Shown piece by piece: positions 1 to 64,000 of a DNA stretch of 64,000 nucleotides. Under the pieces are notes generated by a model, which did no database searches, had not been told where the DNA came from, and worked only from the letters and a program-made list of their open reading frames with translations. Position 1 is the stretch's first letter. Every line of letters starts with the position of its first letter. The DNA is from a virus (taxonomy: Duplodnaviria > Caudoviricetes). The DNA is taken from positions 3,502-67,501 of IMG/VR virus record IMGVR_UViG_3300008255_000137; one strand, given 5' to 3'. A program made the position numbers and the translations under genes.

Positions 1-531
1 CTTCTTTTCTTTTTCACAAATATCTTTTAAAAACTTAAACATCTCCCTTGTGGATAAAGAAGAAACATAAAAAGTCGAGCATCGGTTTTTTATAGTGGCA
101 ATCAGCTTTTCCGGTTCAGTGGTACAAAGAATAAATCTCACATGCTTAGGAGTGTCTTCCAGAAACTTCAGCAGGGCGTGCTGGGCATCCGACGTTAATT
201 TTGCAGCCTCATCAAGTAGAAAGATTCTGCTCTGTCCTCTCATAGGAGCCAAAGACATCTGATGTCCAATTTCCCTTATGGTATCAATCCCTCTCACATT
301 TGCCACATTCAACTCAACAAAATCCTGATCAGAGCAGTCAAATCTTTTCTTGAGTATTCTTGCCAAAGTGGTTTTTCCGCAACCACTCGGACCGCAAAAC
401 AAAAAAGAATGAGGGATTCCCTTTTCTCGATCAGTGACCGATTTCAAAGATTGAAGCATAGAAGAATTTCCTACTACTTCATCAAATCTTTTAGGACGAT
501 ACTTCAGATGAAGGGGAAGCTTATCACTCAT
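1..531 (-). CDS. dnaX: DNA polymerase III gamma/tau-like clamp-loader AAA+ subunit (3' end outside window; missing from ORF track)
   Basis: Hand translation: MSDKLPLHLKYRPKRFDEVVGN...GPSGCGKTT (Walker A)...RIFLLDEAAKLTSDAQHALLKFLEDTPKHVRFILCTT. This is the typical DnaX N-terminal motif series. Confidence 0.9.
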   Translation of the reverse strand, partial: MSDKLPLHLKYRPKRFDEVVGNSSMLQSLKSVTDREKGIPHSFLFCGPSGCGKTTLARILKKRFDCSDQDFVELNVANVRGIDTIREIGHQMSLAPMRGQSRIFLLDEAAKLTSDAQHALLKFLEDTPKHVRFILCTTEPEKLIATIKNRCSTFYVSSLSTREMFKFLKDICEKEKK

Positions 532-546
532 TGTTATTTTCCTTTC

Positions 547-3500
547 TCAAACCTTAATTTCCTTTTTCTCATACCAACTACCATTAATCGGGGTGACTTC
601 AAACTCCGCCTCCAAAGGAACAATAATCCAGTCAAATACTTTACGTATTTTCCTCTCCATAATATATTTGACCGAAGGAAGAATTTCTTTCTCCTCATCT
701 GGACATAGATCAAATACAATAGAGTCATGAATCTGACCCATGATTTTACTCTTCCAGTTCTTTCTTCGAAACAGACTATAGATTTCTATCAATGACCACA
801 ACAAACAATGAAAAGCGGTCCCTTGAATTGGATAATTAGTGACATCCTTTCTGGACATATATCCCTGAAAACGAAATCCTAAAAAGGTTTCTATAAAACC
901 CTTCTTCTGATATTCTTTGTTTATTTTGTCCTTCCATTTTTGATACTGCTTAAATCTGATATTCCAAAAAATATTCTCTGCTTTTTTACAATGAGTTTCA
1001 AATTGAAAATAATTTTCCAGTCCCACACTTTTCAGATGATCCTTTACTTTCTCTCCAGAATTGGTTTCCAAGTTCAGGCAGTTCTTCCATAGAGATTCAG
1101 CACAACTTTTATACCAGTCTCCATAGAACTGAGGAAACACCCAGTTATTTTTTGCATAGAATCGAATCGGCTTACTAATTTCCTTCTGTGGAAGTTTCCA
1201 AATATCCATGGCAGTGTCTCTATGCATATCCGATGAAGGATCAGTCACATACTTTATCAGATTCTCGTCCTGATTATAACAGGCTGCAATTCTCACTTCC
1301 AATGAACTATAATCCACTTCGCATATCCGATTTCCCGAACTGGGAATAATTCCCCTTCTGGTTATTTTTTTTGCCTGTTCATCCCTCACAGGAATATTCT
1401 GAAAGTTGAAACGAGAAGAGGAATTATGAACACATATCTCATTTGCTATAAAATTATGATACTTCTCTATCTCAATATCGTAGACATCTACCTCTTTATT
1501 TGTCCACTCTATTTTCGATATGCAATGATTTCCCACTTTAAAACTTCCGAATTGATTTGCCCATCTTCTTTGAAAGGGAATCTGAAAATATTTATATAAT
1601 TTTTCGAGTTTATAATAATTATGGCCAAGCTCCCTTTGTGCTTTTGATATCCCTAACTTAGACAACTTGATAAATCTATTTTTTGAGATATACTTTCCTT
1701 TTGAATCAAATCTTATCTTTATCAAGTCAACCTGAATATTATACAATTGTAAATACGTTCTAAAAGTAGAAAAACCAATTCCTCCTGCAGATATCTTTCC
1801 TCTACTTTTAAACAACAATCTCAGTATTTCAAGCTTTGATAATTTCAAACAACGAGGGTGATCAAAACCTCTCCTTATCAAATTTTTATACTTTCCCTCT
1901 CTCCATCCTTTTTTGACCGCTTCAATATTTTTTCTTCTTATCTCTTGATCATCCAAACGACAATGAATTCGAGCGTGATCCCCTGCGGTCATTTTTTGAA
2001 GATTACTTAATTCATGATTTAAATGATTTCCGTCTTTATGGTGAACTATCTCTCCTTCAGAAAGTCTTTCCATCAAACTCTCATAAACAAAATGATGCTC
2101 CATTACCCTCGAATTATTTTTTCCCGTATGTCCCGTAAAATATAAAGAGTCTCCCTGACGAACACCAGATAAAACGGAGATTTTTGGACTATATTTACTC
2201 TGTTTCTTTGTTCTAAAATCCCCCGTAAGATACTGGGCCTCTACATATTCTCCAGACACCAATCTTATTTTATGTTCCGGGGTGACATCAATATATTTTC
2301 CTTTTTTCTTCTTTCCATGAAAATAAATTCTTATTACTTCTCTCCTTCCCGTCTTTCCTGCCCATATAACCTTTTGAATACTTGGATTCAAATCATCATC
2401 AAAGCAATAAACATGATCTCCTTTCCTAACTTTCTCAATTGGAACCCCTTCTGGATATTTAACAAAATCTCTCAACACTAATATTTTTGTTCCTTTAGCT
2501 ACACAAGATCGATATGTCTTCACAGTATGAAGATCAAAAAAAGGATGAATCTTTCCATCAATTACTTCTCTCAAAAACTGAGCCAGATATGTTCCTTTTA
2601 TTTTATCAATCTTTCGCATCTCCAATAACTTCTTCACAAAAGGAATGTCCATTCCATATAAGGCTTCTTTGTCAACCGAATCCATTCCTTTTCCTGTTGA
2701 CTTTTTGGACTCCATTTTCATCACGGAAAATAATAACTCTCTCAAGTCTTTGTCAGAACGGATATTCAAATCTCTTTTTGTCTTCTTTTTAAACTTTTCA
2801 GACTCCTCCCCTTCACAAAGTTCCTTTTCCAACAACTTCAATTTTCTTCCAAGCTTTTTATTCTGAGCAAGATAATAAGGATGATCTATTGAAATGCCTC
2901 CACTCTGAATTTGAGATAAACAAAGAAGTCCTTTATGGAAAAAAGAATAGGCTTTTCCAAGTCCTTTTTTTCTTTCAAATAACTTTGTCTGATCTTCTTC
3001 ATAGAGTTTATAAGCAAGTAAAGCATCCTTGGAACAATACAATAAAAGATCCGATAGAGGAACCTGATCCAGTGAATTTCTTCCTTCAACTGTTGAAGCA
3101 GAAATGTATCTCTGGACAGAAGAGTCATAAGGATAAATTCCATACTTGATATAGGCTTGAAATTTGAGTCCCGAAAACTTATCCCGGTTATCCTCTATAT
3201 GGGCACCATTCATGGTGCACCACTTCCATCCCTTCACCTCATCAATGCCAAAAAATTTCCGACTCCATATATCTTCAAACTTGAGATTATGGGCCACTTT
3301 TTCAATTTTCTCATCCAGTAAAATTCTTTTCCACAAACGACCAATTTCCTGAGTTTGAGAAGTATTCCAGTGAGGATACTGATAGGGAAAAGCAAAGGAA
3401 GAACCAGACTCCGACACTCCAATAGTCCATATCTTTTGATCCTTTCCAAAGGGCTTCAAATTACTGGTCTCATAGTCAAAAGCAATCAAAGTTTTTCTTT

Positions 3501-4206
3501 CAATAATTCTATGAAGTCGGTCACAAACAGAATCAAAATCTTTGTCCACAGCAATCAATTTATCCAGATTCAAAATGGAAGGATGTTCTTTCTTTGTCTG
3601 GATATTTAAAAGGGCCTTCTTAATATCTCTTTCAAAAACAGAAGATAAATTTTCATCATGCTGATTTCTTAAAAGATAAGAAGGATGATACATCGGAAAG
3701 ATCCAGGCATTACTACCCAAATCGGGAATACAAAGACCCCTCCAACGATTTATAGAAAGATTGGTGAAATATCCTTGATAAAAAGATTCTATGGCTGCTC
3801 CTCCAAGAAGCCAAATGCACTTCGGTTTCGTTTCTTTTATAGTCTCTTCCACTTTGAATCTACAACATTTTAATTCTTTTCTGGTGGGTTTTCTGTTTTT
3901 TGGGGGCCTGCAATTCAAGGAGTTCACTTTCCAAAAGTCTCGATCTAAATCCAGATCATACTTTTTCAGTCTGTCCCTTAATAATTGGCCCGCTTCTCCA
4001 ATCAACTGAGTAGGCTCTTTATATCCAAGTTTCTTCCAATCTTCATCCTCCGATTTTCCAGGAGCCTCGCTTACAATAAGTATTCCCTTTCTTCCTTCTC
4101 CAGTATAACTCATTTTCGGAGATTTACATTTTTTATAAAGACCACATACCTCACAATTATTTTTTGTTTTAATTTCTTCTGCTTCTTTTTGAAAGAATCC
4201 TTCCAT
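547..4206 (-). CDS. polA: Family A DNA polymerase with N-terminal family-4 uracil-DNA-glycosylase-like domain, 3'-5' exonuclease and an intein
   Basis: UDG4 motifs EAPGxxED, NCRPPxNR, YHPSYLLR. Exonuclease motifs AFDYET, AHNLKFE, YCSKDA. Polymerase motifs EVDYSSLEVRIAA, VTNYPIQGTA, QIHDSIVF. Confidence 0.95.
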   Translation of the reverse strand: MEGFFQKEAEEIKTKNNCEVCGLYKKCKSPKMSYTGEGRKGILIVSEAPGKSEDEDWKKLGYKEPTQLIGEAGQLLRDRLKKYDLDLDRDFWKVNSLNCRPPKNRKPTRKELKCCRFKVEETIKETKPKCIWLLGGAAIESFYQGYFTNLSINRWRGLCIPDLGSNAWIFPMYHPSYLLRNQHDENLSSVFERDIKKALLNIQTKKEHPSILNLDKLIAVDKDFDSVCDRLHRIIERKTLIAFDYETSNLKPFGKDQKIWTIGVSESGSSFAFPYQYPHWNTSQTQEIGRLWKRILLDEKIEKVAHNLKFEDIWSRKFFGIDEVKGWKWCTMNGAHIEDNRDKFSGLKFQAYIKYGIYPYDSSVQRYISASTVEGRNSLDQVPLSDLLLYCSKDALLAYKLYEEDQTKLFERKKGLGKAYSFFHKGLLCLSQIQSGGISIDHPYYLAQNKKLGRKLKLLEKELCEGEESEKFKKKTKRDLNIRSDKDLRELLFSVMKMESKKSTGKGMDSVDKEALYGMDIPFVKKLLEMRKIDKIKGTYLAQFLREVIDGKIHPFFDLHTVKTYRSCVAKGTKILVLRDFVKYPEGVPIEKVRKGDHVYCFDDDLNPSIQKVIWAGKTGRREVIRIYFHGKKKKGKYIDVTPEHKIRLVSGEYVEAQYLTGDFRTKKQSKYSPKISVLSGVRQGDSLYFTGHTGKNNSRVMEHHFVYESLMERLSEGEIVHHKDGNHLNHELSNLQKMTAGDHARIHCRLDDQEIRRKNIEAVKKGWREGKYKNLIRRGFDHPRCLKLSKLEILRLLFKSRGKISAGGIGFSTFRTYLQLYNIQVDLIKIRFDSKGKYISKNRFIKLSKLGISKAQRELGHNYYKLEKLYKYFQIPFQRRWANQFGSFKVGNHCISKIEWTNKEVDVYDIEIEKYHNFIANEICVHNSSSRFNFQNIPVRDEQAKKITRRGIIPSSGNRICEVDYSSLEVRIAACYNQDENLIKYVTDPSSDMHRDTAMDIWKLPQKEISKPIRFYAKNNWVFPQFYGDWYKSCAESLWKNCLNLETNSGEKVKDHLKSVGLENYFQFETHCKKAENIFWNIRFKQYQKWKDKINKEYQKKGFIETFLGFRFQGYMSRKDVTNYPIQGTAFHCLLWSLIEIYSLFRRKNWKSKIMGQIHDSIVFDLCPDEEKEILPSVKYIMERKIRKVFDWIIVPLEAEFEVTPINGSWYEKKEIKV
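1423..2505 (-). mobile_element. Intein (361 aa, PolA residues 568-928) with embedded HNH endonuclease
   Basis: Starts CVAKGT, ends ICVHN, followed by Ser+1. Removing it restores KTYRS|SSSRFNFQNIP (the PolA TGRLSSxxPNxQNIP region). Internal HHKDGNHLNHELSNL...HARIH is an HNH motif. Confidence 0.93.
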
Positions 4207-4236
4207 CAGAAATCATCTCCGCAAAGGTTCACTCTG

Positions 4237-5232
4237 TTATTTCTTTTTTCTTATTTCATAAAACTTCTCCCCCTTAGTACTATCTCTCCCAAATCCGCCC
4301 GATGGAGAATACTTTCCAAAAAAAACCCTTTTCAGGCGATATTTATCTTGAAAATTTTCTTTCAAGACATCCGATAATGGATAGACCCTATCTCCTAAAT
4401 TTATAACGAAAACCCCTTCTTGTTTTAAAGAAATCATTGTCTTTTCCACCAAAGGAATAAAAAATCCATTGATCCACTTTTCAAAAGACGGGTATCTATT
4501 TAAAGAATTGGTCTCCTCATCAGAATATACTTCTGTATCATAATAAGGCGGGGAAGTTAAAGCAAAATCATAAAAATTACTTTTTAAACGGGAATCTTCA
4601 AAGGGAAGCTTCCATATCTTTGCCGAAAATTCAGGATTCATTCCCTTTATAAAATCATACAATTTCAATAGTCCCTTGTATGTTTGAGTAGAAGGTTCAA
4701 ACGCTTCATATGTACTTCCCACAACGGAAGCCCCTATCATTCTTCCCCCCCACCCTCCACAAGGATCAAGAATTTTTCTCGTAGAATCCAACCCATAAAA
4801 CTTATAAATATCCCTTGCTAAATAAGGCGGGAATTCCTGAATGAAACCAACTCCCTGTACTCCAGCTTCTATATAAGTTAATAGCCCTCTTCTATTTTCG
4901 ATTCCTTTAAACAGGGCAACTCTTGCCATCCCGGAAACTACTCTCTTATCTTTTAAACCCTCAAATATAGAAATTCCCTTTGTACTATTTATACTTGAAG
5001 TGGATAATCGATGCGGATTAAAAAGAAGACTTGTTCTTATTCCTACATCCTGTCCATTCATCAACTTCCCATATTCTATACATTCATAAAACCTATTTGT
5101 AATAAAAGAAACAAACTCCTCCAAAGTAGCATCTTTCAAAACAGACCATAGTAATTCTGTAAGCTGGTCCCTGCTTATTGACTGATGAGAAACATCAAAG
5201 AACAATCCTTTTATTTTCCTTTTTGTAATCAT
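4237..5232 (-). CDS. DNA amino-methyltransferase (N6-A or N4-C)
   Basis: SAM-binding motif LDPCGGWGG followed by catalytic motif LTSPPYY. Confidence 0.85.
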   Translation of the reverse strand: MITKRKIKGLFFDVSHQSISRDQLTELLWSVLKDATLEEFVSFITNRFYECIEYGKLMNGQDVGIRTSLLFNPHRLSTSSINSTKGISIFEGLKDKRVVSGMARVALFKGIENRRGLLTYIEAGVQGVGFIQEFPPYLARDIYKFYGLDSTRKILDPCGGWGGRMIGASVVGSTYEAFEPSTQTYKGLLKLYDFIKGMNPEFSAKIWKLPFEDSRLKSNFYDFALTSPPYYDTEVYSDEETNSLNRYPSFEKWINGFFIPLVEKTMISLKQEGVFVINLGDRVYPLSDVLKENFQDKYRLKRVFFGKYSPSGGFGRDSTKGEKFYEIRKKK

Positions 5233-6302
5233 TTATCCTCGTCCACTTCTTTGTTAAAGAATAGCAAAACATGTTGAAAATTATCTGATACAAATAATCC
5301 CCGCCCTTCTCCACAAATCATAATGGTAGAATGATTCAAAATCTGAGAAAAAAACTTTGGATTTATATTAAAAAAGAAAGACTCCCCCTTGTATTTAAAG
5401 TCGATCTTTTTCTCTATCCATCCGGTTTCTTTCTTTCCTTTACATTTTATTCCCTCACTAGAAATAAGGACTTTTATAAATTGATCCGACTCAAAATCTC
5501 CTTCTGTGAAGAAAGAAACATCTTCAACGGCTTTCTTCAATTCCTTGGGCAATCGCAATTTTCTTCCCTCAACTTCCATAAACTTACTCACATCCGAAAA
5601 TTCATCCAGGGACCTTCTGCAACAGAAAACCAGTTTGTCCTTTTTAAAGTAAATCCAGGACTTGTCCAGACAATAATCAGTGAAACCAAACTTCAGTATT
5701 CCGGGAATAAATCTTCCGGGAATCAGAAAACTTTCACTGAATTTCTTTTCCACCTGATATCTACTGATACGGAAATTGTCTGTTCCTGATACAAAATTTC
5801 CATCGCATAAAACACACGACATCCATCCATGTAGAGCATGAGGAGATATGGAAAAGGAACAGAGATCAATGGCTTCATCAAAGTTTTTCGGAAGAGAATC
5901 CCATTTAATTTTCTCCATCTGAAAAGAAGGAGATTCATTGATGAAAAGACAAGAAACCGATTCCAATATGGATTCTGTATTGAATGTGGCCAGGGAAGCT
6001 CGGGTCTTATCAGTTCGAACCTTCAATTTATCTTTAGAAAAAACCAGATCAAACTCTTTGTCATCAATGTTAGAAACCACATTAAGAAGTTCCTTGGCAG
6101 GAACTGAACATTGAAAATCAGTTTCAAATGGAGAAAAAACAGCAATCTGATCATTGTAAGTAATCACATGGGTCCCGGAAAAAGTGAACAGATTCGATCC
6201 CTCTACCAGTCCCTTGTCCGAAAGACCCAAAGCACAATCCGACAAAATCTTCAGTAATTTTTCCTTTTCTACTTTCATAAATTTATTCCTTTCTGTATCC
6301 AA
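5229..6302 (-). CDS. dnaN: Beta sliding clamp-like protein
   Basis: 357 aa with a beta-clamp-like pattern (ITYNDQI, SVPAKELLNVV, SGTDNFRI, FNINPKFF); lies near PolA and the DnaX-like gene. Confidence 0.75.
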   Translation of the reverse strand: MDTERNKFMKVEKEKLLKILSDCALGLSDKGLVEGSNLFTFSGTHVITYNDQIAVFSPFETDFQCSVPAKELLNVVSNIDDKEFDLVFSKDKLKVRTDKTRASLATFNTESILESVSCLFINESPSFQMEKIKWDSLPKNFDEAIDLCSFSISPHALHGWMSCVLCDGNFVSGTDNFRISRYQVEKKFSESFLIPGRFIPGILKFGFTDYCLDKSWIYFKKDKLVFCCRRSLDEFSDVSKFMEVEGRKLRLPKELKKAVEDVSFFTEGDFESDQFIKVLISSEGIKCKGKKETGWIEKKIDFKYKGESFFFNINPKFFSQILNHSTIMICGEGRGLFVSDNFQHVLLFFNKEVDEDK

Positions 6303-7065
6303 AAATAGAATCTATCCTAACAGGATTCAGCTTTTTTTTATAAAAAGCCAACCCTTCATTTCCTAAATCTCCCCCATCATTGACCAACTTATTCTTATCA
6401 AAAACAAATTCTACATTCTCATAAAACAAAAGCCGCAAATACTCATTTAAAAAAGAAGTTCCATCATCTAAACAAAAACGAAAATAAATGTATTTCCAGT
6501 TTTCTTCTGCTACATTTATTCCTATCAACTTTCCATTCGTAAACAAACCCCAACGAAAATCAGAGAAAAATAAATAGTCAATCATCACCTCCGAGTCATA
6601 AATCTCTTTCTCCTTTTCTGACCAACCAAGAATCAAATTTTCTATTTCTTCTTCCCTTTCTCCTTCTTTCAATAAACGATAATCAAAATTTCCTTCAAAT
6701 CTTCTTCTGTACTTTTTGGAATTTTTTCTAAAAACTTGCCATTTGTTTCCAGACAAATCTTTAAAATTTTTCGAATCATAAATATACTGATAATCTAAAA
6801 ATATAGAATTTCCCAGACAATTTTTCTGATTGGGAAATCCGCAAAATACATTTTGATTCAAATCAAAAGAGTCTTTTCTTATATCAAAAGGACAAAAAAA
6901 CCACTCATTCAAATTAACATCTTCTTTGTATCCTAACAAAGTATCTTCCTGAACAAAAACCAATCTCTTATACTTCACATATGGATCAGTCATCCAAAAA
7001 TTTGGATTGTCCCTTTTTTTTATCTGATTCCAATAAATCTCTTCTTCCTTTTCTTTTGGCTCCAT
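6283..7065 (-). CDS. GNAT-fold protein, DUF2156 / aminoacyl-transferase-like
   Basis: C-terminal LFTNGKLIGIN...LVNDGGDLGNEGLAFYKKKLNP resembles the DUF2156 motif INREEDLGxxGLRxAK. Confidence 0.6.
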   Translation of the reverse strand: MEPKEKEEEIYWNQIKKRDNPNFWMTDPYVKYKRLVFVQEDTLLGYKEDVNLNEWFFCPFDIRKDSFDLNQNVFCGFPNQKNCLGNSIFLDYQYIYDSKNFKDLSGNKWQVFRKNSKKYRRRFEGNFDYRLLKEGEREEEIENLILGWSEKEKEIYDSEVMIDYLFFSDFRWGLFTNGKLIGINVAEENWKYIYFRFCLDDGTSFLNEYLRLLFYENVEFVFDKNKLVNDGGDLGNEGLAFYKKKLNPVRIDSIFGYRKE

Positions 7066-7136
7066 CAGACTTCCCTTTTATTCTGTCAATCAATTGTTTG
7101 CTGATTCCTCCCGATTTTCGACTCTTACCTCCCATT

Positions 7137-7838
7137 TTATTCTCCCCCCAACTCATCATATTTACATTTTGAGATTATTACAATCATTTTCATCTTTCCA
7201 CTTCGACTTTCCACCCAAACATAACCTGATTTTGTAAAATAAAAGTCAAAGCTTTCTACAAAAACAAACAAAGACAAAAAGTCTGCAGTTCTCAATCCTA
7301 TAGGAGAAAAATCACTAAGATTTCCTTCAGAGAAAAGCCCTAAATTATCTGAAGATCTTTTAGTTATTTTTATGACATTTCCAGAATATACATCCCTTTG
7401 AATTATTCTTAGTTTTTTATTCTTACAACTAAATTCAATATGACTCAAATCATTCTCCAAAAAAGAAAGAAAAAGATTTTCTATCACAGAATGATTTTCC
7501 TTCTTTAACTCAAAAGAGCCAAACAACTTCTGAACTTGATGAAAATCCAGATTTGGAACTTTACAATATTTTTTTCTCTCATAGTCCTTTTGTCTTTTTA
7601 CAAAACAAACGGAGTCCTTTTCTATCTCTATATGATTGCTATCATAATCATTAGAATAGAAGCTTATCGGTTGATCAAAATTATGTTGAGACAAACTAAA
7701 TTTAAAAAACAAGGTTTTGTCCTGATTCAGAATAAATATTTCCTTTCCATAGGCATAAATAGTACTCTTCAAATTTCCTTTTTGAAAAAGAGCCACAGAG
7801 TGAGAAAAAATATTTTCCACTTGATAACTTATTTTCAT
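7137..7838 (-). CDS. Hypothetical protein, possibly a PCNA/gp45-like two-domain clamp fold
   Basis: 233 aa with a beta-rich pattern loosely matching PCNA; recognised by eye only. Confidence 0.3.
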   Translation of the reverse strand: MKISYQVENIFSHSVALFQKGNLKSTIYAYGKEIFILNQDKTLFFKFSLSQHNFDQPISFYSNDYDSNHIEIEKDSVCFVKRQKDYERKKYCKVPNLDFHQVQKLFGSFELKKENHSVIENLFLSFLENDLSHIEFSCKNKKLRIIQRDVYSGNVIKITKRSSDNLGLFSEGNLSDFSPIGLRTADFLSLFVFVESFDFYFTKSGYVWVESRSGKMKMIVIISKCKYDELGGE

Positions 7839-7892
7839 TTTAATTTCCCTCCTCCTTTCTTAAATAAAAAGAGATTCTACCATCTTTTCTCG

Positions 7893-9260
7893 TTAATCTT
7901 CTTTTGAAGAATAATTCCAGACAATCCCATTCTTATCCCATCCAACTGATTCAATTCCAGAAGCCCATCCACAAGAGTAAGCTTCATTTCCTTCAAAATT
8001 CCATAACTCTTGAACCTCCCTCTCCAAAGATTCAGTAAGAAATCCTCCTTTACTATTCACCCATTCCCAAAAATCTTTCCATCCAACAGGTTTTTTTGCT
8101 TCCTTTATAAAACGAGCACAGTAAACAGTACATCCAAAATTGTACTGAGATTTTCCAAACCAATCTTCCACCTCGCAACAGATAGCTTGGTCATTTGAAG
8201 GAACATTCCCCATATCAAAAGTAGAACAGCTGAATCCTCTTTTTCGAAACATCTCCATAAATTTTCCTAATAACAAAGATCCTAATGGTTGAGAATCACA
8301 TCCAGCCAAAAAAATTCTCTCCCAATCAAATCCTTCATTGTAAAATGCCTGTCTTATTCCCGGACTATTAGCAGAGTAACTATATGTGTCAAAAGTAATA
8401 TTTTTCAATCCAATTGATTCCAAATCCTCCATGTATTTTTCAGTCTTATCTTTATCATCATTTATAAAAACCATAAAGGGCTCTATTCTTGCAACCACTC
8501 TTATTCCCTCTTGAATCAAATTTCTCATTGACTTCAATCGTCTTTCATAGGAAGGAGCTGCCGGTTCTATTTTTTTCAACAGATCATTATCAGAAGAAAT
8601 TAATGTAATATGTACTGCGGTCTTTCCCTTGTTGTCTTTAAGAACTTTTAAATAGTCATCATAACCAAGAATATCACTTTTAGTGTTTATCATCAAAGGA
8701 TATTCATTTTCCGACAAGTATTTTAAAAGATCCAAACTTATTCCTTTTTTCTTTTCTTTTAAAAGAAAATCTTCAAAACGAATTCCAAATCTCAAAGGCA
8801 TTTCCATACAAATTGCTTTTGAGATTCCAGAAAATGAATGAGGATCTTTTCCTCTAAAATTCATATATTTGTCCATCTGTTTTTTATACTTATCAGGATC
8901 ACAATGTCTCAATCCCCTTGTTTTTGAATTATCAAAAAAGGAAGTGTACAAAGAGGCCCTAAAGGAATTTGCAAAACAGTACAGACAATTGTAGGGACAA
9001 ACCAAACCGTCCCATACATCTATATTCAGTGGCATTGGACAAGCAGAAGCTCTACAAGATATTTCAATAAAGGAATTTATTTCTTCTAAATTCAAAAGTC
9101 TTTCCTGCTTCACATACTTCTTTTCAATTAAATTAAATTCCTCATATCCCGATTTTCTTCCTTTTTCTTTTACATATTTAACTTTGTCCCTCTGATTCAA
9201 AAGAGGAACCGTCCTTGGTATTATCTTTGCCACGTAACTTCTTAATTCATAATAATCCAT
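7893..9260 (-). CDS. Radical SAM protein, spore photoproduct lyase (SPL)/COG1533-like
   Basis: CPYNCLYC (CX3CX2C); INTKSD, IEPAAPSYERRL and ARIEPF are SPL-like segments. Confidence 0.85.
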   Translation of the reverse strand: MDYYELRSYVAKIIPRTVPLLNQRDKVKYVKEKGRKSGYEEFNLIEKKYVKQERLLNLEEINSFIEISCRASACPMPLNIDVWDGLVCPYNCLYCFANSFRASLYTSFFDNSKTRGLRHCDPDKYKKQMDKYMNFRGKDPHSFSGISKAICMEMPLRFGIRFEDFLLKEKKKGISLDLLKYLSENEYPLMINTKSDILGYDDYLKVLKDNKGKTAVHITLISSDNDLLKKIEPAAPSYERRLKSMRNLIQEGIRVVARIEPFMVFINDDKDKTEKYMEDLESIGLKNITFDTYSYSANSPGIRQAFYNEGFDWERIFLAGCDSQPLGSLLLGKFMEMFRKRGFSCSTFDMGNVPSNDQAICCEVEDWFGKSQYNFGCTVYCARFIKEAKKPVGWKDFWEWVNSKGGFLTESLEREVQELWNFEGNEAYSCGWASGIESVGWDKNGIVWNYSSKED

Positions 9261-9303
9261 ACAAAATCCTATTTATTTAATTTAATAAATTTTTGAATTA
9301 TAT

Positions 9304-10383
9304 TTACAATACATCATTAAAAGTGTAAAATTTAGTCTCTTGTCCTTTTATTATTTTTTCAGCCAGATTCTTGTCACCAAATCCCTGAAAAGACTCTTGG
9401 AGTATTTTCCTCCAATCTTTTTCTCCATTTTGTAATCTCTTTTTCCAATGATGAGTATTGAAGGTGGAGGGAGCCAAAACATTTATTCCACAACAAGTAT
9501 TGGCTTTTTCCTTCCATTTCCATCCCGTATTAACAAAATCTGGACAACCTAAAATCATATTTTCTTTCTCCGATATTTGAAGAAGTCTCTTCAAAATTTT
9601 TTTCCATTTCGAGTCCTGATTATAATACCATATTTTTTCTATGTCCACTCCTATTTTATGAAGATTTTTAGCTACAAGATCATTAAAATGAAGATTGTAC
9701 ACATTATAACTTTTCACTCCACAATCTTTAATTCTTAACAAAGTCTCTCGAAAATCACTATAGTCATGAAATCCTGGAATGAAAGGTTCCCCATTCACCC
9801 CTACAGAAAATCCTCTCTTCAAAAGTTGTTTTATTATATAAAATCGTTTCTCAATCGAAGTAGTTCTTTTTCTTTCAAACAATTCCCAATCTCTTTCCAA
9901 TCCAGGAGACACTACAGGAAGAAAAACAAACAACCGCTTTTTATCATCGAAAAATAAATCCATATCTCTCATAAGATTATGAAGAAAACGAGTTTGAATA
10001 ACAAAAGACCACTCCAGCTTTATCAAAATCTTTACTATCTGTCTTGTTATTTTATAATGTCTCTCCGCTTCTTGATAAGGATCTGATCGACTTCCCAATC
10101 TTATTGTTATTTTATTTTTCAAAGCCCATGCTTTATAAGATTTGGGATTTGTATTTTTAACTGATGATCTCAACTTTTTCTCTATGGAAAGAGGATCTGC
10201 CGGACGCAGATCCTCCCCCCATGTTCGATTAAGTCTTCTAAATCCGCAATGATAGCAATAAGTAAGACAATTGAAATAACTATCTATGGAAAGAGGAAGA
10301 GGACAATACAAACAATCTCCCCGAAGACCTATTGAAGATTTATAGATTTTGTTTTTATTTGAAATGATAGTTTCCTTTTTCAT
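9304..10383 (-). CDS. Second SPL-like radical SAM protein (paralog of the neighbouring gene)
   Basis: CLTYCYHC; LGSRSDPYQEAERHYKITR, GEPFIPG. Shares the CPxPLxID motif upstream of the cysteine cluster with 7893..9260. Confidence 0.85.
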   Translation of the reverse strand: MKKETIISNKNKIYKSSIGLRGDCLYCPLPLSIDSYFNCLTYCYHCGFRRLNRTWGEDLRPADPLSIEKKLRSSVKNTNPKSYKAWALKNKITIRLGSRSDPYQEAERHYKITRQIVKILIKLEWSFVIQTRFLHNLMRDMDLFFDDKKRLFVFLPVVSPGLERDWELFERKRTTSIEKRFYIIKQLLKRGFSVGVNGEPFIPGFHDYSDFRETLLRIKDCGVKSYNVYNLHFNDLVAKNLHKIGVDIEKIWYYNQDSKWKKILKRLLQISEKENMILGCPDFVNTGWKWKEKANTCCGINVLAPSTFNTHHWKKRLQNGEKDWRKILQESFQGFGDKNLAEKIIKGQETKFYTFNDVL

Positions 10384-11473
10384 CTATTTCTACGAAATCA
10401 ATAAGGACCATAACTCTTTCGACTCTTCCTACATTCAATGCTGCCCATTTAGAAACATCTTTAGTGGCCCTTCCTCCTCCTTCCCGGAAAATATTTTCGG
10501 CTTTCTCAACGGATTGCTTTTTATTCTTTGACTTCAAAATGGCTTGAGTACATGCATCAATCCAAGAAATTCTTTTTTCGGACTCTTTTTTCTCCTTTTT
10601 TGGTCCTTTCTCTTTCTTAATTTTCTTCGTTTCCTTTTCCTTTTTTTCAACCGACTTCTTTTCCTTTACAACTTCCTCTTTTTCTTCAACCTCCTCTTCT
10701 TCTGCCCCAATTTCTTCAGTTTCTTCCTCTTCAGTTTCTTCTGCTTCTTCCTCTTCTGCTTCAGAACTCAAAGCATTGTAAACCTCAATGACCTCCTCCG
10801 GAAGCTCCTCCTCATGATCATCCACCACCGCTTCCACTGAACTCAAAAAAGTCTCATAAACATCTTCTTTTTTCTTTCCCACAATTTTGATTTTATCTTC
10901 AACAAATTCCAGTTCATTGAAGGCCTTTACCGCTTTTTTCAGATCACCAAATTTTACTTTCTCAGCCATTTTCTTCTTCCTTTCTTCTCGTTGATTTTTT
11001 AAAACTTCTTTTACGCTCACCGGGCGACCATTAAGAACACTCACCCTTTCTGAATTTCCCCATAAATTATTGGAGGGTTTGTTACCTATTTTCAAACCAA
11101 AACCGAAGCCTCTTAGGGGTTTCAAATTTTCAGATGACAAAATAATATTGTAAATATGCTCCAACAAAGACTCTCTTCCATCAAATCTTCTTTTTAAAAA
11201 CCTCCTTTCCGCTTTTGTAATAAATCTGGAGAAGCCTGATTTGACGGATTTATTACAAAAATACTTTCTTTCCTGACTGAACTGACAAACAATCTTGGTA
11301 CACTCATAATAAAATTCTTTCAGTGATTTAAAAGACCAGTAAACCAGGTTCATTTCCAAACCTAATAAAAACAACTCAGACAGATAAAGTTCTGGACATT
11401 CTTTTGTTACATTAAGCTCACCTCCATTCACCAATATTCGAGGGAAATCCTCCACTAAAATCGTCCTTCTCAT
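10355..11473 (-). CDS. Hypothetical protein with Glu-rich then Lys-rich low-complexity region
   Basis: 372-aa ORF with EEEEAEETEEEE tract. A plausible internal start at MAEKVK suggests two fused units. Confidence 0.6.
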   Translation of the reverse strand: MRRTILVEDFPRILVNGGELNVTKECPELYLSELFLLGLEMNLVYWSFKSLKEFYYECTKIVCQFSQERKYFCNKSVKSGFSRFITKAERRFLKRRFDGRESLLEHIYNIILSSENLKPLRGFGFGLKIGNKPSNNLWGNSERVSVLNGRPVSVKEVLKNQREERKKKMAEKVKFGDLKKAVKAFNELEFVEDKIKIVGKKKEDVYETFLSSVEAVVDDHEEELPEEVIEVYNALSSEAEEEEAEETEEEETEEIGAEEEEVEEKEEVVKEKKSVEKKEKETKKIKKEKGPKKEKKESEKRISWIDACTQAILKSKNKKQSVEKAENIFREGGGRATKDVSKWAALNVGRVERVMVLIDFVEIDEKGNYHFK

Positions 11474-11502
11474 TTATATTATAATCGACTTTTCAGATTT
11501 TT

Positions 11503-11715
11503 TCATAATTTTTCCACCTTTTCCAGAAATAAAAAACCATGACCAGAAAGTCCTTTAGTTTTCCGAACCTCCTGATTCAGTTGACCCAAATCAGCCAACA
11601 AAAACTTTCTTTTAGCCAGTCTTTCCGACTTGGCCTGAATAAACATCTGGTGCTTCCAAGTAATTACAAATAACTTTCTTTTTTCCATAGATTTTAAATT
11701 TCCACTTTGTTCCAA
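11503..11715 (-). CDS. Hypothetical protein
   Basis: 70-aa ORF packed between neighbours. Confidence 0.5.
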   Translation of the reverse strand: MEQSGNLKSMEKRKLFVITWKHQMFIQAKSERLAKRKFLLADLGQLNQEVRKTKGLSGHGFLFLEKVEKL

Positions 11716-12494
11716 ACCTCAAAACTCAATAACTCCTCTGCTGTAAAAAATCTTCCGGTAAAAGTCGTTGCTCGATCATCAATGGTTAAAAACGCAGCAG
11801 GTTTATGAATAGGAAATCGAATTTGATCCAGTTCTACTTTAGTCATTCCATACTTCAAAAGCCACTCCTTCATTACCTGAACCCCTATGGCACTTCTATT
11901 TCTAGACGAAAAAATACAAACCTGAAATTTTTCAGATTTAATCAGTTCTTTCAGCCAGTCAATGGAAGTCTCAGAATGAGAATAGATTGGTAGACTATAT
12001 TTTTCTACTGATACAGGAGCATCAGAAATTACATCTATTCCCTTCCATCCGGATTTATAACTATGAATCACCCCATCAAAATCAATGCAAAGTATAGGCA
12101 AGGTCATATCTTCTTTTTCCTCTTCCTGTTCCAGTATCTTTTGAAGTCGAGCCAAAGCATTCCAAGCAGCATGGGCCGCATGAAGAAGATTCGATCCAGG
12201 ATCATACTCCTCCCCTCTGGCTTCATCCATTAAATGACGATACATCGCATCTGTATAGCGATTTATCGGATCAGGAACGTGTGCCCAACTTCCCGGAGAA
12301 TACTCCTTTGCCCCATAAGTTCCCACCTCCCCAACAGCATACAATGCCCTGGCAAATCCATTCAGAACCAAACCCAGTCTATTCTTTCCGAAATCCATTT
12401 TTGCTCCCAGTTCTTTCTTTGATTTTCCAAAAGGATCTTTCTCTTCCATTAATGTTCTTCCTCTTTTTTTAATTGAATCTTTTCCTTTAGCCAA
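11694..12494 (-). CDS. dATP/dGTP diphosphohydrolase-like (DUF5664) domain fused to a HAD-family phosphatase
   Basis: N-terminal KMDFGK..VGTYGAKEY..RYTDAMYRHL..LLHAAHAAWNAL; C-terminal CIDFDGVIHSY (HAD motif I) and TIDDRA. Confidence 0.8.
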   Translation of the reverse strand: MAKGKDSIKKRGRTLMEEKDPFGKSKKELGAKMDFGKNRLGLVLNGFARALYAVGEVGTYGAKEYSPGSWAHVPDPINRYTDAMYRHLMDEARGEEYDPGSNLLHAAHAAWNALARLQKILEQEEEKEDMTLPILCIDFDGVIHSYKSGWKGIDVISDAPVSVEKYSLPIYSHSETSIDWLKELIKSEKFQVCIFSSRNRSAIGVQVMKEWLLKYGMTKVELDQIRFPIHKPAAFLTIDDRATTFTGRFFTAEELLSFEVWNKVEI

Positions 12495-12688
12495 TCCTTT
12501 TCCTCAATTTGTTCCTCACACTCCCCAACACAATAGGGACAAGATTCTCTCGTAGAATCAAACTCACATTTATGAATTAAACATTTGCAAATTCTTTCTT
12601 CTCTCAAAACAATCCAGAAATGACTTTTGTCTTCAAGCTTTTCCTGATTTATCCGAGTATAAATTGAATGCAACAAAGGTTCTTTCAT
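12449..12688 (-). CDS. Small Cys-containing hypothetical protein
   Basis: CxxHxC...CPYC; coupled to queE. Confidence 0.5.
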   Translation of the reverse strand: MKEPLLHSIYTRINQEKLEDKSHFWIVLREERICKCLIHKCEFDSTRESCPYCVGECEEQIEEKDWLKEKIQLKKEEEH

Positions 12689-13422
12689 TAATGTTCCTCC
12701 ACCTTTCCTTTCTTTTTAAAGTAAATTTCAGGCCAGATATACTTATGAATCTGTAAATTAAATACGGCAAAAACATTATCTCTCAACATCCAGTTGGCAA
12801 GAACGCTCGGCCCTCCCCTTCCTCCCCTTCCCCTTTTCAGTGGAATCATCGGAGAAAAAGCCACATTGCAATGTTCGAAATCATCATATTCTTCCATGAC
12901 TTTCAAAGCAAATTGATAGTCCTCCTTGCTCGCGACCACAAACTTCACCCAATCACAAGGACGAAGTTTTCCAAAATTATCTTTGTCCATTTTCCGATGA
13001 GCGCCCGAACTCGGAAGTTTGTAATCCACCACCCAACAATCAGGAGCAACATCTTTCTGCATCGGTATAGGCAAGGAACCATTCGTCTCGACTGAAACCC
13101 TCTTTCCTTCCCGTTTTAACTTCACAATCAATTCCAATAAACCGTCCTTTTGAAATAAGGGCTCCCCACCAGTGATTGTAGCCTTATTGAAAAAGGGATA
13201 ACTATTGTCAACATATCTTAAAAGACTGTTGACCAGCATTCGCTTTCCTTGTCGCTTTCGATGAGCATAAAGCGTATCACAATAAGAGCAAGGAGGATTC
13301 ATATTGCATCCGGCAAAACGAATGAATAAGGTAGGTGCTCCTTGATAGAAACAGTTTACCTCGCCATCAAAACTTCGAAAAGTAGAGTATATCCAAAATA
13401 ACATATCTCTCTCCTTTCTCAA
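12688..13422 (-). CDS. queE: 7-carboxy-7-deazaguanine synthase-like radical SAM protein
   Basis: FDGE...GAPTLFIRFAGCNMNPPCSYCDT, TITGGEPL, VETNGS, DYKLPSSG, KFVV, LQIHKYIW. Confidence 0.88.
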   Translation of the reverse strand: MRKERDMLFWIYSTFRSFDGEVNCFYQGAPTLFIRFAGCNMNPPCSYCDTLYAHRKRQGKRMLVNSLLRYVDNSYPFFNKATITGGEPLFQKDGLLELIVKLKREGKRVSVETNGSLPIPMQKDVAPDCWVVDYKLPSSGAHRKMDKDNFGKLRPCDWVKFVVASKEDYQFALKVMEEYDDFEHCNVAFSPMIPLKRGRGGRGGPSVLANWMLRDNVFAVFNLQIHKYIWPEIYFKKKGKVEEH

Positions 13423-14984
13423 ATATCTTTTTCTTTTCTTCGACTACTTTTGAAATCTGAAAAACTCCAACTCCATTCTGAATCCAATAAAGGATGCCCT
13501 ACTTCCAATTGTTGAAAAACCAAAACCTGTTTCTCCTGATTAAAAAACTTATGCCGATGAGCCACCAGTCCCAGTCGACAAATTCCTTTGATTTTCTCCT
13601 GAGGGGTCTGGTTTATTCCTATCATCACATCTACATGGGCAATCTTCCGAATATCTTCTGCCGTGTCCACTTCGCTCAAATTCTTTTTACTGATAGAAGA
13701 TCGATTGGATTGACTGGCAGTAAAGACAACGCAATGTTTTATTGCGGCCAACTTTTTAAGATTTTTCCAGATGTCATCAATCACTCCTCTCTCAGAAAGT
13801 CCTCGGGAACTCGGAGAAAGAATATCGGCATAATCCACCACAATCACATCTGGAACGACCCCCTCCATATACTCCAAATTGTCAAGCTCCCTTTCAAGAT
13901 CATCCACTGATGCCGTGAAAGCCGGATAACTGACCAACCTCATTTTCCGTTTGAAAACTTTGGTGAAACGAGAAATTTTCTCCTCAATCAATTTCTTACT
14001 TTTACTCACATCAAATTCATCCGATTGAATCCACCAAACAGAGGGCTTAAAATACTTCTCATTTCTACAAACTGCACAGACCGTATGAGATACTCCAGAA
14101 TCAAAAGAATCCAGAACATCTCCATCTTTAGTCAGAATATTACTGTCACTGATCCTATTTTTTCTTTTACAGGAACCATCTTGATTTTCAAGACAATCCA
14201 GAATTGGGAAAAGAATCCGATTTTTATGAGAGGGAATTCCAGCAATCCTCCGATAGATTCTTTCCTCCATCATCTCTAAACTCATCTCCAATGAAACAAA
14301 TAAAACCTTCAGTCCGGAAAACAAAGCCTGAATAGCAATCTCCTGAAGCCAATAGCTCTTGCCGCGCTTCATGGGACCCATGAAAGAAACAAACCAGGTT
14401 CTCTCCAAGTCTCCTATCAACTCCCCAGCTCGGCCAGGAAGAGACAAAAGAGATTCCTTTTCCCTGCTCAAAACTTCTTTAACTCTTTTCGGATCTAAAG
14501 GGTCCACCCAGTTACCCACAATGTTAGAAATTTTTCCATAATTGACTACTTGATTTTCTGCAATATCCACTTTTCCACTGGCAATCAGTCCTAATCCTCT
14601 TTCAAACAACAGATACAAGGATTGTTTCCTAAAGTATTCCTGAGCCTGATCCAGCACATATTGATAGTTGAAAGAACCTTGTTGTTCATACTCCTCAGAT
14701 ATCCGAGAAAGAAAAGAAGCCACAATGTCCTTGTTTTCTTCTCCCAGTTCCTCTTTCTCAGAATTAAAAATATCCTGAATCTGCTTTCCCGGAGCATGAT
14801 GGTATCTCTCATAATAATCCAGAACCCAAGATAAAACCGTTCGAACATACTCGGACTGAATATACTCGGGCTTGTACATTCGGTAAACTTCCCGACAAAA
14901 TTCTGTAGAAACTATTCCCGCAGTGGCTATCTTTTTTTCGACATCCCCCTTGAATACCTTTCTTCCGGCCAGTCGTAAGGACAT
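13419..14984 (-). CDS. dnaB: DnaB-like replicative helicase
   Basis: Walker A GPMKRGKS, VSLEM, VIVVDYADIL, TASQSNR; internal Cys-rich insert. Confidence 0.9.
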   Translation of the reverse strand: MSLRLAGRKVFKGDVEKKIATAGIVSTEFCREVYRMYKPEYIQSEYVRTVLSWVLDYYERYHHAPGKQIQDIFNSEKEELGEENKDIVASFLSRISEEYEQQGSFNYQYVLDQAQEYFRKQSLYLLFERGLGLIASGKVDIAENQVVNYGKISNIVGNWVDPLDPKRVKEVLSREKESLLSLPGRAGELIGDLERTWFVSFMGPMKRGKSYWLQEIAIQALFSGLKVLFVSLEMSLEMMEERIYRRIAGIPSHKNRILFPILDCLENQDGSCKRKNRISDSNILTKDGDVLDSFDSGVSHTVCAVCRNEKYFKPSVWWIQSDEFDVSKSKKLIEEKISRFTKVFKRKMRLVSYPAFTASVDDLERELDNLEYMEGVVPDVIVVDYADILSPSSRGLSERGVIDDIWKNLKKLAAIKHCVVFTASQSNRSSISKKNLSEVDTAEDIRKIAHVDVMIGINQTPQEKIKGICRLGLVAHRHKFFNQEKQVLVFQQLEVGHPLLDSEWSWSFSDFKSSRRKEKDI

Positions 14985-15011
14985 TCATTTTCCTCCCAAT
15001 CCGATCAATCA

Positions 15012-16451
15012 TCATTTCCAAGTATCCGACTCATAAATATTAAATCTTGGTAAAGGGGCTCTCTCCTCAAACTCAATCTCCTCCAGTATGATTCCAATCT
15101 TTTTCAGATGGAGGGGAACCCTTGCTTCATAAGTCTTTTCAGAACAGAACCATCCGGCAGTCACAATTCTCCATTGGCCCTTTACATCTTCCCCAACGGC
15201 ATCAAAAACATACTCAACAAGAGTTTCCGGTCGGGTTCGATCTATCGTGATCATCTTTGAGGAATAATCTTTTAAAAATTTTTCAAATCGAATAACTCCT
15301 TTCCTGAGTTTGTTTTCTTCGTCTACCGAAATTTTTGATATTCGCTTTTTCTTTTTGTAAAGATTTCGGAAAGTCCTTAAAACCGTTGGATTGTTAATCT
15401 CAACCCAGTCCCCATATTTATTTTTCAGATCCTCATACTCTTTTCCCACACACTCCTTGAACCATGAATCAAATCCCACATTCACTTTTTTTACCTTCAT
15501 CATTCGAATCAAGTGAGGAGTGAACTTGAAAAAATCTACAATGGAAACTACATATCCCAACTCACTCTGTCCAGATCGGGCATGAACCCAACAATCCTCA
15601 TCGGTAAGAAGTCGATGATAATTGTCCATGGATTTTTTGATTTTGTCTGCGGAATATCTGGAAAGGGCTTTTTGGATAAGCTTTCTGGCTTGATGATAAG
15701 TTTTGGTGGATCGTCTATGTTTGTGCAATGGGGAACCTAAACTTCCCCAATAATCGAAAATAAGATCAACCTCATCTTGAAAGGATTTAAGTCGATCTTT
15801 CATAAGATGGGATTTGTTTTTTTCAGGGGATATTTTTTGAGGGGAGGATAAAACTTTTTTTCTTAATTTAATTTTGATTTTCTTATTCGAAAAGTTTGAT
15901 TCTTTACTGCGATTGAACTTTTCGCCAGAAAAGTTCATCTCTTCAGATAAAAGATTGTTAAATAATTTATTATTTAATAAGATTTTAGATGAAGAGATAT
16001 TATTTATTTTATTATTATATAGAAAATTGTTCTTAATTGACTGACTATGTAACCCATTGTTATTTATAATTTTCTTCTGTTTTCTGAATACAACCGAGGA
16101 GAGTTTGGGAAAGTTAATTCTATAATGATTTCGAGCAGGTATACCTCTTTTCTCCACTTCCAGGATTTTATCTTCGACCAACTTCTGAACTATCTGTGTT
16201 TGCTTATTGTATTTCAGGTGGGTGACTGACTTAATCTGCTGTTTATTTATTGAGAAGAATCCCCGAAAATCAATCCAGTTTCTTCTTCGGTATTCATACC
16301 AACAGGTGGACATGAAGGAGATCCATAAAGCAATATCTACTCCATAATGATCCATGACGGATTGGTTGAGACATATGGAAGGAGAAGTAAAATAATCAAC
16401 TATTTTTACTTCAGAGGAACAATAATTAAAATTAAAAGGGAGTTTACTCAT
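15012..16451 (-). CDS. Putative replication initiator / replisome organiser (N-terminal HTH-like domain)
   Basis: N-terminus resembles phage initiators (FFSINKQQIKSVTHL..QTQIVQKLVEDKILEVEKRGIPARNHYRINF), followed by a low-complexity linker; lies between primase and DnaB. Confidence 0.6.
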   Translation of the reverse strand: MSKLPFNFNYCSSEVKIVDYFTSPSICLNQSVMDHYGVDIALWISFMSTCWYEYRRRNWIDFRGFFSINKQQIKSVTHLKYNKQTQIVQKLVEDKILEVEKRGIPARNHYRINFPKLSSVVFRKQKKIINNNGLHSQSIKNNFLYNNKINNISSSKILLNNKLFNNLLSEEMNFSGEKFNRSKESNFSNKKIKIKLRKKVLSSPQKISPEKNKSHLMKDRLKSFQDEVDLIFDYWGSLGSPLHKHRRSTKTYHQARKLIQKALSRYSADKIKKSMDNYHRLLTDEDCWVHARSGQSELGYVVSIVDFFKFTPHLIRMMKVKKVNVGFDSWFKECVGKEYEDLKNKYGDWVEINNPTVLRTFRNLYKKKKRISKISVDEENKLRKGVIRFEKFLKDYSSKMITIDRTRPETLVEYVFDAVGEDVKGQWRIVTAGWFCSEKTYEARVPLHLKKIGIILEEIEFEERAPLPRFNIYESDTWK

Positions 16452-16615
16452 CTTCCCAAGCTCCTTAATTGGAATGGGGATTTTTATTTATCTCTCCCAA
16501 GCTCATTTTTCCCCAGCTTCCTATTTGTGAACGGAAAAACAGAAGGGAAAGGGAAGAAGTTTTCGATGAAGGAGCTTGGGAGAGCCGCATCAAAGAACTT
16601 CTTCCCATCCTTCCC
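16452..16615 (-). promoter_or_regulatory. Structured 5' leader with an anti-Shine-Dalgarno loop (putative translational switch)
   Basis: Stem 16596-16606/16551-16561 encloses the loop CUCUCCCAAGCUCC, which is complementary to GAGCUUGGGAGAG (16492-16504) and to GGAGCUUGGGAAG abutting the ATG (16452-16464). Confidence 0.65.
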
Positions 16616-16668
16616 ACTCATAGAATAATATCTTTCATAACAAAAAATCAATAAATATCTTTAATTTA

Positions 16669-17706
16669 TTATAGACCTATAGAACTTCTTAATTTTATTA
16701 CTTCTTTTCTCTTTAAATCCGCAGGATCACCCTTAGAAATAAGGACTAATTCTACACGATCAAATAATGGCGAAATTCTTTTAGCCAGCTTTTCCCATTC
16801 GGCAATCGCATCATAATCCGGAAAAAGAAAAACTTCTTTGATATTTCTTTTCAACAACAGATTGATTTGTTCTTTGGTGACTTTGGTTCCCAAAGAAGCC
16901 CCACAGCCCTCTCCGATTCTCCAGCAGTCAAAAATCCCTTCCACCAAGATTATTTTTTCTTTGACTGAATCAATGTTGTAAATAAGATGTTTGGCCGGAA
17001 GAACAGAAAGTTCCTCTGGATGATTTTTATAGGGCTGAATTGCTTTTCCAGTAATGTCCCTTCCAACAAAAGTCATTATTCGATGATTTAAAAAAACAGG
17101 AATTACTATTCTGAATTTATAAAAACCGAAATTAGTTCCGGCTCTCAATTTATATTTCAGAATGGTTTTATGAGGATCAAACTTTCTTTTTTTCAGATAA
17201 TGGAGATGAGATTTAGGGAATTCTGAAACTACCCCTTTGGGCCACTCTATTTTCCCTTGAAAAACCGCTCTATCTTCGTTTTTAGCAGGGTTTTTTCTGA
17301 AAGAGGATATCTGATATGGGTCTGAATAAATATCCCTTTTAAACGCCTTTAAAACGAGTCGAGCCTGATACTCACTACAAGATTCAATCTCCCGAATCAA
17401 TCGGACAATCGAGCCTTTGGTTCCACAGATCCAACAGGAAATCATTTTACTGGTCAGATTGATTCCCAGATGATTTGAGTGATCCTGACAGAAAGGACAT
17501 TGGATATTGATCCATCCCCGGGTCACATTCTTTCCAGAATCAAAGTATTCTATGTTCCGATCTTGAAGATAGGCAATGGGATCAAACCATTCCAGATCTA
17601 ACTCTGAAGAGGGCTCAGAAATCATAGACCAACCCGGGGGAGGAGGACCCCACAAATCTATGATTTTGCGGGTCTGAGCCCTCTCCACAATCAAATCTAC
17701 AACCAA
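16669..17706 (-). CDS. dnaG: DNA primase (zinc finger + TOPRIM)
   Basis: CPFCQDHSNH..CWICG; ILVEGIFD; FPDYD. Confidence 0.9.
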   Translation of the reverse strand: MVVDLIVERAQTRKIIDLWGPPPPGWSMISEPSSELDLEWFDPIAYLQDRNIEYFDSGKNVTRGWINIQCPFCQDHSNHLGINLTSKMISCWICGTKGSIVRLIREIESCSEYQARLVLKAFKRDIYSDPYQISSFRKNPAKNEDRAVFQGKIEWPKGVVSEFPKSHLHYLKKRKFDPHKTILKYKLRAGTNFGFYKFRIVIPVFLNHRIMTFVGRDITGKAIQPYKNHPEELSVLPAKHLIYNIDSVKEKIILVEGIFDCWRIGEGCGASLGTKVTKEQINLLLKRNIKEVFLFPDYDAIAEWEKLAKRISPLFDRVELVLISKGDPADLKRKEVIKLRSSIGL

Positions 17707-19046
17707 TTTTGCTTGACATAAATACTCAATCGAATAATGGCATGCTGAGAAAGATACTTGTAAGGATCTAAAAAATCCACAATCTCCACTTTACTTTTGG
17801 TTTTTGTTTTTCGGGAACCCCTTCCAATGACCTGAAGAGTGGCTATTTCCGATTTACCGGAGGAAGCATTGATGACGCAATCCAAAGAAGGAACATCCAC
17901 CCCCTCCTTCCAAACGGCGGTACAGATAACCATCTTTATTTTCTTCTTGATCAGGGCCTTTCGGACTTGCTCCCGGACATTTCCTTCTGTACTTCCTTGA
18001 ATAAAAAGATGCTCCATCTGGAAAATCTCTTTTCCCATTTCCTGTAAAATCTCTCCATGCTCAATCTCCTTGACCAGAACCAACACACTTTTCCCTTCTC
18101 GAATTCTTGAAGCGCATAAAGAAAGAATCAGTCGATTGCGAACTCTATTTTCAACAATTCCTTTCTGGTAGATATCAGAGTATCTTTTCAACTCAGATAT
18201 CTGACTCATTGGAGATACGGAAACCAGAGTAATAAAGGGCTTTGCCGTAAAGCCCTCCCGAATTCCATCTTCCGATTTGAACTCACCTATTATCGGTCCT
18301 AAGCAGCCCTCAATAGTCATTCGGGCTTCTTCTTTTTCAGGAAGAGTGGCGGTGAATCCAATCCTTATCGGAGATTCATTCTGAAGCATAAACTTAAAAT
18401 ATTGAGTATCCGTTCCTGACAGATGATGAACTTCATCAATTATAGTAATATCAAATTGCTTTTTTAGGGGAATGGACACCATGGATTTAATAGAAGCCAC
18501 TACAATTCTGGAAGAAACGTCTTTCTTTCCTTCCCCAACAAAACCAACATCTTTAAATTTAAACTTTATAAGTTCATCATAGGTTTGTTTTAAAATAGAA
18601 AGAGAATGACACAAAAAAAGAATTCTCCGCTTGGGAAACATGGACATGATTCCCATAGCAATGACCGTCTTTCCTGATCCGGTTGGGGAAACGATCACCC
18701 CTCTTTGTTTTGCTGTGGCCTTCTGAATCAAATCTATTTGATAAGGACGAAAAGCAATTCCAGAAATTTCCGGATGATCCTTTTCGGGAAGATCATATTT
18801 TTCTTCTGGCTCTATTTCAATAAACAGATTTTGGTTTTTACAATGCTGAATCACTCGGGGCAAAAAACCACACAAAAAAAGGCCCCGTTTTCTGTCCATG
18901 AAGTAGGAGATGGATTCCTTTGTTTCTCCCCCACCCCACCGGTTTCGTTTGAACCAGTAGGATTTATAACGGAGAGAATCTTTCATCAAAGGAATGTCTT
19001 CCTTCCTCACCTGACAGAAAACGGGGCTTAGATATTTAATCTTCAA
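17697..19046 (-). CDS. SF2 DEAH-box helicase (UvsW-like)
   Basis: SPTGSGKT, IDEVHH, GFTAT, EGVDVPSL, QVIGRGSR. Confidence 0.9.
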   Translation of the reverse strand: MKIKYLSPVFCQVRKEDIPLMKDSLRYKSYWFKRNRWGGGETKESISYFMDRKRGLFLCGFLPRVIQHCKNQNLFIEIEPEEKYDLPEKDHPEISGIAFRPYQIDLIQKATAKQRGVIVSPTGSGKTVIAMGIMSMFPKRRILFLCHSLSILKQTYDELIKFKFKDVGFVGEGKKDVSSRIVVASIKSMVSIPLKKQFDITIIDEVHHLSGTDTQYFKFMLQNESPIRIGFTATLPEKEEARMTIEGCLGPIIGEFKSEDGIREGFTAKPFITLVSVSPMSQISELKRYSDIYQKGIVENRVRNRLILSLCASRIREGKSVLVLVKEIEHGEILQEMGKEIFQMEHLFIQGSTEGNVREQVRKALIKKKIKMVICTAVWKEGVDVPSLDCVINASSGKSEIATLQVIGRGSRKTKTKSKVEIVDFLDPYKYLSQHAIIRLSIYVKQNWL

Positions 19047-19434
19047 GATTGTTCCTCACGAAAGTTTTTAATTCTTCGATCACCCTCTTGGTTTTTCTTT
19101 CCGGCACAGTTCGATGAAAAAACCATTCACTGATGAACAGTGCCAAACTTCGAATAGTAATGTTTTTGGTTTTGGGGGTCATCATTTCCAGCATTTCCAT
19201 AGGAGCATTTACAATAATGGAAATGACTTCTCGGGCCTCTTGGGACAGCTTCCCAAACTCTTCTTTTTTGATCGTCTCTTTTTCAGGATTGATCGATCTT
19301 TGCCGAATTAAGTTGTAGTATTCAGAATCCACAACGCGATCCTCCTCCTCAATTCCTTCCAATAAATCAAAGGAAACATAGGAGGAAGCCTTCGCAACAT
19401 TGACCGCATTTAGAAAATCCCACGAAGTGTACAT
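19036..19434 (-). CDS. Hypothetical protein
   Basis: 132-aa ORF coupled to the helicase gene. Confidence 0.6.
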   Translation of the reverse strand: MYTSWDFLNAVNVAKASSYVSFDLLEGIEEEDRVVDSEYYNLIRQRSINPEKETIKKEEFGKLSQEAREVISIIVNAPMEMLEMMTPKTKNITIRSLALFISEWFFHRTVPERKTKRVIEELKTFVRNNLED

Positions 19435-19468
19435 AAACCCTCCTCTTTAATTTAATTGGCAAAGAATA

Positions 19469-19945
19469 CTACTCTAAATGGTTGCCAAACTCAAGGTCCC
19501 AACGATTCCAACAGTGCTTCTTTGTATCAAAGTATTCGCATTGAGAGAAAGATCCAATTCCAATACATTCTTTCCACTTAGGCTTTCGTTCATAGTCTAC
19601 ATTTTGATACCACCAAGCAGGACAGGTGAATCGACGATTTTCAGTGCCCGGAGGGAACTTTCCTTCTTGAATCCAATCCTCCATGGGAAGTCCTCCAAAA
19701 TCCTTCAAATGATATTTGCCATTTCCTTTTCCAATGATAATTCCAGGGTTTGCCTCATATACCCATTCCACACCCCTTCTTGACTTTCTTTTAATAAAAT
19801 TCTCATATACATGACGAAAGTGATGGCATCCGGTACCCTTACAGGAATTACAAACTACTGCTGCTCCATCACGTTCGGCCATTCCTACATATAGCCCCGT
19901 TCCACCACAACTCTTGCACTTTTCATCAAATTCGATTGCTTCCAT
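19469..19945 (-). CDS. Protein with a DnaJ-type CxxCxGxG zinc finger
   Basis: CKSCGGTG...CNSCKGTG; GGAGG RBS. Confidence 0.7.
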   Translation of the reverse strand: MEAIEFDEKCKSCGGTGLYVGMAERDGAAVVCNSCKGTGCHHFRHVYENFIKRKSRRGVEWVYEANPGIIIGKGNGKYHLKDFGGLPMEDWIQEGKFPPGTENRRFTCPAWWYQNVDYERKPKWKECIGIGSFSQCEYFDTKKHCWNRWDLEFGNHLE

Positions 19946-19963
19946 GCTGACCTCCTCTCTTTT

Positions 19964-19992
19964 ATTATAATAAAGTTTTTATTTTTTTTCAA
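19964..19992 (-). promoter_or_regulatory. Sigma70-like promoter upstream of the replication operon
   Basis: Minus strand: TTGAAA (19992-19987), 17-bp spacer, TATAAT (19969-19964), then RBS and ATG at 19945. Confidence 0.75.
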
Positions 19993-20566
19993 TTTTTCTT
20001 TTTAGACGGTTGATATGGGCATCTTTTTTCTGCCCCGATCCCATAGGATCAAATACCCCAATGACATGATTCTTTTTGGAATCAGGGGTCAAGGTCCAGA
20101 TGATTGAAATTCTTCTTCGCTTTGGCAGATAAAACAAATGCTTGGTGATCTCCCGTCTGGCATGACGGGCATCTTTGATGGTATCAAACTTGGTGAGAAG
20201 TTCTTCCACCAGGTCTTCAATCAACACTCCTTCATGAATTCGTCGATCCATTACTGCCTTTCGGGAACCCATTCGATGACCAAAAACCGAACCCCCTTCC
20301 AGACCCAATTCTTTGTTTTTTCTTCGAGCTGCTGGGGATACCGTATAATCATCTGTCACTCCATAGATGTGAAACATAATGTCCTTGATCCATTCCTCCT
20401 TCGTGGAAAAAGGACTGATGACCGCCGTCTTAATTTTATTTTCCTTGATAAACCGGTGTAGTTCCGGTTTATCCATCTTCTCCAACATTCGGAGAAGATC
20501 CTTTCTACTCAATGTTCCTCCTACCTCAGGGACTGGAACAACTTCTCTTTTACTTCTCTTAGGCAC
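19979..20566 (-). CDS. Hypothetical basic protein
   Basis: 195-aa ORF. Confidence 0.55.
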   Translation of the reverse strand: MPKRSKREVVPVPEVGGTLSRKDLLRMLEKMDKPELHRFIKENKIKTAVISPFSTKEEWIKDIMFHIYGVTDDYTVSPAARRKNKELGLEGGSVFGHRMGSRKAVMDRRIHEGVLIEDLVEELLTKFDTIKDARHARREITKHLFYLPKRRRISIIWTLTPDSKKNHVIGVFDPMGSGQKKDAHINRLKRKIEKK

Positions 20567-20721
20567 TCCTTGACCTCCTTCTTTTCTTCTGGGGTTATCA
20601 TCGGAAATGCCGCCAGAATCTCATCCTCAATATATGGAGAATTGAGAATGGTTCGATAGATTCTTTTGGCTGCCTCTCTTGGTTGAACTTCTTCATCATC
20701 AATGGTCGGATCAATTATCAT
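20521..20721 (-). CDS. Hypothetical protein
   Basis: 66-aa ORF with AGGAG RBS. Confidence 0.55.
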   Translation of the reverse strand: MIIDPTIDDEEVQPREAAKRIYRTILNSPYIEDEILAAFPMITPEEKKEVKECLREVKEKLFQSLR

Positions 20722-20981
20722 TTCACTTCTCCTTTTCTTTCCCTACTTTCCCGCATTAGTTCCCTACATGTCTGAGTCCATAGATGGGGTTCTTTTGATT
20801 TCTTCTTTTCCTGAGCAACAAAGTCATTTGTGATTTCAAATACTTTTTGCATGATTGCCTCATCACCCCATCCTAAGGATAAATAAGTATTTTGTTAATT
20901 CTTCTACTTTATCGAAAATCAGTTTTCTTATTTCCCATCGTTTTTCTTCTGCTCTCTTTTTTCTTTCTGACCTTGATACCT

Positions 20982-21125
20982 TCATTTCTCCTCCTTTTCT
21001 TCAAAAAGGTATTCAAAAATGGAATTTATTACAAAGTAAAGAACAATCAAAATTCCAATCACGCCTGCTATCAAACACCAGGACAAAAAGGAATCTCGAA
21101 TACAAATATGAAGAAAATTATTCAT
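20982..21125 (-). CDS. Small single-pass membrane protein (47 aa; not in ORF track)
   Basis: MNNFLHICIRDSFLSWCLIAGVIGILIVLYFVINSIFEYLFEEKEEK; ATGA overlaps at both ends. Confidence 0.55.
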   Translation of the reverse strand: MNNFLHICIRDSFLSWCLIAGVIGILIVLYFVINSIFEYLFEEKEEK

Positions 21126-21397
21126 TTTTCCATCTCCTTTTTCAACCATCGATCATAACAAGCCTTCTCACATAATCCATGAGAAGTATGAATCTGGTCA
21201 GGTTCCTCGGATGAATTCTCCTCCACAATTAAATCCGGTTTGGTTTTCTTCCGCCATCCAAAAGGAATTCCTTTTTTGATATATCCCTCTGGAATGGGTT
21301 CGAAATAAATTTTACCTGCAGCGGAAAAGCTACTTCTTCTGGCTATCCGATTTGCTTCCTTCCGATAATCTCTTTCTGTCATTAGCATAGTTTTCAT
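21122..21397 (-). CDS. Hypothetical early protein (start reassigned to MKTMLM)
   Basis: GGAGGAGG RBS before the ATG at 21397; the longer called start lies inside a hairpin. Confidence 0.6.
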   Translation of the reverse strand: MKTMLMTERDYRKEANRIARRSSFSAAGKIYFEPIPEGYIKKGIPFGWRKKTKPDLIVEENSSEEPDQIHTSHGLCEKACYDRWLKKEMEK

Positions 21398-21424
21398 TTT
21401 TCCTCCTCCTTTTTTAGTTGTTTG

Positions 21425-21477
21425 TTGATACCCACTAATGCCCATATCATTTAGATATAGGCATTGGTTGATATCAA
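21425..21477 (-). promoter_or_regulatory. Intergenic RNA hairpin (near-copy of the 27386-27440 element)
   Basis: UUGAUAUC-AACC-AAUGCCUAUAUC / GAUAUGGGCAUU-AGUG-GGUAUCAA; stem differences from the other copy are G-U wobbles on the minus strand. Confidence 0.7.
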
Positions 21478-21680
21478 GCTTCTACAATTCTTCCACCTCT
21501 CGCTACATTCTTGTTTCTCCAGAAAGGATGTTCTCGTTTTTCTGTTTTTCTTTCTCCACCAAGACTTTGCTCAATCAAATCAAGAATTTCATCAGCAGAA
21601 GCATGATCCTTTTCTGCTATCTCCGATGTCTTGATCACAATTTGACCGTCTTCCAATATCTCAAATTCCATTGTCGTCAT
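21474..21680 (-). CDS. DUF2997-like small protein
   Basis: MEFEILEDGQIVIKT..HASADEILDLIEQSLG; size and context (next to AAA and DUF1257-like genes). Confidence 0.55.
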   Translation of the reverse strand: MTTMEFEILEDGQIVIKTSEIAEKDHASADEILDLIEQSLGGERKTEKREHPFWRNKNVARGGRIVEA

Positions 21681-21696
21681 TTTTTATTCTCCTCTC

Positions 21697-21903
21697 TTAC
21701 ACATCCAGTCCAACAATCTGAGTAACCAAGGTCCTATTTTTGCATCTTTGAATAAAGGGTCTCCTTGCAAAAAATCTTCCAGGACCTTCATAATGTTCCA
21801 CTATTCCTAAGTTCTCCAACTCATCTTCAGTGGGTTCCCCTTTGAAGACAAGCCATCGCATTCCAGACTCTCCAAAGTTTTTATATCCTTCTTTAATAAG
21901 CAT
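21697..21903 (-). CDS. Hypothetical protein
   Basis: 68-aa ORF with RBS. Confidence 0.55.
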   Translation of the reverse strand: MLIKEGYKNFGESGMRWLVFKGEPTEDELENLGIVEHYEGPGRFFARRPFIQRCKNRTLVTQIVGLDV

Positions 21904-21913
21904 TTTTCCCTCC

Positions 21914-22234
21914 TTAATATCGAGTCATTTTATATTTACCCAATTCTGTCATCTTAAATGCCCACTTTTTCTTTTTGGCAATCTCTTTCAGAACTGCCTC
22001 TGAATATTTTCTTTTGATGGAATTTAAATCTTGAAAAGCTTGAAAAGCTTCTGTCTTATTGGAAGTTTTAATAATCACTCCCCCACCTGCCAGATCAAAT
22101 TCAAAAGGACCTGCAAGAATTCGATCTTCCTGATCCCTGTAATGATATCCTTCCTGTTTTAATGCTTCCAACAGACGATCTTTGTTTTTGATCGTCCACT
22201 TCAGACTGATTGTGTTTACTTCATAGCAAGGCAT
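21914..22234 (-). CDS. DUF1257-like protein
   Basis: IKNKDRLLEALKQEGY..DLNSIKRKYSEAVLKEIAKKKKW; context. Confidence 0.5.
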   Translation of the reverse strand: MPCYEVNTISLKWTIKNKDRLLEALKQEGYHYRDQEDRILAGPFEFDLAGGGVIIKTSNKTEAFQAFQDLNSIKRKYSEAVLKEIAKKKKWAFKMTELGKYKMTRY

Positions 22235-22251
22235 CTTGTCCTCCTTTCATT

Positions 22252-22425
22252 TCAATTCATTGATTTTTTATGTTCCCCATAATATCCAAATGACCAAAAT
22301 TTACTCAATTCCGCATCTCTTGTTATGGGAAGAATTAGAAATAACAAGGGAAGAGAATCTAAATAAATGATAAAACCCACTCCCCATAAGTTTCCTGGCC
22401 CTTCCAGTAATTCCGTCTTAAGCAT
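22252..22425 (-). CDS. Small hydrophobic protein (57 aa; not in ORF track)
   Basis: MLKTELLEGPGNLWGVGFIIYLDSLPLLFLILP...; AGGAG RBS. Confidence 0.45.
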   Translation of the reverse strand: MLKTELLEGPGNLWGVGFIIYLDSLPLLFLILPITRDAELSKFWSFGYYGEHKKSMN

Positions 22426-22439
22426 ATTTTTCTCCTTTC

Positions 22440-22496
22440 TTTAAATGTTCAAATCTGCCCTTGATCTCCTCATCAAGAGCAGGATCAACATTTAAA
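22440..22496 (-). promoter_or_regulatory. Intergenic RNA hairpin
   Basis: Outer stem UUUAAAUGUU/AACAUUUAAA; inner stem CUGCUCUUGAU/AUCAAGGGCAG with one U-G pair. Confidence 0.65.
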
Positions 22497-23481
22497 GATC
22501 GAACGATCGAGCCATTTTGATTTCAGGAAGGGCCTTCAATTCTTCAATTATCTTTCCCAATTTCTTCCCGACTTGATCCCGAAACTTCTCATTTTCTTTC
22601 AGAACTTCAGGGGATGCTTTTTCCATGGTAGACCGGACTTCGTCAATCACTTTAGTCAGATCCTTCCTCCACACGAAGTCCGACCAAAGCTCATCGAACT
22701 TTTGTAGCCAATTGTTCATGGCATCAACTGTCCGCTTGTTGATTTTATCCTCCCCGCACTGTTCCTGAAGAGAAGTAATTTTATTGAGAAAGGTTTCCCT
22801 GACCATCTGCATCGTCATGGCCTTCATTTCGTTGATCTGAGCCTTGGCCTTCTCAATTTCCTCCTTCATCATTTCCGGAGAAAAGACTTTTCCATTCAGA
22901 TCCGGAAGGGACAACTGCCGCCAGGTCCAGGCGAAATGGAATTTGTTTTGAAGGGAGTATTGATCTGGATAGGCATTTCGCTTGACTGCTTCCTCATAGA
23001 GTTTGGGATGACTCTCTTTGAACTGATCCACAATCCCACCTTTCTCAAAAAGCTTCCCACTGAAGGACTGAACCTTCTCATAAAAGACTTTCTGCTGTCC
23101 TTTGAAATACTCATTGAGTCGAATGATGTGAACCTTTTTTACAAAGTACAAACCCCTTACCGGAAAATCAATAGACCAGGATCTCATTTCCCGTTTGGTT
23201 TGATTTCGAATGTCATCAATCTCATTCAAAAGTTCCTCGTCCTGAATGATCTTGTTTCGGGAAGAGATTAACTTTTTTTCTTCTGGACTGAACTCATCCT
23301 TGACCAGACTTGAATCAAACGCCGTGGATGCGGACCAAACCCCAATACTCAGATTCAACAAGCATCCATCTTTGTAGATTTCATTGATGTCTTTGATTTC
23401 CGGTTCCTGTGCTTCGGCAATTTGTTTTTCAGTAATTGCCCCCGCGCCTTTGACTTTCTTCTCCACTTTTTTCTTACTCAT
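22492..23481 (-). CDS. DUF3150-like protein
   Basis: GCLLNLSIGVW..REMRSWSIDFPVRGLYFV..YPDQYSLQNKFHFAW; helical C-terminus; next to the AAA ATPase. Confidence 0.6.
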   Translation of the reverse strand: MSKKKVEKKVKGAGAITEKQIAEAQEPEIKDINEIYKDGCLLNLSIGVWSASTAFDSSLVKDEFSPEEKKLISSRNKIIQDEELLNEIDDIRNQTKREMRSWSIDFPVRGLYFVKKVHIIRLNEYFKGQQKVFYEKVQSFSGKLFEKGGIVDQFKESHPKLYEEAVKRNAYPDQYSLQNKFHFAWTWRQLSLPDLNGKVFSPEMMKEEIEKAKAQINEMKAMTMQMVRETFLNKITSLQEQCGEDKINKRTVDAMNNWLQKFDELWSDFVWRKDLTKVIDEVRSTMEKASPEVLKENEKFRDQVGKKLGKIIEELKALPEIKMARSFDL

Positions 23482-23510
23482 TTTTTCTGTCCTCCTTTTG
23501 GGTTATAGGC

Positions 23511-23563
23511 TTCAATGGCCCCCAAAGGGGATGATCAATTTCATCCCCTTTAAGAACACTGAA
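23511..23563 (-). promoter_or_regulatory. Intergenic RNA hairpin
   Basis: Perfect 11-bp inner stem AAAGGGGAUGA/UCAUCCCCUUU; outer stem UUCAGUG/CAUUGAA with a G-U pair. Confidence 0.7.
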
Positions 23564-23565
23564 AC

Positions 23566-23829
23566 TTACTTTCTGAATTCAGATTTTACTACTGCCCAAA
23601 CCTGATAGGCAGAAACTTTTGATTTTCTGTTTCTTCCTCCTCCTCCCAATTTAAAAGCAAAACCTTTTCGGCACCTGGCCTCTCCAAACCTTCGACCGGA
23701 ATACTCATCTCCAGATCGGACGACTTCAAATGCTTCGCGAGGCAGATTTAGTTGCTTCATGGCACTTTGCAACCAACTCTCTCGGTCCTTAGTCCATCCA
23801 CCAGGAACATTTTCAAATAGTTTTTCCAT
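23566..23829 (-). CDS. Hypothetical protein
   Basis: 87-aa ORF with RBS. Confidence 0.6.
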   Translation of the reverse strand: MEKLFENVPGGWTKDRESWLQSAMKQLNLPREAFEVVRSGDEYSGRRFGEARCRKGFAFKLGGGGRNRKSKVSAYQVWAVVKSEFRK

Positions 23830-23848
23830 TTTTTTCTTCTCCTTTTTT

Positions 23849-25327
23849 TTAATCTAATGACCGACTTTTCTTTTTCTTTCCGCCATTGATCGGGGTGGAA
23901 GCTGGAATACATCGGGTTTCTGCCCATTCTCGAAGTTGCTTAATTTCCCGATCCATCGTTTTACTAATTGGGATGATGAATCTTTCGACTTCATCCAGAT
24001 TCTTGTTCATCAGTTTTGCAATCCGACAGCAAGCCTTGATCTCTGCTCCAGACCATCCCTTCATGGAAGAGGGCCTTCCAAAAACCCCATAAGTGGCTTG
24101 ATAATGAAGCAGAATCTCTTCTTGTTCTTCTTCATTGGGAAGGTCAATAAAGAACGGGGCAGTGTCCCACCGCTCTGCCCGAACCCACTCAGGCGGTAGG
24201 GAAGAAATGTTATTGCAAGTGGCAATAACATAAACTCCCTTGGGCCGATCATCTGAAAGAAATTTCAGAAACTGGGCCATCGCTCTTTGGGTGACTTCCG
24301 AACCAATGCTAACATCTTCATTTCCCGCCTTTCCACCGACTCCAGAAAGTGCCTTTTCAATCTCATCAATGAAGAGAATACAAGGAGCATTGGCTCTCAC
24401 TACATCAATAAATCGCTTCACCTGTTTTTCAGTCTCCCCGACATACTTGCCAAACATCTCTGCCATTTCCGCCTTGAGCATCAACAAACCAAGTTCCTTT
24501 GAAAGACAGGTGGCAAAATGAGTTTTTCCAGTTCCCGGAGGACCCAAAAGCATCAGACCCAAAGCTTCCGGATTCTTGGCAGTGGCCAGAACAAATGCTT
24601 TCACATTGTCCAGACCCTTCAAAGAATCAAATCCTCTCTCCCCTTCATAAACCTGCAATCCGGCCGTTGATTCAATGTTCTTGGCCCGAATTCTGGAAAC
24701 ATCCGTGGCCTCAATTTTCCCTTTACCCTGAATAATTGAATGGGCAAAAGCATTTTGAACTTCTCGGGTGGTCATTCCTCTGGCCGATTTTATAATGGCT
24801 TCTTTTTCCTCATTTGAAGGATTGACAAATCCCTTCTTGTCCTTGACCGACTCCAGAATATAATCAAGGACCTTTTCAATTTCATTTTCATCAGGAAGAT
24901 CAAATTCCACAGTCATAAAATCCCTTTGAAGAACCTCCGGTATTGCAGAATCAAAAGGACTGTCTGAAAGAATGACCAGCACTTTTCTTTTCTCCGCTGT
25001 AGGAAATACTTCCAGACGATTTTGAAGATAAGTCAGAAATAATTTATTACTGTTTTTAAACTCATCTACCAAGAACCAATTCAAATTTTTGGCAATAAAA
25101 ATTGTTCTCGGTTCGGAATTTTCTACTTCCTCCATCAAGAACTTCTCAGGATCAGGACTTTCTTCAAAGTCCCATAATTTTAACTTGTAAGGATTCTGTT
25201 CAAAGGTTTTTTCTTCCTTCACGGCCCTTCTGATTTTTTCAACCGTGGATTCCATTTCCATCGTGCGGATATAAAAAAAACTATATCCCGCACGAACTCC
25301 TGTGATCAACTTCTCCTCAGGTTTCAT
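23849..25327 (-). CDS. AAA+ ATPase, Ycf46-like
   Basis: Degenerate N-terminal AAA domain; GPPGTGKT, ILFIDEIEKAL, ATCN, RAERWD. Confidence 0.85.
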   Translation of the reverse strand: MKPEEKLITGVRAGYSFFYIRTMEMESTVEKIRRAVKEEKTFEQNPYKLKLWDFEESPDPEKFLMEEVENSEPRTIFIAKNLNWFLVDEFKNSNKLFLTYLQNRLEVFPTAEKRKVLVILSDSPFDSAIPEVLQRDFMTVEFDLPDENEIEKVLDYILESVKDKKGFVNPSNEEKEAIIKSARGMTTREVQNAFAHSIIQGKGKIEATDVSRIRAKNIESTAGLQVYEGERGFDSLKGLDNVKAFVLATAKNPEALGLMLLGPPGTGKTHFATCLSKELGLLMLKAEMAEMFGKYVGETEKQVKRFIDVVRANAPCILFIDEIEKALSGVGGKAGNEDVSIGSEVTQRAMAQFLKFLSDDRPKGVYVIATCNNISSLPPEWVRAERWDTAPFFIDLPNEEEQEEILLHYQATYGVFGRPSSMKGWSGAEIKACCRIAKLMNKNLDEVERFIIPISKTMDREIKQLREWAETRCIPASTPINGGKKKKSRSLD

Positions 25328-25351
25328 TTTTCCTCCTCCTTTTTTGGGTTA

Positions 25352-25406
25352 AATTAAACTCTCAATGAAGCCCATCATCTCTGATGAGCTTGATCAAAGT
25401 TTAATT
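25352..25406 (-). promoter_or_regulatory. Intergenic RNA hairpin with GNRA tetraloop
   Basis: AAGCUCAUCA-GAGA-UGAUGGGCUU (one U-G pair); outer stem AAUUAAACU/AGUUUAAUU. Confidence 0.7.
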
Positions 25407-27359
25407 CAGTTCTTTGTCATTGATTTCCGTCCATACTTCAGGAATTTGTCTTTTATATTTACAACATAAAATCTTCCCCAAAGCCGCCTGTGACGGAGTT
25501 AAATTAGAAGCATTTGCCAAAGAATGACCTATTCGGGCATCCAATTTATTATATCCTTGTCCATCCAGATTTCTTGCACCATCACATACCCCAGCAATCA
25601 CTTTTAATCCCTGATGAATCAATTCAATTTTCTCAGGGTTTAAATTTTTTCCTTCTTCCTGAATTTTCTTTTTAGACACATTTGCAGTCACCGACTCTAC
25701 GGTTGGGATAACTGGATCAGAAATAATCGGCTCTTTGTCTAATGCAGAATCGATTACTGCTTGTTTTTCTACCAGTGTATGAGCCATGGTCACATCCAAT
25801 GACCCATCCAATACCAAGTGCTGAATCAAAACACTATTAGATTGACCTATACGATGGACCCGGTCTTCGGCCTGACTAATATTTCCCGGAACCCAATCCA
25901 ACTCAGCGAACACTACATGGGAAGCAGCAGTTAATGTTATGCCTACACCAGCCGCTTTAATTGATCCGATAAAAACGCAGCAGGTTGGATCATTCTGAAA
26001 ATTATCTACTGCCTTTTGCCGATCCTCCATCGAGGTTTCCCCGGTCAGTACCGAATGACCGATTTCTTTTTCCTTTAGAGAATTAGATAAGGCAGAAACA
26101 ACATCATGATGATGAGCAAATATTACGACCTTTTCTTCTGATTCTAAAGATTCCATTAAATGATCAATGACAGCCGGAATCTTAGCCAAAGCCACTGCAT
26201 GTCTCATTTTACTAATTTCTGTAAATGCAATTCTGGTTCCCTCCCTCAAGTTTTCAATCGCTTTGGAATACTCTTCATCACTCAATGTCTTTGCCAACTC
26301 AACGTCTGCTTTGAGTTGAGACATTTTTTCTTCTTGTCTTTTCCACGCCTCCTGCTCTTGAGCAACAACTACTGCTGCTCCGTTTGCCGGAAGTTCCAAC
26401 ACTTGTCTTCTCTTTGCAGGAAGCTCTGTCAAAACGTCTTTTTTTAAACGACGAACCATAATTGTTGATCGCAGTTTCTCTTGCAATTCTGTCAAATTGG
26501 AGGCTCCGGAAACATCCCATCCGTATCGAGTTTGTTTTCCATTACAATAACGAGTCACATAATATTTCCAAGATTTCCAATTTCCGGTTGAATTCAGAAT
26601 CGGCCACATTTCAATCGGCCGGTTGACTATTGGAGTACCAGTCAGATACAATTTTCTCTCAGCAGGAATTGGAGACAATACTTTGTTTGGATCAGCATTC
26701 CATTTTCCTAAAACCTCAGCTGTACGCTGGGTTTTGGTGTTTTTCAAATAATGAGATTCATCACAAATCAGAAGATCCCATTTTCTCTGTCGCAAAGCTT
26801 CCCGATGTTTTTTAAGTAAATCATAATTGAGAATAACCACATCCGATTGAGGAAACCCATTACTATTCGCAATCTCGATACTCATTTTTCTAACAAACCA
26901 TTTACTACACTCTCGCATCCAATTAATTTTGAGTGATGCAGGGCAAATGATCAAAACAGATTTAATTGTTTCATCATTATTAATAATACCAATCGCCTGA
27001 ATAGTTTTTCCCAGGCCCATTTCGTCAGCAATCAAAACGGTTTGTCTGTTCTGGGCATATACAATTCCTGCCTTCTGAAATGGGAGATATGATAATCCAT
27101 CAGGAGCAGGAATCATTACGTCTGCGCTCGTGGCCTTGCTGGCCTCGATTGCATCCTTTTTCATTTGAAGAATATTATCGATTATTAAAATAACATTTGG
27201 TGGGGCATACTGCCTCAGTAAATTTGCTTTTTTTGCATCGTCCGTCCACCAAATTTTTTGAGCCGGATTCCATCGAAAACCGGCGGTTTTTGGAATTGTC
27301 CGCTCATCATAGGTAGAGCGGGCGACAAATGATTTTTCGCCGAGTAGCTCAAGTTTCAT
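25401..27359 (-). CDS. SNF2-family (HARP/SMARCAL1-like) helicase
   Basis: IADEMGLGKT, CDESH, LTGTP, QAEDRVHRIGQ. Confidence 0.92.
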   Translation of the reverse strand: MKLELLGEKSFVARSTYDERTIPKTAGFRWNPAQKIWWTDDAKKANLLRQYAPPNVILIIDNILQMKKDAIEASKATSADVMIPAPDGLSYLPFQKAGIVYAQNRQTVLIADEMGLGKTIQAIGIINNDETIKSVLIICPASLKINWMRECSKWFVRKMSIEIANSNGFPQSDVVILNYDLLKKHREALRQRKWDLLICDESHYLKNTKTQRTAEVLGKWNADPNKVLSPIPAERKLYLTGTPIVNRPIEMWPILNSTGNWKSWKYYVTRYCNGKQTRYGWDVSGASNLTELQEKLRSTIMVRRLKKDVLTELPAKRRQVLELPANGAAVVVAQEQEAWKRQEEKMSQLKADVELAKTLSDEEYSKAIENLREGTRIAFTEISKMRHAVALAKIPAVIDHLMESLESEEKVVIFAHHHDVVSALSNSLKEKEIGHSVLTGETSMEDRQKAVDNFQNDPTCCVFIGSIKAAGVGITLTAASHVVFAELDWVPGNISQAEDRVHRIGQSNSVLIQHLVLDGSLDVTMAHTLVEKQAVIDSALDKEPIISDPVIPTVESVTANVSKKKIQEEGKNLNPEKIELIHQGLKVIAGVCDGARNLDGQGYNKLDARIGHSLANASNLTPSQAALGKILCCKYKRQIPEVWTEINDKELN

Positions 27360-27385
27360 TTTCTTTCTCCTTTTTTAGTTGTTTG

Positions 27386-27440
27386 TTGATATCCATTAAT
27401 GCCTATATCCTTATTAGATATAGGCATTGGTTGATATCAA
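27386..27440 (-). promoter_or_regulatory. Intergenic RNA hairpin
   Basis: 8-bp outer and 12-bp inner perfect stems around an internal loop; followed by AAAAAAGGAG RBS. Confidence 0.7.
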
Positions 27441-27448
27441 GCTTCTAT

Positions 27449-27661
27449 TTAGTAATCCTCTTTTCCATATTGTCCCGCCCCTCTGCCACCATCAACTGGG
27501 TCCATCGGTCCCATTGTCGGTTTGCGCGAGATCCATGCGTCTAAGGTAAGATACTCATTCCCATTATCGTCATACCCCTCGCAATATAAAAAAGCTAATT
27601 CCTCCTCTTGCAATCTGGCCATTGTGATCCCTTTGGATTCCGCGTATTCTTTTTTTGTCAT
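27449..27661 (-). CDS. Hypothetical early protein (start reassigned to MTKKEY)
   Basis: AAGGAGAAGG RBS before the ATG at 27661. Confidence 0.55.
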   Translation of the reverse strand: MTKKEYAESKGITMARLQEEELAFLYCEGYDDNGNEYLTLDAWISRKPTMGPMDPVDGGRGAGQYGKEDY

Positions 27662-28524
27662 TTTCCTTCTCCTTTTTTGAGTTGATTGAAAATTCAATTC
27701 AAACCACAAAATGGTTTCAACTGAAATCTCAATCTCAGAAAATGGGTTTACAAAATCCATTGGCAGTTTCGCCACATCGTCAAACCACTCCGGGCCACCA
27801 TCTCATGTGGGAGTGACTGTCCTGTATTTCGGCCCGGTTCTCATCCCTCGTGAATCCCTGATCTAATTATTCAGATCCAAGGGCACTTAATCGATCCACC
27901 TCCAGGTTCTCCAGGCCCGGAGTTGCTTTTTTTAATTTGCGGATCTTTGGGAGGCCGATACCCTGGTATTTCCAGGATCACTTTTGAAAAATTATTTTTA
28001 AGAGGTTTTTTGGGCTTCACTCGCTCCGGCCCTTTTGCCCTGCCGGTCTTAAATCTAATTTTTAAAAGATCTGACTTCTATATATATTACAATGATCAAT
28101 TGGTAAAACCCGGAAAACTTGAATTATTCATTATAATAAGGGATTTTTTCATTTCGGAAAATCAAGGGAACAAAAAGTCTAATAAATTCAATGAATTATA
28201 AATTGAAAAAAAAGTTGAAAAAAGATGCTTGTTTTTTCATAGATTTTCAAGGTTTTCTTTGATTTTTAAAACAGAAGGAAGGAAAAATCCAATGAATTTA
28301 ATGAGTTAGACTATTATAAAAAATTTTAAAATTTTATTTTTTGAAAATTGAAAAAACAGGGGAAATGATCCCGGGAAATAGCCTAACCTATTGAAATCAT
28401 TAGAACCAAGAAGAAACTCCTTTTAAATGCTTTAAAATCGATTTTAAGGGACTTTTGTTGAAAACCTATATCAGATTATACCAAAGAAAAGATCGCTCGT
28501 CCTGAATGATTTTAGAGCGGTTTT
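27662..28524. other. Longest apparently non-coding region (GC-richer left half, very AT-rich right half); candidate control region, origin or terminus
   Basis: No credible ORF; lies at the boundary between late and early genes. Confidence 0.45.
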
Positions 28525-28815
28525 TCACCATTTTCGAACCGTCCCATAATGCCGAAACCACTCCTCCAGGACCAGTCGTTTCCGGCGCTTTGTTTTGACC
28601 ACCAGAACATACACCAGATTATCCTCATCAATCAATAATCGCTGAAACCCCCTGACCCCACAACGATGTATTTCTACGGTCCCATCATGAGTCAATTTCG
28701 AGGCCTGTTTCAAAAACTCAGCGGTTATTTGTTCGGTGGTAGTACTTCTCCTGAAAAGCTTTCGGATGAGTTGTTTGAGGATTCCAATTTTGTTTTTGAT
28801 AAACTCTCGAACCAT
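28525..28815 (-). CDS. Hypothetical protein
   Basis: 96-aa ORF overlapping the exonuclease 3' end. Confidence 0.45.
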   Translation of the reverse strand: MVREFIKNKIGILKQLIRKLFRRSTTTEQITAEFLKQASKLTHDGTVEIHRCGVRGFQRLLIDEDNLVYVLVVKTKRRKRLVLEEWFRHYGTVRKW

Positions 28816-29423
28816 GATAAGGGCCTTTCCATTTTTACTTTTTTTCCGTCTCTATTTCTAATCCAACCAAACTTCAAAACATGGTCAAGTAGATTCTTTG
28901 TAATTCTTACATCTTGTAAATTGTAGGAGAGTAAATCATCATATCGTTTCTGTTGATATAATCTTGGTGCTTCTGATCCTTTTCCATTTTTACCTATTCC
29001 TAAAGTCCTTTTGCAAATATCATTTAAGCGAAACCCTCCCGGAGATATTTTTTTTCGGGCTTCATAGTCCTCTTTTATATTATAATATCCTTTCATACAA
29101 TTTATAAATAAATCATATTCTGTCCAAAACAAAGATCCATGCTGTATGGTCAATCCATATCGGTTTCTTGTTTTTAATATAGATCGAGTTCTTCCCAATA
29201 CTACGCAACTATCAAAAGTAATTCCATTGAAGGAAATGACCTTAGATCGATTCAAAAGAGTCTTCAATTGCTTTAATCCGGATTGATGAAGAAAAAAAGA
29301 ATAATCATCTTTCTTGTAACTGTAAACTACCGCTGATCCGAACCACTCATCATTGACTTTCTTCCAGTCTTCTTTTCCTTTTATCTCCTGACAAAGTTCT
29401 ACGTCATATACCAAGACATCCAT
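28725..29423 (-). CDS. DEDD 3'-5' exonuclease (RNase_H_2/YprB-like)
   Basis: VYDVE, SFNGITFD, RLNDICKRTLG, YNLQDV. Confidence 0.85.
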   Translation of the reverse strand: MDVLVYDVELCQEIKGKEDWKKVNDEWFGSAVVYSYKKDDYSFFLHQSGLKQLKTLLNRSKVISFNGITFDSCVVLGRTRSILKTRNRYGLTIQHGSLFWTEYDLFINCMKGYYNIKEDYEARKKISPGGFRLNDICKRTLGIGKNGKGSEAPRLYQQKRYDDLLSYNLQDVRITKNLLDHVLKFGWIRNRDGKKVKMERPLSWFESLSKTKLESSNNSSESFSGEVLPPNK

Positions 29424-29707
29424 CAGTTTTCTTTCTTTTCTTTTGACTGAGAATTTCTAAAAAGAACAATCTCTTTTAAACCTTTTAAAATCTCAATGGG
29501 AGTAAACCAAACTCCACAGTTCATACAACCAAAAGCATAAGTTTTCAAATTTAAAATAAAGTCATCTCCTGCTTTTCCTTCTGATCCGCAAAGAGGGCAT
29601 TTCAATCTTTGGCCCTTTTCTTTGATGGTTTCTTTGAGAACTTCTTCTAATTCTGTGGATTCCATGATCGATCCTTTCTTGTTAAGAGTTTTCTCTGTCC
29701 CAATCAT
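29423..29707 (-). CDS. Zinc-ribbon protein
   Basis: CPLCG...CMNCG. Confidence 0.6.
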   Translation of the reverse strand: MIGTEKTLNKKGSIMESTELEEVLKETIKEKGQRLKCPLCGSEGKAGDDFILNLKTYAFGCMNCGVWFTPIEILKGLKEIVLFRNSQSKEKKEN

Positions 29708-30419
29708 TAAACTTAATTCGCAAATCTTCCCAGCTTTTAGTCACCTTATGAAGATTCATACCCTTATTTTTAGCTATCGCCTCCCAGGTCTCCATATTAT
29801 ACTGCTCATAAAAACAATCACCACAAATCCACTTGGACAAATATCCTTTTAAATTTGAAACTGAAAAAGGCTTCCCATTAATCTGGACTAAGTAAAACTC
29901 CTTTCCACACTCGGGACAGACAGACACTCCTTTTTCCGGAGCAATTCCTTTTTTCATTCTCTCCTTAAACTCTGCACTTTTCTCCCTTAAAATTGCTCCA
30001 GGTTTTCCAGCAACCCCCATCTTTAATCTTAGTCTAACCACACCGGCAATCTTCACAATTTTATTGACATCCAATCCACTTCTATCACAGACTTTTTCAA
30101 TAGGATCTTTTTCATATTTTTCATACAAACAATTTCCACAAACCCAAAGACAAGTATATCCATAAACATTACTTTTCCCTTTGGATTCCTTTATTGGAAG
30201 TAAATAAAGGGGTCCATTGCATTTAGGACAATCCAGATAAAAATCATACATCTCTAACAATCTATCTTTTTCTCCAAGCTTTCTTATTTCTAAATACTTC
30301 TTAAAATCTTCCACAGGAATACTCTTATCAAACAATGAATCTACCAATCTGTTTATTTTATCAAGCAAAGAATAAGAGCAAGTTTTAAAATACGAATCTA
30401 ATTGATTATAGGATCTCAT
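29682..30419 (-). CDS. Protein with two homologous zinc-ribbon repeats
   Basis: CPKCNGPLYL..WVCGNCLYEKY and CPECGKEFYL..WICGDCFYEQY. Confidence 0.65.
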   Translation of the reverse strand: MRSYNQLDSYFKTCSYSLLDKINRLVDSLFDKSIPVEDFKKYLEIRKLGEKDRLLEMYDFYLDCPKCNGPLYLLPIKESKGKSNVYGYTCLWVCGNCLYEKYEKDPIEKVCDRSGLDVNKIVKIAGVVRLRLKMGVAGKPGAILREKSAEFKERMKKGIAPEKGVSVCPECGKEFYLVQINGKPFSVSNLKGYLSKWICGDCFYEQYNMETWEAIAKNKGMNLHKVTKSWEDLRIKFNDWDRENS

Positions 30420-30432
30420 CCTTTTCTCCTTT

Positions 30433-33015
30433 CTATACTGAACTACTTGAGGATGATGAGTTGCAAGAAGAACTGCTTGAACTTATGGATGAGGATGAAC
30501 TGGAAGAAATGCTACTATTAGATGAACTTGATGAGGAAGAGCTGTTGGAGGAGGAGCTTGAACTCGACCGACTGAACGAAGAAAAACTGGATCTACTTGA
30601 GGAGGATATTGAGGAGGAGGAGGAGGATGAAGATGAGGACGAACTTCTTGAACTGCTGCTGCTACTGGAAGAAATGCTCGATGAGGAACTACTCGATAGG
30701 GAGGACATATAAATTTCAAGTTGCAGTCGAGATATGGGAAGAAACTGACTTGGTTGTCCCGCTATGTACTCATTAGGATAATTAGCTTTTTCAGTTTCCA
30801 TTAAAAGTTTCACTTTTTCTTCCAATAAAGCATTTCTTTCTGCATTAAAAGGATTAAAAGTATTTGGTATTCCATCCTCATTATAATAACAGGAAGCATA
30901 TACCACCCACTCTATTTCGCAGTCATTTAAAGTCAAATCAGCTTTTACATGGTATTCTATCCCAAAATCATCATAACTGGACCCAAGCATTGCGTTTGTT
31001 GTCATCAAATCCGAAACAAAAAAATGAGATTGTGAATCACTCCAGTCCTTCTTATAACCGGTTCTGTGAATATATCTTCTTTCAAAAACATAAATTTGTG
31101 TCGCGCTTCTATCTCCTTTCAAATATCCTCGGACATGATGAGATTGTAGAGCCTCTACTTCATAGTAGTTATAGGGAGCATCAACTGGTTGATAATAACC
31201 ACCCAATCCCTGACCTGGATAAACAAAGTCTGCTAAATATTTGGATGTATAATCAGCTTCACTTCTTAAATAAAAATGATCTACTTCATCTATAGGAAGA
31301 ACATCATCTAAACAGTAAAATAACCTGCTGCCACAAATGTAAAGAGCATACCCATCTGCTTCTATATTGTGAGCGCACTCCCAGGAAGTCCCATAAGCAG
31401 AATAACCATACTCTTCTCCATCATCCAATGCACCACATATAGTATCTCCTGAATCATTATCTGGTCCTGTAATAATGGGCCCGGTTGATCCTATAGAATA
31501 ATCCACTCTTAAATAATCTTCTAAATTCGGACCTATTGGACCTTTCAGGGTATAAGTCTCATCTATAAAAGCATCCTCACCAGTAGCAGTGTATTTATTT
31601 ATAGTATTGTATACTGCCGAACCATAGTATTTACAACATCTTTTCGTAAGACAATGAAAGGCCCCCCCATTATTTGACCATTCCCCTTCTCCTGACATAA
31701 GAAAGGGTCGTTCCTCATCTGTTCCAGTAGTGGTTTCTTGCAAACGATAAGACAATGATTGAGGTGGCCACAAGTAGGTCCATCCATAAGATTGTCGGTA
31801 AAATCCTTGATTATAAAATAAGTGTGGATGATGACTGAGAGAGTATGCTGTCCATCTTCGTTCTCGTATGGATGCCTGATAACTTCCAAGGTATGGAGAA
31901 GTGGGTGATCCATAGCATTCTGCATACATCGGGGAAGGACACTCCAAGCCTTCTGGGCAAGAAATCCCCCCATAACAATTATCAAAAAAGAAAAACACAG
32001 TAGAAATTGAACTCTTTGTATAACCATACTGAGTACACCCGGAGGCATGTGGCGCATACAAAGAATCAAAATCATATTCTCCGCGGTAAGTATAGTTTTT
32101 AGGAATAGCATAAAGGGTATTTAGGAGATAAGAGTAGGCCTCAGTTTCATAAGTATAATCCCCCGGTTGATCATTGTGACCATAAGAACCGGCAAACTCT
32201 ATTAGATCCTTAAAATTAGCCTCATTATAAAGAGCATATCCCTCCGTTACACTTGGAACAGAACAAACTGGAGCTCCTAATCCATATTGAGATATCAATT
32301 GAAGGGTCGAAAGATAATTTCCAAGATCCGCATATAAAACTGGCCAATCGGAGGGTCCGATTGAGTTTCCATAATCATCGTAAACTCCTCGTGGATAACT
32401 CAAATCCGCGGTGTTCACTATAAAACAATAATTCAGTGTCTTTACTAAAAGCATTTCAGGAGGACAAAATCTTGGATTATCCCAGAAACCAATTACTGTA
32501 GGATGAGACAGCGTATTGTTTTTAAATCGAACTACTACTTCATCATTAACTTCAAAAGCCTGAGAATTACATCCGGGATACTCTACATTACAAACCATTT
32601 CTGTATAGGAACCTTCGAGTTCAACATTTACAGTCATGGTTCTTTCCCCATCAATAGAAAGAACTATTCCTCTTCTATGAACAGGGCACTCTTCCTGCCA
32701 TCGCGGATTTCTATCGGATGAAAACATAAAACCAACGGCAAGGTTTCCTTTAGCATCATCTTCCCACATTTGCTCTGCGGAATGCCATCTACTTTTAGGC
32801 GGATCATCATTTTCTCTTAAACGAAGATTTCCATAATGAATGGCTTCATGAGGAGGAAGATTATTTATATCGACTAATTCAACTTTCTCATCTACAGCAA
32901 GTTCCTGCCACGTAGTGTTCTGGGCATTCCAGGTTAAATCATTATCATAACCAGGAACCAAAACCCTGTATGAATTATTGTCTGGATCAGCCCATTTTAC
33001 GATTGCATAACTCAT
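30433..33015 (-). CDS. Tail-tip / receptor-binding-type protein with C-terminal poly-Ser tail
   Basis: Last gene of the tail block; OB-like N-terminal segment (GIVLSIDG..FEVNDEVVVRF); Tyr/Gly-rich body; about 90 Ser-rich residues at the C-terminus. Confidence 0.65.
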   Translation of the reverse strand: MSYAIVKWADPDNNSYRVLVPGYDNDLTWNAQNTTWQELAVDEKVELVDINNLPPHEAIHYGNLRLRENDDPPKSRWHSAEQMWEDDAKGNLAVGFMFSSDRNPRWQEECPVHRRGIVLSIDGERTMTVNVELEGSYTEMVCNVEYPGCNSQAFEVNDEVVVRFKNNTLSHPTVIGFWDNPRFCPPEMLLVKTLNYCFIVNTADLSYPRGVYDDYGNSIGPSDWPVLYADLGNYLSTLQLISQYGLGAPVCSVPSVTEGYALYNEANFKDLIEFAGSYGHNDQPGDYTYETEAYSYLLNTLYAIPKNYTYRGEYDFDSLYAPHASGCTQYGYTKSSISTVFFFFDNCYGGISCPEGLECPSPMYAECYGSPTSPYLGSYQASIRERRWTAYSLSHHPHLFYNQGFYRQSYGWTYLWPPQSLSYRLQETTTGTDEERPFLMSGEGEWSNNGGAFHCLTKRCCKYYGSAVYNTINKYTATGEDAFIDETYTLKGPIGPNLEDYLRVDYSIGSTGPIITGPDNDSGDTICGALDDGEEYGYSAYGTSWECAHNIEADGYALYICGSRLFYCLDDVLPIDEVDHFYLRSEADYTSKYLADFVYPGQGLGGYYQPVDAPYNYYEVEALQSHHVRGYLKGDRSATQIYVFERRYIHRTGYKKDWSDSQSHFFVSDLMTTNAMLGSSYDDFGIEYHVKADLTLNDCEIEWVVYASCYYNEDGIPNTFNPFNAERNALLEEKVKLLMETEKANYPNEYIAGQPSQFLPISRLQLEIYMSSLSSSSSSSISSSSSSSSRSSSSSSSSSSSSISSSSRSSFSSFSRSSSSSSSNSSSSSSSSNSSISSSSSSSISSSSSSCNSSSSSSSV
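30436..30705 (-). repeat. Poly-serine coding tract (~90 aa)
   Basis: Mixed TCN and AGY codons. Confidence 0.95.
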
Positions 33016-33018
33016 GAA

Positions 33019-35232
33019 TTAAGGCCCACTGCCTGAGTAAGAACTTGATGAGGAACTTCCTGAAGAAGAAGAACTACTACTTAAGGAAAAACTTGAAGAA
33101 CTTCTGCTACTGGAAGAACTACTTCGTGAACTTGAGGAGGAAGATCTGCTGCTGGAACTCAAACTGCTTATATTTTCACATCCGTCATTCACTGTAAAAT
33201 TATCAAAGTTGACTGAATAAGTTACCGATCCAGAGTAAACGACTCCGGCAACCCTTATTTCTACAGTTAAATTTTCTAAAGAAAAATCTCCAGTAACTGT
33301 TAATCCAGCAGTATTTCCATCCCACTCCCATTGTTCAGATGTTGGATTCCAATAATAAACGGTTATGGAAGCCCCATTACTGGAACGAACCAATCTCAAT
33401 TTTCCAGAGGTGTGAGTTGTGTTTACTGAATCCCCCCCTTCCAATCCACAATAATAAATATGGGAAGATACATAAGGAACGTATTCCATACCAACATAAG
33501 CTTCCAAAGCACCAAAATTAGTAACTCCTAAATAAAACTGCAATCCTCCATTACCCGCAGATTGAACATCAGAAAAATCAATTTGAATATCAAAACCAGC
33601 GCCCGCAAGAAAAACATAATCGCTATAAACGAAGGATTCCTCATTTGTGGAATCTACATAGTAAGCCCTTAATTTATTATTGTATATAGAAAACATTTCT
33701 ACGGGGTCATCTAAATACCACCTCCAAGATAATGGGGCACCATCCCCTTCTGTGAATTGATCATTTGCCTCACAAGCTGCTCCAGAAGAATAACTACTGC
33801 TGGAGGAACTTGAAGAAACACTTATACTCGAACTGCTACTGGATGAGAAGCTTAATGAACTACTGGATGAAGAACTACTCAAACTGGAAGAACTTTGACT
33901 GCTGGAACTGGAGGAGGAAGAACTTATCGAAAAAATACTGCTACTGGAAGAACTTGAACTTGATATTGAACTGCTACTTGAAGAGGATATACAAGAAGAA
34001 CTGCTGGAACTATTGCTTAAGGAGGATGATGATGAAGAACTTAAAGACAAACTGCTGGAACTGGACGAATAGCTTGAAGAGGATGAGCTATTGGAGGAAG
34101 AACTACTGCTGGAAGATATACTGGAGGACGAGGAGGAGGATGAACTACTGGAAAGCGAACTGCTGGAACTGGAAGAACTTGAACTCGATCCCTCATCAAA
34201 AAATCCACTTATATTTGTTTCATAAGTTTGTCCATATTTAAAGGAATGAACTATTTCTTCTGGACGAACTCCTCCTCTCACTGTTCCCGATTGTGCCGAA
34301 TCCTCCACAGTCATTTGAGTATTTATATTTATGTCTGTATTCAGTTGAATGGATAAGTCCACCATATTTGTATATCGTTCCCCATGCCAAAGGATTGCAT
34401 TTGCAAGGAGGGTGGCTTGAGATAAGGAAGTTATCAATCCAGAAGAAATGATTCTTTTATTCAAACCATAGACACTTATCATGGCGGCGGAAGCATCCAC
34501 GGAAATTGAATAATCGGTGGTTGCCCCAACCACAATAGCGCGGGTGATAATTTTATTTAACTCTTGATATCGACTTAATGTTCCAATATCATCTTGATCA
34601 AGATCTAAATCATTAACCCCCTCCGACCAAAAAGAAGTGTCCTCTATTGTCAATACTCCAGCGGCGGTTATGTAGGCATCTATGTTTGGACCTAAAACCT
34701 TGAGAATATCAAGAACGCCCGCCAAAGCATTGCTGTATGCTATAGTATTGTTTGAAAGAGTAATTGAATCGGTGTAGGTTAAACTATAACTCAAGCCTGC
34801 TTGACCACACCAGTATTCAATTAATCCCTGTGAATCTCCTGAGTAGGTTGTGGAAGAGTATGTACCATTTATTCTCTGAAGAAGATAGGCAAGATTATAT
34901 CCCTCCACTCGAATTACTTCAGTTTGACCAAACAAATAAGTTTCGGATACCTTAAAGGGAATTCCTGTATAAATCAGAGTGTAAGAGTAAGAATCTCCCG
35001 TACGTGTTCCGATGTAAATCTTTATTCTTTTTCTTACATCAGGAGAAATCAAATTCAAGTATGAAGCGGTCCGGGCATTCCACAAGGATGCCTTAGCAAT
35101 AGAAATTGAAAACTTGGATAATGGAGTATCTCTTCTTAATGAAATTCTAAATTGATAGCATGGAGTGAGAGTATAGACATTGGAGCTTTCATCAATGAAT
35201 TCAACCTTAGCAACCGGAATAGTGTATGACAA
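33019..35232 (-). CDS. Tail hub (Tal-like) protein with a ConA-like beta-sandwich domain flanked by two poly-Ser tracts
   Basis: Follows TMP and Dit-like genes; hub-like N-terminus of about 345 aa; LRLVRS..ITVYYW..FDNF lectin-like segment. Confidence 0.65.
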   Translation of the reverse strand: MSYTIPVAKVEFIDESSNVYTLTPCYQFRISLRRDTPLSKFSISIAKASLWNARTASYLNLISPDVRKRIKIYIGTRTGDSYSYTLIYTGIPFKVSETYLFGQTEVIRVEGYNLAYLLQRINGTYSSTTYSGDSQGLIEYWCGQAGLSYSLTYTDSITLSNNTIAYSNALAGVLDILKVLGPNIDAYITAAGVLTIEDTSFWSEGVNDLDLDQDDIGTLSRYQELNKIITRAIVVGATTDYSISVDASAAMISVYGLNKRIISSGLITSLSQATLLANAILWHGERYTNMVDLSIQLNTDININTQMTVEDSAQSGTVRGGVRPEEIVHSFKYGQTYETNISGFFDEGSSSSSSSSSSSLSSSSSSSSSSSISSSSSSSSNSSSSSSYSSSSSSLSLSSSSSSSLSNSSSSSSCISSSSSSSISSSSSSSSSIFSISSSSSSSSSQSSSSLSSSSSSSSLSFSSSSSSSISVSSSSSSSSYSSGAACEANDQFTEGDGAPLSWRWYLDDPVEMFSIYNNKLRAYYVDSTNEESFVYSDYVFLAGAGFDIQIDFSDVQSAGNGGLQFYLGVTNFGALEAYVGMEYVPYVSSHIYYCGLEGGDSVNTTHTSGKLRLVRSSNGASITVYYWNPTSEQWEWDGNTAGLTVTGDFSLENLTVEIRVAGVVYSGSVTYSVNFDNFTVNDGCENISSLSSSSRSSSSSSRSSSSSSRSSSSFSLSSSSSSSGSSSSSSYSGSGP
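33028..33168 (-). repeat. Poly-serine coding tract (~45 aa)
   Basis: Seen in translation. Confidence 0.9.
33784..34188 (-). repeat. Poly-serine coding tract (135 aa)
   Basis: Seen in translation; mixed Ser codons. Confidence 0.95.
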
Positions 35233-35247
35233 TTCTAAATCTCCAAT

Positions 35248-35649
35248 TTAGGAGGTTTGATAAGCAGTGTATTTATCGACCACATGAAGATTTATGGTGG
35301 TTATGTATTTTCCTCCGGAATAAATTCCGGTTACACTTTCAATTGCTACTTTCCATAGAGTTATATGATATCCGAAAAGGAATTCATAAGAATTATCTTC
35401 TTGCATTCCTTTCAAGGTTTCATAATCTGTTTTACTCAACATCACATTATCAATTCTGATCGTTCGGAGTTCTTCGGATATTCCCCAATCGGTTACCAGG
35501 GTGGTTCCGGATAATGAGGTGAGTTTGGTTATTAATCTGGACACATCCGGACGATAGCTTGCTTCATCAATCTCCATCAACACCCAGTTTCCTGCGGATC
35601 GAACTTCTTCACTGACGATTGAGCCTTTCATATTTATACTCCAAAGCAA
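35248..35649 (-). CDS. Distal-tail (Dit)-like protein
   Basis: Directly after TMP; small and beta-rich. Confidence 0.5.
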   Translation of the reverse strand: MLWSINMKGSIVSEEVRSAGNWVLMEIDEASYRPDVSRLITKLTSLSGTTLVTDWGISEELRTIRIDNVMLSKTDYETLKGMQEDNSYEFLFGYHITLWKVAIESVTGIYSGGKYITTINLHVVDKYTAYQTS

Positions 35650-38183
35650 GAGAAGGATTCTGTTTGTGCTCGAACAAAGATTTCCTCAAGTAATGAATTC
35701 AATAGACCCTCCAGCCATCCTTGAGTGTCTCCTTCCATAGTCACTTTCACTACTAAGCCTTCTTCTGATATTTTCTTTGCCTGAAGAAGAGCTAAATCTG
35801 TTTGTGCCCGAATCATTTCAGTTTGTACTTTAGTAAATTCATTCTGAATTTCAATTTGGGATTCTATGATATCTTTTATATCCCAGTATTTGGAGAATCC
35901 TCCAGAGGTATCTACTCCAGCGAGTATTGCAGTTAAGTCACCCACATTTTCAGTAACTGCCTTGAATGAAGCAGCGGTGGTCTCTGCCAGTACTTGTAAT
36001 CTTTTAGTTCCGGCTTCTATTTCGGCAATTCTTATCTTTGCTGTCCACTCCAACTTTGCTTTTCCCATTTCATGGGTATACTTCAATTTATTTTCAACTA
36101 TTTTTAAATCATGCTCAAACTGTTTCTTTTCAAGAGACAACTCATGCTTTTCTAACTTAGACATTTTCTTTTTTGTTTTATCAACTTCTTTCCCCGCTTC
36201 TCGCATTCCGGCAGAATATTTAAGGGTTCCATCAGCGAGTTTTTCCACATTTATTCCCGTATCATTTAAAGCTATGGACATGCTTAATACTTCTTCATCA
36301 ATTCCCTCAAAGGCATTTCCCATGAAAGCGGAAGCCCCGGAAACTTCCTGAACTGCCTGACTCATATCAGACAACTTGTCTCTGACTGTTCCATAGTAAT
36401 CAGAGTATCTTTTGGCTTCTTCAGCAGAAAGTTTTGTTTCTTCTGATAAAGCTTTGTGTGCGGGGACAAGTTGATTTGCAATTACTTCTGATGTATCGTA
36501 TATAGTTTTAAATACTTTTTCTGTCCACATTTGAGGAACTTCCGAACTAAACGCCCTTGAAATATCCTGATTGGTTCTATCCGCCCAGTAACCAATCCTT
36601 CCTTCCAGATCTTGAATTTGCTTATCAAAATTTCCTATCCAATCAGGAAGAAGATTAAATCCCTCATAAAGGAGTTTAAGTCCTTGTAAAGCAGTATACA
36701 TGAAACTGGAGAATACTGAATCAGCAGTAGATAATCCTCTAATTAATATCTCCCACAGAATCACTAAAGCATCTCTTACAATCACTATAGTCAAGGATAA
36801 TCCGGAGAAAGCTGCATTGAATACTATCAACCAATTTTGTAATTCTTCTCTTTCGTCTGCTCCAGAAACCAACATTTCTATCCATGCCAAACCCCATTTT
36901 CCAACTAATTCTAAATTCTTTGCTAAAAACTCAGATATATTAACCAGCCAATCATAAAATCCTTCTGCATCCCCAAACATTCTAACAAATGCTTCTTCGG
37001 AGGCCTCTTTCAAATTTCTAAAGGCTTCTACAAGAGGACCTCCAATCAGTCCTTCTGATTCCTCCAATTTAGTCAAAGCAGTAATCAGTCCACGAATACC
37101 AGTATTTTCGTCGATTCCCACTAATGAAATTATTTCTGGTAAAAGATCTTCTCCTATTATCTTTTTAAAAACATCCAAAGAACCAGATACTTGTCTCTGC
37201 ACTACATCCCATGTCTTTAATTTTTCAGCCATGGCATCATAGGCCGCAGTAGTTCCTGTCACACTATTTCGATATTTAGTAAAATTCTCTGTTCCTAAAT
37301 TCAAAATGGGAGCAAGAGCCTGAGCACGCACCCCAAACAAATCAACAGCATCTTTTGCAGTTAAAGTCTTTCCTTCAAATAAACCAATAAATTTTGTAAA
37401 GTCCGAAAGACTTTCCTGGACCTGTTTATATGTCAATCCTAATTTTATAAGAACATCTTCTCCGTCTCCTGTTTCCTGATATAACTGAGCAAACATCATC
37501 CGAAGAGAAGTACCCGTCTGAGAGGCTTCCAATCCTCTATCTTTTAACATAGCCAATACTGTGACTACATCCTCCAAAGAGGTGCCAGCTAAAGAGGCAG
37601 CAGGGGCGGCATACTTCAAAGCTTCTATCATATCTCCTACATCCGCTGCGGATTTAAAACTGGATGCCGCAAACAAATTTATTACCCTATCAATTTCTTC
37701 AATTCCCAAACCGAAGGCATTAAGGGTTGTTATGGTTCCTTCGAGAACATTCTGAAGATCTTCCCCAGTCGCTATATGAAGAGTCATGGCCGCATCTGAA
37801 ACGGCTTTTAACTGCTCTTCAGAAGAATAACCAAACTGGGCGATCAACTGAAGGGCTTCTCCAGCAGCCTTTCCCGTTATTGGAAATCGAATAGTCAAAT
37901 CATTTAATACATCATCAATCTGACCAGCAGTAGCCCCAAATTCTCCCGCAACTGCTCTCACATTATAAATTGCATCATGAAAATCAGCGGCGGAGGCTAC
38001 AAAGGTTTTCCCTATATCAAAAGTCAAGTCTGCCAGCTTAACTGATAATGCTACTATTGCTGCTTCAGTAGCAGTCAATACCCCAAGAGCCATTCCCCAA
38101 TGTCCACTAAAGGAAGACATTACTCCACTAAACCGATCAACAGCAGATATAATTACATTTACTTCTTTTTGTATTGCCATCAC
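35634..38183 (-). CDS. Tail tape measure protein (TP901-like core)
   Basis: 849 aa, Ala/Leu helical; ALQLIAQFG, FAASSFKSAADV..ALKYAAPAA, GLEASQTGTSLR. Confidence 0.92.
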   Translation of the reverse strand: MMAIQKEVNVIISAVDRFSGVMSSFSGHWGMALGVLTATEAAIVALSVKLADLTFDIGKTFVASAADFHDAIYNVRAVAGEFGATAGQIDDVLNDLTIRFPITGKAAGEALQLIAQFGYSSEEQLKAVSDAAMTLHIATGEDLQNVLEGTITTLNAFGLGIEEIDRVINLFAASSFKSAADVGDMIEALKYAAPAASLAGTSLEDVVTVLAMLKDRGLEASQTGTSLRMMFAQLYQETGDGEDVLIKLGLTYKQVQESLSDFTKFIGLFEGKTLTAKDAVDLFGVRAQALAPILNLGTENFTKYRNSVTGTTAAYDAMAEKLKTWDVVQRQVSGSLDVFKKIIGEDLLPEIISLVGIDENTGIRGLITALTKLEESEGLIGGPLVEAFRNLKEASEEAFVRMFGDAEGFYDWLVNISEFLAKNLELVGKWGLAWIEMLVSGADEREELQNWLIVFNAAFSGLSLTIVIVRDALVILWEILIRGLSTADSVFSSFMYTALQGLKLLYEGFNLLPDWIGNFDKQIQDLEGRIGYWADRTNQDISRAFSSEVPQMWTEKVFKTIYDTSEVIANQLVPAHKALSEETKLSAEEAKRYSDYYGTVRDKLSDMSQAVQEVSGASAFMGNAFEGIDEEVLSMSIALNDTGINVEKLADGTLKYSAGMREAGKEVDKTKKKMSKLEKHELSLEKKQFEHDLKIVENKLKYTHEMGKAKLEWTAKIRIAEIEAGTKRLQVLAETTAASFKAVTENVGDLTAILAGVDTSGGFSKYWDIKDIIESQIEIQNEFTKVQTEMIRAQTDLALLQAKKISEEGLVVKVTMEGDTQGWLEGLLNSLLEEIFVRAQTESFSCFGV

Positions 38184-38626
38184 TCCTCCTTGTATGGGAG
38201 GGCTGTCAACTCAACTATTTCAGCCACCACTTTATTTATCACTCCAGGAGCTACTTCGGATATTCTGACTACTTCCTCCATGGTGAATGCGGGTTCCAGA
38301 ACACATCTTTGAAAAAGAGTCAATTCAAAAACGACCACTTCAGATATTTCAGGATTAACATACAAGTGGGCAAGTTGGGAGATCTCTTCAAACAAGTATC
38401 CCCTTTTCATTTTCATGATGAGAGATTGCATGAATAAATAGGGCTGTTTCTTTAATTCATTTGCTCGTAAGTGATCTTCAAGAGAAGCCCCTCTAATCTT
38501 GATCAAGCATTCCTCTTCCGGGAGTCCCACTAAACCGGCAAGTTCCGGCACGTGAATATATTTTTCTTTTCTAAAAGAATCAATTTTCTGAATGAGTAGA
38601 TTTTTATCAACTATTTTCTCTTCCAT
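38180..38626 (-). CDS. Second tail assembly chaperone-like protein (paralog of 38868..39323)
   Basis: MEEKIVDK..VPELAGLVGL versus MEEIIVTK..VPELNEMMGL. Confidence 0.6.
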   Translation of the reverse strand: MEEKIVDKNLLIQKIDSFRKEKYIHVPELAGLVGLPEEECLIKIRGASLEDHLRANELKKQPYLFMQSLIMKMKRGYLFEEISQLAHLYVNPEISEVVVFELTLFQRCVLEPAFTMEEVVRISEVAPGVINKVVAEIVELTALPYKEE

Positions 38627-38871
38627 GACTCCATCTTTCTCTTTTGTTCTGATTTCGCCTGAATTATCTTGTCCTTCAACTCCCCCAAAGAATAAAGCTC
38701 ATACTCAATATCATATCGAATAGCCGATTGAAGCATTCCATAGACCATCCAGTACTGTATCTCATCAAGAGTTAAACAATCTCCAAAATAATCTGGCAAA
38801 ATTTCATAAACAAACCTTCCTTTGTCCACACATAAAGAAAATACTGAAAACAACAAAGGATCATTTATCAT
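38611..38871 (-). CDS. Tail chaperone gpT-like segment (-1 frame)
   Basis: Open in the -1 frame from the A-run at 38881-38889. Confidence 0.6.
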   Translation of the reverse strand: MINDPLLFSVFSLCVDKGRFVYEILPDYFGDCLTLDEIQYWMVYGMLQSAIRYDIEYELYSLGELKDKIIQAKSEQKRKMESWKRK

Positions 38872-39323
38872 TCTTGAGAATTTTTTTTTAAGTCTGCTCC
38901 CTTCTCCGTCAAATAGATGATTCTCTCCACCAATCGATTTATCACCATCGGAAATTTATCACATAGAAAAATAACGTCTGATCTTTTTAATTGTGGGTTT
39001 TTAACTCCATTCAACACAATCTCAATTCGATAAAGAACCTCTGGGGACTTTTCTTTCCAAGCTTTCTTTACTTCCTCCTCAACTTCTTCTTTCTTTACAG
39101 AGGCGGCCAGAATTCCTTCCACCAAGTTTTTCACTCGGTCATTTATTTCTGCTCTTGCAGATAAATAAGTAGATAAGGACAACTGCTGTACTTCAAAAAC
39201 AGCCACTTGATCATTAACCAGTCCCATCATTTCATTTAATTCGGGCACTCGAACTTTTTCTGTTCTCTCTGCGTACTCACCTCTTTTATCAAAAGAGGTT
39301 TTAGTTACAATGATTTCTTCCAT
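38868..39323 (-). CDS. Tail assembly chaperone (gpG-like)
   Basis: Between tail tube and TMP; slippery 3' end. Confidence 0.75.
   Translation of the reverse strand: MEEIIVTKTSFDKRGEYAERTEKVRVPELNEMMGLVNDQVAVFEVQQLSLSTYLSARAEINDRVKNLVEGILAASVKKEEVEEEVKKAWKEKSPEVLYRIEIVLNGVKNPQLKRSDVIFLCDKFPMVINRLVERIIYLTEKGADLKKNSQE
38881..38892 (-). promoter_or_regulatory. Putative -1 ribosomal frameshift slippery site
   Basis: C TTA AAA AAA AAT near the chaperone stop; the -1 frame reads KKKFSR directly into the next ORF. Confidence 0.65.
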
Positions 39324-39343
39324 AAAGTTTTCTTTCTTTAATA

Positions 39344-39364
39344 GCGGGGGAATTTCACCCCCGC
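39344..39364. terminator. GC-rich hairpin after the major tail gene (terminator or attenuator-like)
   Basis: GCGGGGG-7nt-CCCCCGC; the U-tract is weak on the minus strand and better on the plus strand. Confidence 0.5.
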
Positions 39365-39373
39365 CATTTTGTT

Positions 39374-40414
39374 TTAAGAGGTTTTATCGTACAACTCACC
39401 GCTTCCATCAACAGTGACAGCGGCATCCATATTTCCTTCCACTGGCACAGTTCGATTTACTTTGATAATCCCTCGTCCCACCCAGTGGGCGGTCTCATCT
39501 CTGTCCGGATACAGTTTCACCCACCTCTTGGTGTTTTTGATCAAAGTCAAAATGTCATTGACCTTTGTCCAAAATGCAGATCCAGACATTGACCAACTCG
39601 GAGTAGACAAAGCCTTTTCCTCATAGGTATCCCCATAGGCTTTGGAGTTGATAGTTGCAATATCATCCGTAAAACCAAAATCCTTTGTCTCAGAAAGCTC
39701 CTCAAAGGAGGCTGAATAATAGGATGCATAGACATTTCGTGCATTGGTTCCTGCAGCGGCATCCCCAGGTTCCGCGTGAATCAAAGGAAGTGCGGAAGCA
39801 AACTCCACCAGACCGCAATTCTCGGTTTCATTATGATAGTGAAGTTTATAGGAAGGAATGATGGTCCTTTCTTTCGTTTCATTGTCAATTTCAGAAGTCA
39901 GAACCGTGTCCTCTCCTGAGGCACTCCCTGTATAATAGGTCATGTTGATATAACCGATCAAAACCTCATCAATGGGAAGATAAGGCTGGCCTCCGGCTGC
40001 TCCTCTGCTTCCTCCCGCTGATCCCTCAATTCCCTCTGTTTTGTTGATATTACCATCTGCATCCACAGTTAAAGCAATAACCAGAACATTGCCACTCACC
40101 ATGGGTCTCACCAACCCAGTCACCGTGGTTGCAATCACAGAAACTTCTTCTCCCTTGATGTAAACTTCTCCTGCACTTACATCAACGGAGTTATTGGCAG
40201 ATCCGGCAGTAATGGTGAAACCACTAATCACCCCATCCAATCGGATATCCGGCTGAAGATTATCTTGATCGGACACATACTGCGCCCCTGCCAGTTTATA
40301 TTTTTTACGCACATCAGCAGCCGGACTGGACACAGAACTAATGGCCGCCATTGCATAAAAAGTGGTTCCTACTTCAACTTCCACTTTTGCATCTTTACCT
40401 GTTTTTCTTGCCAT
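39374..40414 (-). CDS. Major tail tube protein with a large inserted domain
   Basis: MARKTGKDAKVEV N-terminus and a tube-like C-terminal ~110 aa (WSMSGSAFW..WVGRGII..AVTVDGSGEL). Confidence 0.8.
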   Translation of the reverse strand: MARKTGKDAKVEVEVGTTFYAMAAISSVSSPAADVRKKYKLAGAQYVSDQDNLQPDIRLDGVISGFTITAGSANNSVDVSAGEVYIKGEEVSVIATTVTGLVRPMVSGNVLVIALTVDADGNINKTEGIEGSAGGSRGAAGGQPYLPIDEVLIGYINMTYYTGSASGEDTVLTSEIDNETKERTIIPSYKLHYHNETENCGLVEFASALPLIHAEPGDAAAGTNARNVYASYYSASFEELSETKDFGFTDDIATINSKAYGDTYEEKALSTPSWSMSGSAFWTKVNDILTLIKNTKRWVKLYPDRDETAHWVGRGIIKVNRTVPVEGNMDAAVTVDGSGELYDKTS

Positions 40415-40429
40415 TTTAAAATAGCCTCC

Positions 40430-41254
40430 TTATTCCAACATCACTTCTTCTCGAATGGTTAGATCCAGAATTCTGTACCTAACTGGAAATAAATTGTTAA
40501 ATGGTTCTACTGGTCCCAGCTTGATTGACACAATTTTCTTTCCTCTTGTCTCTGTAGGACTATCAAATCCTAAGAGTTCTGAACAGTCGTTACTGGCTCC
40601 TGCTGTCACGACCACAGATGAAGTCGGACCTTCCGTTTCCGACTTGATTGTGAATTTCCTTGTACTTGAAGAAAACTCACAGGTAGCTTGCCCATAACCA
40701 TCATCGTCATGGGCAGACAAGGCTCTCAAAGCCGTCTGTATATTAGAAGCTATTTGGGCTCCTGTAAGAGAACTGGAGCCGCAATCAATAGCATTCCATC
40801 CTGTTCTTTCTTTTCCATCTATTTTGACTGACAAATATCTTTCCGAAGCAGACAAAATAAATGTTGATAGAGAATTAGCTTGAGAAACTGATTGTCCTTG
40901 AGTATCATATCCCAAAGTTAAATCTGACAGAATTGCGATACGAATATCATCTATAAAATCCAGGGTGCCTTTATCCGTTCCACTGCCAACAATAGAGCCC
41001 TCTACTCCTGCTTTCATCAAAACCAACCGGGCATATACTTTTATATTGTAAATGAACTCAGCATATCTTCCAGAAGGTCCTGTAGATTCATTCTCAATGG
41101 ACTCAATTCCGGGCTCCAAAATTAAAACATACTTCTCTGCTGGAATTGGATCTTTAAATCCAATGAGAAAATTGGCTGATTTTACATAGGATATCAAAGT
41201 TGAGTCTGCTTTTAACTGAGTTTCTAATGCCTGTAAAACTGTTTTAAATGACAT
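40430..41254 (-). CDS. Tail terminator-like protein with an inserted domain
   Basis: Just before the tail tube gene; LQALETQLKAD..FIDDIRIAI; insert AQIASNIQTAL..FTIKSETEG..ELLGF. Confidence 0.6.
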   Translation of the reverse strand: MSFKTVLQALETQLKADSTLISYVKSANFLIGFKDPIPAEKYVLILEPGIESIENESTGPSGRYAEFIYNIKVYARLVLMKAGVEGSIVGSGTDKGTLDFIDDIRIAILSDLTLGYDTQGQSVSQANSLSTFILSASERYLSVKIDGKERTGWNAIDCGSSSLTGAQIASNIQTALRALSAHDDDGYGQATCEFSSSTRKFTIKSETEGPTSSVVVTAGASNDCSELLGFDSPTETRGKKIVSIKLGPVEPFNNLFPVRYRILDLTIREEVMLE

Positions 41255-41266
41255 TTTCTTTCCTTA

Positions 41267-41836
41267 TCATAATAGACTTTGTTCAATATTACTTTCAAGA
41301 AGCTTTCCAAAAACTTCTTCTATTTTACTGGCATCTTTTTCATTTATTCCTAAATGAGGTCTTGCAGGGACATCCAAATAAAAGACTTTATCTTTTCCAC
41401 CAGTGGTAGAATTCAATACCAAAGTAGACTCTCCCCCATAAAAATGTAACTGGGCGCGCTCTTCTGATTCCTTATCATAGAATATTACTGCTCTTTTCAG
41501 TACAGATTGAACTTCATGAACAAGAGAATTTTTCATTTTCTTCTTTGAAGTTTTTGCCAACTTGTACTTACCTGCATAAGGACCACCTTTGATCTTTTCA
41601 GAAATCGGTCCGGTAAGAACTGTGTCTTGTCCCTTAATTTCTGTCCACATTTCAGAGTTGGGGGTCCAGGGCGTTTCATCAGGAGATACCTGCTCCTGAT
41701 ATCTTCTCTTGGTCTCGATTAAAACAATTTGCACGGCATCATTCAAGGCCCGATCATAGTAAGCATCTGATCTTGCACTCATCTTAGCCAAGCCAGATTG
41801 AATTGCATTGAATTCTGAAAAGTTTATTTTTATCAT
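41267..41836 (-). CDS. Virion morphogenesis / tail completion protein (Mu gpG / P2 gpS-like)
   Basis: RYQEQVSPDETPWTP..AQLHFYGG..VPARPHLGI. Confidence 0.8.
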   Translation of the reverse strand: MIKINFSEFNAIQSGLAKMSARSDAYYDRALNDAVQIVLIETKRRYQEQVSPDETPWTPNSEMWTEIKGQDTVLTGPISEKIKGGPYAGKYKLAKTSKKKMKNSLVHEVQSVLKRAVIFYDKESEERAQLHFYGGESTLVLNSTTGGKDKVFYLDVPARPHLGINEKDASKIEEVFGKLLESNIEQSLL

Positions 41837-42546
41837 CCTCTTATTATCGATCCTTCTCTTTGCCGAAAATAACTGGCAGAGTAAACTCGAATTGTAAATC
41901 GATCATACTGAACAAAATCAATTGCTCCATCATTTATAGTAAAATAAATTGGATACTCTTCATAATTTCTGGAAGACAATACCAATCCATAGTCTGCAAC
42001 TCCTTGACTGCTCCACTCCTTTTCAGGATAGGCTTCATCCACTTCTACATTGGGCAAAGAACCTGTTATACCTCCTCTTACAGAAAATTGACTGGAGTTT
42101 AGAGCAGTCAAAGTCCACACTTCTGTTTTAGTAAATAAATTATTTACTGAGATTCCTGATACAGTTCCATTCCCTGTATTTTGAGAATTGGCAGAAGCTG
42201 CTTCATAGGAGGCATCGAACCGAAGATTCTGAAGAGCTTCCATAGCCCTTTCTTTATACTTCTCAGTCCAGTCGGAAATACTGGAATTCTCTGTAGCAAA
42301 AGTTCCCGTCATCAAATCCGAAATAACCAGATCAATTTCAACTTGCTTTAGAGCAGAAATGTGAGTAGCAGGGATAAGAGTCCTTCCTCTAAGAAATCGA
42401 TCATTAATAAAATTGTAGGCTCTTTCTCTTGCAGAATCCTTTCTGGAAGTTTTTGAGGATTTACTTAACGAAGAATCCAAAAGATCATCCACGGACTTTC
42501 CATTATCTAACACAAGATCGGTATTTGTACAATAAGTAGTTCCCAT
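41833..42546 (-). CDS. Head-tail adaptor (Mu gp36-like) with a C-terminal extra domain
   Basis: YCTNTDL..AYNFINDRFLRG..KERAMEALQNL; extension GNGT..FTINDGAIDFVQYDRFTI. Confidence 0.7.
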   Translation of the reverse strand: MGTTYCTNTDLVLDNGKSVDDLLDSSLSKSSKTSRKDSARERAYNFINDRFLRGRTLIPATHISALKQVEIDLVISDLMTGTFATENSSISDWTEKYKERAMEALQNLRFDASYEAASANSQNTGNGTVSGISVNNLFTKTEVWTLTALNSSQFSVRGGITGSLPNVEVDEAYPEKEWSSQGVADYGLVLSSRNYEEYPIYFTINDGAIDFVQYDRFTIRVYSASYFRQREGSIIRG

Positions 42547-42547
42547 C

Positions 42548-42709
42548 TTATTCTCCAGATATTTGTTTTCTTGAAATAGTTTCTAAGTATTTATTCCATT
42601 TTTCTTCATTTTGTCTCGCTTCCTCGTCTCCATATAGTAAATCTTTTACTCTTGCAAAAGAGATCGCCCACTCAATAATTTTGATCATCTCGGCTTTATC
42701 GATTTCCAT
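42548..42709 (-). CDS. Small hypothetical protein (53 aa; not in ORF track)
   Basis: MEIDKAEMIKIIEWAISFARVKDLL...; GGAGG RBS. Confidence 0.45.
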   Translation of the reverse strand: MEIDKAEMIKIIEWAISFARVKDLLYGDEEARQNEEKWNKYLETISRKQISGE

Positions 42710-42710
42710 C

Positions 42711-44147
42711 TTACCTCCTTACATAAAGAACGCAATCAGGACTAATGCCATTCGGTCTGGCCATAGATGGATTCCCATTGAATTGCTTGGTTTCGTTTCC
42801 GCCATCTCCGGTTCGGCAATCCATCCAACTGAGGGTATACTCCCCCTCGAATTTATAGTTGACTCCCATAGAACCGGTTAACGATGTCCAGAGCAACCAG
42901 GAATCGGCCAGAGGATTTTTCATGATGTATTCAGTAGCTCCGGCTTTGAGCGGGTCCATGTTCACCATTTGTCGATAATCCGGGATGCTGTTGATAAAGT
43001 TGGCTTGGACCCTCAGATATTTAAAATCCAGATCCTCCATCCCCGCTTCGTTGCCCCATCGACCACGCAGATAAACCATGACATCCGCACCAGCCATTGC
43101 GCAGGCCCAGTTTTTTCGCATCATGGTTCCGCCCACTCCGTAGGCTTCAAGTGGATTGTTGGGCTCCGTGGATTCACCGAGCATGATGGAGTAGCGGCCC
43201 CTTGCCTCAAGCATGGCGTTGACCATAGCGGTATGCAGCGTATTTCTATCCGCATCGATTAACTGCACGCAGAACTCCTTAATGTAAGGATCGTTCCCGA
43301 AATCAAAAGAAATTCCAGAATGTTGATGAATCGCAATTCTGTGGCGGCCCTGGTCATAGGTATGCAACCGCTTGGCAATCTCACTTGCTCTGGCTCTGTT
43401 CATGGCCTCTGAGTATTCTTCTTCCACACACCAGATAAGGCGTGGGATATGCCCAAGCAAGTCAACCAACTGATGAATGTACTGATCCTCTGCCGCCGTT
43501 ACCGTGTCATGGCTCCCGAAAGGCTGGGATGAATCGTCATAGAGAAACAGATAGGCCCAGATACCGTGGGTGTTCATTTTCTCGCAAAAGGCTTTAATGT
43601 CCGCCGCTCTGCTCGGAGATAACCCTTGATTCGGATCGCCGTTCTTAAACGGGTTCCCTTCAGGCGTATCGCCTCCATGAGCACAGGAGACAATCAGGTA
43701 AATGCAATTTCCGCCATGGTTGATGATCTGGTTAAGAATCTGTTGCCGGTCAGCCCGGTAGAACAGATTTTCAGGATCTCCCCAACCGCATAGATACTCT
43801 CTTGTTGCTGGTGGAGGCGGTGGAGGAGGCTGAGGTGGTGCAATCTCCGGGCAAGCCTGTCGGCCCTCTGCAAAGCCCCAGTCCCTGAAGTGCTGAAATG
43901 GATTGTCTTTATAAAGCTCCGATCCTGCAACATCGGGATAGGCTGTCAGATATTTGTCGGAGCAGAATGTCGCCTCATCCGGGAACGGAAGAACTTCCCG
44001 TTTTTCCCATATGCCATAGGTTACATAATGCTCCCAAGCCCAATCATTCGGCAAGGAGTTGGCCGCAATATGCTGTGCTACATCCGGGTATTTTGTCAGA
44101 TACCACTGGACGTTAAATTGCTTTGGTATCGGTGGTAGATAAGCCAT
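42711..44147 (-). CDS. Glycoside hydrolase-like TIM-barrel protein with two N-terminal YLxxYPDVA repeats and a Pro linker
   Basis: WYLTKYPDVA..EHYVTYG and KYLTAYPDVA..QHFRDWG; PPQPPPPPPP; LIWCVEEEYSE (GH-A-like acid/base position); C-terminal beta domain. Confidence 0.6.
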   Translation of the reverse strand: MAYLPPIPKQFNVQWYLTKYPDVAQHIAANSLPNDWAWEHYVTYGIWEKREVLPFPDEATFCSDKYLTAYPDVAGSELYKDNPFQHFRDWGFAEGRQACPEIAPPQPPPPPPPATREYLCGWGDPENLFYRADRQQILNQIINHGGNCIYLIVSCAHGGDTPEGNPFKNGDPNQGLSPSRAADIKAFCEKMNTHGIWAYLFLYDDSSQPFGSHDTVTAAEDQYIHQLVDLLGHIPRLIWCVEEEYSEAMNRARASEIAKRLHTYDQGRHRIAIHQHSGISFDFGNDPYIKEFCVQLIDADRNTLHTAMVNAMLEARGRYSIMLGESTEPNNPLEAYGVGGTMMRKNWACAMAGADVMVYLRGRWGNEAGMEDLDFKYLRVQANFINSIPDYRQMVNMDPLKAGATEYIMKNPLADSWLLWTSLTGSMGVNYKFEGEYTLSWMDCRTGDGGNETKQFNGNPSMARPNGISPDCVLYVRR

Positions 44148-44329
44148 TTAATCCTCCTTTTTAAATGCCCCTCACCAGGACTTCTAAACTTCTACACCAA
44201 TCCCGGATTTCGCGCAGCCTCTGCCCTGCGCTCGTACCCTGCCGAGGGTGAAAATCCATCCGGGCACTGATAGCGTCGGCAGATACTATCAGGGGTGATC
44301 GGCTATGCCTGTTTCTCAGGGGCACAGTT

Positions 44330-44977
44330 TTACTCCTCCGCATAAATCCTGTAATCAATTCTCAGGTTCCCGGAAAGATCCGGTATATTCATTGCCTGTC
44401 GGTCTCCTGCCGGAAAATCCAGCGCACGATAAAAGGATTGATAAACGACTCCAATCTGGTCGTCTTTGTTCCGAAGAAGCTCGTCAGCCACTTTGCCCAG
44501 AACAAACTTACCGATGGCAATAGAAAGAGTGACCGTCGGATTCACCGCAAAGCTGGCAAGTTTTGCGATGTTCAGCAGGAAGGTATCAAACTCCGGGTCG
44601 TTGATATAAGACGATATGACATTTCCCATCTCTCTTACACCGGCATCGCTTTCTACGAGGATCATCTGCCAGTTGAACGAGTCGATCTTCTTGCGTGTCG
44701 TCCAGAGCGAATAGCCACTGTCACCAAAGATCATCTCATGGCCGTTTTTAATGTGATCCACCTGCATCAAAGTCTTTGCAGATAAGATATCACTGGCAGC
44801 AGCCCTAAGAAGACCGAGTTTGGCCTTGTCGTCGTTCTCGTTGAAATAAGCATCCAGCACCGGCAAGGGGTCGTCTTCAGAGGTTACAAACGACAGCAGC
44901 TTTACTTCTCCACTGCCGAACAACTCCCGGTTGTCGATGATCTTGATCCGCTTGATTCGCAATGTCAGGAAGGACAT
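44330..44977 (-). CDS. Hypothetical protein (C2-like N-terminus)
   Basis: 215-aa ORF with GGAGG RBS; higher GC than flanks. Confidence 0.6.
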   Translation of the reverse strand: MSFLTLRIKRIKIIDNRELFGSGEVKLLSFVTSEDDPLPVLDAYFNENDDKAKLGLLRAAASDILSAKTLMQVDHIKNGHEMIFGDSGYSLWTTRKKIDSFNWQMILVESDAGVREMGNVISSYINDPEFDTFLLNIAKLASFAVNPTVTLSIAIGKFVLGKVADELLRNKDDQIGVVYQSFYRALDFPAGDRQAMNIPDLSGNLRIDYRIYAEE

Positions 44978-44986
44978 AAGACCTCC

Positions 44987-45286
44987 TTACGGGGTGTAAT
45001 CCAAAAATTTGTCCAGCTCGACAATCAACCATTCTGGGGCTTTCATTATAAGCATTTTCCGGCCCCAATGAGCATAATTCCATTCCATGGCCACCATAGC
45101 CTCACTCGCATCGGCATCGCTCATGTTGGCGAGATCATCCAGTGCCGGAATAGCATAAGGCTCCCATGTATCTGGCATTATTTGTAGAATGTATCCTTTG
45201 AAGAACGGATAAAGAGTTTTAAACAGTTGAAATACTTGAACATCCCCCATGCCAAGAACTTTTTCTTTAAGTGGATTTCTTTCCAT
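44987..45286 (-). CDS. Hypothetical protein
   Basis: 99-aa ORF with RBS. Confidence 0.55.
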   Translation of the reverse strand: MERNPLKEKVLGMGDVQVFQLFKTLYPFFKGYILQIMPDTWEPYAIPALDDLANMSDADASEAMVAMEWNYAHWGRKMLIMKAPEWLIVELDKFLDYTP

Positions 45287-45301
45287 TGCCCTACTCCTTT
45301 T

Positions 45302-45514
45302 TTAGATTATTTTTAACCACACCAAAATCCCGTAAATACCTACGAGGATCAAGGCTCCTGCACTCATGATTATTTTGCCGATTCTATTTCTCATTCGGCC
45401 GCGACATGTAAACCATTTCAGCGCACCCGTATCCTTTGCCATTATCCATATATAAATGTCTCCCCTCATGGCCTTTAGGTTTATTGCATATAGCAACCAC
45501 TGCGCCATCACCAC
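45302..45514 (-). CDS. Small membrane protein
   Basis: C-terminal hydrophobic helix. Confidence 0.45.
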   Translation of the reverse strand: MVMAQWLLYAINLKAMRGDIYIWIMAKDTGALKWFTCRGRMRNRIGKIIMSAGALILVGIYGILVWLKII

Positions 45515-45531
45515 CGATACGGAGTTCTGAG

Positions 45532-45777
45532 TTACAGAGATTTTTGTCTAATTGTACCACTTGTCCAATCATCACAAATTCCATACCGTTGAACTTCTCT
45601 ATTATCTATAAGAGCTTTGTACGTTTGAGCATAATGCTTTTCTCTGGACGCCCTGTCTGTCTTTACTGGTCGTTTTTTCATGGGATATTTTTGTGTACAA
45701 AATAAGGAATCATCATCATTATAAAGAAACTTGCAGTTATGGCATCCGTTTTTGTTTCTGTAGTTTTTCATAAGCAA
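45532..45777 (-). CDS. Small Cys-rich hypothetical protein
   Basis: CHNCKF..C..C. Confidence 0.55.
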   Translation of the reverse strand: MLMKNYRNKNGCHNCKFLYNDDDSLFCTQKYPMKKRPVKTDRASREKHYAQTYKALIDNREVQRYGICDDWTSGTIRQKSL

Positions 45778-45980
45778 TCCTCTGCTTCTTTCAATTCAAA
45801 CAATGCACAACTGAAATCTTCCAGTGCGTAAAATACGCCTATGTGCCCATCGTCAGTTAAACACGTAACCCAGGCCGTTTCGCCGTTATCACTATATGGG
45901 TCGTTGACTATCTTTTTACATAGACCACCCACAGTAGATATGCTGCCTTTATACCAGTATTTACACTCTTTACAGGTCAT
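45768..45980 (-). CDS. Small Cys-rich hypothetical protein
   Basis: MTCKECKYW..C..FSCALF. Confidence 0.6.
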   Translation of the reverse strand: MTCKECKYWYKGSISTVGGLCKKIVNDPYSDNGETAWVTCLTDDGHIGVFYALEDFSCALFELKEAEDCL

Positions 45981-46147
45981 ATTTTCCTCAGTTCATTAAA
46001 AAACCAACGCCATTGCCTTGCTTTTGCAAATTCTCTAAAGTCATGTTCAGTTTTATCTTCTAAGGTTGCCCGTACCATGCGGACTTCCTCTTTTGAGATA
46101 AGCAGATTTTTAACCTTCTTAATTTTAGGTTTTTTCCACAAGTTCAT
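45977..46147 (-). CDS. Small protein (56 aa) ending in the same WFFxELRKI as the upstream gene (not in ORF track)
   Basis: MNLWKKPKI...RQWRWFFNELRKI; ATGA overlaps at both ends. Confidence 0.55.
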   Translation of the reverse strand: MNLWKKPKIKKVKNLLISKEEVRMVRATLEDKTEHDFREFAKARQWRWFFNELRKI

Positions 46148-47040
46148 ATTTTCCTCAATTCATCAAAGAACCAATCCGTTGCCGGTCCCCGCATGGGATA
46201 GTCCACATGCGGATTCGGGATTTTATTGCCGAAAAACTCGTGGGAGTAAAGCCAGAAGTGGCCGTACTTTTCGAGATTCAGCTTGATATAACGGATTAGA
46301 TTTTGCTCCGTTTTAAGATATTCGCACCAGATGCCTGGACTCACTTTCGGGGAAACTTCCGCTTTTTTCCAACTTCGCTCCCACTTCCACCACTCCCAAC
46401 AATCAATACCTTTTTTGTATGTTTCTTCCGTAAAGTGGTGCAAGTCTCCGGGGAACTGCCGCATCGTCCAGCCGTATGAATACGGCATCTGTCCATGAAT
46501 AGGAATACCGGCTTGAACCAGATATTCCAGGATCAAATAGGCATGGACTTTCCAGAGGTCTTCCAGACCATAGTTCCGGCACTGGACACACCAGCACCGC
46601 TCGGTAGGCAGCTTGCCCTTATAAAATGGGACGATTTCCGATTTATATTGCGGAGGTGTAAGATGCTCCAAATCCCAGATCAACCCGTCCAGATGATGCT
46701 CCTGGTAAAAATCAACGGCAGGAGTCACGCGGGAACTGATGTAAGCACTGGAAGTTGGACATGGAGTTTTTCTTAGATAGCGGCCATCTTGAGTTTGCCA
46801 CTGCTGCGTATCGGGAACGGTGTAGTAGATTGGGTCTCGAACCCATAAGGGCACCAGAAAGATTTTACAGGACGCTTTGTACCGAGAAATAGTTTGAACG
46901 ACGATCTCCTTGGTATCGTAATATCCAGAGCTTTTTCCCCACGGCAGATCATGAGCGCACACCAACAGCGTGTCGATGCCGGAGTCGACCAGCTTGTCGA
47001 GAAACTCAAAGTTCGGCCAGAGGATGTAGGCTGCTTTCAT
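46144..47040 (-). CDS. Glycoside hydrolase-like TIM-barrel protein (start reassigned to MKAAYIL)
   Basis: TAATG coupling and GGAG RBS; LDGLIWDLEH. Confidence 0.5.
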   Translation of the reverse strand: MKAAYILWPNFEFLDKLVDSGIDTLLVCAHDLPWGKSSGYYDTKEIVVQTISRYKASCKIFLVPLWVRDPIYYTVPDTQQWQTQDGRYLRKTPCPTSSAYISSRVTPAVDFYQEHHLDGLIWDLEHLTPPQYKSEIVPFYKGKLPTERCWCVQCRNYGLEDLWKVHAYLILEYLVQAGIPIHGQMPYSYGWTMRQFPGDLHHFTEETYKKGIDCWEWWKWERSWKKAEVSPKVSPGIWCEYLKTEQNLIRYIKLNLEKYGHFWLYSHEFFGNKIPNPHVDYPMRGPATDWFFDELRKI

Positions 47041-47351
47041 TACTCCTCCGTTATGGTCATTTGAACATCTTTTTCCCACTTATTATTCAAGCTGGTTAAA
47101 GCCTTGAACGTTATCTTGTAAGGGGAGCTTGCTTCTGAGCCTGCCTGAACCCTTATCTGAAGAGCACTTCCACTGACTGCTTTTGATCCTGATCCAAGAA
47201 CAGTGCTTGAAGCATCCGCTCCATCTACATCGGCAGCAGTCACTTCACAACTGGCCAGAACCAAAGTTTCATCTGTCTCCATGTTATTTTCAAAGTTGGC
47301 TGAAATAATCATGGACTCATAACTTTGTTTGGTAAAATTCTCAAGAGCCAT
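47040..47351 (-). CDS. Small virion adaptor-like protein following the fibre-like gene
   Basis: FTKQSYE..ISANF..QIRVQAG..YKITFKALT..WEKD; short beta-sandwich pattern typical of proteins downstream of phage fibres. Confidence 0.5.
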   Translation of the reverse strand: MALENFTKQSYESMIISANFENNMETDETLVLASCEVTAADVDGADASSTVLGSGSKAVSGSALQIRVQAGSEASSPYKITFKALTSLNNKWEKDVQMTITEE

Positions 47352-47362
47352 TTTCTCTTCCT

Positions 47363-50152
47363 TTAAGAATCATATAGTTCGGTTGTTACTTCTGATCGGT
47401 AGAATTCTTTTGTTACTTCTGATCGGTAGAATTCTTTTGTTACTTCTGATCGGTAGAATTCATAATTCACGGGAGCAAATGAGACTGAACTAATAGAATA
47501 AGAACTACTGCTGCTTGACAAACTGCTCTTTGAGGAACTTGAACTGCTTGAGAATGAGCTACTGGAAGAACTGATACTTAAAGAATTACTGCTACTGGAG
47601 GAGATGCTGTTAGAAGAAGAACTTGAACTGGAAGAAATTGAGATGGAAGAAGAACTACTGGAACTACTTGAAATTGAACTACTGCTGGAACTTGAAAGGG
47701 AACTGGAGGATGAACTTGATGAACTTTTACAACTACTTGAGGAACTGGATATTGAACTTGATGAAGAACTGCTTAAACTAAAGGAACTGGAGGAAGAAGA
47801 ACTACTGGACGATAGAGAAAAACTACTGGAACTGCTGTGGGAAGAAGAGTTTGAGGATGAGGAGGATGAAGAATATGAGCTTGAACTTGATGAAGAACTG
47901 GTGGAACTACTGGAGGAGGAACTGGAGGAGGAACTGGAATAGCTTGAAGAAGAAATTGAACTACTCGAACTTGAACTGCTTAACGAACTACTTGATGATG
48001 AACTTAAACTACTTGAAGAGGATGAGGATGAAAAACTTATCGATTCAGAAAAGGAACTGAATGAAGAACTGGAGCTTGATTTACTACTTGACGAAGAAGA
48101 TACCGAAAAAACCGAACTGGAAGAGGAGGAGGATAAAGACAAACAACTGGAACTACTACTTGAAGAACTTGATCGACTTGAGGATGAGCTACTACTTTTT
48201 GAACTCGAACTACTTGAAATAGAACTTGAAGAAGAGAAAGATATACTACTGGAAGAGGAGGAACTGCTGCTAAAAGAGGATGAAGATGAAGAAGATTTAC
48301 TACTACTTGAACTGGATGAAGATTGAGAACTTGATGAGGAACTACTTGAAAAAGAAGAGCTTGAACTTGAAGAAGAACTTGAAGAACTTTTACAGGATGA
48401 GGAAGAGGAGGAGCTTTTACTTGATGAGGAGCTACTGCTTCTTGAGCTTGAAGAAGAAGATAAACTACTACTTGAAGAAGAAGATAAACTACTACTTGAG
48501 GATGAAGAAATACTACTGGATGATGATATGGATGAACTACTTGAGGATGATATGCTACTCGATGAAGAGCTTGATGAAGAACTGGATGACCGAGAACTGG
48601 AACTTGAGCTACTTAAACTTGAAGAACTTGAACTTGATTGAGAAGACGAGCTTGAACTTGATCTACAAGAGCTTGAGGAACTACTCTTTGAGCTTGATGA
48701 ACTGCTTGATAAACTACTACTTGAATGAGAACTGGAACTGGAAGAAGAAAGAGAACTTGATGAACTGCTACTTAGAGACGATGAGGATACAGATGAAGAA
48801 GAAGAGCTTGATACTGAACTACTTGAAGACGAACTATAACTTGAGGACGAGCTTGAAAGCGAACTTGAACTGGATGAGGATAGACTTGAACTTGATGAAG
48901 ATGAGCTTGAGTTAGATGAAGATGAGGAAGAGCTTATCGAGCTTGAAGATGAACTACTGCTGCTGGAAGAAACACTCGATGATGAGGAAGATAAACTTGA
49001 AGAACTACTACTTGAACTTGACGATTGGCTTGATGAGGATGATGAACTGGAAGATATACTATTGCTACTACTGGAAGATATTGAACTGCTACTGCTTGAA
49101 CTGTAACTTGAAGAACTGGAAGAAATACTTGATGATGAAATGGAACTACTACTTGAACTTGATATAGAGCTTGAAGACAAGGACGAAGACGACCTGGAAC
49201 TTGAGCTACTACTCGAATTTGAACTGGATGAAGAAGAGGATTTTGAGCTTGAGGACGAAGACGAGGATATGCTGCTACTTGAGGAACTTGACTGAGAAGA
49301 ACTCGAAGATGAGGAAAATGAAGAGCTTGATGATGAAGAACTAATACTACTGGAAGAAGAGGACGAAAGTGAACTCGACGATCGACTACTTGAAGAACTT
49401 GAAGACTGACTACTCGAACTTGAAGAGGAAAGAGAAGAACTGGAACTGCTTATAGAACTTGAAGACGAGCTACTTTGAGAACTCGATGAAGACGACCGGC
49501 TCGATGACGATGAACTTAAACTCGAAGAACTTGAATTTGAAGAACTACTCGCCGCCTCATTCAAATCCAGGTTCTGGATGAAGCTGTTGTTGGTTACGGC
49601 CCATTCTACATTTGCAGACTGAATTGCATAAAGCAAATCGTAATCGTTCTGCTCTCCGACACTACTGTCGATAGATAAGGTTTCCTGTAGCGTCCCGGTG
49701 TGGCTTCCGGTTCGGATTTCGGCGGTAAGCTGTCCGGTGCTGTTTACTCCGGCATCATCGTCCCTCGGCATGGTAATGAAATACAACACGTCAGCAGACG
49801 ATCCAAACGACTCGATATCACCAATTTCCACTCCGGCTTCTAAAATACCAAGAAAAAGGCCCTCGCTGTACTGAAAAATAACTCCGTCACTGCTCGGATT
49901 TTCGTACTGACCCATATAATCATCCGGGCCGCCATTCATCAGCGTCAGAAAATTAAAAAAACCGTTTACTACGCCATACTGCACCTCAAATTGAAGATTG
50001 AAATCTCCACCAAAATAACCGGAACCGAAGTCATAGTAGGTATAAGCATCCTCATCATTGCCAAGGTCCGTCGCCGTGACCCTAGTCATGGTCTTGGCAA
50101 TATGACTGTTCGGGTCAACCTCGGTATATGTTGTGAAGTCCTGGTAGGCCAT
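47363..50152 (-). CDS. Giant poly-serine protein: ~200-aa globular (ConA-like) head, ~690-aa poly-Ser tract, 3x EFYRSEVT C-terminal repeat
   Basis: One continuous 929-aa ORF, coupled to the upstream gene. Confidence 0.85.
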   Translation of the reverse strand: MAYQDFTTYTEVDPNSHIAKTMTRVTATDLGNDEDAYTYYDFGSGYFGGDFNLQFEVQYGVVNGFFNFLTLMNGGPDDYMGQYENPSSDGVIFQYSEGLFLGILEAGVEIGDIESFGSSADVLYFITMPRDDDAGVNSTGQLTAEIRTGSHTGTLQETLSIDSSVGEQNDYDLLYAIQSANVEWAVTNNSFIQNLDLNEAASSSSNSSSSSLSSSSSSRSSSSSSQSSSSSSSISSSSSSLSSSSSSSQSSSSSSSRSSSSLSSSSSSSISSSSSSSSFSSSSSSSQSSSSSSSISSSSSSSSKSSSSSSSNSSSSSSSRSSSSLSSSSISSSSSSSISSSSISSSSSSYSSSSSSSISSSSSNSISSSSSSSSSQSSSSSSSSSSLSSSSSSVSSSSSSSSSSSISSSSSSSNSSSSSSSSSLSSSSSSSLSSSSSSYSSSSSSSVSSSSSSSVSSSSLSSSSSSSLSSSSSSSHSSSSLSSSSSSSKSSSSSSCRSSSSSSSQSSSSSSSLSSSSSSSRSSSSSSSSSSSSISSSSSSSISSSSSISSSSSSSLSSSSSSSLSSSSSSRSSSSSSSKSSSSSSSCKSSSSSSSSSSSSFSSSSSSSSQSSSSSSSSKSSSSSSSFSSSSSSSSSISFSSSSSISSSSSSKSSSSSSSRSSSSSSSSSCLSLSSSSSSSVFSVSSSSSSKSSSSSSFSSFSESISFSSSSSSSSLSSSSSSSLSSSSSSSSISSSSYSSSSSSSSSSSSTSSSSSSSSYSSSSSSSNSSSHSSSSSFSLSSSSSSSSSSFSLSSSSSSSISSSSSSCKSSSSSSSSSLSSSSSSSISSSSSSSSSISISSSSSSSSNSISSSSSNSLSISSSSSSFSSSSSSSKSSLSSSSSSYSISSVSFAPVNYEFYRSEVTKEFYRSEVTKEFYRSEVTTELYDS
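47384..47461. repeat. 27-bp tandem repeat x3 (encodes EFYRSEVTK)
   Basis: tgttacttctgatcggtagaattcttt at 47384, 47411 and 47438 (third copy partial). Confidence 0.95.
47480..49549 (-). repeat. Poly-serine coding tract (~690 aa, residues 202-891)
   Basis: Ser runs broken by single I/L/R/K/N/Q/Y/F/C/V residues; both AGY and TCN codons used. Confidence 0.97.
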
Positions 50153-50518
50153 TTAGATATTATCCAAATCCGGCTCCCAGGCCGTTGAAGTAAAGAACTG
50201 CTTGCGCTGAACGCCTATCTGCTCGGACACTTTCTGATTCATCGGTCGCCATCTTTTTAAAATAAAGTCCGCTTGTTCGGCCTCGGTCAGTCGTGGTTTG
50301 TAAGGATACAGTGCCTTGAGCTTTGCCGGAATCTTAATGGCTTCGGACGAGAAAACCTTGGGAGCTTGTTCGGGTGCGTAGCCATTATCATACTGATCCC
50401 GAGTCAGTCCAAACTTCCGCCAATCCCGAAACAAGTTGTGTAGAAGCCTCAGCTTTTCTTGCATCCGATAAAGATACTCTGTTCGTTCTCTTGGTGTGTT
50501 GCAATCTGCTGGATACAT
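50153..50518 (-). CDS. Hypothetical protein
   Basis: 121-aa ORF coupled on both sides. Confidence 0.6.
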   Translation of the reverse strand: MYPADCNTPRERTEYLYRMQEKLRLLHNLFRDWRKFGLTRDQYDNGYAPEQAPKVFSSEAIKIPAKLKALYPYKPRLTEAEQADFILKRWRPMNQKVSEQIGVQRKQFFTSTAWEPDLDNI

Positions 50519-50522
50519 CTAT

Positions 50523-50831
50523 CTACCCTCCATACTCATAGTGATTGCCGTCGTTGTGTCGACCTCCCCATTTCATCCCCTGCTTTTCCCACCACTCCCC
50601 AAGGCATCGGTGACTCTCGGTGTCGGTGAGATATTCCCCGGTCTTCCGGTCGTAGAGATTCAAATCGATTGCCAACCCCTCGTGGTGCTTGCTCTGTAGG
50701 CTTCCATAGGGGCACCGCTGATCCCGGAAGACATCTCCTATCGAAATATCAAAACCAAGCTCGAAGGCCATGTCGACCAGCCTTGGAACCATCCGGCTGA
50801 AGGCTATTCTTTTTTCTTTGAGCGTTGCCAT
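50523..50831 (-). CDS. Endolysin, peptidase M15C-like
   Basis: SKHHEGLAIDLN..KWGGRHNDGNHYE (Zn ligands H, D, H). Confidence 0.85.
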   Translation of the reverse strand: MATLKEKRIAFSRMVPRLVDMAFELGFDISIGDVFRDQRCPYGSLQSKHHEGLAIDLNLYDRKTGEYLTDTESHRCLGEWWEKQGMKWGGRHNDGNHYEYGG

Positions 50832-51007
50832 GAGTGCCTTTCAATTTTGTCCAAAATCTCGTCCGTGCAGTCGATGACATTGATCTCGTCTATGTGCGGG
50901 CACCGGAGCTTGATCTCCCAGTAAAGGTCGCTTCGTCCCCGCTTCGGCAGCTTTTCGATCCTCTTTCCGCAGTGGGGACATATCTTAGCTTCCTCCGGTC
51001 CGGTCAT
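50804..51007 (-). CDS. Hypothetical protein
   Basis: CPHCG motif; overlaps neighbours. Confidence 0.4.
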   Translation of the reverse strand: MTGPEEAKICPHCGKRIEKLPKRGRSDLYWEIKLRCPHIDEINVIDCTDEILDKIERHSWQRSKKKE

Positions 51008-51287
51008 TGGACCGTCTCAACTGCTTCTTTATCTCAACGATGCTTTCCTTCATTTGCCGGACCTCCACATTCTGCGTCTCAACCTTTGCGCTCAACGCTC
51101 CGATCTGGTCGGACAATTTGCTCTGGGTCGCCAGAATGTTGCTCCCAAAGAAAAGCAGCACAGCCCCCAATCCTCCGAGGACCAGCGAGAACGTGAGCCA
51201 GGGGACCCGCTTCCGCATGTCTGCCCAGATAATGTCCAGCTTCCTATCAACGGGATCACAGGGGACCTTGCATTCTCCATCAACCAT
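50985..51287 (-). CDS. Single-TM coiled-coil protein (holin/antiholin-like)
   Basis: TM segment WLTFSLVLGGLGAVLLFFG then coiled coil; just upstream of the endolysin. Confidence 0.55.
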   Translation of the reverse strand: MVDGECKVPCDPVDRKLDIIWADMRKRVPWLTFSLVLGGLGAVLLFFGSNILATQSKLSDQIGALSAKVETQNVEVRQMKESIVEIKKQLRRSNDRTGGS

Positions 51288-52224
51288 TTTTATTCTCCTT
51301 TATCCACCACCTTTCTTTGAGTATATTTTCATCTTTTGTTTCTTCATACTCCTTTAATATTTTGTATTCGGAAGACATAAATCTTTCATCCAAATACTCA
51401 GTTTCAGGCGGTGCTTTTCTATACCTGTAGGAATAACCCAACTCACCATGAATATGCCTGAATCCTACTATATCAAACCAAGTTCCTCCTTTAACATGAA
51501 GTTGAGTATTAAATGGATTCTTTTCCGGATAAGCAATTTTCACTTTGCAACTTTCTGCCGCAAAGGCCATTCTCCCTTCACAATTTCCCATCTCCATACA
51601 GGTTCTTTCATAATTCTCAAATGGAACAAAATTCTCTTCAAAGTGTTTCATCATCTTCAACAATGCTTCTCTTTTAACCAGCATTCCTGTAGTATTTAAA
51701 ACGGGTCTGCCTCCATTCACTTCATACCCGACTGGAAGAAGATCAGCATCCCCAAGAAGATCAAACAACCGATCAAAATTTTCCGGCTTCTCAAGAATGC
51801 AATCTCCATTTGCACAATAGATGTATTCAAACCCACTTACCACAGCAATTCCAAACTTCAACAACCAGAAATAAGGATAAAGCACCCCTCCCCATGTCTG
51901 ATGATGAGGCATTACAAAAGTATCTACTTTATCCATTACGTCTCTGGGCGGCATCACATCATTGAAGGTCACTTGAGGTCTTTGTGGATCGAAATAATTG
52001 TCATAAGCAAGAACTACCCAGTATCCGGTTCTTGAGTGGGTTTCTATAGAGGCTTTTAAGAAGGCTCGATTTCCCGGGTGAGAAGTTAAAAGAATGCCTG
52101 TATTCTTTAAGGCTCTTTTCGCCCACTCATCGCATTCCATGTATCTTCTCAGCAGTTCTCGAAAATCATTTTTGTCCTGCTCAGAATATCTTGGATCATC
52201 CAGATCGCTTCTTCTAAAGCCCAT
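51280..52224 (-). CDS. Putative GT-A glycosyltransferase-like protein (NGDC motif)
   Basis: ILLTSHPG..VLAYDN..IYCANGDCILEK; paralog of the next gene. Confidence 0.55.
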   Translation of the reverse strand: MGFRRSDLDDPRYSEQDKNDFRELLRRYMECDEWAKRALKNTGILLTSHPGNRAFLKASIETHSRTGYWVVLAYDNYFDPQRPQVTFNDVMPPRDVMDKVDTFVMPHHQTWGGVLYPYFWLLKFGIAVVSGFEYIYCANGDCILEKPENFDRLFDLLGDADLLPVGYEVNGGRPVLNTTGMLVKREALLKMMKHFEENFVPFENYERTCMEMGNCEGRMAFAAESCKVKIAYPEKNPFNTQLHVKGGTWFDIVGFRHIHGELGYSYRYRKAPPETEYLDERFMSSEYKILKEYEETKDENILKERWWIKENKNG

Positions 52225-53251
52225 TTTTCTCTCTTTCTACAAATTCATTGTATCTCTCAAGTGGGTAATAGAATCTATCCCACCAACTATCCTCTGACTG
52301 ATCCCACAGTTGATAAATGTATCTTCTGTCTCCTGTTTCATAATATTTTTTCAAGGGGTCCTGTCCGCCAGTGGAAAGATATTTTGAGTATCTCATATCA
52401 AAGAACTTTCTTTCTACAGGCTCCCTTCTTTCAATGGCGGCGGTCAAGTACTCTGCTGAAAGATTTCTATATCCCACCAATTTCTTCCAAGTACTATTTT
52501 GATTGTATCTTGAATAGTGATCCACACTATTTATATCGGGCTCCATGGGCTGCTCCGGAGCCACAGTTTCCTTTAAATCTAAAACTCTAATGGCCTCATC
52601 CAAAATAATTTCAGGACTATGAAAAGACATCACGGATACGTTATAAAAATTGCAAAAGTATTCCACTATTTTAAAAAGGGCTTCTGCCTTAAAAAGAATG
52701 GCACAGGTGTGAATAGTATTCCTCTCTCTGGAAACGGACATCAAATCCCCATCTCCGAGTACATCAATTAAATCTTGTATTCCTTCCGATTTCTCCCAAA
52801 TACAATCTCCATTTACAGTAAAGATGTATTCCAGATTAGAAAAACTGGATAACGCTCCAGCCGCATAAATTATATCAAAAAACCAACCTACCCTTTTTTC
52901 ATTGTCATAGGTAGGGTGCTTAAACACCCATGAATGAGGAAGAAGAAAAACATCTGGAGTCGGAAAAATATCTTTCAACTCCGTATTTTTTATATTCCAG
53001 TATTTAAGAGGATTATCATAAGCACAAATCACAAAGGCCCCCGATAATCGATAATTAGTTAAGGTTGCTTTTAAGAAAGGAAGATGTCCATGCCAGGAAG
53101 TCACAATGATTGCAACTTTCTTCTCAAAAGGAACACAATTATAATTCAAACTCAAATCCCCCCAATTTGGTCTCAAATCAAATCTGCTCGCATTAGGAGT
53201 ATGATTGAATGGAAGAATACCACTTATTTTCTTTTCTTCTTCGGAGATCAT
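52214..53251 (-). CDS. Putative GT-A glycosyltransferase-like protein (NGDC motif)
   Basis: IIVTSWHGH..ICAYDN..IFTVNGDCIWEK. Confidence 0.55.
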   Translation of the reverse strand: MISEEEKKISGILPFNHTPNASRFDLRPNWGDLSLNYNCVPFEKKVAIIVTSWHGHLPFLKATLTNYRLSGAFVICAYDNPLKYWNIKNTELKDIFPTPDVFLLPHSWVFKHPTYDNEKRVGWFFDIIYAAGALSSFSNLEYIFTVNGDCIWEKSEGIQDLIDVLGDGDLMSVSRERNTIHTCAILFKAEALFKIVEYFCNFYNVSVMSFHSPEIILDEAIRVLDLKETVAPEQPMEPDINSVDHYSRYNQNSTWKKLVGYRNLSAEYLTAAIERREPVERKFFDMRYSKYLSTGGQDPLKKYYETGDRRYIYQLWDQSEDSWWDRFYYPLERYNEFVEREKNGL

Positions 53252-53553
53252 TTCTTAACCTTCTGAATTAAAGTATCATAATTTTTCTTTGCTTCCTCCA
53301 ATTGTACTTCCAGTTTCCTGTATTCTTCTTTATCATCTAAATTGAGCCATTTAGAACAATCCCTGTCTCCATTTCTATCTTCAAGTTGCCACATTCTTTG
53401 ATATACCTGAGCAATTGAATCAGAAAGAATCTTCATATCAAGTCTCATCTCAATATGCTTAACCTCCTCAGCCTTAGCAAAGTAGTTTATTGCCCCAACT
53501 ATTGAACCAGCCAAAGCTATAACTAAAATAACGAACTGAAGTTTTTCTTTCAT
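53248..53553 (-). CDS. N-terminal TM plus coiled-coil protein
   Basis: LQFVILVIALAGSIVGAINYF. Confidence 0.5.
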   Translation of the reverse strand: MKEKLQFVILVIALAGSIVGAINYFAKAEEVKHIEMRLDMKILSDSIAQVYQRMWQLEDRNGDRDCSKWLNLDDKEEYRKLEVQLEEAKKNYDTLIQKVKK

Positions 53554-53605
53554 TTAAAATTTCCCATCAAAATATTTTCTGATAGTGAATGAAGATTTAA
53601 CTTCT

Positions 53606-54241
53606 TCATGACTTATACCCTGGTTGATCCAACAACTTCTTTCTTATCATTGTTAATCCCACATTCCATGCCGAGTGTGGAAAAGTAAAAACATTCCATA
53701 AGTCTTCTCTTCCTTCTAAAAACTTTCTCAAACGATAAACATCTCCACATCGACTCGGTCCTAAATACTCATCATTCAGTGGCATTGTGTCATGAAGAAA
53801 AATATAACCACCAGGAACAGTCAATTCAAAAGCATTATCAAAATCCCTTTTCACTTGAAGAAATTCATGTTCACCATCAATAAAAGTCAAAGCAATAGGA
53901 GTGAATTTTATATTCTTGAAAAAATTATCGGATGAATTACAAATAATTACTGCATCATCATTAAAATATCCTCCTACTGTTTTACAATTCTCAATAACAC
54001 TTCTCTGGATATCACAATGATATACTTTTCGATGATATTTTTTAGCAAGCCAGGAAAGATAAATTGAGGTTTCACAGACTCCAACTTCAATAATATCTCC
54101 CTTAATATAATGAAGAACAAAGTCAGAAAGCATTCCGAATAATCCCCATCTCTCCCATTTGATGTTCTCAGAATATGGAAAGGACTTCCAAGAAGAAGGA
54201 TTTACATAATCCATCAATTCTCTTGATCCGGGGTGCTCCAC
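53606..54241 (-). CDS. Class I SAM O-methyltransferase (Methyltransf_24/TylF-like)
   Basis: IIEVGVCE, FIDGEH, IFLHD. Confidence 0.85.
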   Translation of the reverse strand: MEHPGSRELMDYVNPSSWKSFPYSENIKWERWGLFGMLSDFVLHYIKGDIIEVGVCETSIYLSWLAKKYHRKVYHCDIQRSVIENCKTVGGYFNDDAVIICNSSDNFFKNIKFTPIALTFIDGEHEFLQVKRDFDNAFELTVPGGYIFLHDTMPLNDEYLGPSRCGDVYRLRKFLEGREDLWNVFTFPHSAWNVGLTMIRKKLLDQPGYKS

Positions 54242-54242
54242 T

Positions 54243-54830
54243 TTATTCTCCTTTCTTTATTAAAACCGTCAATGAAGGAAAATTATAGTAGGTTCCATAT
54301 TGATAAAATCGATTCACTATTACATTGGTCTCAATCGCTTTTTTGATGGAAGACTTGTTGTACTTTTTCATCCACTCAATATTGTCTCTTTCTTCTGACC
54401 CACCTTCAAATAAAATCAATCCTGACATTCTTAAAATAGGATGCCACTTATCAATCATAAAATTAAAAATATCTCCCGTGTTGCTTAAGTCTGCATGAAG
54501 TTGACATATACTTTTCTTCTCATAATCTTCATGAACTTTAAAGGCGTCTGCTTTTTTTAAAGAAACATACTTCAGCAGTCCTTTGCTATTTAAAATATCC
54601 TTTACCTTTTCTTCATTCCCATGGTTGTGCGGATAATCCTCCCACAGATCATAACAACAAAGATGGCCACGATGAGAATGAAAAATATGATTGCGCTCAA
54701 GGCCCAAAGCTGTCCAAAATGCTGAATATCCATCCAGTACTCCTAACTCCACGCAAGAGTGGGGCTTAAAAGAAACCACCGTGTTTCTAAAAATAGGCCC
54801 ATAATTATTTTGTAAATAAGAGGATCTCAA
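54243..54830 (-). CDS. Class I SAM methyltransferase
   Basis: CVELGVLDGYS, LHADLSN. Confidence 0.75.
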   Translation of the reverse strand: MRSSYLQNNYGPIFRNTVVSFKPHSCVELGVLDGYSAFWTALGLERNHIFHSHRGHLCCYDLWEDYPHNHGNEEKVKDILNSKGLLKYVSLKKADAFKVHEDYEKKSICQLHADLSNTGDIFNFMIDKWHPILRMSGLILFEGGSEERDNIEWMKKYNKSSIKKAIETNVIVNRFYQYGTYYNFPSLTVLIKKGE

Positions 54831-55348
54831 ATCTCTTTTCCATTCTCTATCTTGAAACAGTCCTTCAAGTTTAAATTCAAGTTTCTATAGAAAACTATCT
54901 TTTCTCCAAAGGCCAATTTTAGCTTTTCTTGATAATCAAAAGAATCGACTGCTGCAATATGATCCCAATCTTTAACAAGCAAAGCCAGAACTACATCAGT
55001 TCCTCTTCCTACATTTGAAATATAAATGGAATCATAAAGCTCTGATTTGGCCTCTATTTCTTGCATTCGCTCAATTCTTTTCTTCGATTCTTCAATAATT
55101 TTATCAATAGAAAAATTTACATTTCCTATCAGTCTTCTTGGAATTGGATTATTTCTGTAAGCATCAAATCCTATATACCAGCATTTGAGTATTTCCAGAT
55201 CCCGATAATCTGTGCACCAAAAGTTCTTTCCAGAACCCTTACAGATTTGATTCTCTAAAGGAAAAACTGGATAGTAATTGATACTCTTGATAGTGTTTGC
55301 TACAAAAGAATTTTTTATCAAAAGTATTTCCCACTCTTTAAAATTCAC
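54827..55348 (-). CDS. Hypothetical protein in the glycan cluster
   Basis: 173-aa ORF coupled on both sides; VGRGTD..AVD is weakly Rossmann-like. Confidence 0.5.
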   Translation of the reverse strand: MNFKEWEILLIKNSFVANTIKSINYYPVFPLENQICKGSGKNFWCTDYRDLEILKCWYIGFDAYRNNPIPRRLIGNVNFSIDKIIEESKKRIERMQEIEAKSELYDSIYISNVGRGTDVVLALLVKDWDHIAAVDSFDYQEKLKLAFGEKIVFYRNLNLNLKDCFKIENGKEI

Positions 55349-56445
55349 TACCAGCCTTCCTTAATTGAATTTACAATATACTCTCTATCTTCTTTTGTTA
55401 ACCACCAGCCTACGGGAATACAAATCATACTTTTTACTATTCTATCAGTCATAGGAAGGCTTCTTTCAAATTCCCTTACGCAAGAGTGTTTATCATTTCT
55501 TTCATGAACCCTTGACACCATTATTCCTTTCTCTCCCATCTTTCGGGCAAATCCTGTCCGATCCTCCACAAAAAGAGTGTAAAGCCAATAAGAGGATTTT
55601 CTATTATCCCTCCTTTGGGTCAATCGTATTCCAGGAACAGATCTTAATTCTCTGTTATAAAATTCAGCATTGCTTCTGGCTATTTCAATATTTCTGTCCA
55701 CTTCTTCCATGTTCTTCAAACCAATTGTGGCACAAACATCATTCATGTGATACTTGTACCCATACTGATAAATATCTTCCTCACAGCGCATATCTTTTCT
55801 CGGACCTTCCCGATCAATTCCATACCATCGAAGAAGTTTTCCTTCATCATAAACTTTTCTTTCTTTGCAAAATAAAGCTCCACCATCCACTGAATTCAAA
55901 TTTTTTATCGCCTGAAAACTGAACATACAAAAATCTGAATACTTGCAATCTCCGATAATAGAATTCCGGTAAGTAGAACCATAAGCATGGGCGGCATCCT
56001 CGATTATAACGACACCTCTTTCCTTACAAATTGAGTGAATTTTCTCCATATCGCAAGGATATCCGCCCCAGTGCATTACTATCACTGCCTTTGTTCTTCC
56101 ACAAATATTCTGCTCAATCTCATAAGGACTTATATTCAAATCTTCTTCTATATCTGTCCAAACTATTTTTGCTCCTTGGTAAAGAACCGGCCAGTTGGTA
56201 GCAGTACAGGTTAATGGAGTACAAAGTACCTCATCCCCCGGCCCTACTCCAGCCAATCTCAATGCAAGATGAATTCCATGAGTCCCGGCAGACAAAGAAA
56301 GACAATATGGATTTTTAACTTTGTCAGATAAAGCCCCTTCAAACTCTATCACCTTTTCTCCCTGGCCAATCCATCCTGAATGAAGAACAGATAAAAGATC
56401 CTTATCCACATTCTTACTCATAAAGACTTTAAACAATGGAATCAT
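55348..56445 (-). CDS. DegT/DnrJ/EryC1/StrS PLP-dependent sugar aminotransferase
   Basis: SGWIGQG, SAGTHGIHLAL, IEDAAHA, FSFQAIKNL, DGG. Confidence 0.93.
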   Translation of the reverse strand: MIPLFKVFMSKNVDKDLLSVLHSGWIGQGEKVIEFEGALSDKVKNPYCLSLSAGTHGIHLALRLAGVGPGDEVLCTPLTCTATNWPVLYQGAKIVWTDIEEDLNISPYEIEQNICGRTKAVIVMHWGGYPCDMEKIHSICKERGVVIIEDAAHAYGSTYRNSIIGDCKYSDFCMFSFQAIKNLNSVDGGALFCKERKVYDEGKLLRWYGIDREGPRKDMRCEEDIYQYGYKYHMNDVCATIGLKNMEEVDRNIEIARSNAEFYNRELRSVPGIRLTQRRDNRKSSYWLYTLFVEDRTGFARKMGEKGIMVSRVHERNDKHSCVREFERSLPMTDRIVKSMICIPVGWWLTKEDREYIVNSIKEGW

Positions 56446-57074
56446 TTCAACCTCCTTAAATATCCGGAAGGGTTAAATGTCATTCCAAGTCTTTCCCTAT
56501 AAGGGTCAACTTCAAAACTATCATTCACAAAAAGAAAATCTTGAACGGCTTCATAAGGACCTTTATCATACTCCCATTCAACGGGATGCCCACTTACATG
56601 AGTGTCTTCCACAATCAAATAATTTCCCTGGGAAACATATTGACTATAAATTTCCAATTCTCTCACTACATGATTATAAGAATGAAAGGAATCTAAAATG
56701 ACCATGGTACTAAAATTTTTACAGTATTTCTCAACTTCACTTACTACATCAAAGTCAATACTTGATCCAATTATTTGAATAATAGAATCCCACCATGGAA
56801 ACCACATGGAAGAAAAGTCCACCTTCTTCTCTTTATCAATTGTGACAACTCTTCCTTGATTATCAAACAACTTTAAGATGGAAGCATAAAACAGAGCGGA
56901 ACCTCCCTGACCGGTTCCAGTCTCAATAATTACATCGGGCTCTGTTTCCCAAATTATCTCCTGAATTATCATGGCATCATTCGGGAGTTTCCACATCGGA
57001 ACACCCATCCAGGTTATGGTTTCCCACAAACGACTCTTCTCAAAATAATTGTGGTATTCATCCGATATTTTCAT
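56442..57074 (-). CDS. CmcI-family (rhamnosyl O-methyltransferase-like) protein
   Basis: WMGVPMWKLPND..IIETGTGQGGSALF..ILDSFH..LIVED. Confidence 0.88.
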   Translation of the reverse strand: MKISDEYHNYFEKSRLWETITWMGVPMWKLPNDAMIIQEIIWETEPDVIIETGTGQGGSALFYASILKLFDNQGRVVTIDKEKKVDFSSMWFPWWDSIIQIIGSSIDFDVVSEVEKYCKNFSTMVILDSFHSYNHVVRELEIYSQYVSQGNYLIVEDTHVSGHPVEWEYDKGPYEAVQDFLFVNDSFEVDPYRERLGMTFNPSGYLRRLK

Positions 57075-59959
57075 GATAGAATTTCCTCAATCCATTTATC
57101 GGGTGAATACTCCCTTCTTGCGTGCTCTTTTGCGCTCTCCCCCATTCGAGCCCTTAACTCTGGATTTTGTAATTCTTCCAAAGCAAAGATATAATCTTTT
57201 ACTGAATTACAAAGAAAACCTGAAGAAGGAATCACTCTGTCTTTTGCGCCTGAATGATTGTCTGCCACCACCGGAAGACCCACCGACTGCGCCTCCATGA
57301 TGACTTTGGGACCTTGATCTTCGTATCCTTCGGGAAGACAATACCAGAAACAATTTCCCAAGGACAGAAACTCATCTACTGAGGGATCATTTCTCTTATG
57401 ACAAACAACTTTAAATCGCTCCACAAACTCATTGGATAGAAAAGTTGGGGAAGGCATCAATCTCAAGGAGGCTTCATCTTCTATGCTATCAAATACCTCC
57501 TGAAGAATTTCATTGAAGTTCTTTGGATACTTAGAATCTCCTTGACTGCTGTGTCTCACAATTTTAAGGTTTCCAGAATAATCAACTTTCCTATCAAAGA
57601 ACTTGGAAAGATCCATTGGGGGAGCCATAGAACGGGTCTTTGCTAAAGGAATTCTCTCCTTCAAAGTATTCTCCAAGGAGGAGTTGAGAAATAAATATTT
57701 GTCCCAATCTCTTGTCCACTTGGCTTTATCTGTTCCAATGCCCCCCATTCTAAAATTCACTACCATCACTTTTCTGGTGGCTTTCAATTCAGAAAAGACT
57801 TCTTCTATCTCTGGTTTAGTGAACTCCCATACCCAATCATTCACATACAAAACCAAAAGATCGGTTTCCTCTTTTATTTTTTTCAAGTCATTCAGGAATA
57901 TAGTATTACTATTCCCTTTGTTTCTGAAGGTTCCACAAGGAGCCTGTTTTGGAGAAATGTATTCTGTATTCCATCCTCTTTTATCAAACTCATTCAATAA
58001 CCAAGTGACTGATCCTTCCGCTCCACCTTCTCCTCTTCCATTAAATACTATCCTGACTCTGTTTGAATTAGGGGCTTTAACTGGAGGGGTGCAAGCACCG
58101 ACTTCTGTCTTTCTTTTCCAGAAGGCGGTTCGGTGCCCTCCCTGAGAAATCTTTTCATAACTTTCTTTTAAATGCTTTTCTGCCCACTGTAATTCTGTGG
58201 GACGGCCGGCATCATGGATCAAAACTCTATCAAAATTCTTTGCTATGATGAAGGAGGGCTCCCGATTTTTTCCTCCACCAGGACCATCAACAAAAACCAG
58301 GTCTGCCTTTTCAGGAATAAATATCTTCTTTCCATCCCACAAACGAATATCTAAGGAAGGATTCATTTTCTTAAATCGATCAATATCTTCCTGTCGAGTT
58401 TCATAAGGAACAACTTTCACCCCAAATGAATCAAATAGCAAAGTAGAAAGGCCCACACCGAATTCACAGATTGATTTAACTTCCTCATTTTTGATTATCT
58501 GTTTAATGTATTCCCAGTCTTTATCAGTAATGGATGATCCTCCCCAGTCCATACCAAAGGGCCTCTCGGGTTCTTTTTCTTGAACAAATACCTTCGGCGG
58601 AGTCTTTACTACATTAATTAATTTGGATCGTCCAGAGGATTTATCAAATTCAATGGACAATCTTCCTCCATTATAGTATTTTAAGATTGCCTGAACTACA
58701 TCCTCAGAAGAAATGATGTCCGCACAAAGAGGAACTTTTTGACCGGATTCATCCAAAGTAATTCCGTTAGGACATCCATTGATATCACACTTCCAACAGG
58801 CGGTTGGGGCATCTTGATTTGTGATTGTGCAAGGCAAGCAGCCATCAGTCGCCAAGTATTGCTGTCCAGGATATCTGGTAAACCACACGGGCTCTCTTGC
58901 TCCACTTATTACCACGCATGGTTTATTAAATACGGCTGCAAGATGCATCTGGAAGGAAACAAGTCCGGCAGATCCTTCGCAGTAATTAAACAGATTCAAC
59001 AAATCCCTAAATCCAGTATTTCTGTCTTCTGTCTTTCCGATAAAATCAATCACATTCCTTCCTGAAAGTTTTGGGTGCTTATGTCCTCTTGATCCTATCT
59101 GGACGAACTTTATTTGAGGCAGCTTTTCAACTACCTCTTTCCATTTCCCGAATTCAAAAGTCTTTGCTGTCCAGTCCCCTTTTTCGCCTGCGGTAATCAA
59201 CCAATACGGGGGCTCAATAATTGGAGGACGATTGTATTCTTCTTCGGTCATATAAAGATCCCCACGGATGGGACCTTGCTCAATTTTTATTCCAAGAATG
59301 TTCTCTATTGAAATTCTAAAAGCATTGGCAAAATGATTATCTGATCTGTTGGAAGCATTGGTTGCTTTTCCAGGGCCAATATACAATTTAACCGCTCCGT
59401 CTTTCTCAATGGCTTCCTTTACTGCCCTTCTATTGTATTCCACCATCTCTGAATCAGAGGGTTTTCTTTCTTCCTTTTTAAACGACAGAGGGTCAATAAT
59501 GTCTGTCCAAGTTTCTCTATCGATGTTTGGATTAAAATCCCACATGTGAGAAACGGTGGATTGAACCTGAACTTTTATATTCGGAAATTGTCTTTTAAAA
59601 TCCCGAATAGCGCAGGTGAACATTATAATGTCCCCGATTGCCTGTCGATTATGAAAGACAATTCTCTTTGGTAAAAGAACTTCCTTTTCTTCTTTTTCTT
59701 CATTTACAAAACTGGCTCCAGCCTCATGATAAATCTTTTCAAGAATTTCCTCCCTGACTTCTCTGTTTGACGGAAAAAGAATTGAAGTATGGGCATGATC
59801 CTGTTTTCCACAGCGTACTGCTACAATAGAATCATGGTATTCCAGCCCCTCCAAATTCGGATCTTTCTCAAGAATAGAGATGTTTTCCCCCATGTGAAAA
59901 CGTAAATTCTTAACTTTCTCTTTCATCAGTCTCATGACTTTTTGATTCATCATTTCCAA
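57071..59959 (-). CDS. Multidomain GT9 (heptosyltransferase-like) + methyltransferase + GT4 glycosyltransferase
   Basis: AIGDIIM..KTFEFGKW..MHLAAVFNKP; CEFGVGLST..VFVDG; GGAE..EDQGPKVIMEAQSVGLPVV. Confidence 0.85.
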   Translation of the reverse strand: MEMMNQKVMRLMKEKVKNLRFHMGENISILEKDPNLEGLEYHDSIVAVRCGKQDHAHTSILFPSNREVREEILEKIYHEAGASFVNEEKEEKEVLLPKRIVFHNRQAIGDIIMFTCAIRDFKRQFPNIKVQVQSTVSHMWDFNPNIDRETWTDIIDPLSFKKEERKPSDSEMVEYNRRAVKEAIEKDGAVKLYIGPGKATNASNRSDNHFANAFRISIENILGIKIEQGPIRGDLYMTEEEYNRPPIIEPPYWLITAGEKGDWTAKTFEFGKWKEVVEKLPQIKFVQIGSRGHKHPKLSGRNVIDFIGKTEDRNTGFRDLLNLFNYCEGSAGLVSFQMHLAAVFNKPCVVISGAREPVWFTRYPGQQYLATDGCLPCTITNQDAPTACWKCDINGCPNGITLDESGQKVPLCADIISSEDVVQAILKYYNGGRLSIEFDKSSGRSKLINVVKTPPKVFVQEKEPERPFGMDWGGSSITDKDWEYIKQIIKNEEVKSICEFGVGLSTLLFDSFGVKVVPYETRQEDIDRFKKMNPSLDIRLWDGKKIFIPEKADLVFVDGPGGGKNREPSFIIAKNFDRVLIHDAGRPTELQWAEKHLKESYEKISQGGHRTAFWKRKTEVGACTPPVKAPNSNRVRIVFNGRGEGGAEGSVTWLLNEFDKRGWNTEYISPKQAPCGTFRNKGNSNTIFLNDLKKIKEETDLLVLYVNDWVWEFTKPEIEEVFSELKATRKVMVVNFRMGGIGTDKAKWTRDWDKYLFLNSSLENTLKERIPLAKTRSMAPPMDLSKFFDRKVDYSGNLKIVRHSSQGDSKYPKNFNEILQEVFDSIEDEASLRLMPSPTFLSNEFVERFKVVCHKRNDPSVDEFLSLGNCFWYCLPEGYEDQGPKVIMEAQSVGLPVVADNHSGAKDRVIPSSGFLCNSVKDYIFALEELQNPELRARMGESAKEHARREYSPDKWIEEILS

Positions 59960-61201
59960 TCAACCTTTCTCCAATCTCCACAGACACCTGGGGGATCGGT
60001 CTTCAGTTTGTCCAAGATAAGTAGATTTGCAATCCAGGGATTCAATCCCCTTCAGCATTTCCTTCACATGACCAGTTTCAAACTCTTCCGGAGCATTATG
60101 ACTTTCTATATAGCACCTCCTCCATTTGATGTTTTTAAGAATAACAAACATATTCCCATAAATATGCTTGTAAATAGAAAGAGCAAATACCACATCAATC
60201 TCTTTATGACAAAAGTAATTCCTGATCTCTGAAATCAAAGAAGTTACCCTGTTCAAATTTCTTTGAATAAAGTTAATCGGAAGTTTATTGTAATGGGCCA
60301 AATCTCTTGCACAATCAATGTAGTCTTTTTCGTTGTCTATTCCAAGAAGTTTGCTTGCTCCTCTCCTTCTTGCTTCCACGAGAATTGAACCAAGATTGCA
60401 TCCTAAATCAAGAATGGACAGACCAGTCATATTTCTTTCCACATCCATTTTTTCATATCGATACAAGGTGTCCCTTGATCCAGACTTATACTTTCCATCA
60501 ATAAAGTAAGTCTGATAATTTGCCCTTCTCTGCTTATGAGGAAACTGTGTCAGATTAAAAATTCTATTTTCCAGTTCCTCCTTATTTAATAAAGGAATTT
60601 CTGTATCAGAAAGAGAATGAGGGAGACTCCATTTAGGCATATCCCATATTGTTCTTCGGACATCTACCAAATATCCATTCACAATATTCCCAGGTTTGAA
60701 GTAATCATTGTATGCTCCAATGGTCATCTCAATTTTAGACTCATTCAGAAATTTATCAAAAGATTGTTTATTAAAATCTCCCTTTGAAGAAAGTTTTCTT
60801 GCCGAAACCATTTCATAACCATACTTTCCAATAACATCACAGTGCTCAGTTCCATAAGGAAAATATGAAGTAAATTTTCTTATATAAATCATATCCCCTA
60901 TCGGTGGAGACAGATTCCTTTCTGAAAGTAATTTCATCATTTTGTATTCAAGAAGAATTGATCGAAGAGATTCTTTTTCAAATCCTTCCGAGTTCTGATT
61001 AAAACTTCCTTTAATAATTTCTTCCTGATTTCTCCCTTTTTCCCAATCTCTGTAGGATTCAATTTTTCCATGATGACTCCAGAGTATCTTTATTCCTATT
61101 TCTGGAATCCACACCGAGTGCTTCCCAATTAAGCAGGAATAAGAAAGTCCATCAATACGAATTTCATTCTCAGAAAGGAAAGCGGTATCAAATACTTTCA
61201 T
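59960..61201 (-). CDS. Kinase-like + class I methyltransferase fusion (start reassigned to MKVFD)
   Basis: ATGA overlap at 61198-61201; GIKIL..LLEYKMM..DYFKPGNIVNGYLVD; LDLGCNLG..LLGID. Confidence 0.7.
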   Translation of the reverse strand: MKVFDTAFLSENEIRIDGLSYSCLIGKHSVWIPEIGIKILWSHHGKIESYRDWEKGRNQEEIIKGSFNQNSEGFEKESLRSILLEYKMMKLLSERNLSPPIGDMIYIRKFTSYFPYGTEHCDVIGKYGYEMVSARKLSSKGDFNKQSFDKFLNESKIEMTIGAYNDYFKPGNIVNGYLVDVRRTIWDMPKWSLPHSLSDTEIPLLNKEELENRIFNLTQFPHKQRRANYQTYFIDGKYKSGSRDTLYRYEKMDVERNMTGLSILDLGCNLGSILVEARRRGASKLLGIDNEKDYIDCARDLAHYNKLPINFIQRNLNRVTSLISEIRNYFCHKEIDVVFALSIYKHIYGNMFVILKNIKWRRCYIESHNAPEEFETGHVKEMLKGIESLDCKSTYLGQTEDRSPRCLWRLEKG

Positions 61202-62178
61202 TGTAAAAGCCTTTCTACACTCAATTCCATTTTGGCGTCTTTTCCAGACCATATATCAATTGCATACTGAACTCTTCTTTGAGTGCTGTGATACTTTTGT
61301 CCAAACCAGAAGGCTTTCTGACGAATACATTTTCCCATATCTGGATTATCAATGGAGTAAAATTTATAGAGTTCTTGAAAATGCTCAAAGGACTGATAGC
61401 CCAAGTAGTGATCCCCATCCTTAAAAAAGTAATCCATGTTTGGATGTTTGTTATGAAAATACAAAGCTCCCGCACCCGTATATTGAAACGGACGCACATC
61501 ATTATAAAGATGAATGGACTCCCCCATCTGAAAGCCAATTATTGCCTTAGAGGAGGAAGATACTTCAGCGGTCAAAAATCTGGAATTCCCATAAACTGGA
61601 TCGGGATAAACTCTTACATTGTATTTTGTCTTTAACTTCTCGACAAATTGGGATCGCTCATAATGATAGGGATCTTCCGGGTTCTTTGAAATTCCTCCAG
61701 TAAACACCACATCCCCCTCAAACTCTTTCATCTCTTCCGAGATATCCGACTGATACAAACAGGGGTATGGCCAATGATAGCAAGGAACTTTCCACCATTT
61801 CTCAGACCATTTTTTTCCTTCCCCATTATTTATCAAGACTGCATCCACAATATCATTTATGGGTTGAGGATATCGGGGCTCTGTTCGGGCATCCCCCATG
61901 TGGTAGAAAATAAAGGTTCCCAATTTCTTTCGGCACCATCTCAGAAGATCAAATACTTCTTCTCGATTATGGGGTTTTCTATTAAAAATACAATGAGCAA
62001 AAATTATGTGGGGCTTGAAAAAATCAATCTGCTCCCTCACACTAAGAAGAGGTTGGGATAACAAAGAAACCGGACGGAACCAGGCTCCACAACGAATAGC
62101 CCCTTCCAAAACACCGTATGTAAAATAACTGTAATATCCGGTGTAATCTCCCAGTCCCACAATTCGAGTCTGTTTCAT
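61198..62178 (-). CDS. GT-B glycosyltransferase (CgeB/Glyco_trans_1_2-like)
   Basis: VVFTGG..RSQFVEKL..NDVRPFQYTGAG..KYHSTQRRV. Confidence 0.8.
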   Translation of the reverse strand: MKQTRIVGLGDYTGYYSYFTYGVLEGAIRCGAWFRPVSLLSQPLLSVREQIDFFKPHIIFAHCIFNRKPHNREEVFDLLRWCRKKLGTFIFYHMGDARTEPRYPQPINDIVDAVLINNGEGKKWSEKWWKVPCYHWPYPCLYQSDISEEMKEFEGDVVFTGGISKNPEDPYHYERSQFVEKLKTKYNVRVYPDPVYGNSRFLTAEVSSSSKAIIGFQMGESIHLYNDVRPFQYTGAGALYFHNKHPNMDYFFKDGDHYLGYQSFEHFQELYKFYSIDNPDMGKCIRQKAFWFGQKYHSTQRRVQYAIDIWSGKDAKMELSVERLLQ

Positions 62179-62708
62179 TTTAGAATCATTACTCCCATTC
62201 CATTATACTGGTCTTTCAAGAATGACTCCAAAGAAACCTCTTTCACCTCACTTTCAGAAGTGTGTTTTTTCATTGAATAGTAAGATTTATTTTCATAATT
62301 TTTTATCAAATCAATTACTTCTTCCGGTTTATAGTGCCAGGGTGCCGTATGAACTTTTCCATTGGGGGTGGTGAATACTATTCCTTTACAACTTACGCTA
62401 ATCATATTTTGAATAAAAACTTTGGGATCATAATTGACATGCTCAATCACATCAAAAGCAGTTACATAATCCCAACTCTTTCCTTTTTTAAAATCAACCA
62501 AATCTCTTGAGTCAACAATAAAATCCACTTGCTTCATCAAGGCTCGATTAGCATCAGAAGTAAAAACCTGATTATTTCCTAAAGATAGTCTTTCCTTTGA
62601 GAGTCCTCTTCCCGAGCCTATATCCAAAATCGAACTCCCTTTAATAAATTCTCCAAAAAACTCCTGCCACGCGAATTGAAGGTCTGCTGGGGCTTCTTTT
62701 GAATACAT
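62175..62708 (-). CDS. Class I SAM methyltransferase
   Basis: ILDIGSGRG, VTAFDVIEHV, FTTPN. Confidence 0.88.
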   Translation of the reverse strand: MYSKEAPADLQFAWQEFFGEFIKGSSILDIGSGRGLSKERLSLGNNQVFTSDANRALMKQVDFIVDSRDLVDFKKGKSWDYVTAFDVIEHVNYDPKVFIQNMISVSCKGIVFTTPNGKVHTAPWHYKPEEVIDLIKNYENKSYYSMKKHTSESEVKEVSLESFLKDQYNGMGVMILK

Positions 62709-63391
62709 TAAAATTTTCTCTCCCCTTCTCTCACAGAATTCTGAAAGCCAAGATGTTTCACATAAGCATGAGTTCCTATTCTCCCTAAAAAGTAAGACCC
62801 TACATTTAATATCATCCAGTCTGCTGAAGGCATCTTTTTTCCTCTTTTAACAAGAGGATTTATAAACCAAACAGGATTCAAATTTCTTGGAGGAGTTCTC
62901 CAGAACTTCATTATAAAATTTCTTCTCCATAAAGCTGGGGTGAATGCCCAGTGTGGATTTGTAGTCAGACATACTCCTGATTTTTCCACTTCTTTCTTTT
63001 TCCATCCATGACGTTCTGAGGCAATCTCTCTCTTATGAAAAGCAATTTGATTTACATCCGAATTTTCCTCCATTATTTTAACCATCAGATCCAAATCAAT
63101 TTCCTTGATGACTTCCCAGTCATCCTCAATATTAAAAACATAATCAGTGGCCGTTCTTCTCAATAGAAAATCAATGGAGGGACCTTGATTTATTGGAGGA
63201 TTGTGCATGAATACTTCATCAAAATTCTCTTTGGCTATCCGAATGCATTCCTTGGAAGCCTCTTTATTTAAAACATCCTCATGAAACAAAACTCGAAGTC
63301 TTCCACTATACTTCACAAACTTCTTAAAGGGCTCAAGCGAAGCCTGTAACAGATCAGGGCGAGAAGCAGAAGTGCGAATTACATCAATCAT
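62708..63391 (-). CDS. GT2-like (GT-A) glycosyltransferase
   Basis: VIRTSASRPDLL..FNIEDDW (DxD-like). Confidence 0.8.
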   Translation of the reverse strand: MIDVIRTSASRPDLLQASLEPFKKFVKYSGRLRVLFHEDVLNKEASKECIRIAKENFDEVFMHNPPINQGPSIDFLLRRTATDYVFNIEDDWEVIKEIDLDLMVKIMEENSDVNQIAFHKREIASERHGWKKKEVEKSGVCLTTNPHWAFTPALWRRNFIMKFWRTPPRNLNPVWFINPLVKRGKKMPSADWMILNVGSYFLGRIGTHAYVKHLGFQNSVREGERKF

Positions 63392-64000
63392 TTTAATTCC
63401 TCTAAATTATAATCCGGATTTCTCTGCCCCTTACCCTTTCCAATATTATCAACATACCAACCTTCTCCAACAGGGCCAAAGTAATAGGTCCCTAAATTCT
63501 TCTTGACCCAATCTGCGGACTTTCTTTCCGGGGCATCCTTCTGAAGAATACTGTTAATATGCCAATGATGATTGTGATCAGTAAAACAAACCCATCTTTC
63601 TTTAATCCAAGAAATCCTCCATACTGAGGGAAGGTATCTCCAGTGAGCAGAAACAGTCAACTTATAACCATTTCTTTCCTCTTCCACTTCTTCCTTTTTC
63701 CAGTATTCCAAATCAAATCCATTGGATCTTTTACCCAAAGTAATTTGATTGATATCTAAATTATTATCCATCACATAAAAGATTTCATTCAGATCCAATT
63801 TCTCAATCAGGGAGTGGTCATCCACCCAGTAAATAAAATAATCTCCTCTTGCTCTTTTCAGACTTTTGGTAATTGAATAACCCTGACCATTAGCGGGCTC
63901 GGCAATAAGAACATCAATCAATCCGGATTCATCAAATATTTTCAAACACTCAAGGGATTTCTTCTTTTGTAAAACGGCCTCATGAAAAATCCAAAATATC
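63388..64000 (-). CDS. GT2-like glycosyltransferase, 5'-truncated by the window edge (paralog of 62708..63391)
   Basis: Frame stays open to the edge (IFWIFHEAVLQKKKSLECL, aligning with LFHEDVLNKEASKECI); YWVDDH. Confidence 0.8.
   Translation of the reverse strand, partial: IFWIFHEAVLQKKKSLECLKIFDESGLIDVLIAEPANGQGYSITKSLKRARGDYFIYWVDDHSLIEKLDLNEIFYVMDNNLDINQITLGKRSNGFDLEYWKKEEVEEERNGYKLTVSAHWRYLPSVWRISWIKERWVCFTDHNHHWHINSILQKDAPERKSADWVKKNLGTYYFGPVGEGWYVDNIGKGKGQRNPDYNLEELK

Follow-up and report, generated by a model that had tools for sequence, protein, structure and literature searches.

In an uncultured groundwater phage we find an operon of 14 consecutive genes that probably serves the cytoplasmic O-glycosylation of polyserine tracts on virion-associated proteins. 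It runs on the minus strand from position 64000 to position 51280 of the window, the whole stretch of 64,000 nucleotides that was analysed, and a portable core of eight of its genes (c06-c11, c13 and c14; Table 1) is found in 34 viral loci from 29 lineages. As about 30 further phage lineages have this enzyme set next to runs of serine, a sugar coat on the proteins that carry such runs is probable.

The 13 junctions between the 14 open reading frames (c01-c14) comprise seven 4-bp ATGA/TTGA overlaps and a single 52-bp gap, the rest overlapping by 0-11 bp, in agreement with a preliminary description that had counted at least 13 consecutive, mostly ATGA-coupled genes. The operon leads on the same strand into genes for an M15 peptidase, tail completion and the tape measure, the lysis and tail genes named there as well. 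The same description had put some 40 kb between it and the replication genes, which has to be revised: the frame of c01 stays open through the contig end into the first 74 bases of the 67,501-bp record (G000:C1:1-74), so that the contig reads as a circle, and the operon would therefore lie directly downstream of the clamp loader, UvsY, gp32 and one 213-aa ORF. This location after gp32 and UvsY, together with genes in this genome for radical SAM enzymes and for a dATP/dGTP diphosphohydrolase-like protein that suggest DNA modification, could mean that the cassette hypermodifies the phage DNA with methylated amino sugars, in the manner of the simpler sugars added by the DNA glycosyltransferases of other phages. 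We consider this highly improbable, as the constant neighbour over the 34 loci is a polyserine gene and not the replication genes, one clade carries the cassette inside its head-neck module, and a GT9/GT4 fusion, like sugar O-methyltransferases of the CmcI and MT24 families, typifies glycan pathways.

Table 1. Features of the glycosylation operon and of the downstream genes (window coordinates).
Feature	Position	Strand	Group	Assignment and remarks
c01	63388..64000	-	accessory	GT2-like glycosyltransferase; Pfam Glycos_transf_2 E=1.8e-4, weak, below Pfam cut-off
c02	62708..63391	-	accessory	227 aa; no Pfam, NCBIfam or PDB match
c03	62175..62708	-	accessory	Class I SAM methyltransferase; Methyltransf_23 6.7e-8
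c04	61198..62178	-	accessory	CgeB-like glycosyltransferase; Glyco_trans_1_2 1.1e-9
c05	59960..61201	-	accessory	C-terminal half SAM methyltransferase (Methyltransf_25 2.3e-6), N-terminal half without assignment; ATGA-coupled start at 61201
c06	57071..59959	-	core	Three-domain enzyme: GT9-like GT-B aa 92-434, SAM methyltransferase ~aa 470-620 (weak), GT4 GT-B aa 630-962; 22 lineages
c07	56442..57074	-	core	CmcI/rhamnosyl-type sugar O-methyltransferase; RMNT_CmcI 2.5e-55; 16 lineages
c08	55348..56445	-	core	DegT/PseC-type PLP sugar aminotransferase; DegT_DnrJ_EryC1 1.9e-81; 25 lineages
c09	54827..55348	-	core	173 aa; 19 lineages
c10	54243..54830	-	core	Methyltransf_24 O-methyltransferase; 1.9e-10; 24 lineages
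c11	53606..54241	-	core	Methyltransf_24 O-methyltransferase; 7e-10; 23 lineages
c12	53248..53553	-	accessory	101 aa; one N-terminal hydrophobic segment aa 3-28 (hydropathy scan)
c13	52214..53251	-	core	Divergent GT-A glycosyltransferase (predicted fold), core signature gene; family without Pfam model
c14	51280..52224	-	core	Paralogue of c13 (~25-28% identity); always the last cassette gene; 34/34 loci
Lysis cassette	50153..51287	-		100-aa TM/coiled-coil protein (TM segment aa 28-54, hydropathy scan), M15 peptidase (50523-50831; Peptidase_M15_4, 1.4e-8), 121-aa protein; between operon and first polyserine gene
P0001	47363..50152	-		929 aa; 200-aa N-terminal domain, 692-aa polyserine tract aa 202-893, short C-terminal EFYRSEVTK x3 repeat
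Tape-measure protein	35634..38183	-		Matches PHROG tail length tape-measure families, at best 6e-43; positional anchor for two tail-tip proteins
P0002	33019..35232	-		737 aa; second gene after tape measure; polyserine aa 349-485 (137) and 689-737 (49)
P0003	30433..33015	-		860 aa; third gene after tape measure; C-terminal polyserine tail aa 771-860 (90)

The whole operon encodes six supported glycosyltransferase domains (c01, weakly, c04, two in c06, c13 and c14), no support being found for c02 as the second GT2 domain among the roughly seven first proposed, together with six methyltransferase domains (c03, the C-terminal half of c05, the middle of c06, weakly, c07, c10 and c11) and one DegT aminotransferase (c08), the latter two as proposed. 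A kinase-like domain in c05, and with it a phospho-capped glycan, was not borne out: Pfam, NCBIfam and PDB searches returned no kinase for the N-terminal half, and all matches are confined to the methyltransferase half, which also weakly resembles the WbdD methyltransferase (E=0.003). Among the remaining accessory genes, c01 lacks homologues in the 34 related loci and c12 is not conserved across them.

The largest core enzyme, c06, was modelled at a pLDDT of 81, and VIA-align of the model assigns a GT9 fold to aa 92-434 (Z 21.9 against 3tov_B) and matches aa 630-962 to GT4 chains (Z ~25). Against the SdgB structure 7vfm, one of the serine-repeat transferases that it matches, the GT4 domain scores Z 22.8, compared with 25.8 for the best GT4, so that this similarity is generic. 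In Pfam terms, 19 of 20 c06 homologues match GT1 and two of 20 GT9. The GT9-like domain has invariant GD and K..W motifs and, near the end of its C-lobe, a conserved cluster of six cysteines (aa 377-412). Its type recalls TibC/AAH, and the cluster occupies the position of the four-Cys iron finger of TibC, a GT9/WaaC heptosyltransferase-type GT-B that hyperglycosylates many serines of one protein (PMC4358343). A profile search against the PDB gave no sequence match of c06 to TibC, and the likeness shown is that of the fold and the Cys cluster, TibC having in addition an N-terminal β-barrel, a thumb and a dodecameric assembly; unlike in TibC, a methyltransferase and a GT4 follow the domain in one polypeptide, and its acceptor would be disordered polyserine instead of a β-helix.

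The core signature gene c13 was modelled by AF2 at a pLDDT of 91, and Foldseek identifies a GT-A fold, with the LH3 glycosyltransferase domain, COLGALT1 and α-3GalT as best matches (TM 0.36-0.39). Its homologues form 97 clusters, all metagenomic, and a search of 1.84 billion representatives gave 86 clusters; the GT-A family of c13 and c14 is almost confined to viral contigs; both proteins carry invariant D, NxD, E and D residues, and a natural c13-c14 fusion exists (P0101). For c07 and c08, the NCBIfam matches to rhamnosyl O-methyltransferase (1.3e-42) and, as the top match, PseC (5.4e-68) fall below cut-off. It is reasonable to expect O-methylation and an amino sugar from the CmcI, MT24 and DegT families. 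The genome encodes neither a nucleotide-sugar activation gene nor a dehydratase for the DegT enzyme; in five lineages an NDP-sugar 4,6-dehydratase lies upstream of DegT. That the serine side chains are instead O-methylated directly, or receive a small non-glycan adduct, with no oligosaccharide, would suit the six methyltransferase domains and the several genes without an assigned function, among them c09, which gave no lead in Pfam, NCBIfam, PDB or Atlas; yet it is made very unlikely by the conserved core, in which a sugar aminotransferase accompanies four to six glycosyltransferase folds, and by the dehydratase just mentioned. A hydropathy scan found no membrane segments in the cassette enzymes, and domain searches found no flippase, polymerase or Und-P transferase in the cassette. 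Soluble glycosyltransferases can act also on membrane-bound lipid carriers.

Polyserine tracts occur on three late proteins encoded downstream, P0001-P0003, exactly where they had been placed; they total 968 residues, of which 813 are serine and not the ~960 given earlier, with all six serine codons mixed. P0001 is corroborated by identical pieces assembled independently in four other groundwater runs, and a domain of P0002 (aa 488-649) recurs in polyserine proteins of two other loci (L022 and L026). Pfam and PHROGs recognised no capsid, portal or terminase genes within the window, and the assignment of P0002 and P0003 to the virion, as first proposed, is therefore made from their position after the tape measure alone; it is weaker for P0001, which comes immediately after the lysis genes and in which no structural domain was recognised. 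These features of P0001, and the mostly orphan domains of polyserine proteins, whose place in the virion is predicted from gene order, would also fit products that are glycosylated by the cassette and act outside the particle, as soluble or released mucin-like decoys, matrix or adhesins at lysis. We hold this to be unlikely, with P0002 and P0003 lying just past the tape measure and other polyserine genes (L009 type) coming after the major capsid gene and before that of the head-tail adaptor, and the polyserine proteins are probably part of the virion.

Across viruses, a strict polyserine ORF (at least 70% Ser over 40 aa) lies within 10 kb of the cassette in 23 of 34 loci, against none of 70 DegT-bearing viral loci without c13/c14, whose habitats were not matched to those of the cassette loci (Fisher p=4e-15). 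When whole records are scanned, the count rises to 28 of 34; five cassette records contain no polyserine, two being 5-9 kb fragments and three 36-63% complete. All polyserine ORFs near the cassette are on its strand, and in six loci (L012, L013, L014, L025, L018 and L021) the polyserine gene begins 0-40 bp past c14. The 48 ORFs fall into 22 families unrelated outside the tract, which reaches more than 1,100 residues in relatives, and most cassette loci share no structural genes. In the reverse direction, 22 polyserine viral loci were picked by codon pattern, and c13/c14 were absent from all 20 whole records tested, five of which are at least 92% complete; one of these five has the c06 GT9-like domain. 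Polyserine therefore does not need the cassette: the proposed co-occurrence holds from cassette to polyserine and fails from polyserine to cassette, and the description of the tracts as dedicated scaffolds is not supported.

This asymmetry, the unmatched control habitats and the cassette records lacking polyserine favour a reading in which the tracts are unmodified, flexible hydrophilic spacers and the cassette acts elsewhere, for example on a host envelope glycan, the two travelling together through a shared habitat or host group and late operons. Polyserine linkers without known glycosylation do exist: in secreted carbohydrases of Saccharophagus, Teredinibacter and Cellvibrio they have a mean length of 39-44 residues and connect the catalytic modules with the binding modules (PMC2699552; Howard et al., 2004). 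Like these, the phage tracts are runs of ~80% serine joining domains, some lectin-like (Laminin_G_3 in L005); unlike them, they reach 692 residues here (2-17 times the linker average), may be C-terminal with no domain beyond, as two are in P0002 and P0003, and travel with a glycosylation cassette. Since, moreover, polyserine genes abut c14 in many lineages, the tracts sit on 22 unrelated proteins, the cassette lacks membrane, flippase and lipid-carrier enzymes, and relatives exchange it for another sugar cassette beside polyserine, we find the spacer interpretation improbable.

Such an exchange is seen around the L009-type clade, with the gene order major capsid protein, polyserine protein, cassette, two polyserine proteins and SU10-type adaptor. 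Polyserine is present just upstream in all 12 relatives whose adaptor is at least 45% identical: eight have the cassette, one (L268) a c06-like remnant and two, at the same site, a cassette of radical SAM, epimerase/dehydratase and MT24 genes, the upstream sequence of L273 being too short to show its status. Thirteen distant relatives have neither polyserine nor cassette, and this lineage-matched pattern probably reflects a single evolutionary gain.

O-glycosylation of the tracts would have parallels in several known systems. In Gram-positive bacteria, the serine-rich repeat glycoproteins GspB, Fap1 and SraP are modified by GtfA/GtfB and further Gtfs, and SD-repeats by SdgA/SdgB. The phage resembles these in setting long Ser-rich acceptors beside a soluble cytoplasmic glycosyltransferase cluster, including the GT4-fold domain of c06, and differs in having no accessory Sec export, cell-wall anchor or SxSx-type repeat, its tracts being nearly pure serine. 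Giant viruses of eukaryotic hosts, such as Mimivirus and its relatives, encode their own nucleotide-sugar synthesis and glycosylate their fibrils, likewise a multi-gene viral pathway for unusual amino and methylated sugars on particle appendages, as would apply here; we know of no polyserine acceptors in these systems and of no signature genes shared with the cassette. As far as the summary of Freeman et al. (2023, Cell Host Microbe 31:1216) in PMC12619734 goes, Che8 and other mycobacteriophages encode 1-3 transferases and carry glycans at the C-terminal ends of capsid and tail-tube subunits. Common to both, on that account, are phage glycosyltransferases encoded close to structural genes, acceptors, known or proposed, among the virion proteins of the phage itself and a plausible role in shielding, whereas the cassette described here has 8-14 genes, which include methyltransferases, an aminotransferase and members of a GT-A family that Pfam does not model, and its candidate acceptors are polyserine tracts of 45-690 residues on other proteins.

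What follows on the acceptor, the sugars, the sequence of steps and the incorporation of the product into the particle is inferred from gene content and predicted folds. The DegT enzyme c08 would make an amino sugar from an NDP-4-keto-sugar, and one transferase would place the first sugar onto serine hydroxyls, a step for which the GT9-like domain of c06 is the strongest candidate, since its nearest functional analogues are the autotransporter serine heptosyltransferases. The remaining transferases would lengthen the glycan, the methyltransferases would cap its hydroxyls, and the private genes c01-c05 may add further steps in this phage. Modified in this way, the tracts would give tail-tip and fibre-like proteins mucin-like brushes or stalks.

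Every long ORF of the window lies on the minus strand, and the 14 consecutive genes of the cassette (c01 to c14) are tightly packed: 7 of their 13 junctions are 4-bp ATGA/TTGA overlaps, and apart from a single gap of 52 bp the others show overlaps of 0-11 bp. The frame of c01 meets no stop before the contig end and stays open over the first 74 bases of the record; its GT2 match begins at profile position 58, around residue 32 of the truncated ORF, in keeping with 25 residues supplied by the other end. We therefore take the genome to be circular or permuted. On the circular map, a clamp-loader ATPase, a UvsY-like protein, a gp32-like protein and one 213-aa ORF lie upstream of the cluster, which is directly downstream of the replication genes and not ~40 kb away from them, as the preliminary description had placed it. 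Downstream, the operon continues unbroken through a lysis cassette of three genes, one of them for an M15 peptidase, into a 929-aa poly-Ser gene, followed by a tail-completion protein, a DUF3383 protein, a tape-measure protein and two other poly-Ser genes. Neither Pfam nor PHROGs recognised a terminase, portal or major capsid protein anywhere in the late region (42711-47351 and elsewhere), nor was a tail-tube gene identified in the window; the head module of this phage is either very divergent or among the unscanned genes. The phage is uncultured and known from aquifer metagenomes only, and among the datasets listed for the stretch none is of RNA. A family A DNA polymerase fused to an N-terminal uracil-DNA-glycosylase-like domain is interrupted by an intein that carries an HNH endonuclease (Pfam Intein_splicing, HNH_3). 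The replication operon encodes three radical SAM proteins and one protein whose N-terminal domain is of the dATP/dGTP diphosphohydrolase kind, which together point to a separate DNA-modification pathway.

Serine accounts for 813 of the 968 residues in the tracts of the three poly-Ser proteins (P0001 to P0003), and all six codons are mixed, which argues for selection on the protein and not on a DNA repeat. Pieces of the P0001 gene and of the operon recur as identical assemblies from four other groundwater runs, so the P0001 tract is no assembly artefact. Two small in-frame length differences inside it, each from low-depth single contigs of another groundwater run, weakly hint that tract length varies between strains, and the short repeat that follows it at the C-terminus may be an anchoring or recognition motif. 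A viral-contig scan with the N-terminal part of P0003 returned no relatives.

Features of the window and of related viral loci (window coordinates unless a locus is named)
Feature	Coordinates	Strand	Description
c01-c14	64000-51280	minus	cassette
c01	63388-64000	minus	GT2, weak
c03; c05 C-terminal half			class I methyltransferases
c04			CgeB-like
c07			CmcI/rhamnosyl-type O-methyltransferase, 2.5e-55
c08			DegT aminotransferase, 1.9e-81; PseC is the best NCBIfam match, below cut-off
c10, c11			Methyltransf_24 proteins
P0001	47363-50152	minus	tract at aa 202-893, 692 residues
P0001 C-terminus	47363-47470	minus	three tandem EFYRSEVTK copies and a degenerate fourth
P0001 tract variants	48911; 49532		3-base deletion; 3-base insertion
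P0002	33019-35232	minus	tracts of 137 and 49 residues
P0003	30433-33015	minus	tract as C-terminal tail, 90 residues
DNA polymerase	547-4206	minus	family A
Diphosphohydrolase-domain and radical SAM genes	11694-12494, 7893-10383, 12688-13422	minus	replication operon
Sulfotransferase-like gene	L002:8002-8703		inside cassette; Sulfotransfer_3, 1.4e-5
DegT homologues with insertion	L006:5139-7352; L008:5975-8206		737-743 aa
Alternative cassette	L269:167-5967; L274:2261-7457		beside poly-Ser gene
Collagen-like fibre	L099:18654-21170; L100	minus	838 aa, ~250 residues (GSS/GTS)n

The enzymes of the cassette appear to be soluble sugar transferases and sugar-modifying proteins. Apart from the 101-aa c12, none of the 14 operon proteins has a membrane segment, and the operon contains no flippase, polymerase or lipid-carrier transferase. 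Pfam, NCBIfam, PDB sequences and the ESM Atlas gave no match for c09, nor for c02 and the N-terminal half of c05, which had been described as a second GT2 and a kinase-like domain, respectively. Five lineages have an NDP-sugar 4,6-dehydratase ahead of the DegT gene, and five have added a sulfotransferase-like gene, whose family and place in the cassette suggest that the glycans of some phages may be sulfated. In two loci, the DegT homologue carries a ~370-aa insertion that splits the aminotransferase after query residues 1-221 and may be an intein. With six methyltransferase domains and the unmatched c09 on the one side and the glycosyltransferase folds, the aminotransferase and the dehydratase of five lineages on the other, it seems very unlikely that the tracts carry a modification other than a glycan.

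The largest of these enzymes, c06 (962 aa; model built from 20 homologues, pLDDT 81), is predicted to combine three domains. Residues 630-962 would form a GT4 GT-B domain, with Z-scores of ~25 to HepE, PimA and TarM and of 22.8 to the serine-repeat glycosyltransferase SdgB, and the best 50 matches in the structural comparison of the protein are GT4 matches. Residues 92-434 are predicted to adopt a GT9 fold (Z 21.9 and rmsd 3.4 Å over 271 aligned residues to 3tov_B), and a SAM-methyltransferase-like segment lies between the two. The Pfam GT9 family is matched in 2 of the 20 homologues (best 1.6e-6), and its GD and K..W motifs, both invariant, line up with those of the heptosyltransferase WaaF (1psw) in an alignment whose E-value alone is not significant. 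Near the end of the GT9-like C-lobe, residues 377-412 hold a six-Cys cluster (CxxC-x5..7-CxxC-x4-C-x~15-C), four of whose cysteines are invariant in the 20 homologues. Judged from sequence and predicted fold, its position is analogous to that of the four-Cys iron finger (Cys339/342/358/370) of TibC, a serine heptosyltransferase of the bacterial autotransporter heptosyltransferase (BAHT) type (PMC4358343). Shared with BAHT enzymes is a heptosyltransferase-type GT-B domain with an invariant GD motif (the BAHT catalytic Asp lies near the N-terminus), and the Cys cluster is a candidate counterpart of the iron finger. Other marks of the BAHT enzymes TibC and AAH are an N-terminal beta-barrel and a dodecameric assembly. 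A sequence link to TibC was not found, its chain not being among the matches to the c06 GT9-like domain profile at E up to 10. A viral-contig scan with c06 alone returned no relatives.

The last two genes of the core, c13 and c14, match no Pfam family. The model of c13 (32 homologues, pLDDT 91) has a GT-A fold, and in Foldseek it comes closest to GT-A enzymes that act on proteins and glycans, at a low TM of 0.36-0.39. With invariant D, NxD, E and D positions common to both proteins and private invariant residues in each, c13 and c14 both look active; a natural fusion of the two is found in P0101. With 86 clusters among 1.84 billion protein representatives, this is a small family, and it comes almost exclusively from viral contigs; in 185,579 prokaryotic genomes, a search of low sensitivity with one peptide pattern found only one 2.9-kb contig. 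Two c13 homologues are filed under cellular MAGs, L142 (Woesearchaeota, 2.9-kb contig) and P0016 (Patescibacteria, 22-kb contig). Both contigs are probably binned viral fragments, whose placements may hint at the host group.

Across 34 viral loci with the cassette (33 from the alignment of c13 homologues and one from a single-protein scan), c06, c07, c08, c09, c10, c11, c13 and c14 recur in 16-30 lineages each, while c01-c05 and c12 were found in none of them. The structural genes mostly differ between loci; the constant neighbour of the cassette is the poly-Ser gene, which starts 0-40 bp past c14 in six loci and less than 1.5 kb away in most others. When strict poly-Ser ORFs are defined as those of 80 aa or more in which a stretch of 40 residues is at least 70% Ser, a rule that replaced a looser one, they lie within 10 kb in 23 of the 34 loci, all on the cassette strand, and in none of 70 control loci (found via the DegT gene, without c13/c14, 1.16 Mb in total; Fisher p=4e-15). 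Whole records add L006, L007, L008, L027 and L031, bringing the count to 28 of 34 loci and 23 of 29 lineages. Of the five cassette records in which no tract appears, two are 5-9 kb fragments and three have an estimated completeness of 36-63%. In this direction, from cassette to tract, the test of co-occurrence over viral metagenomes proposed in the preliminary description comes out positive. In phage DNA glycosylation systems, the glycosyltransferase is coupled to genes for a hydroxymethylated or otherwise activated base. The site beside the replication genes on the circular map might suit an action of the cassette on DNA; set against its constant poly-Ser neighbour across loci, such a target is highly improbable.

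Grouped by their non-serine parts, the 48 poly-Ser ORFs make up 22 families, and only one family representative has a Pfam domain (Laminin_G_3). In the group of L009, the gene order is major capsid protein, poly-Ser protein, small ORF, (dehydratase), DegT and c06, continuing to c13, c14, a small ORF, one or two poly-Ser proteins and an SU10-type adaptor. With so few recognisable domains on the one hand and such positions among structural genes on the other, we regard it as unlikely that the poly-Ser proteins are glycosylated without being parts of the virion. A 132-kb, jumbo-size record bearing the cassette (G008, loci L136-L140) encodes, on the cassette strand, eight ORFs with serine tracts of 58-381 residues. 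The strict rule rejected antisense frames in L065 and L125, as well as the collagen-like fibres of L099 and L100, two unrelated phages with a DegT and an MT24-like gene, and some WSN-pattern matches on whole records proved to be the antisense of poly-Asp/Glu tracts.

The converse does not hold. Of the 79 new viral loci brought up by a codon-pattern scan for tracts (AGY, five TCN, AGY), 22 carry strict poly-Ser ORFs; one of the 22, L184, is the known cassette record that holds L029, and a known cassette locus, L013, was re-found outside the 22. The whole records of 20 other poly-Ser loci contain no c13/c14 homologue, and the GT9-like domain of c06 occurs in only one of the five that are at least 92% complete. 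Viral contigs therefore carry tracts far more widely than they carry the cassette, and the strong statement is that the cassette implies tracts, not the reverse. Such records would suit a role of the tracts as unmodified spacers, with another target for the cassette; alongside the close pairing in cassette loci, we consider this improbable. Polyserine linkers of ~40 aa are found between the catalytic and carbohydrate-binding modules of secreted carbohydrases (PMC2699552), whereas the tracts of the window span 49-692 aa, two of the four are C-terminal, and P0001-P0003 contain no GH, CE, PL or CBM family.

A lineage-matched set was obtained by fetching relatives via the adaptor protein behind the poly-Ser genes of the L009 group. 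Poly-Ser is found just upstream in all 12 relatives whose adaptor is at least 45% identical and which have at least 3 kb of upstream sequence. Eight of these have the c13/c14 cassette, one (L268) has c06-like remnants, and one (L273) has only ~3 kb upstream, too short to judge the cassette. In L269 and L274, a different, tightly packed cassette occupies the same site, encoding a radical SAM/SPASM enzyme, an NDP-sugar epimerase/dehydratase, a Methyltransf_24 protein and proteins of 320-333 aa without an assigned family; those of L269 have no profile similarity to the c13/c14 family. In thirteen distant adaptor relatives (24-32% identity), tracts and cassette genes are both missing. Tract and cassette probably represent one evolutionary gain in these relatives, so that the 12 do not count as 12 independent events, and the pattern is in keeping with a constant acceptor that is served by exchangeable sugar cassettes. 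In bacteria, O-antigen loci are swapped, which offers an analogy for interchangeable sugar cassettes.

Soluble transferases of three folds, sugar-tailoring enzymes and a serine-heptosyltransferase-like domain, in a cassette that tightly adjoins poly-Ser genes across unrelated phage backbones and is placed inside structural modules, make cytoplasmic O-glycosylation of the tracts the probable function. Which sugars are used, which enzyme primes, in what order the steps run and that the products are present in the particle are inferences. Evenly balanced, in our judgement, is the broader proposal that the c13/c14 family and the GT9-MT-GT4 fusion form a portable module making methylated amino-sugar 'mucins' of poly-serine tracts on phage particles, with poly-serine as a general, exchangeable glycan-acceptor tag in environmental phages for several interchangeable sugar cassettes.

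In full-text literature searches, no account of phage poly-Ser proteins paired with a glycosylation cassette was found. Virion glycosylation in mycobacteriophages (cited in PMC12619734 and PMC12582341) is a known relative in kind. There, too, phage-encoded glycosyltransferases lie near structural genes, just as the operon described here runs into lysis, neck and tail genes and the cassette of L009-type loci sits between major capsid protein and adaptor. The mycobacteriophage acceptors, however, are the C-termini of capsid and tail-tube subunits, whereas the candidate acceptors here are poly-Ser tracts on other proteins, C-terminal in P0003 and some relatives; and detection of glycans on purified virions is a mark of that type, while the glycans here are predicted from genes. 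Serine-rich repeat glycoprotein systems (GtfA/B and accessory Sec) likewise encode a long serine-rich acceptor beside soluble glycosyltransferases, but have dedicated SecA2/SecY2 export genes and a cell-wall anchor; no Sec, transporter or anchor family was found among the 14 operon proteins and the three poly-Ser proteins.

If the tracts are glycosylated, many uncultured phages would carry mucin-like, heavily methylated glycan brushes, hundreds of residues long, on tails and fibres, a layer of virion chemistry that sequence annotation cannot show, with effects on adsorption, on how far particles resist proteases and stick to biofilms or host surface layers, and on whether host defences recognise them. 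There would, moreover, be a new GT-A family, a phage counterpart to the serine-rich adhesins of bacteria and, of interest for glyco-engineering, a small set of soluble enzymes able to coat a simple tag that is genetically encoded. The asymmetry found here, of cassettes nearly always with tracts, tracts often without the cassette, and swaps at one site, constitutes a testable statement on the modular evolution of virion glycosylation.
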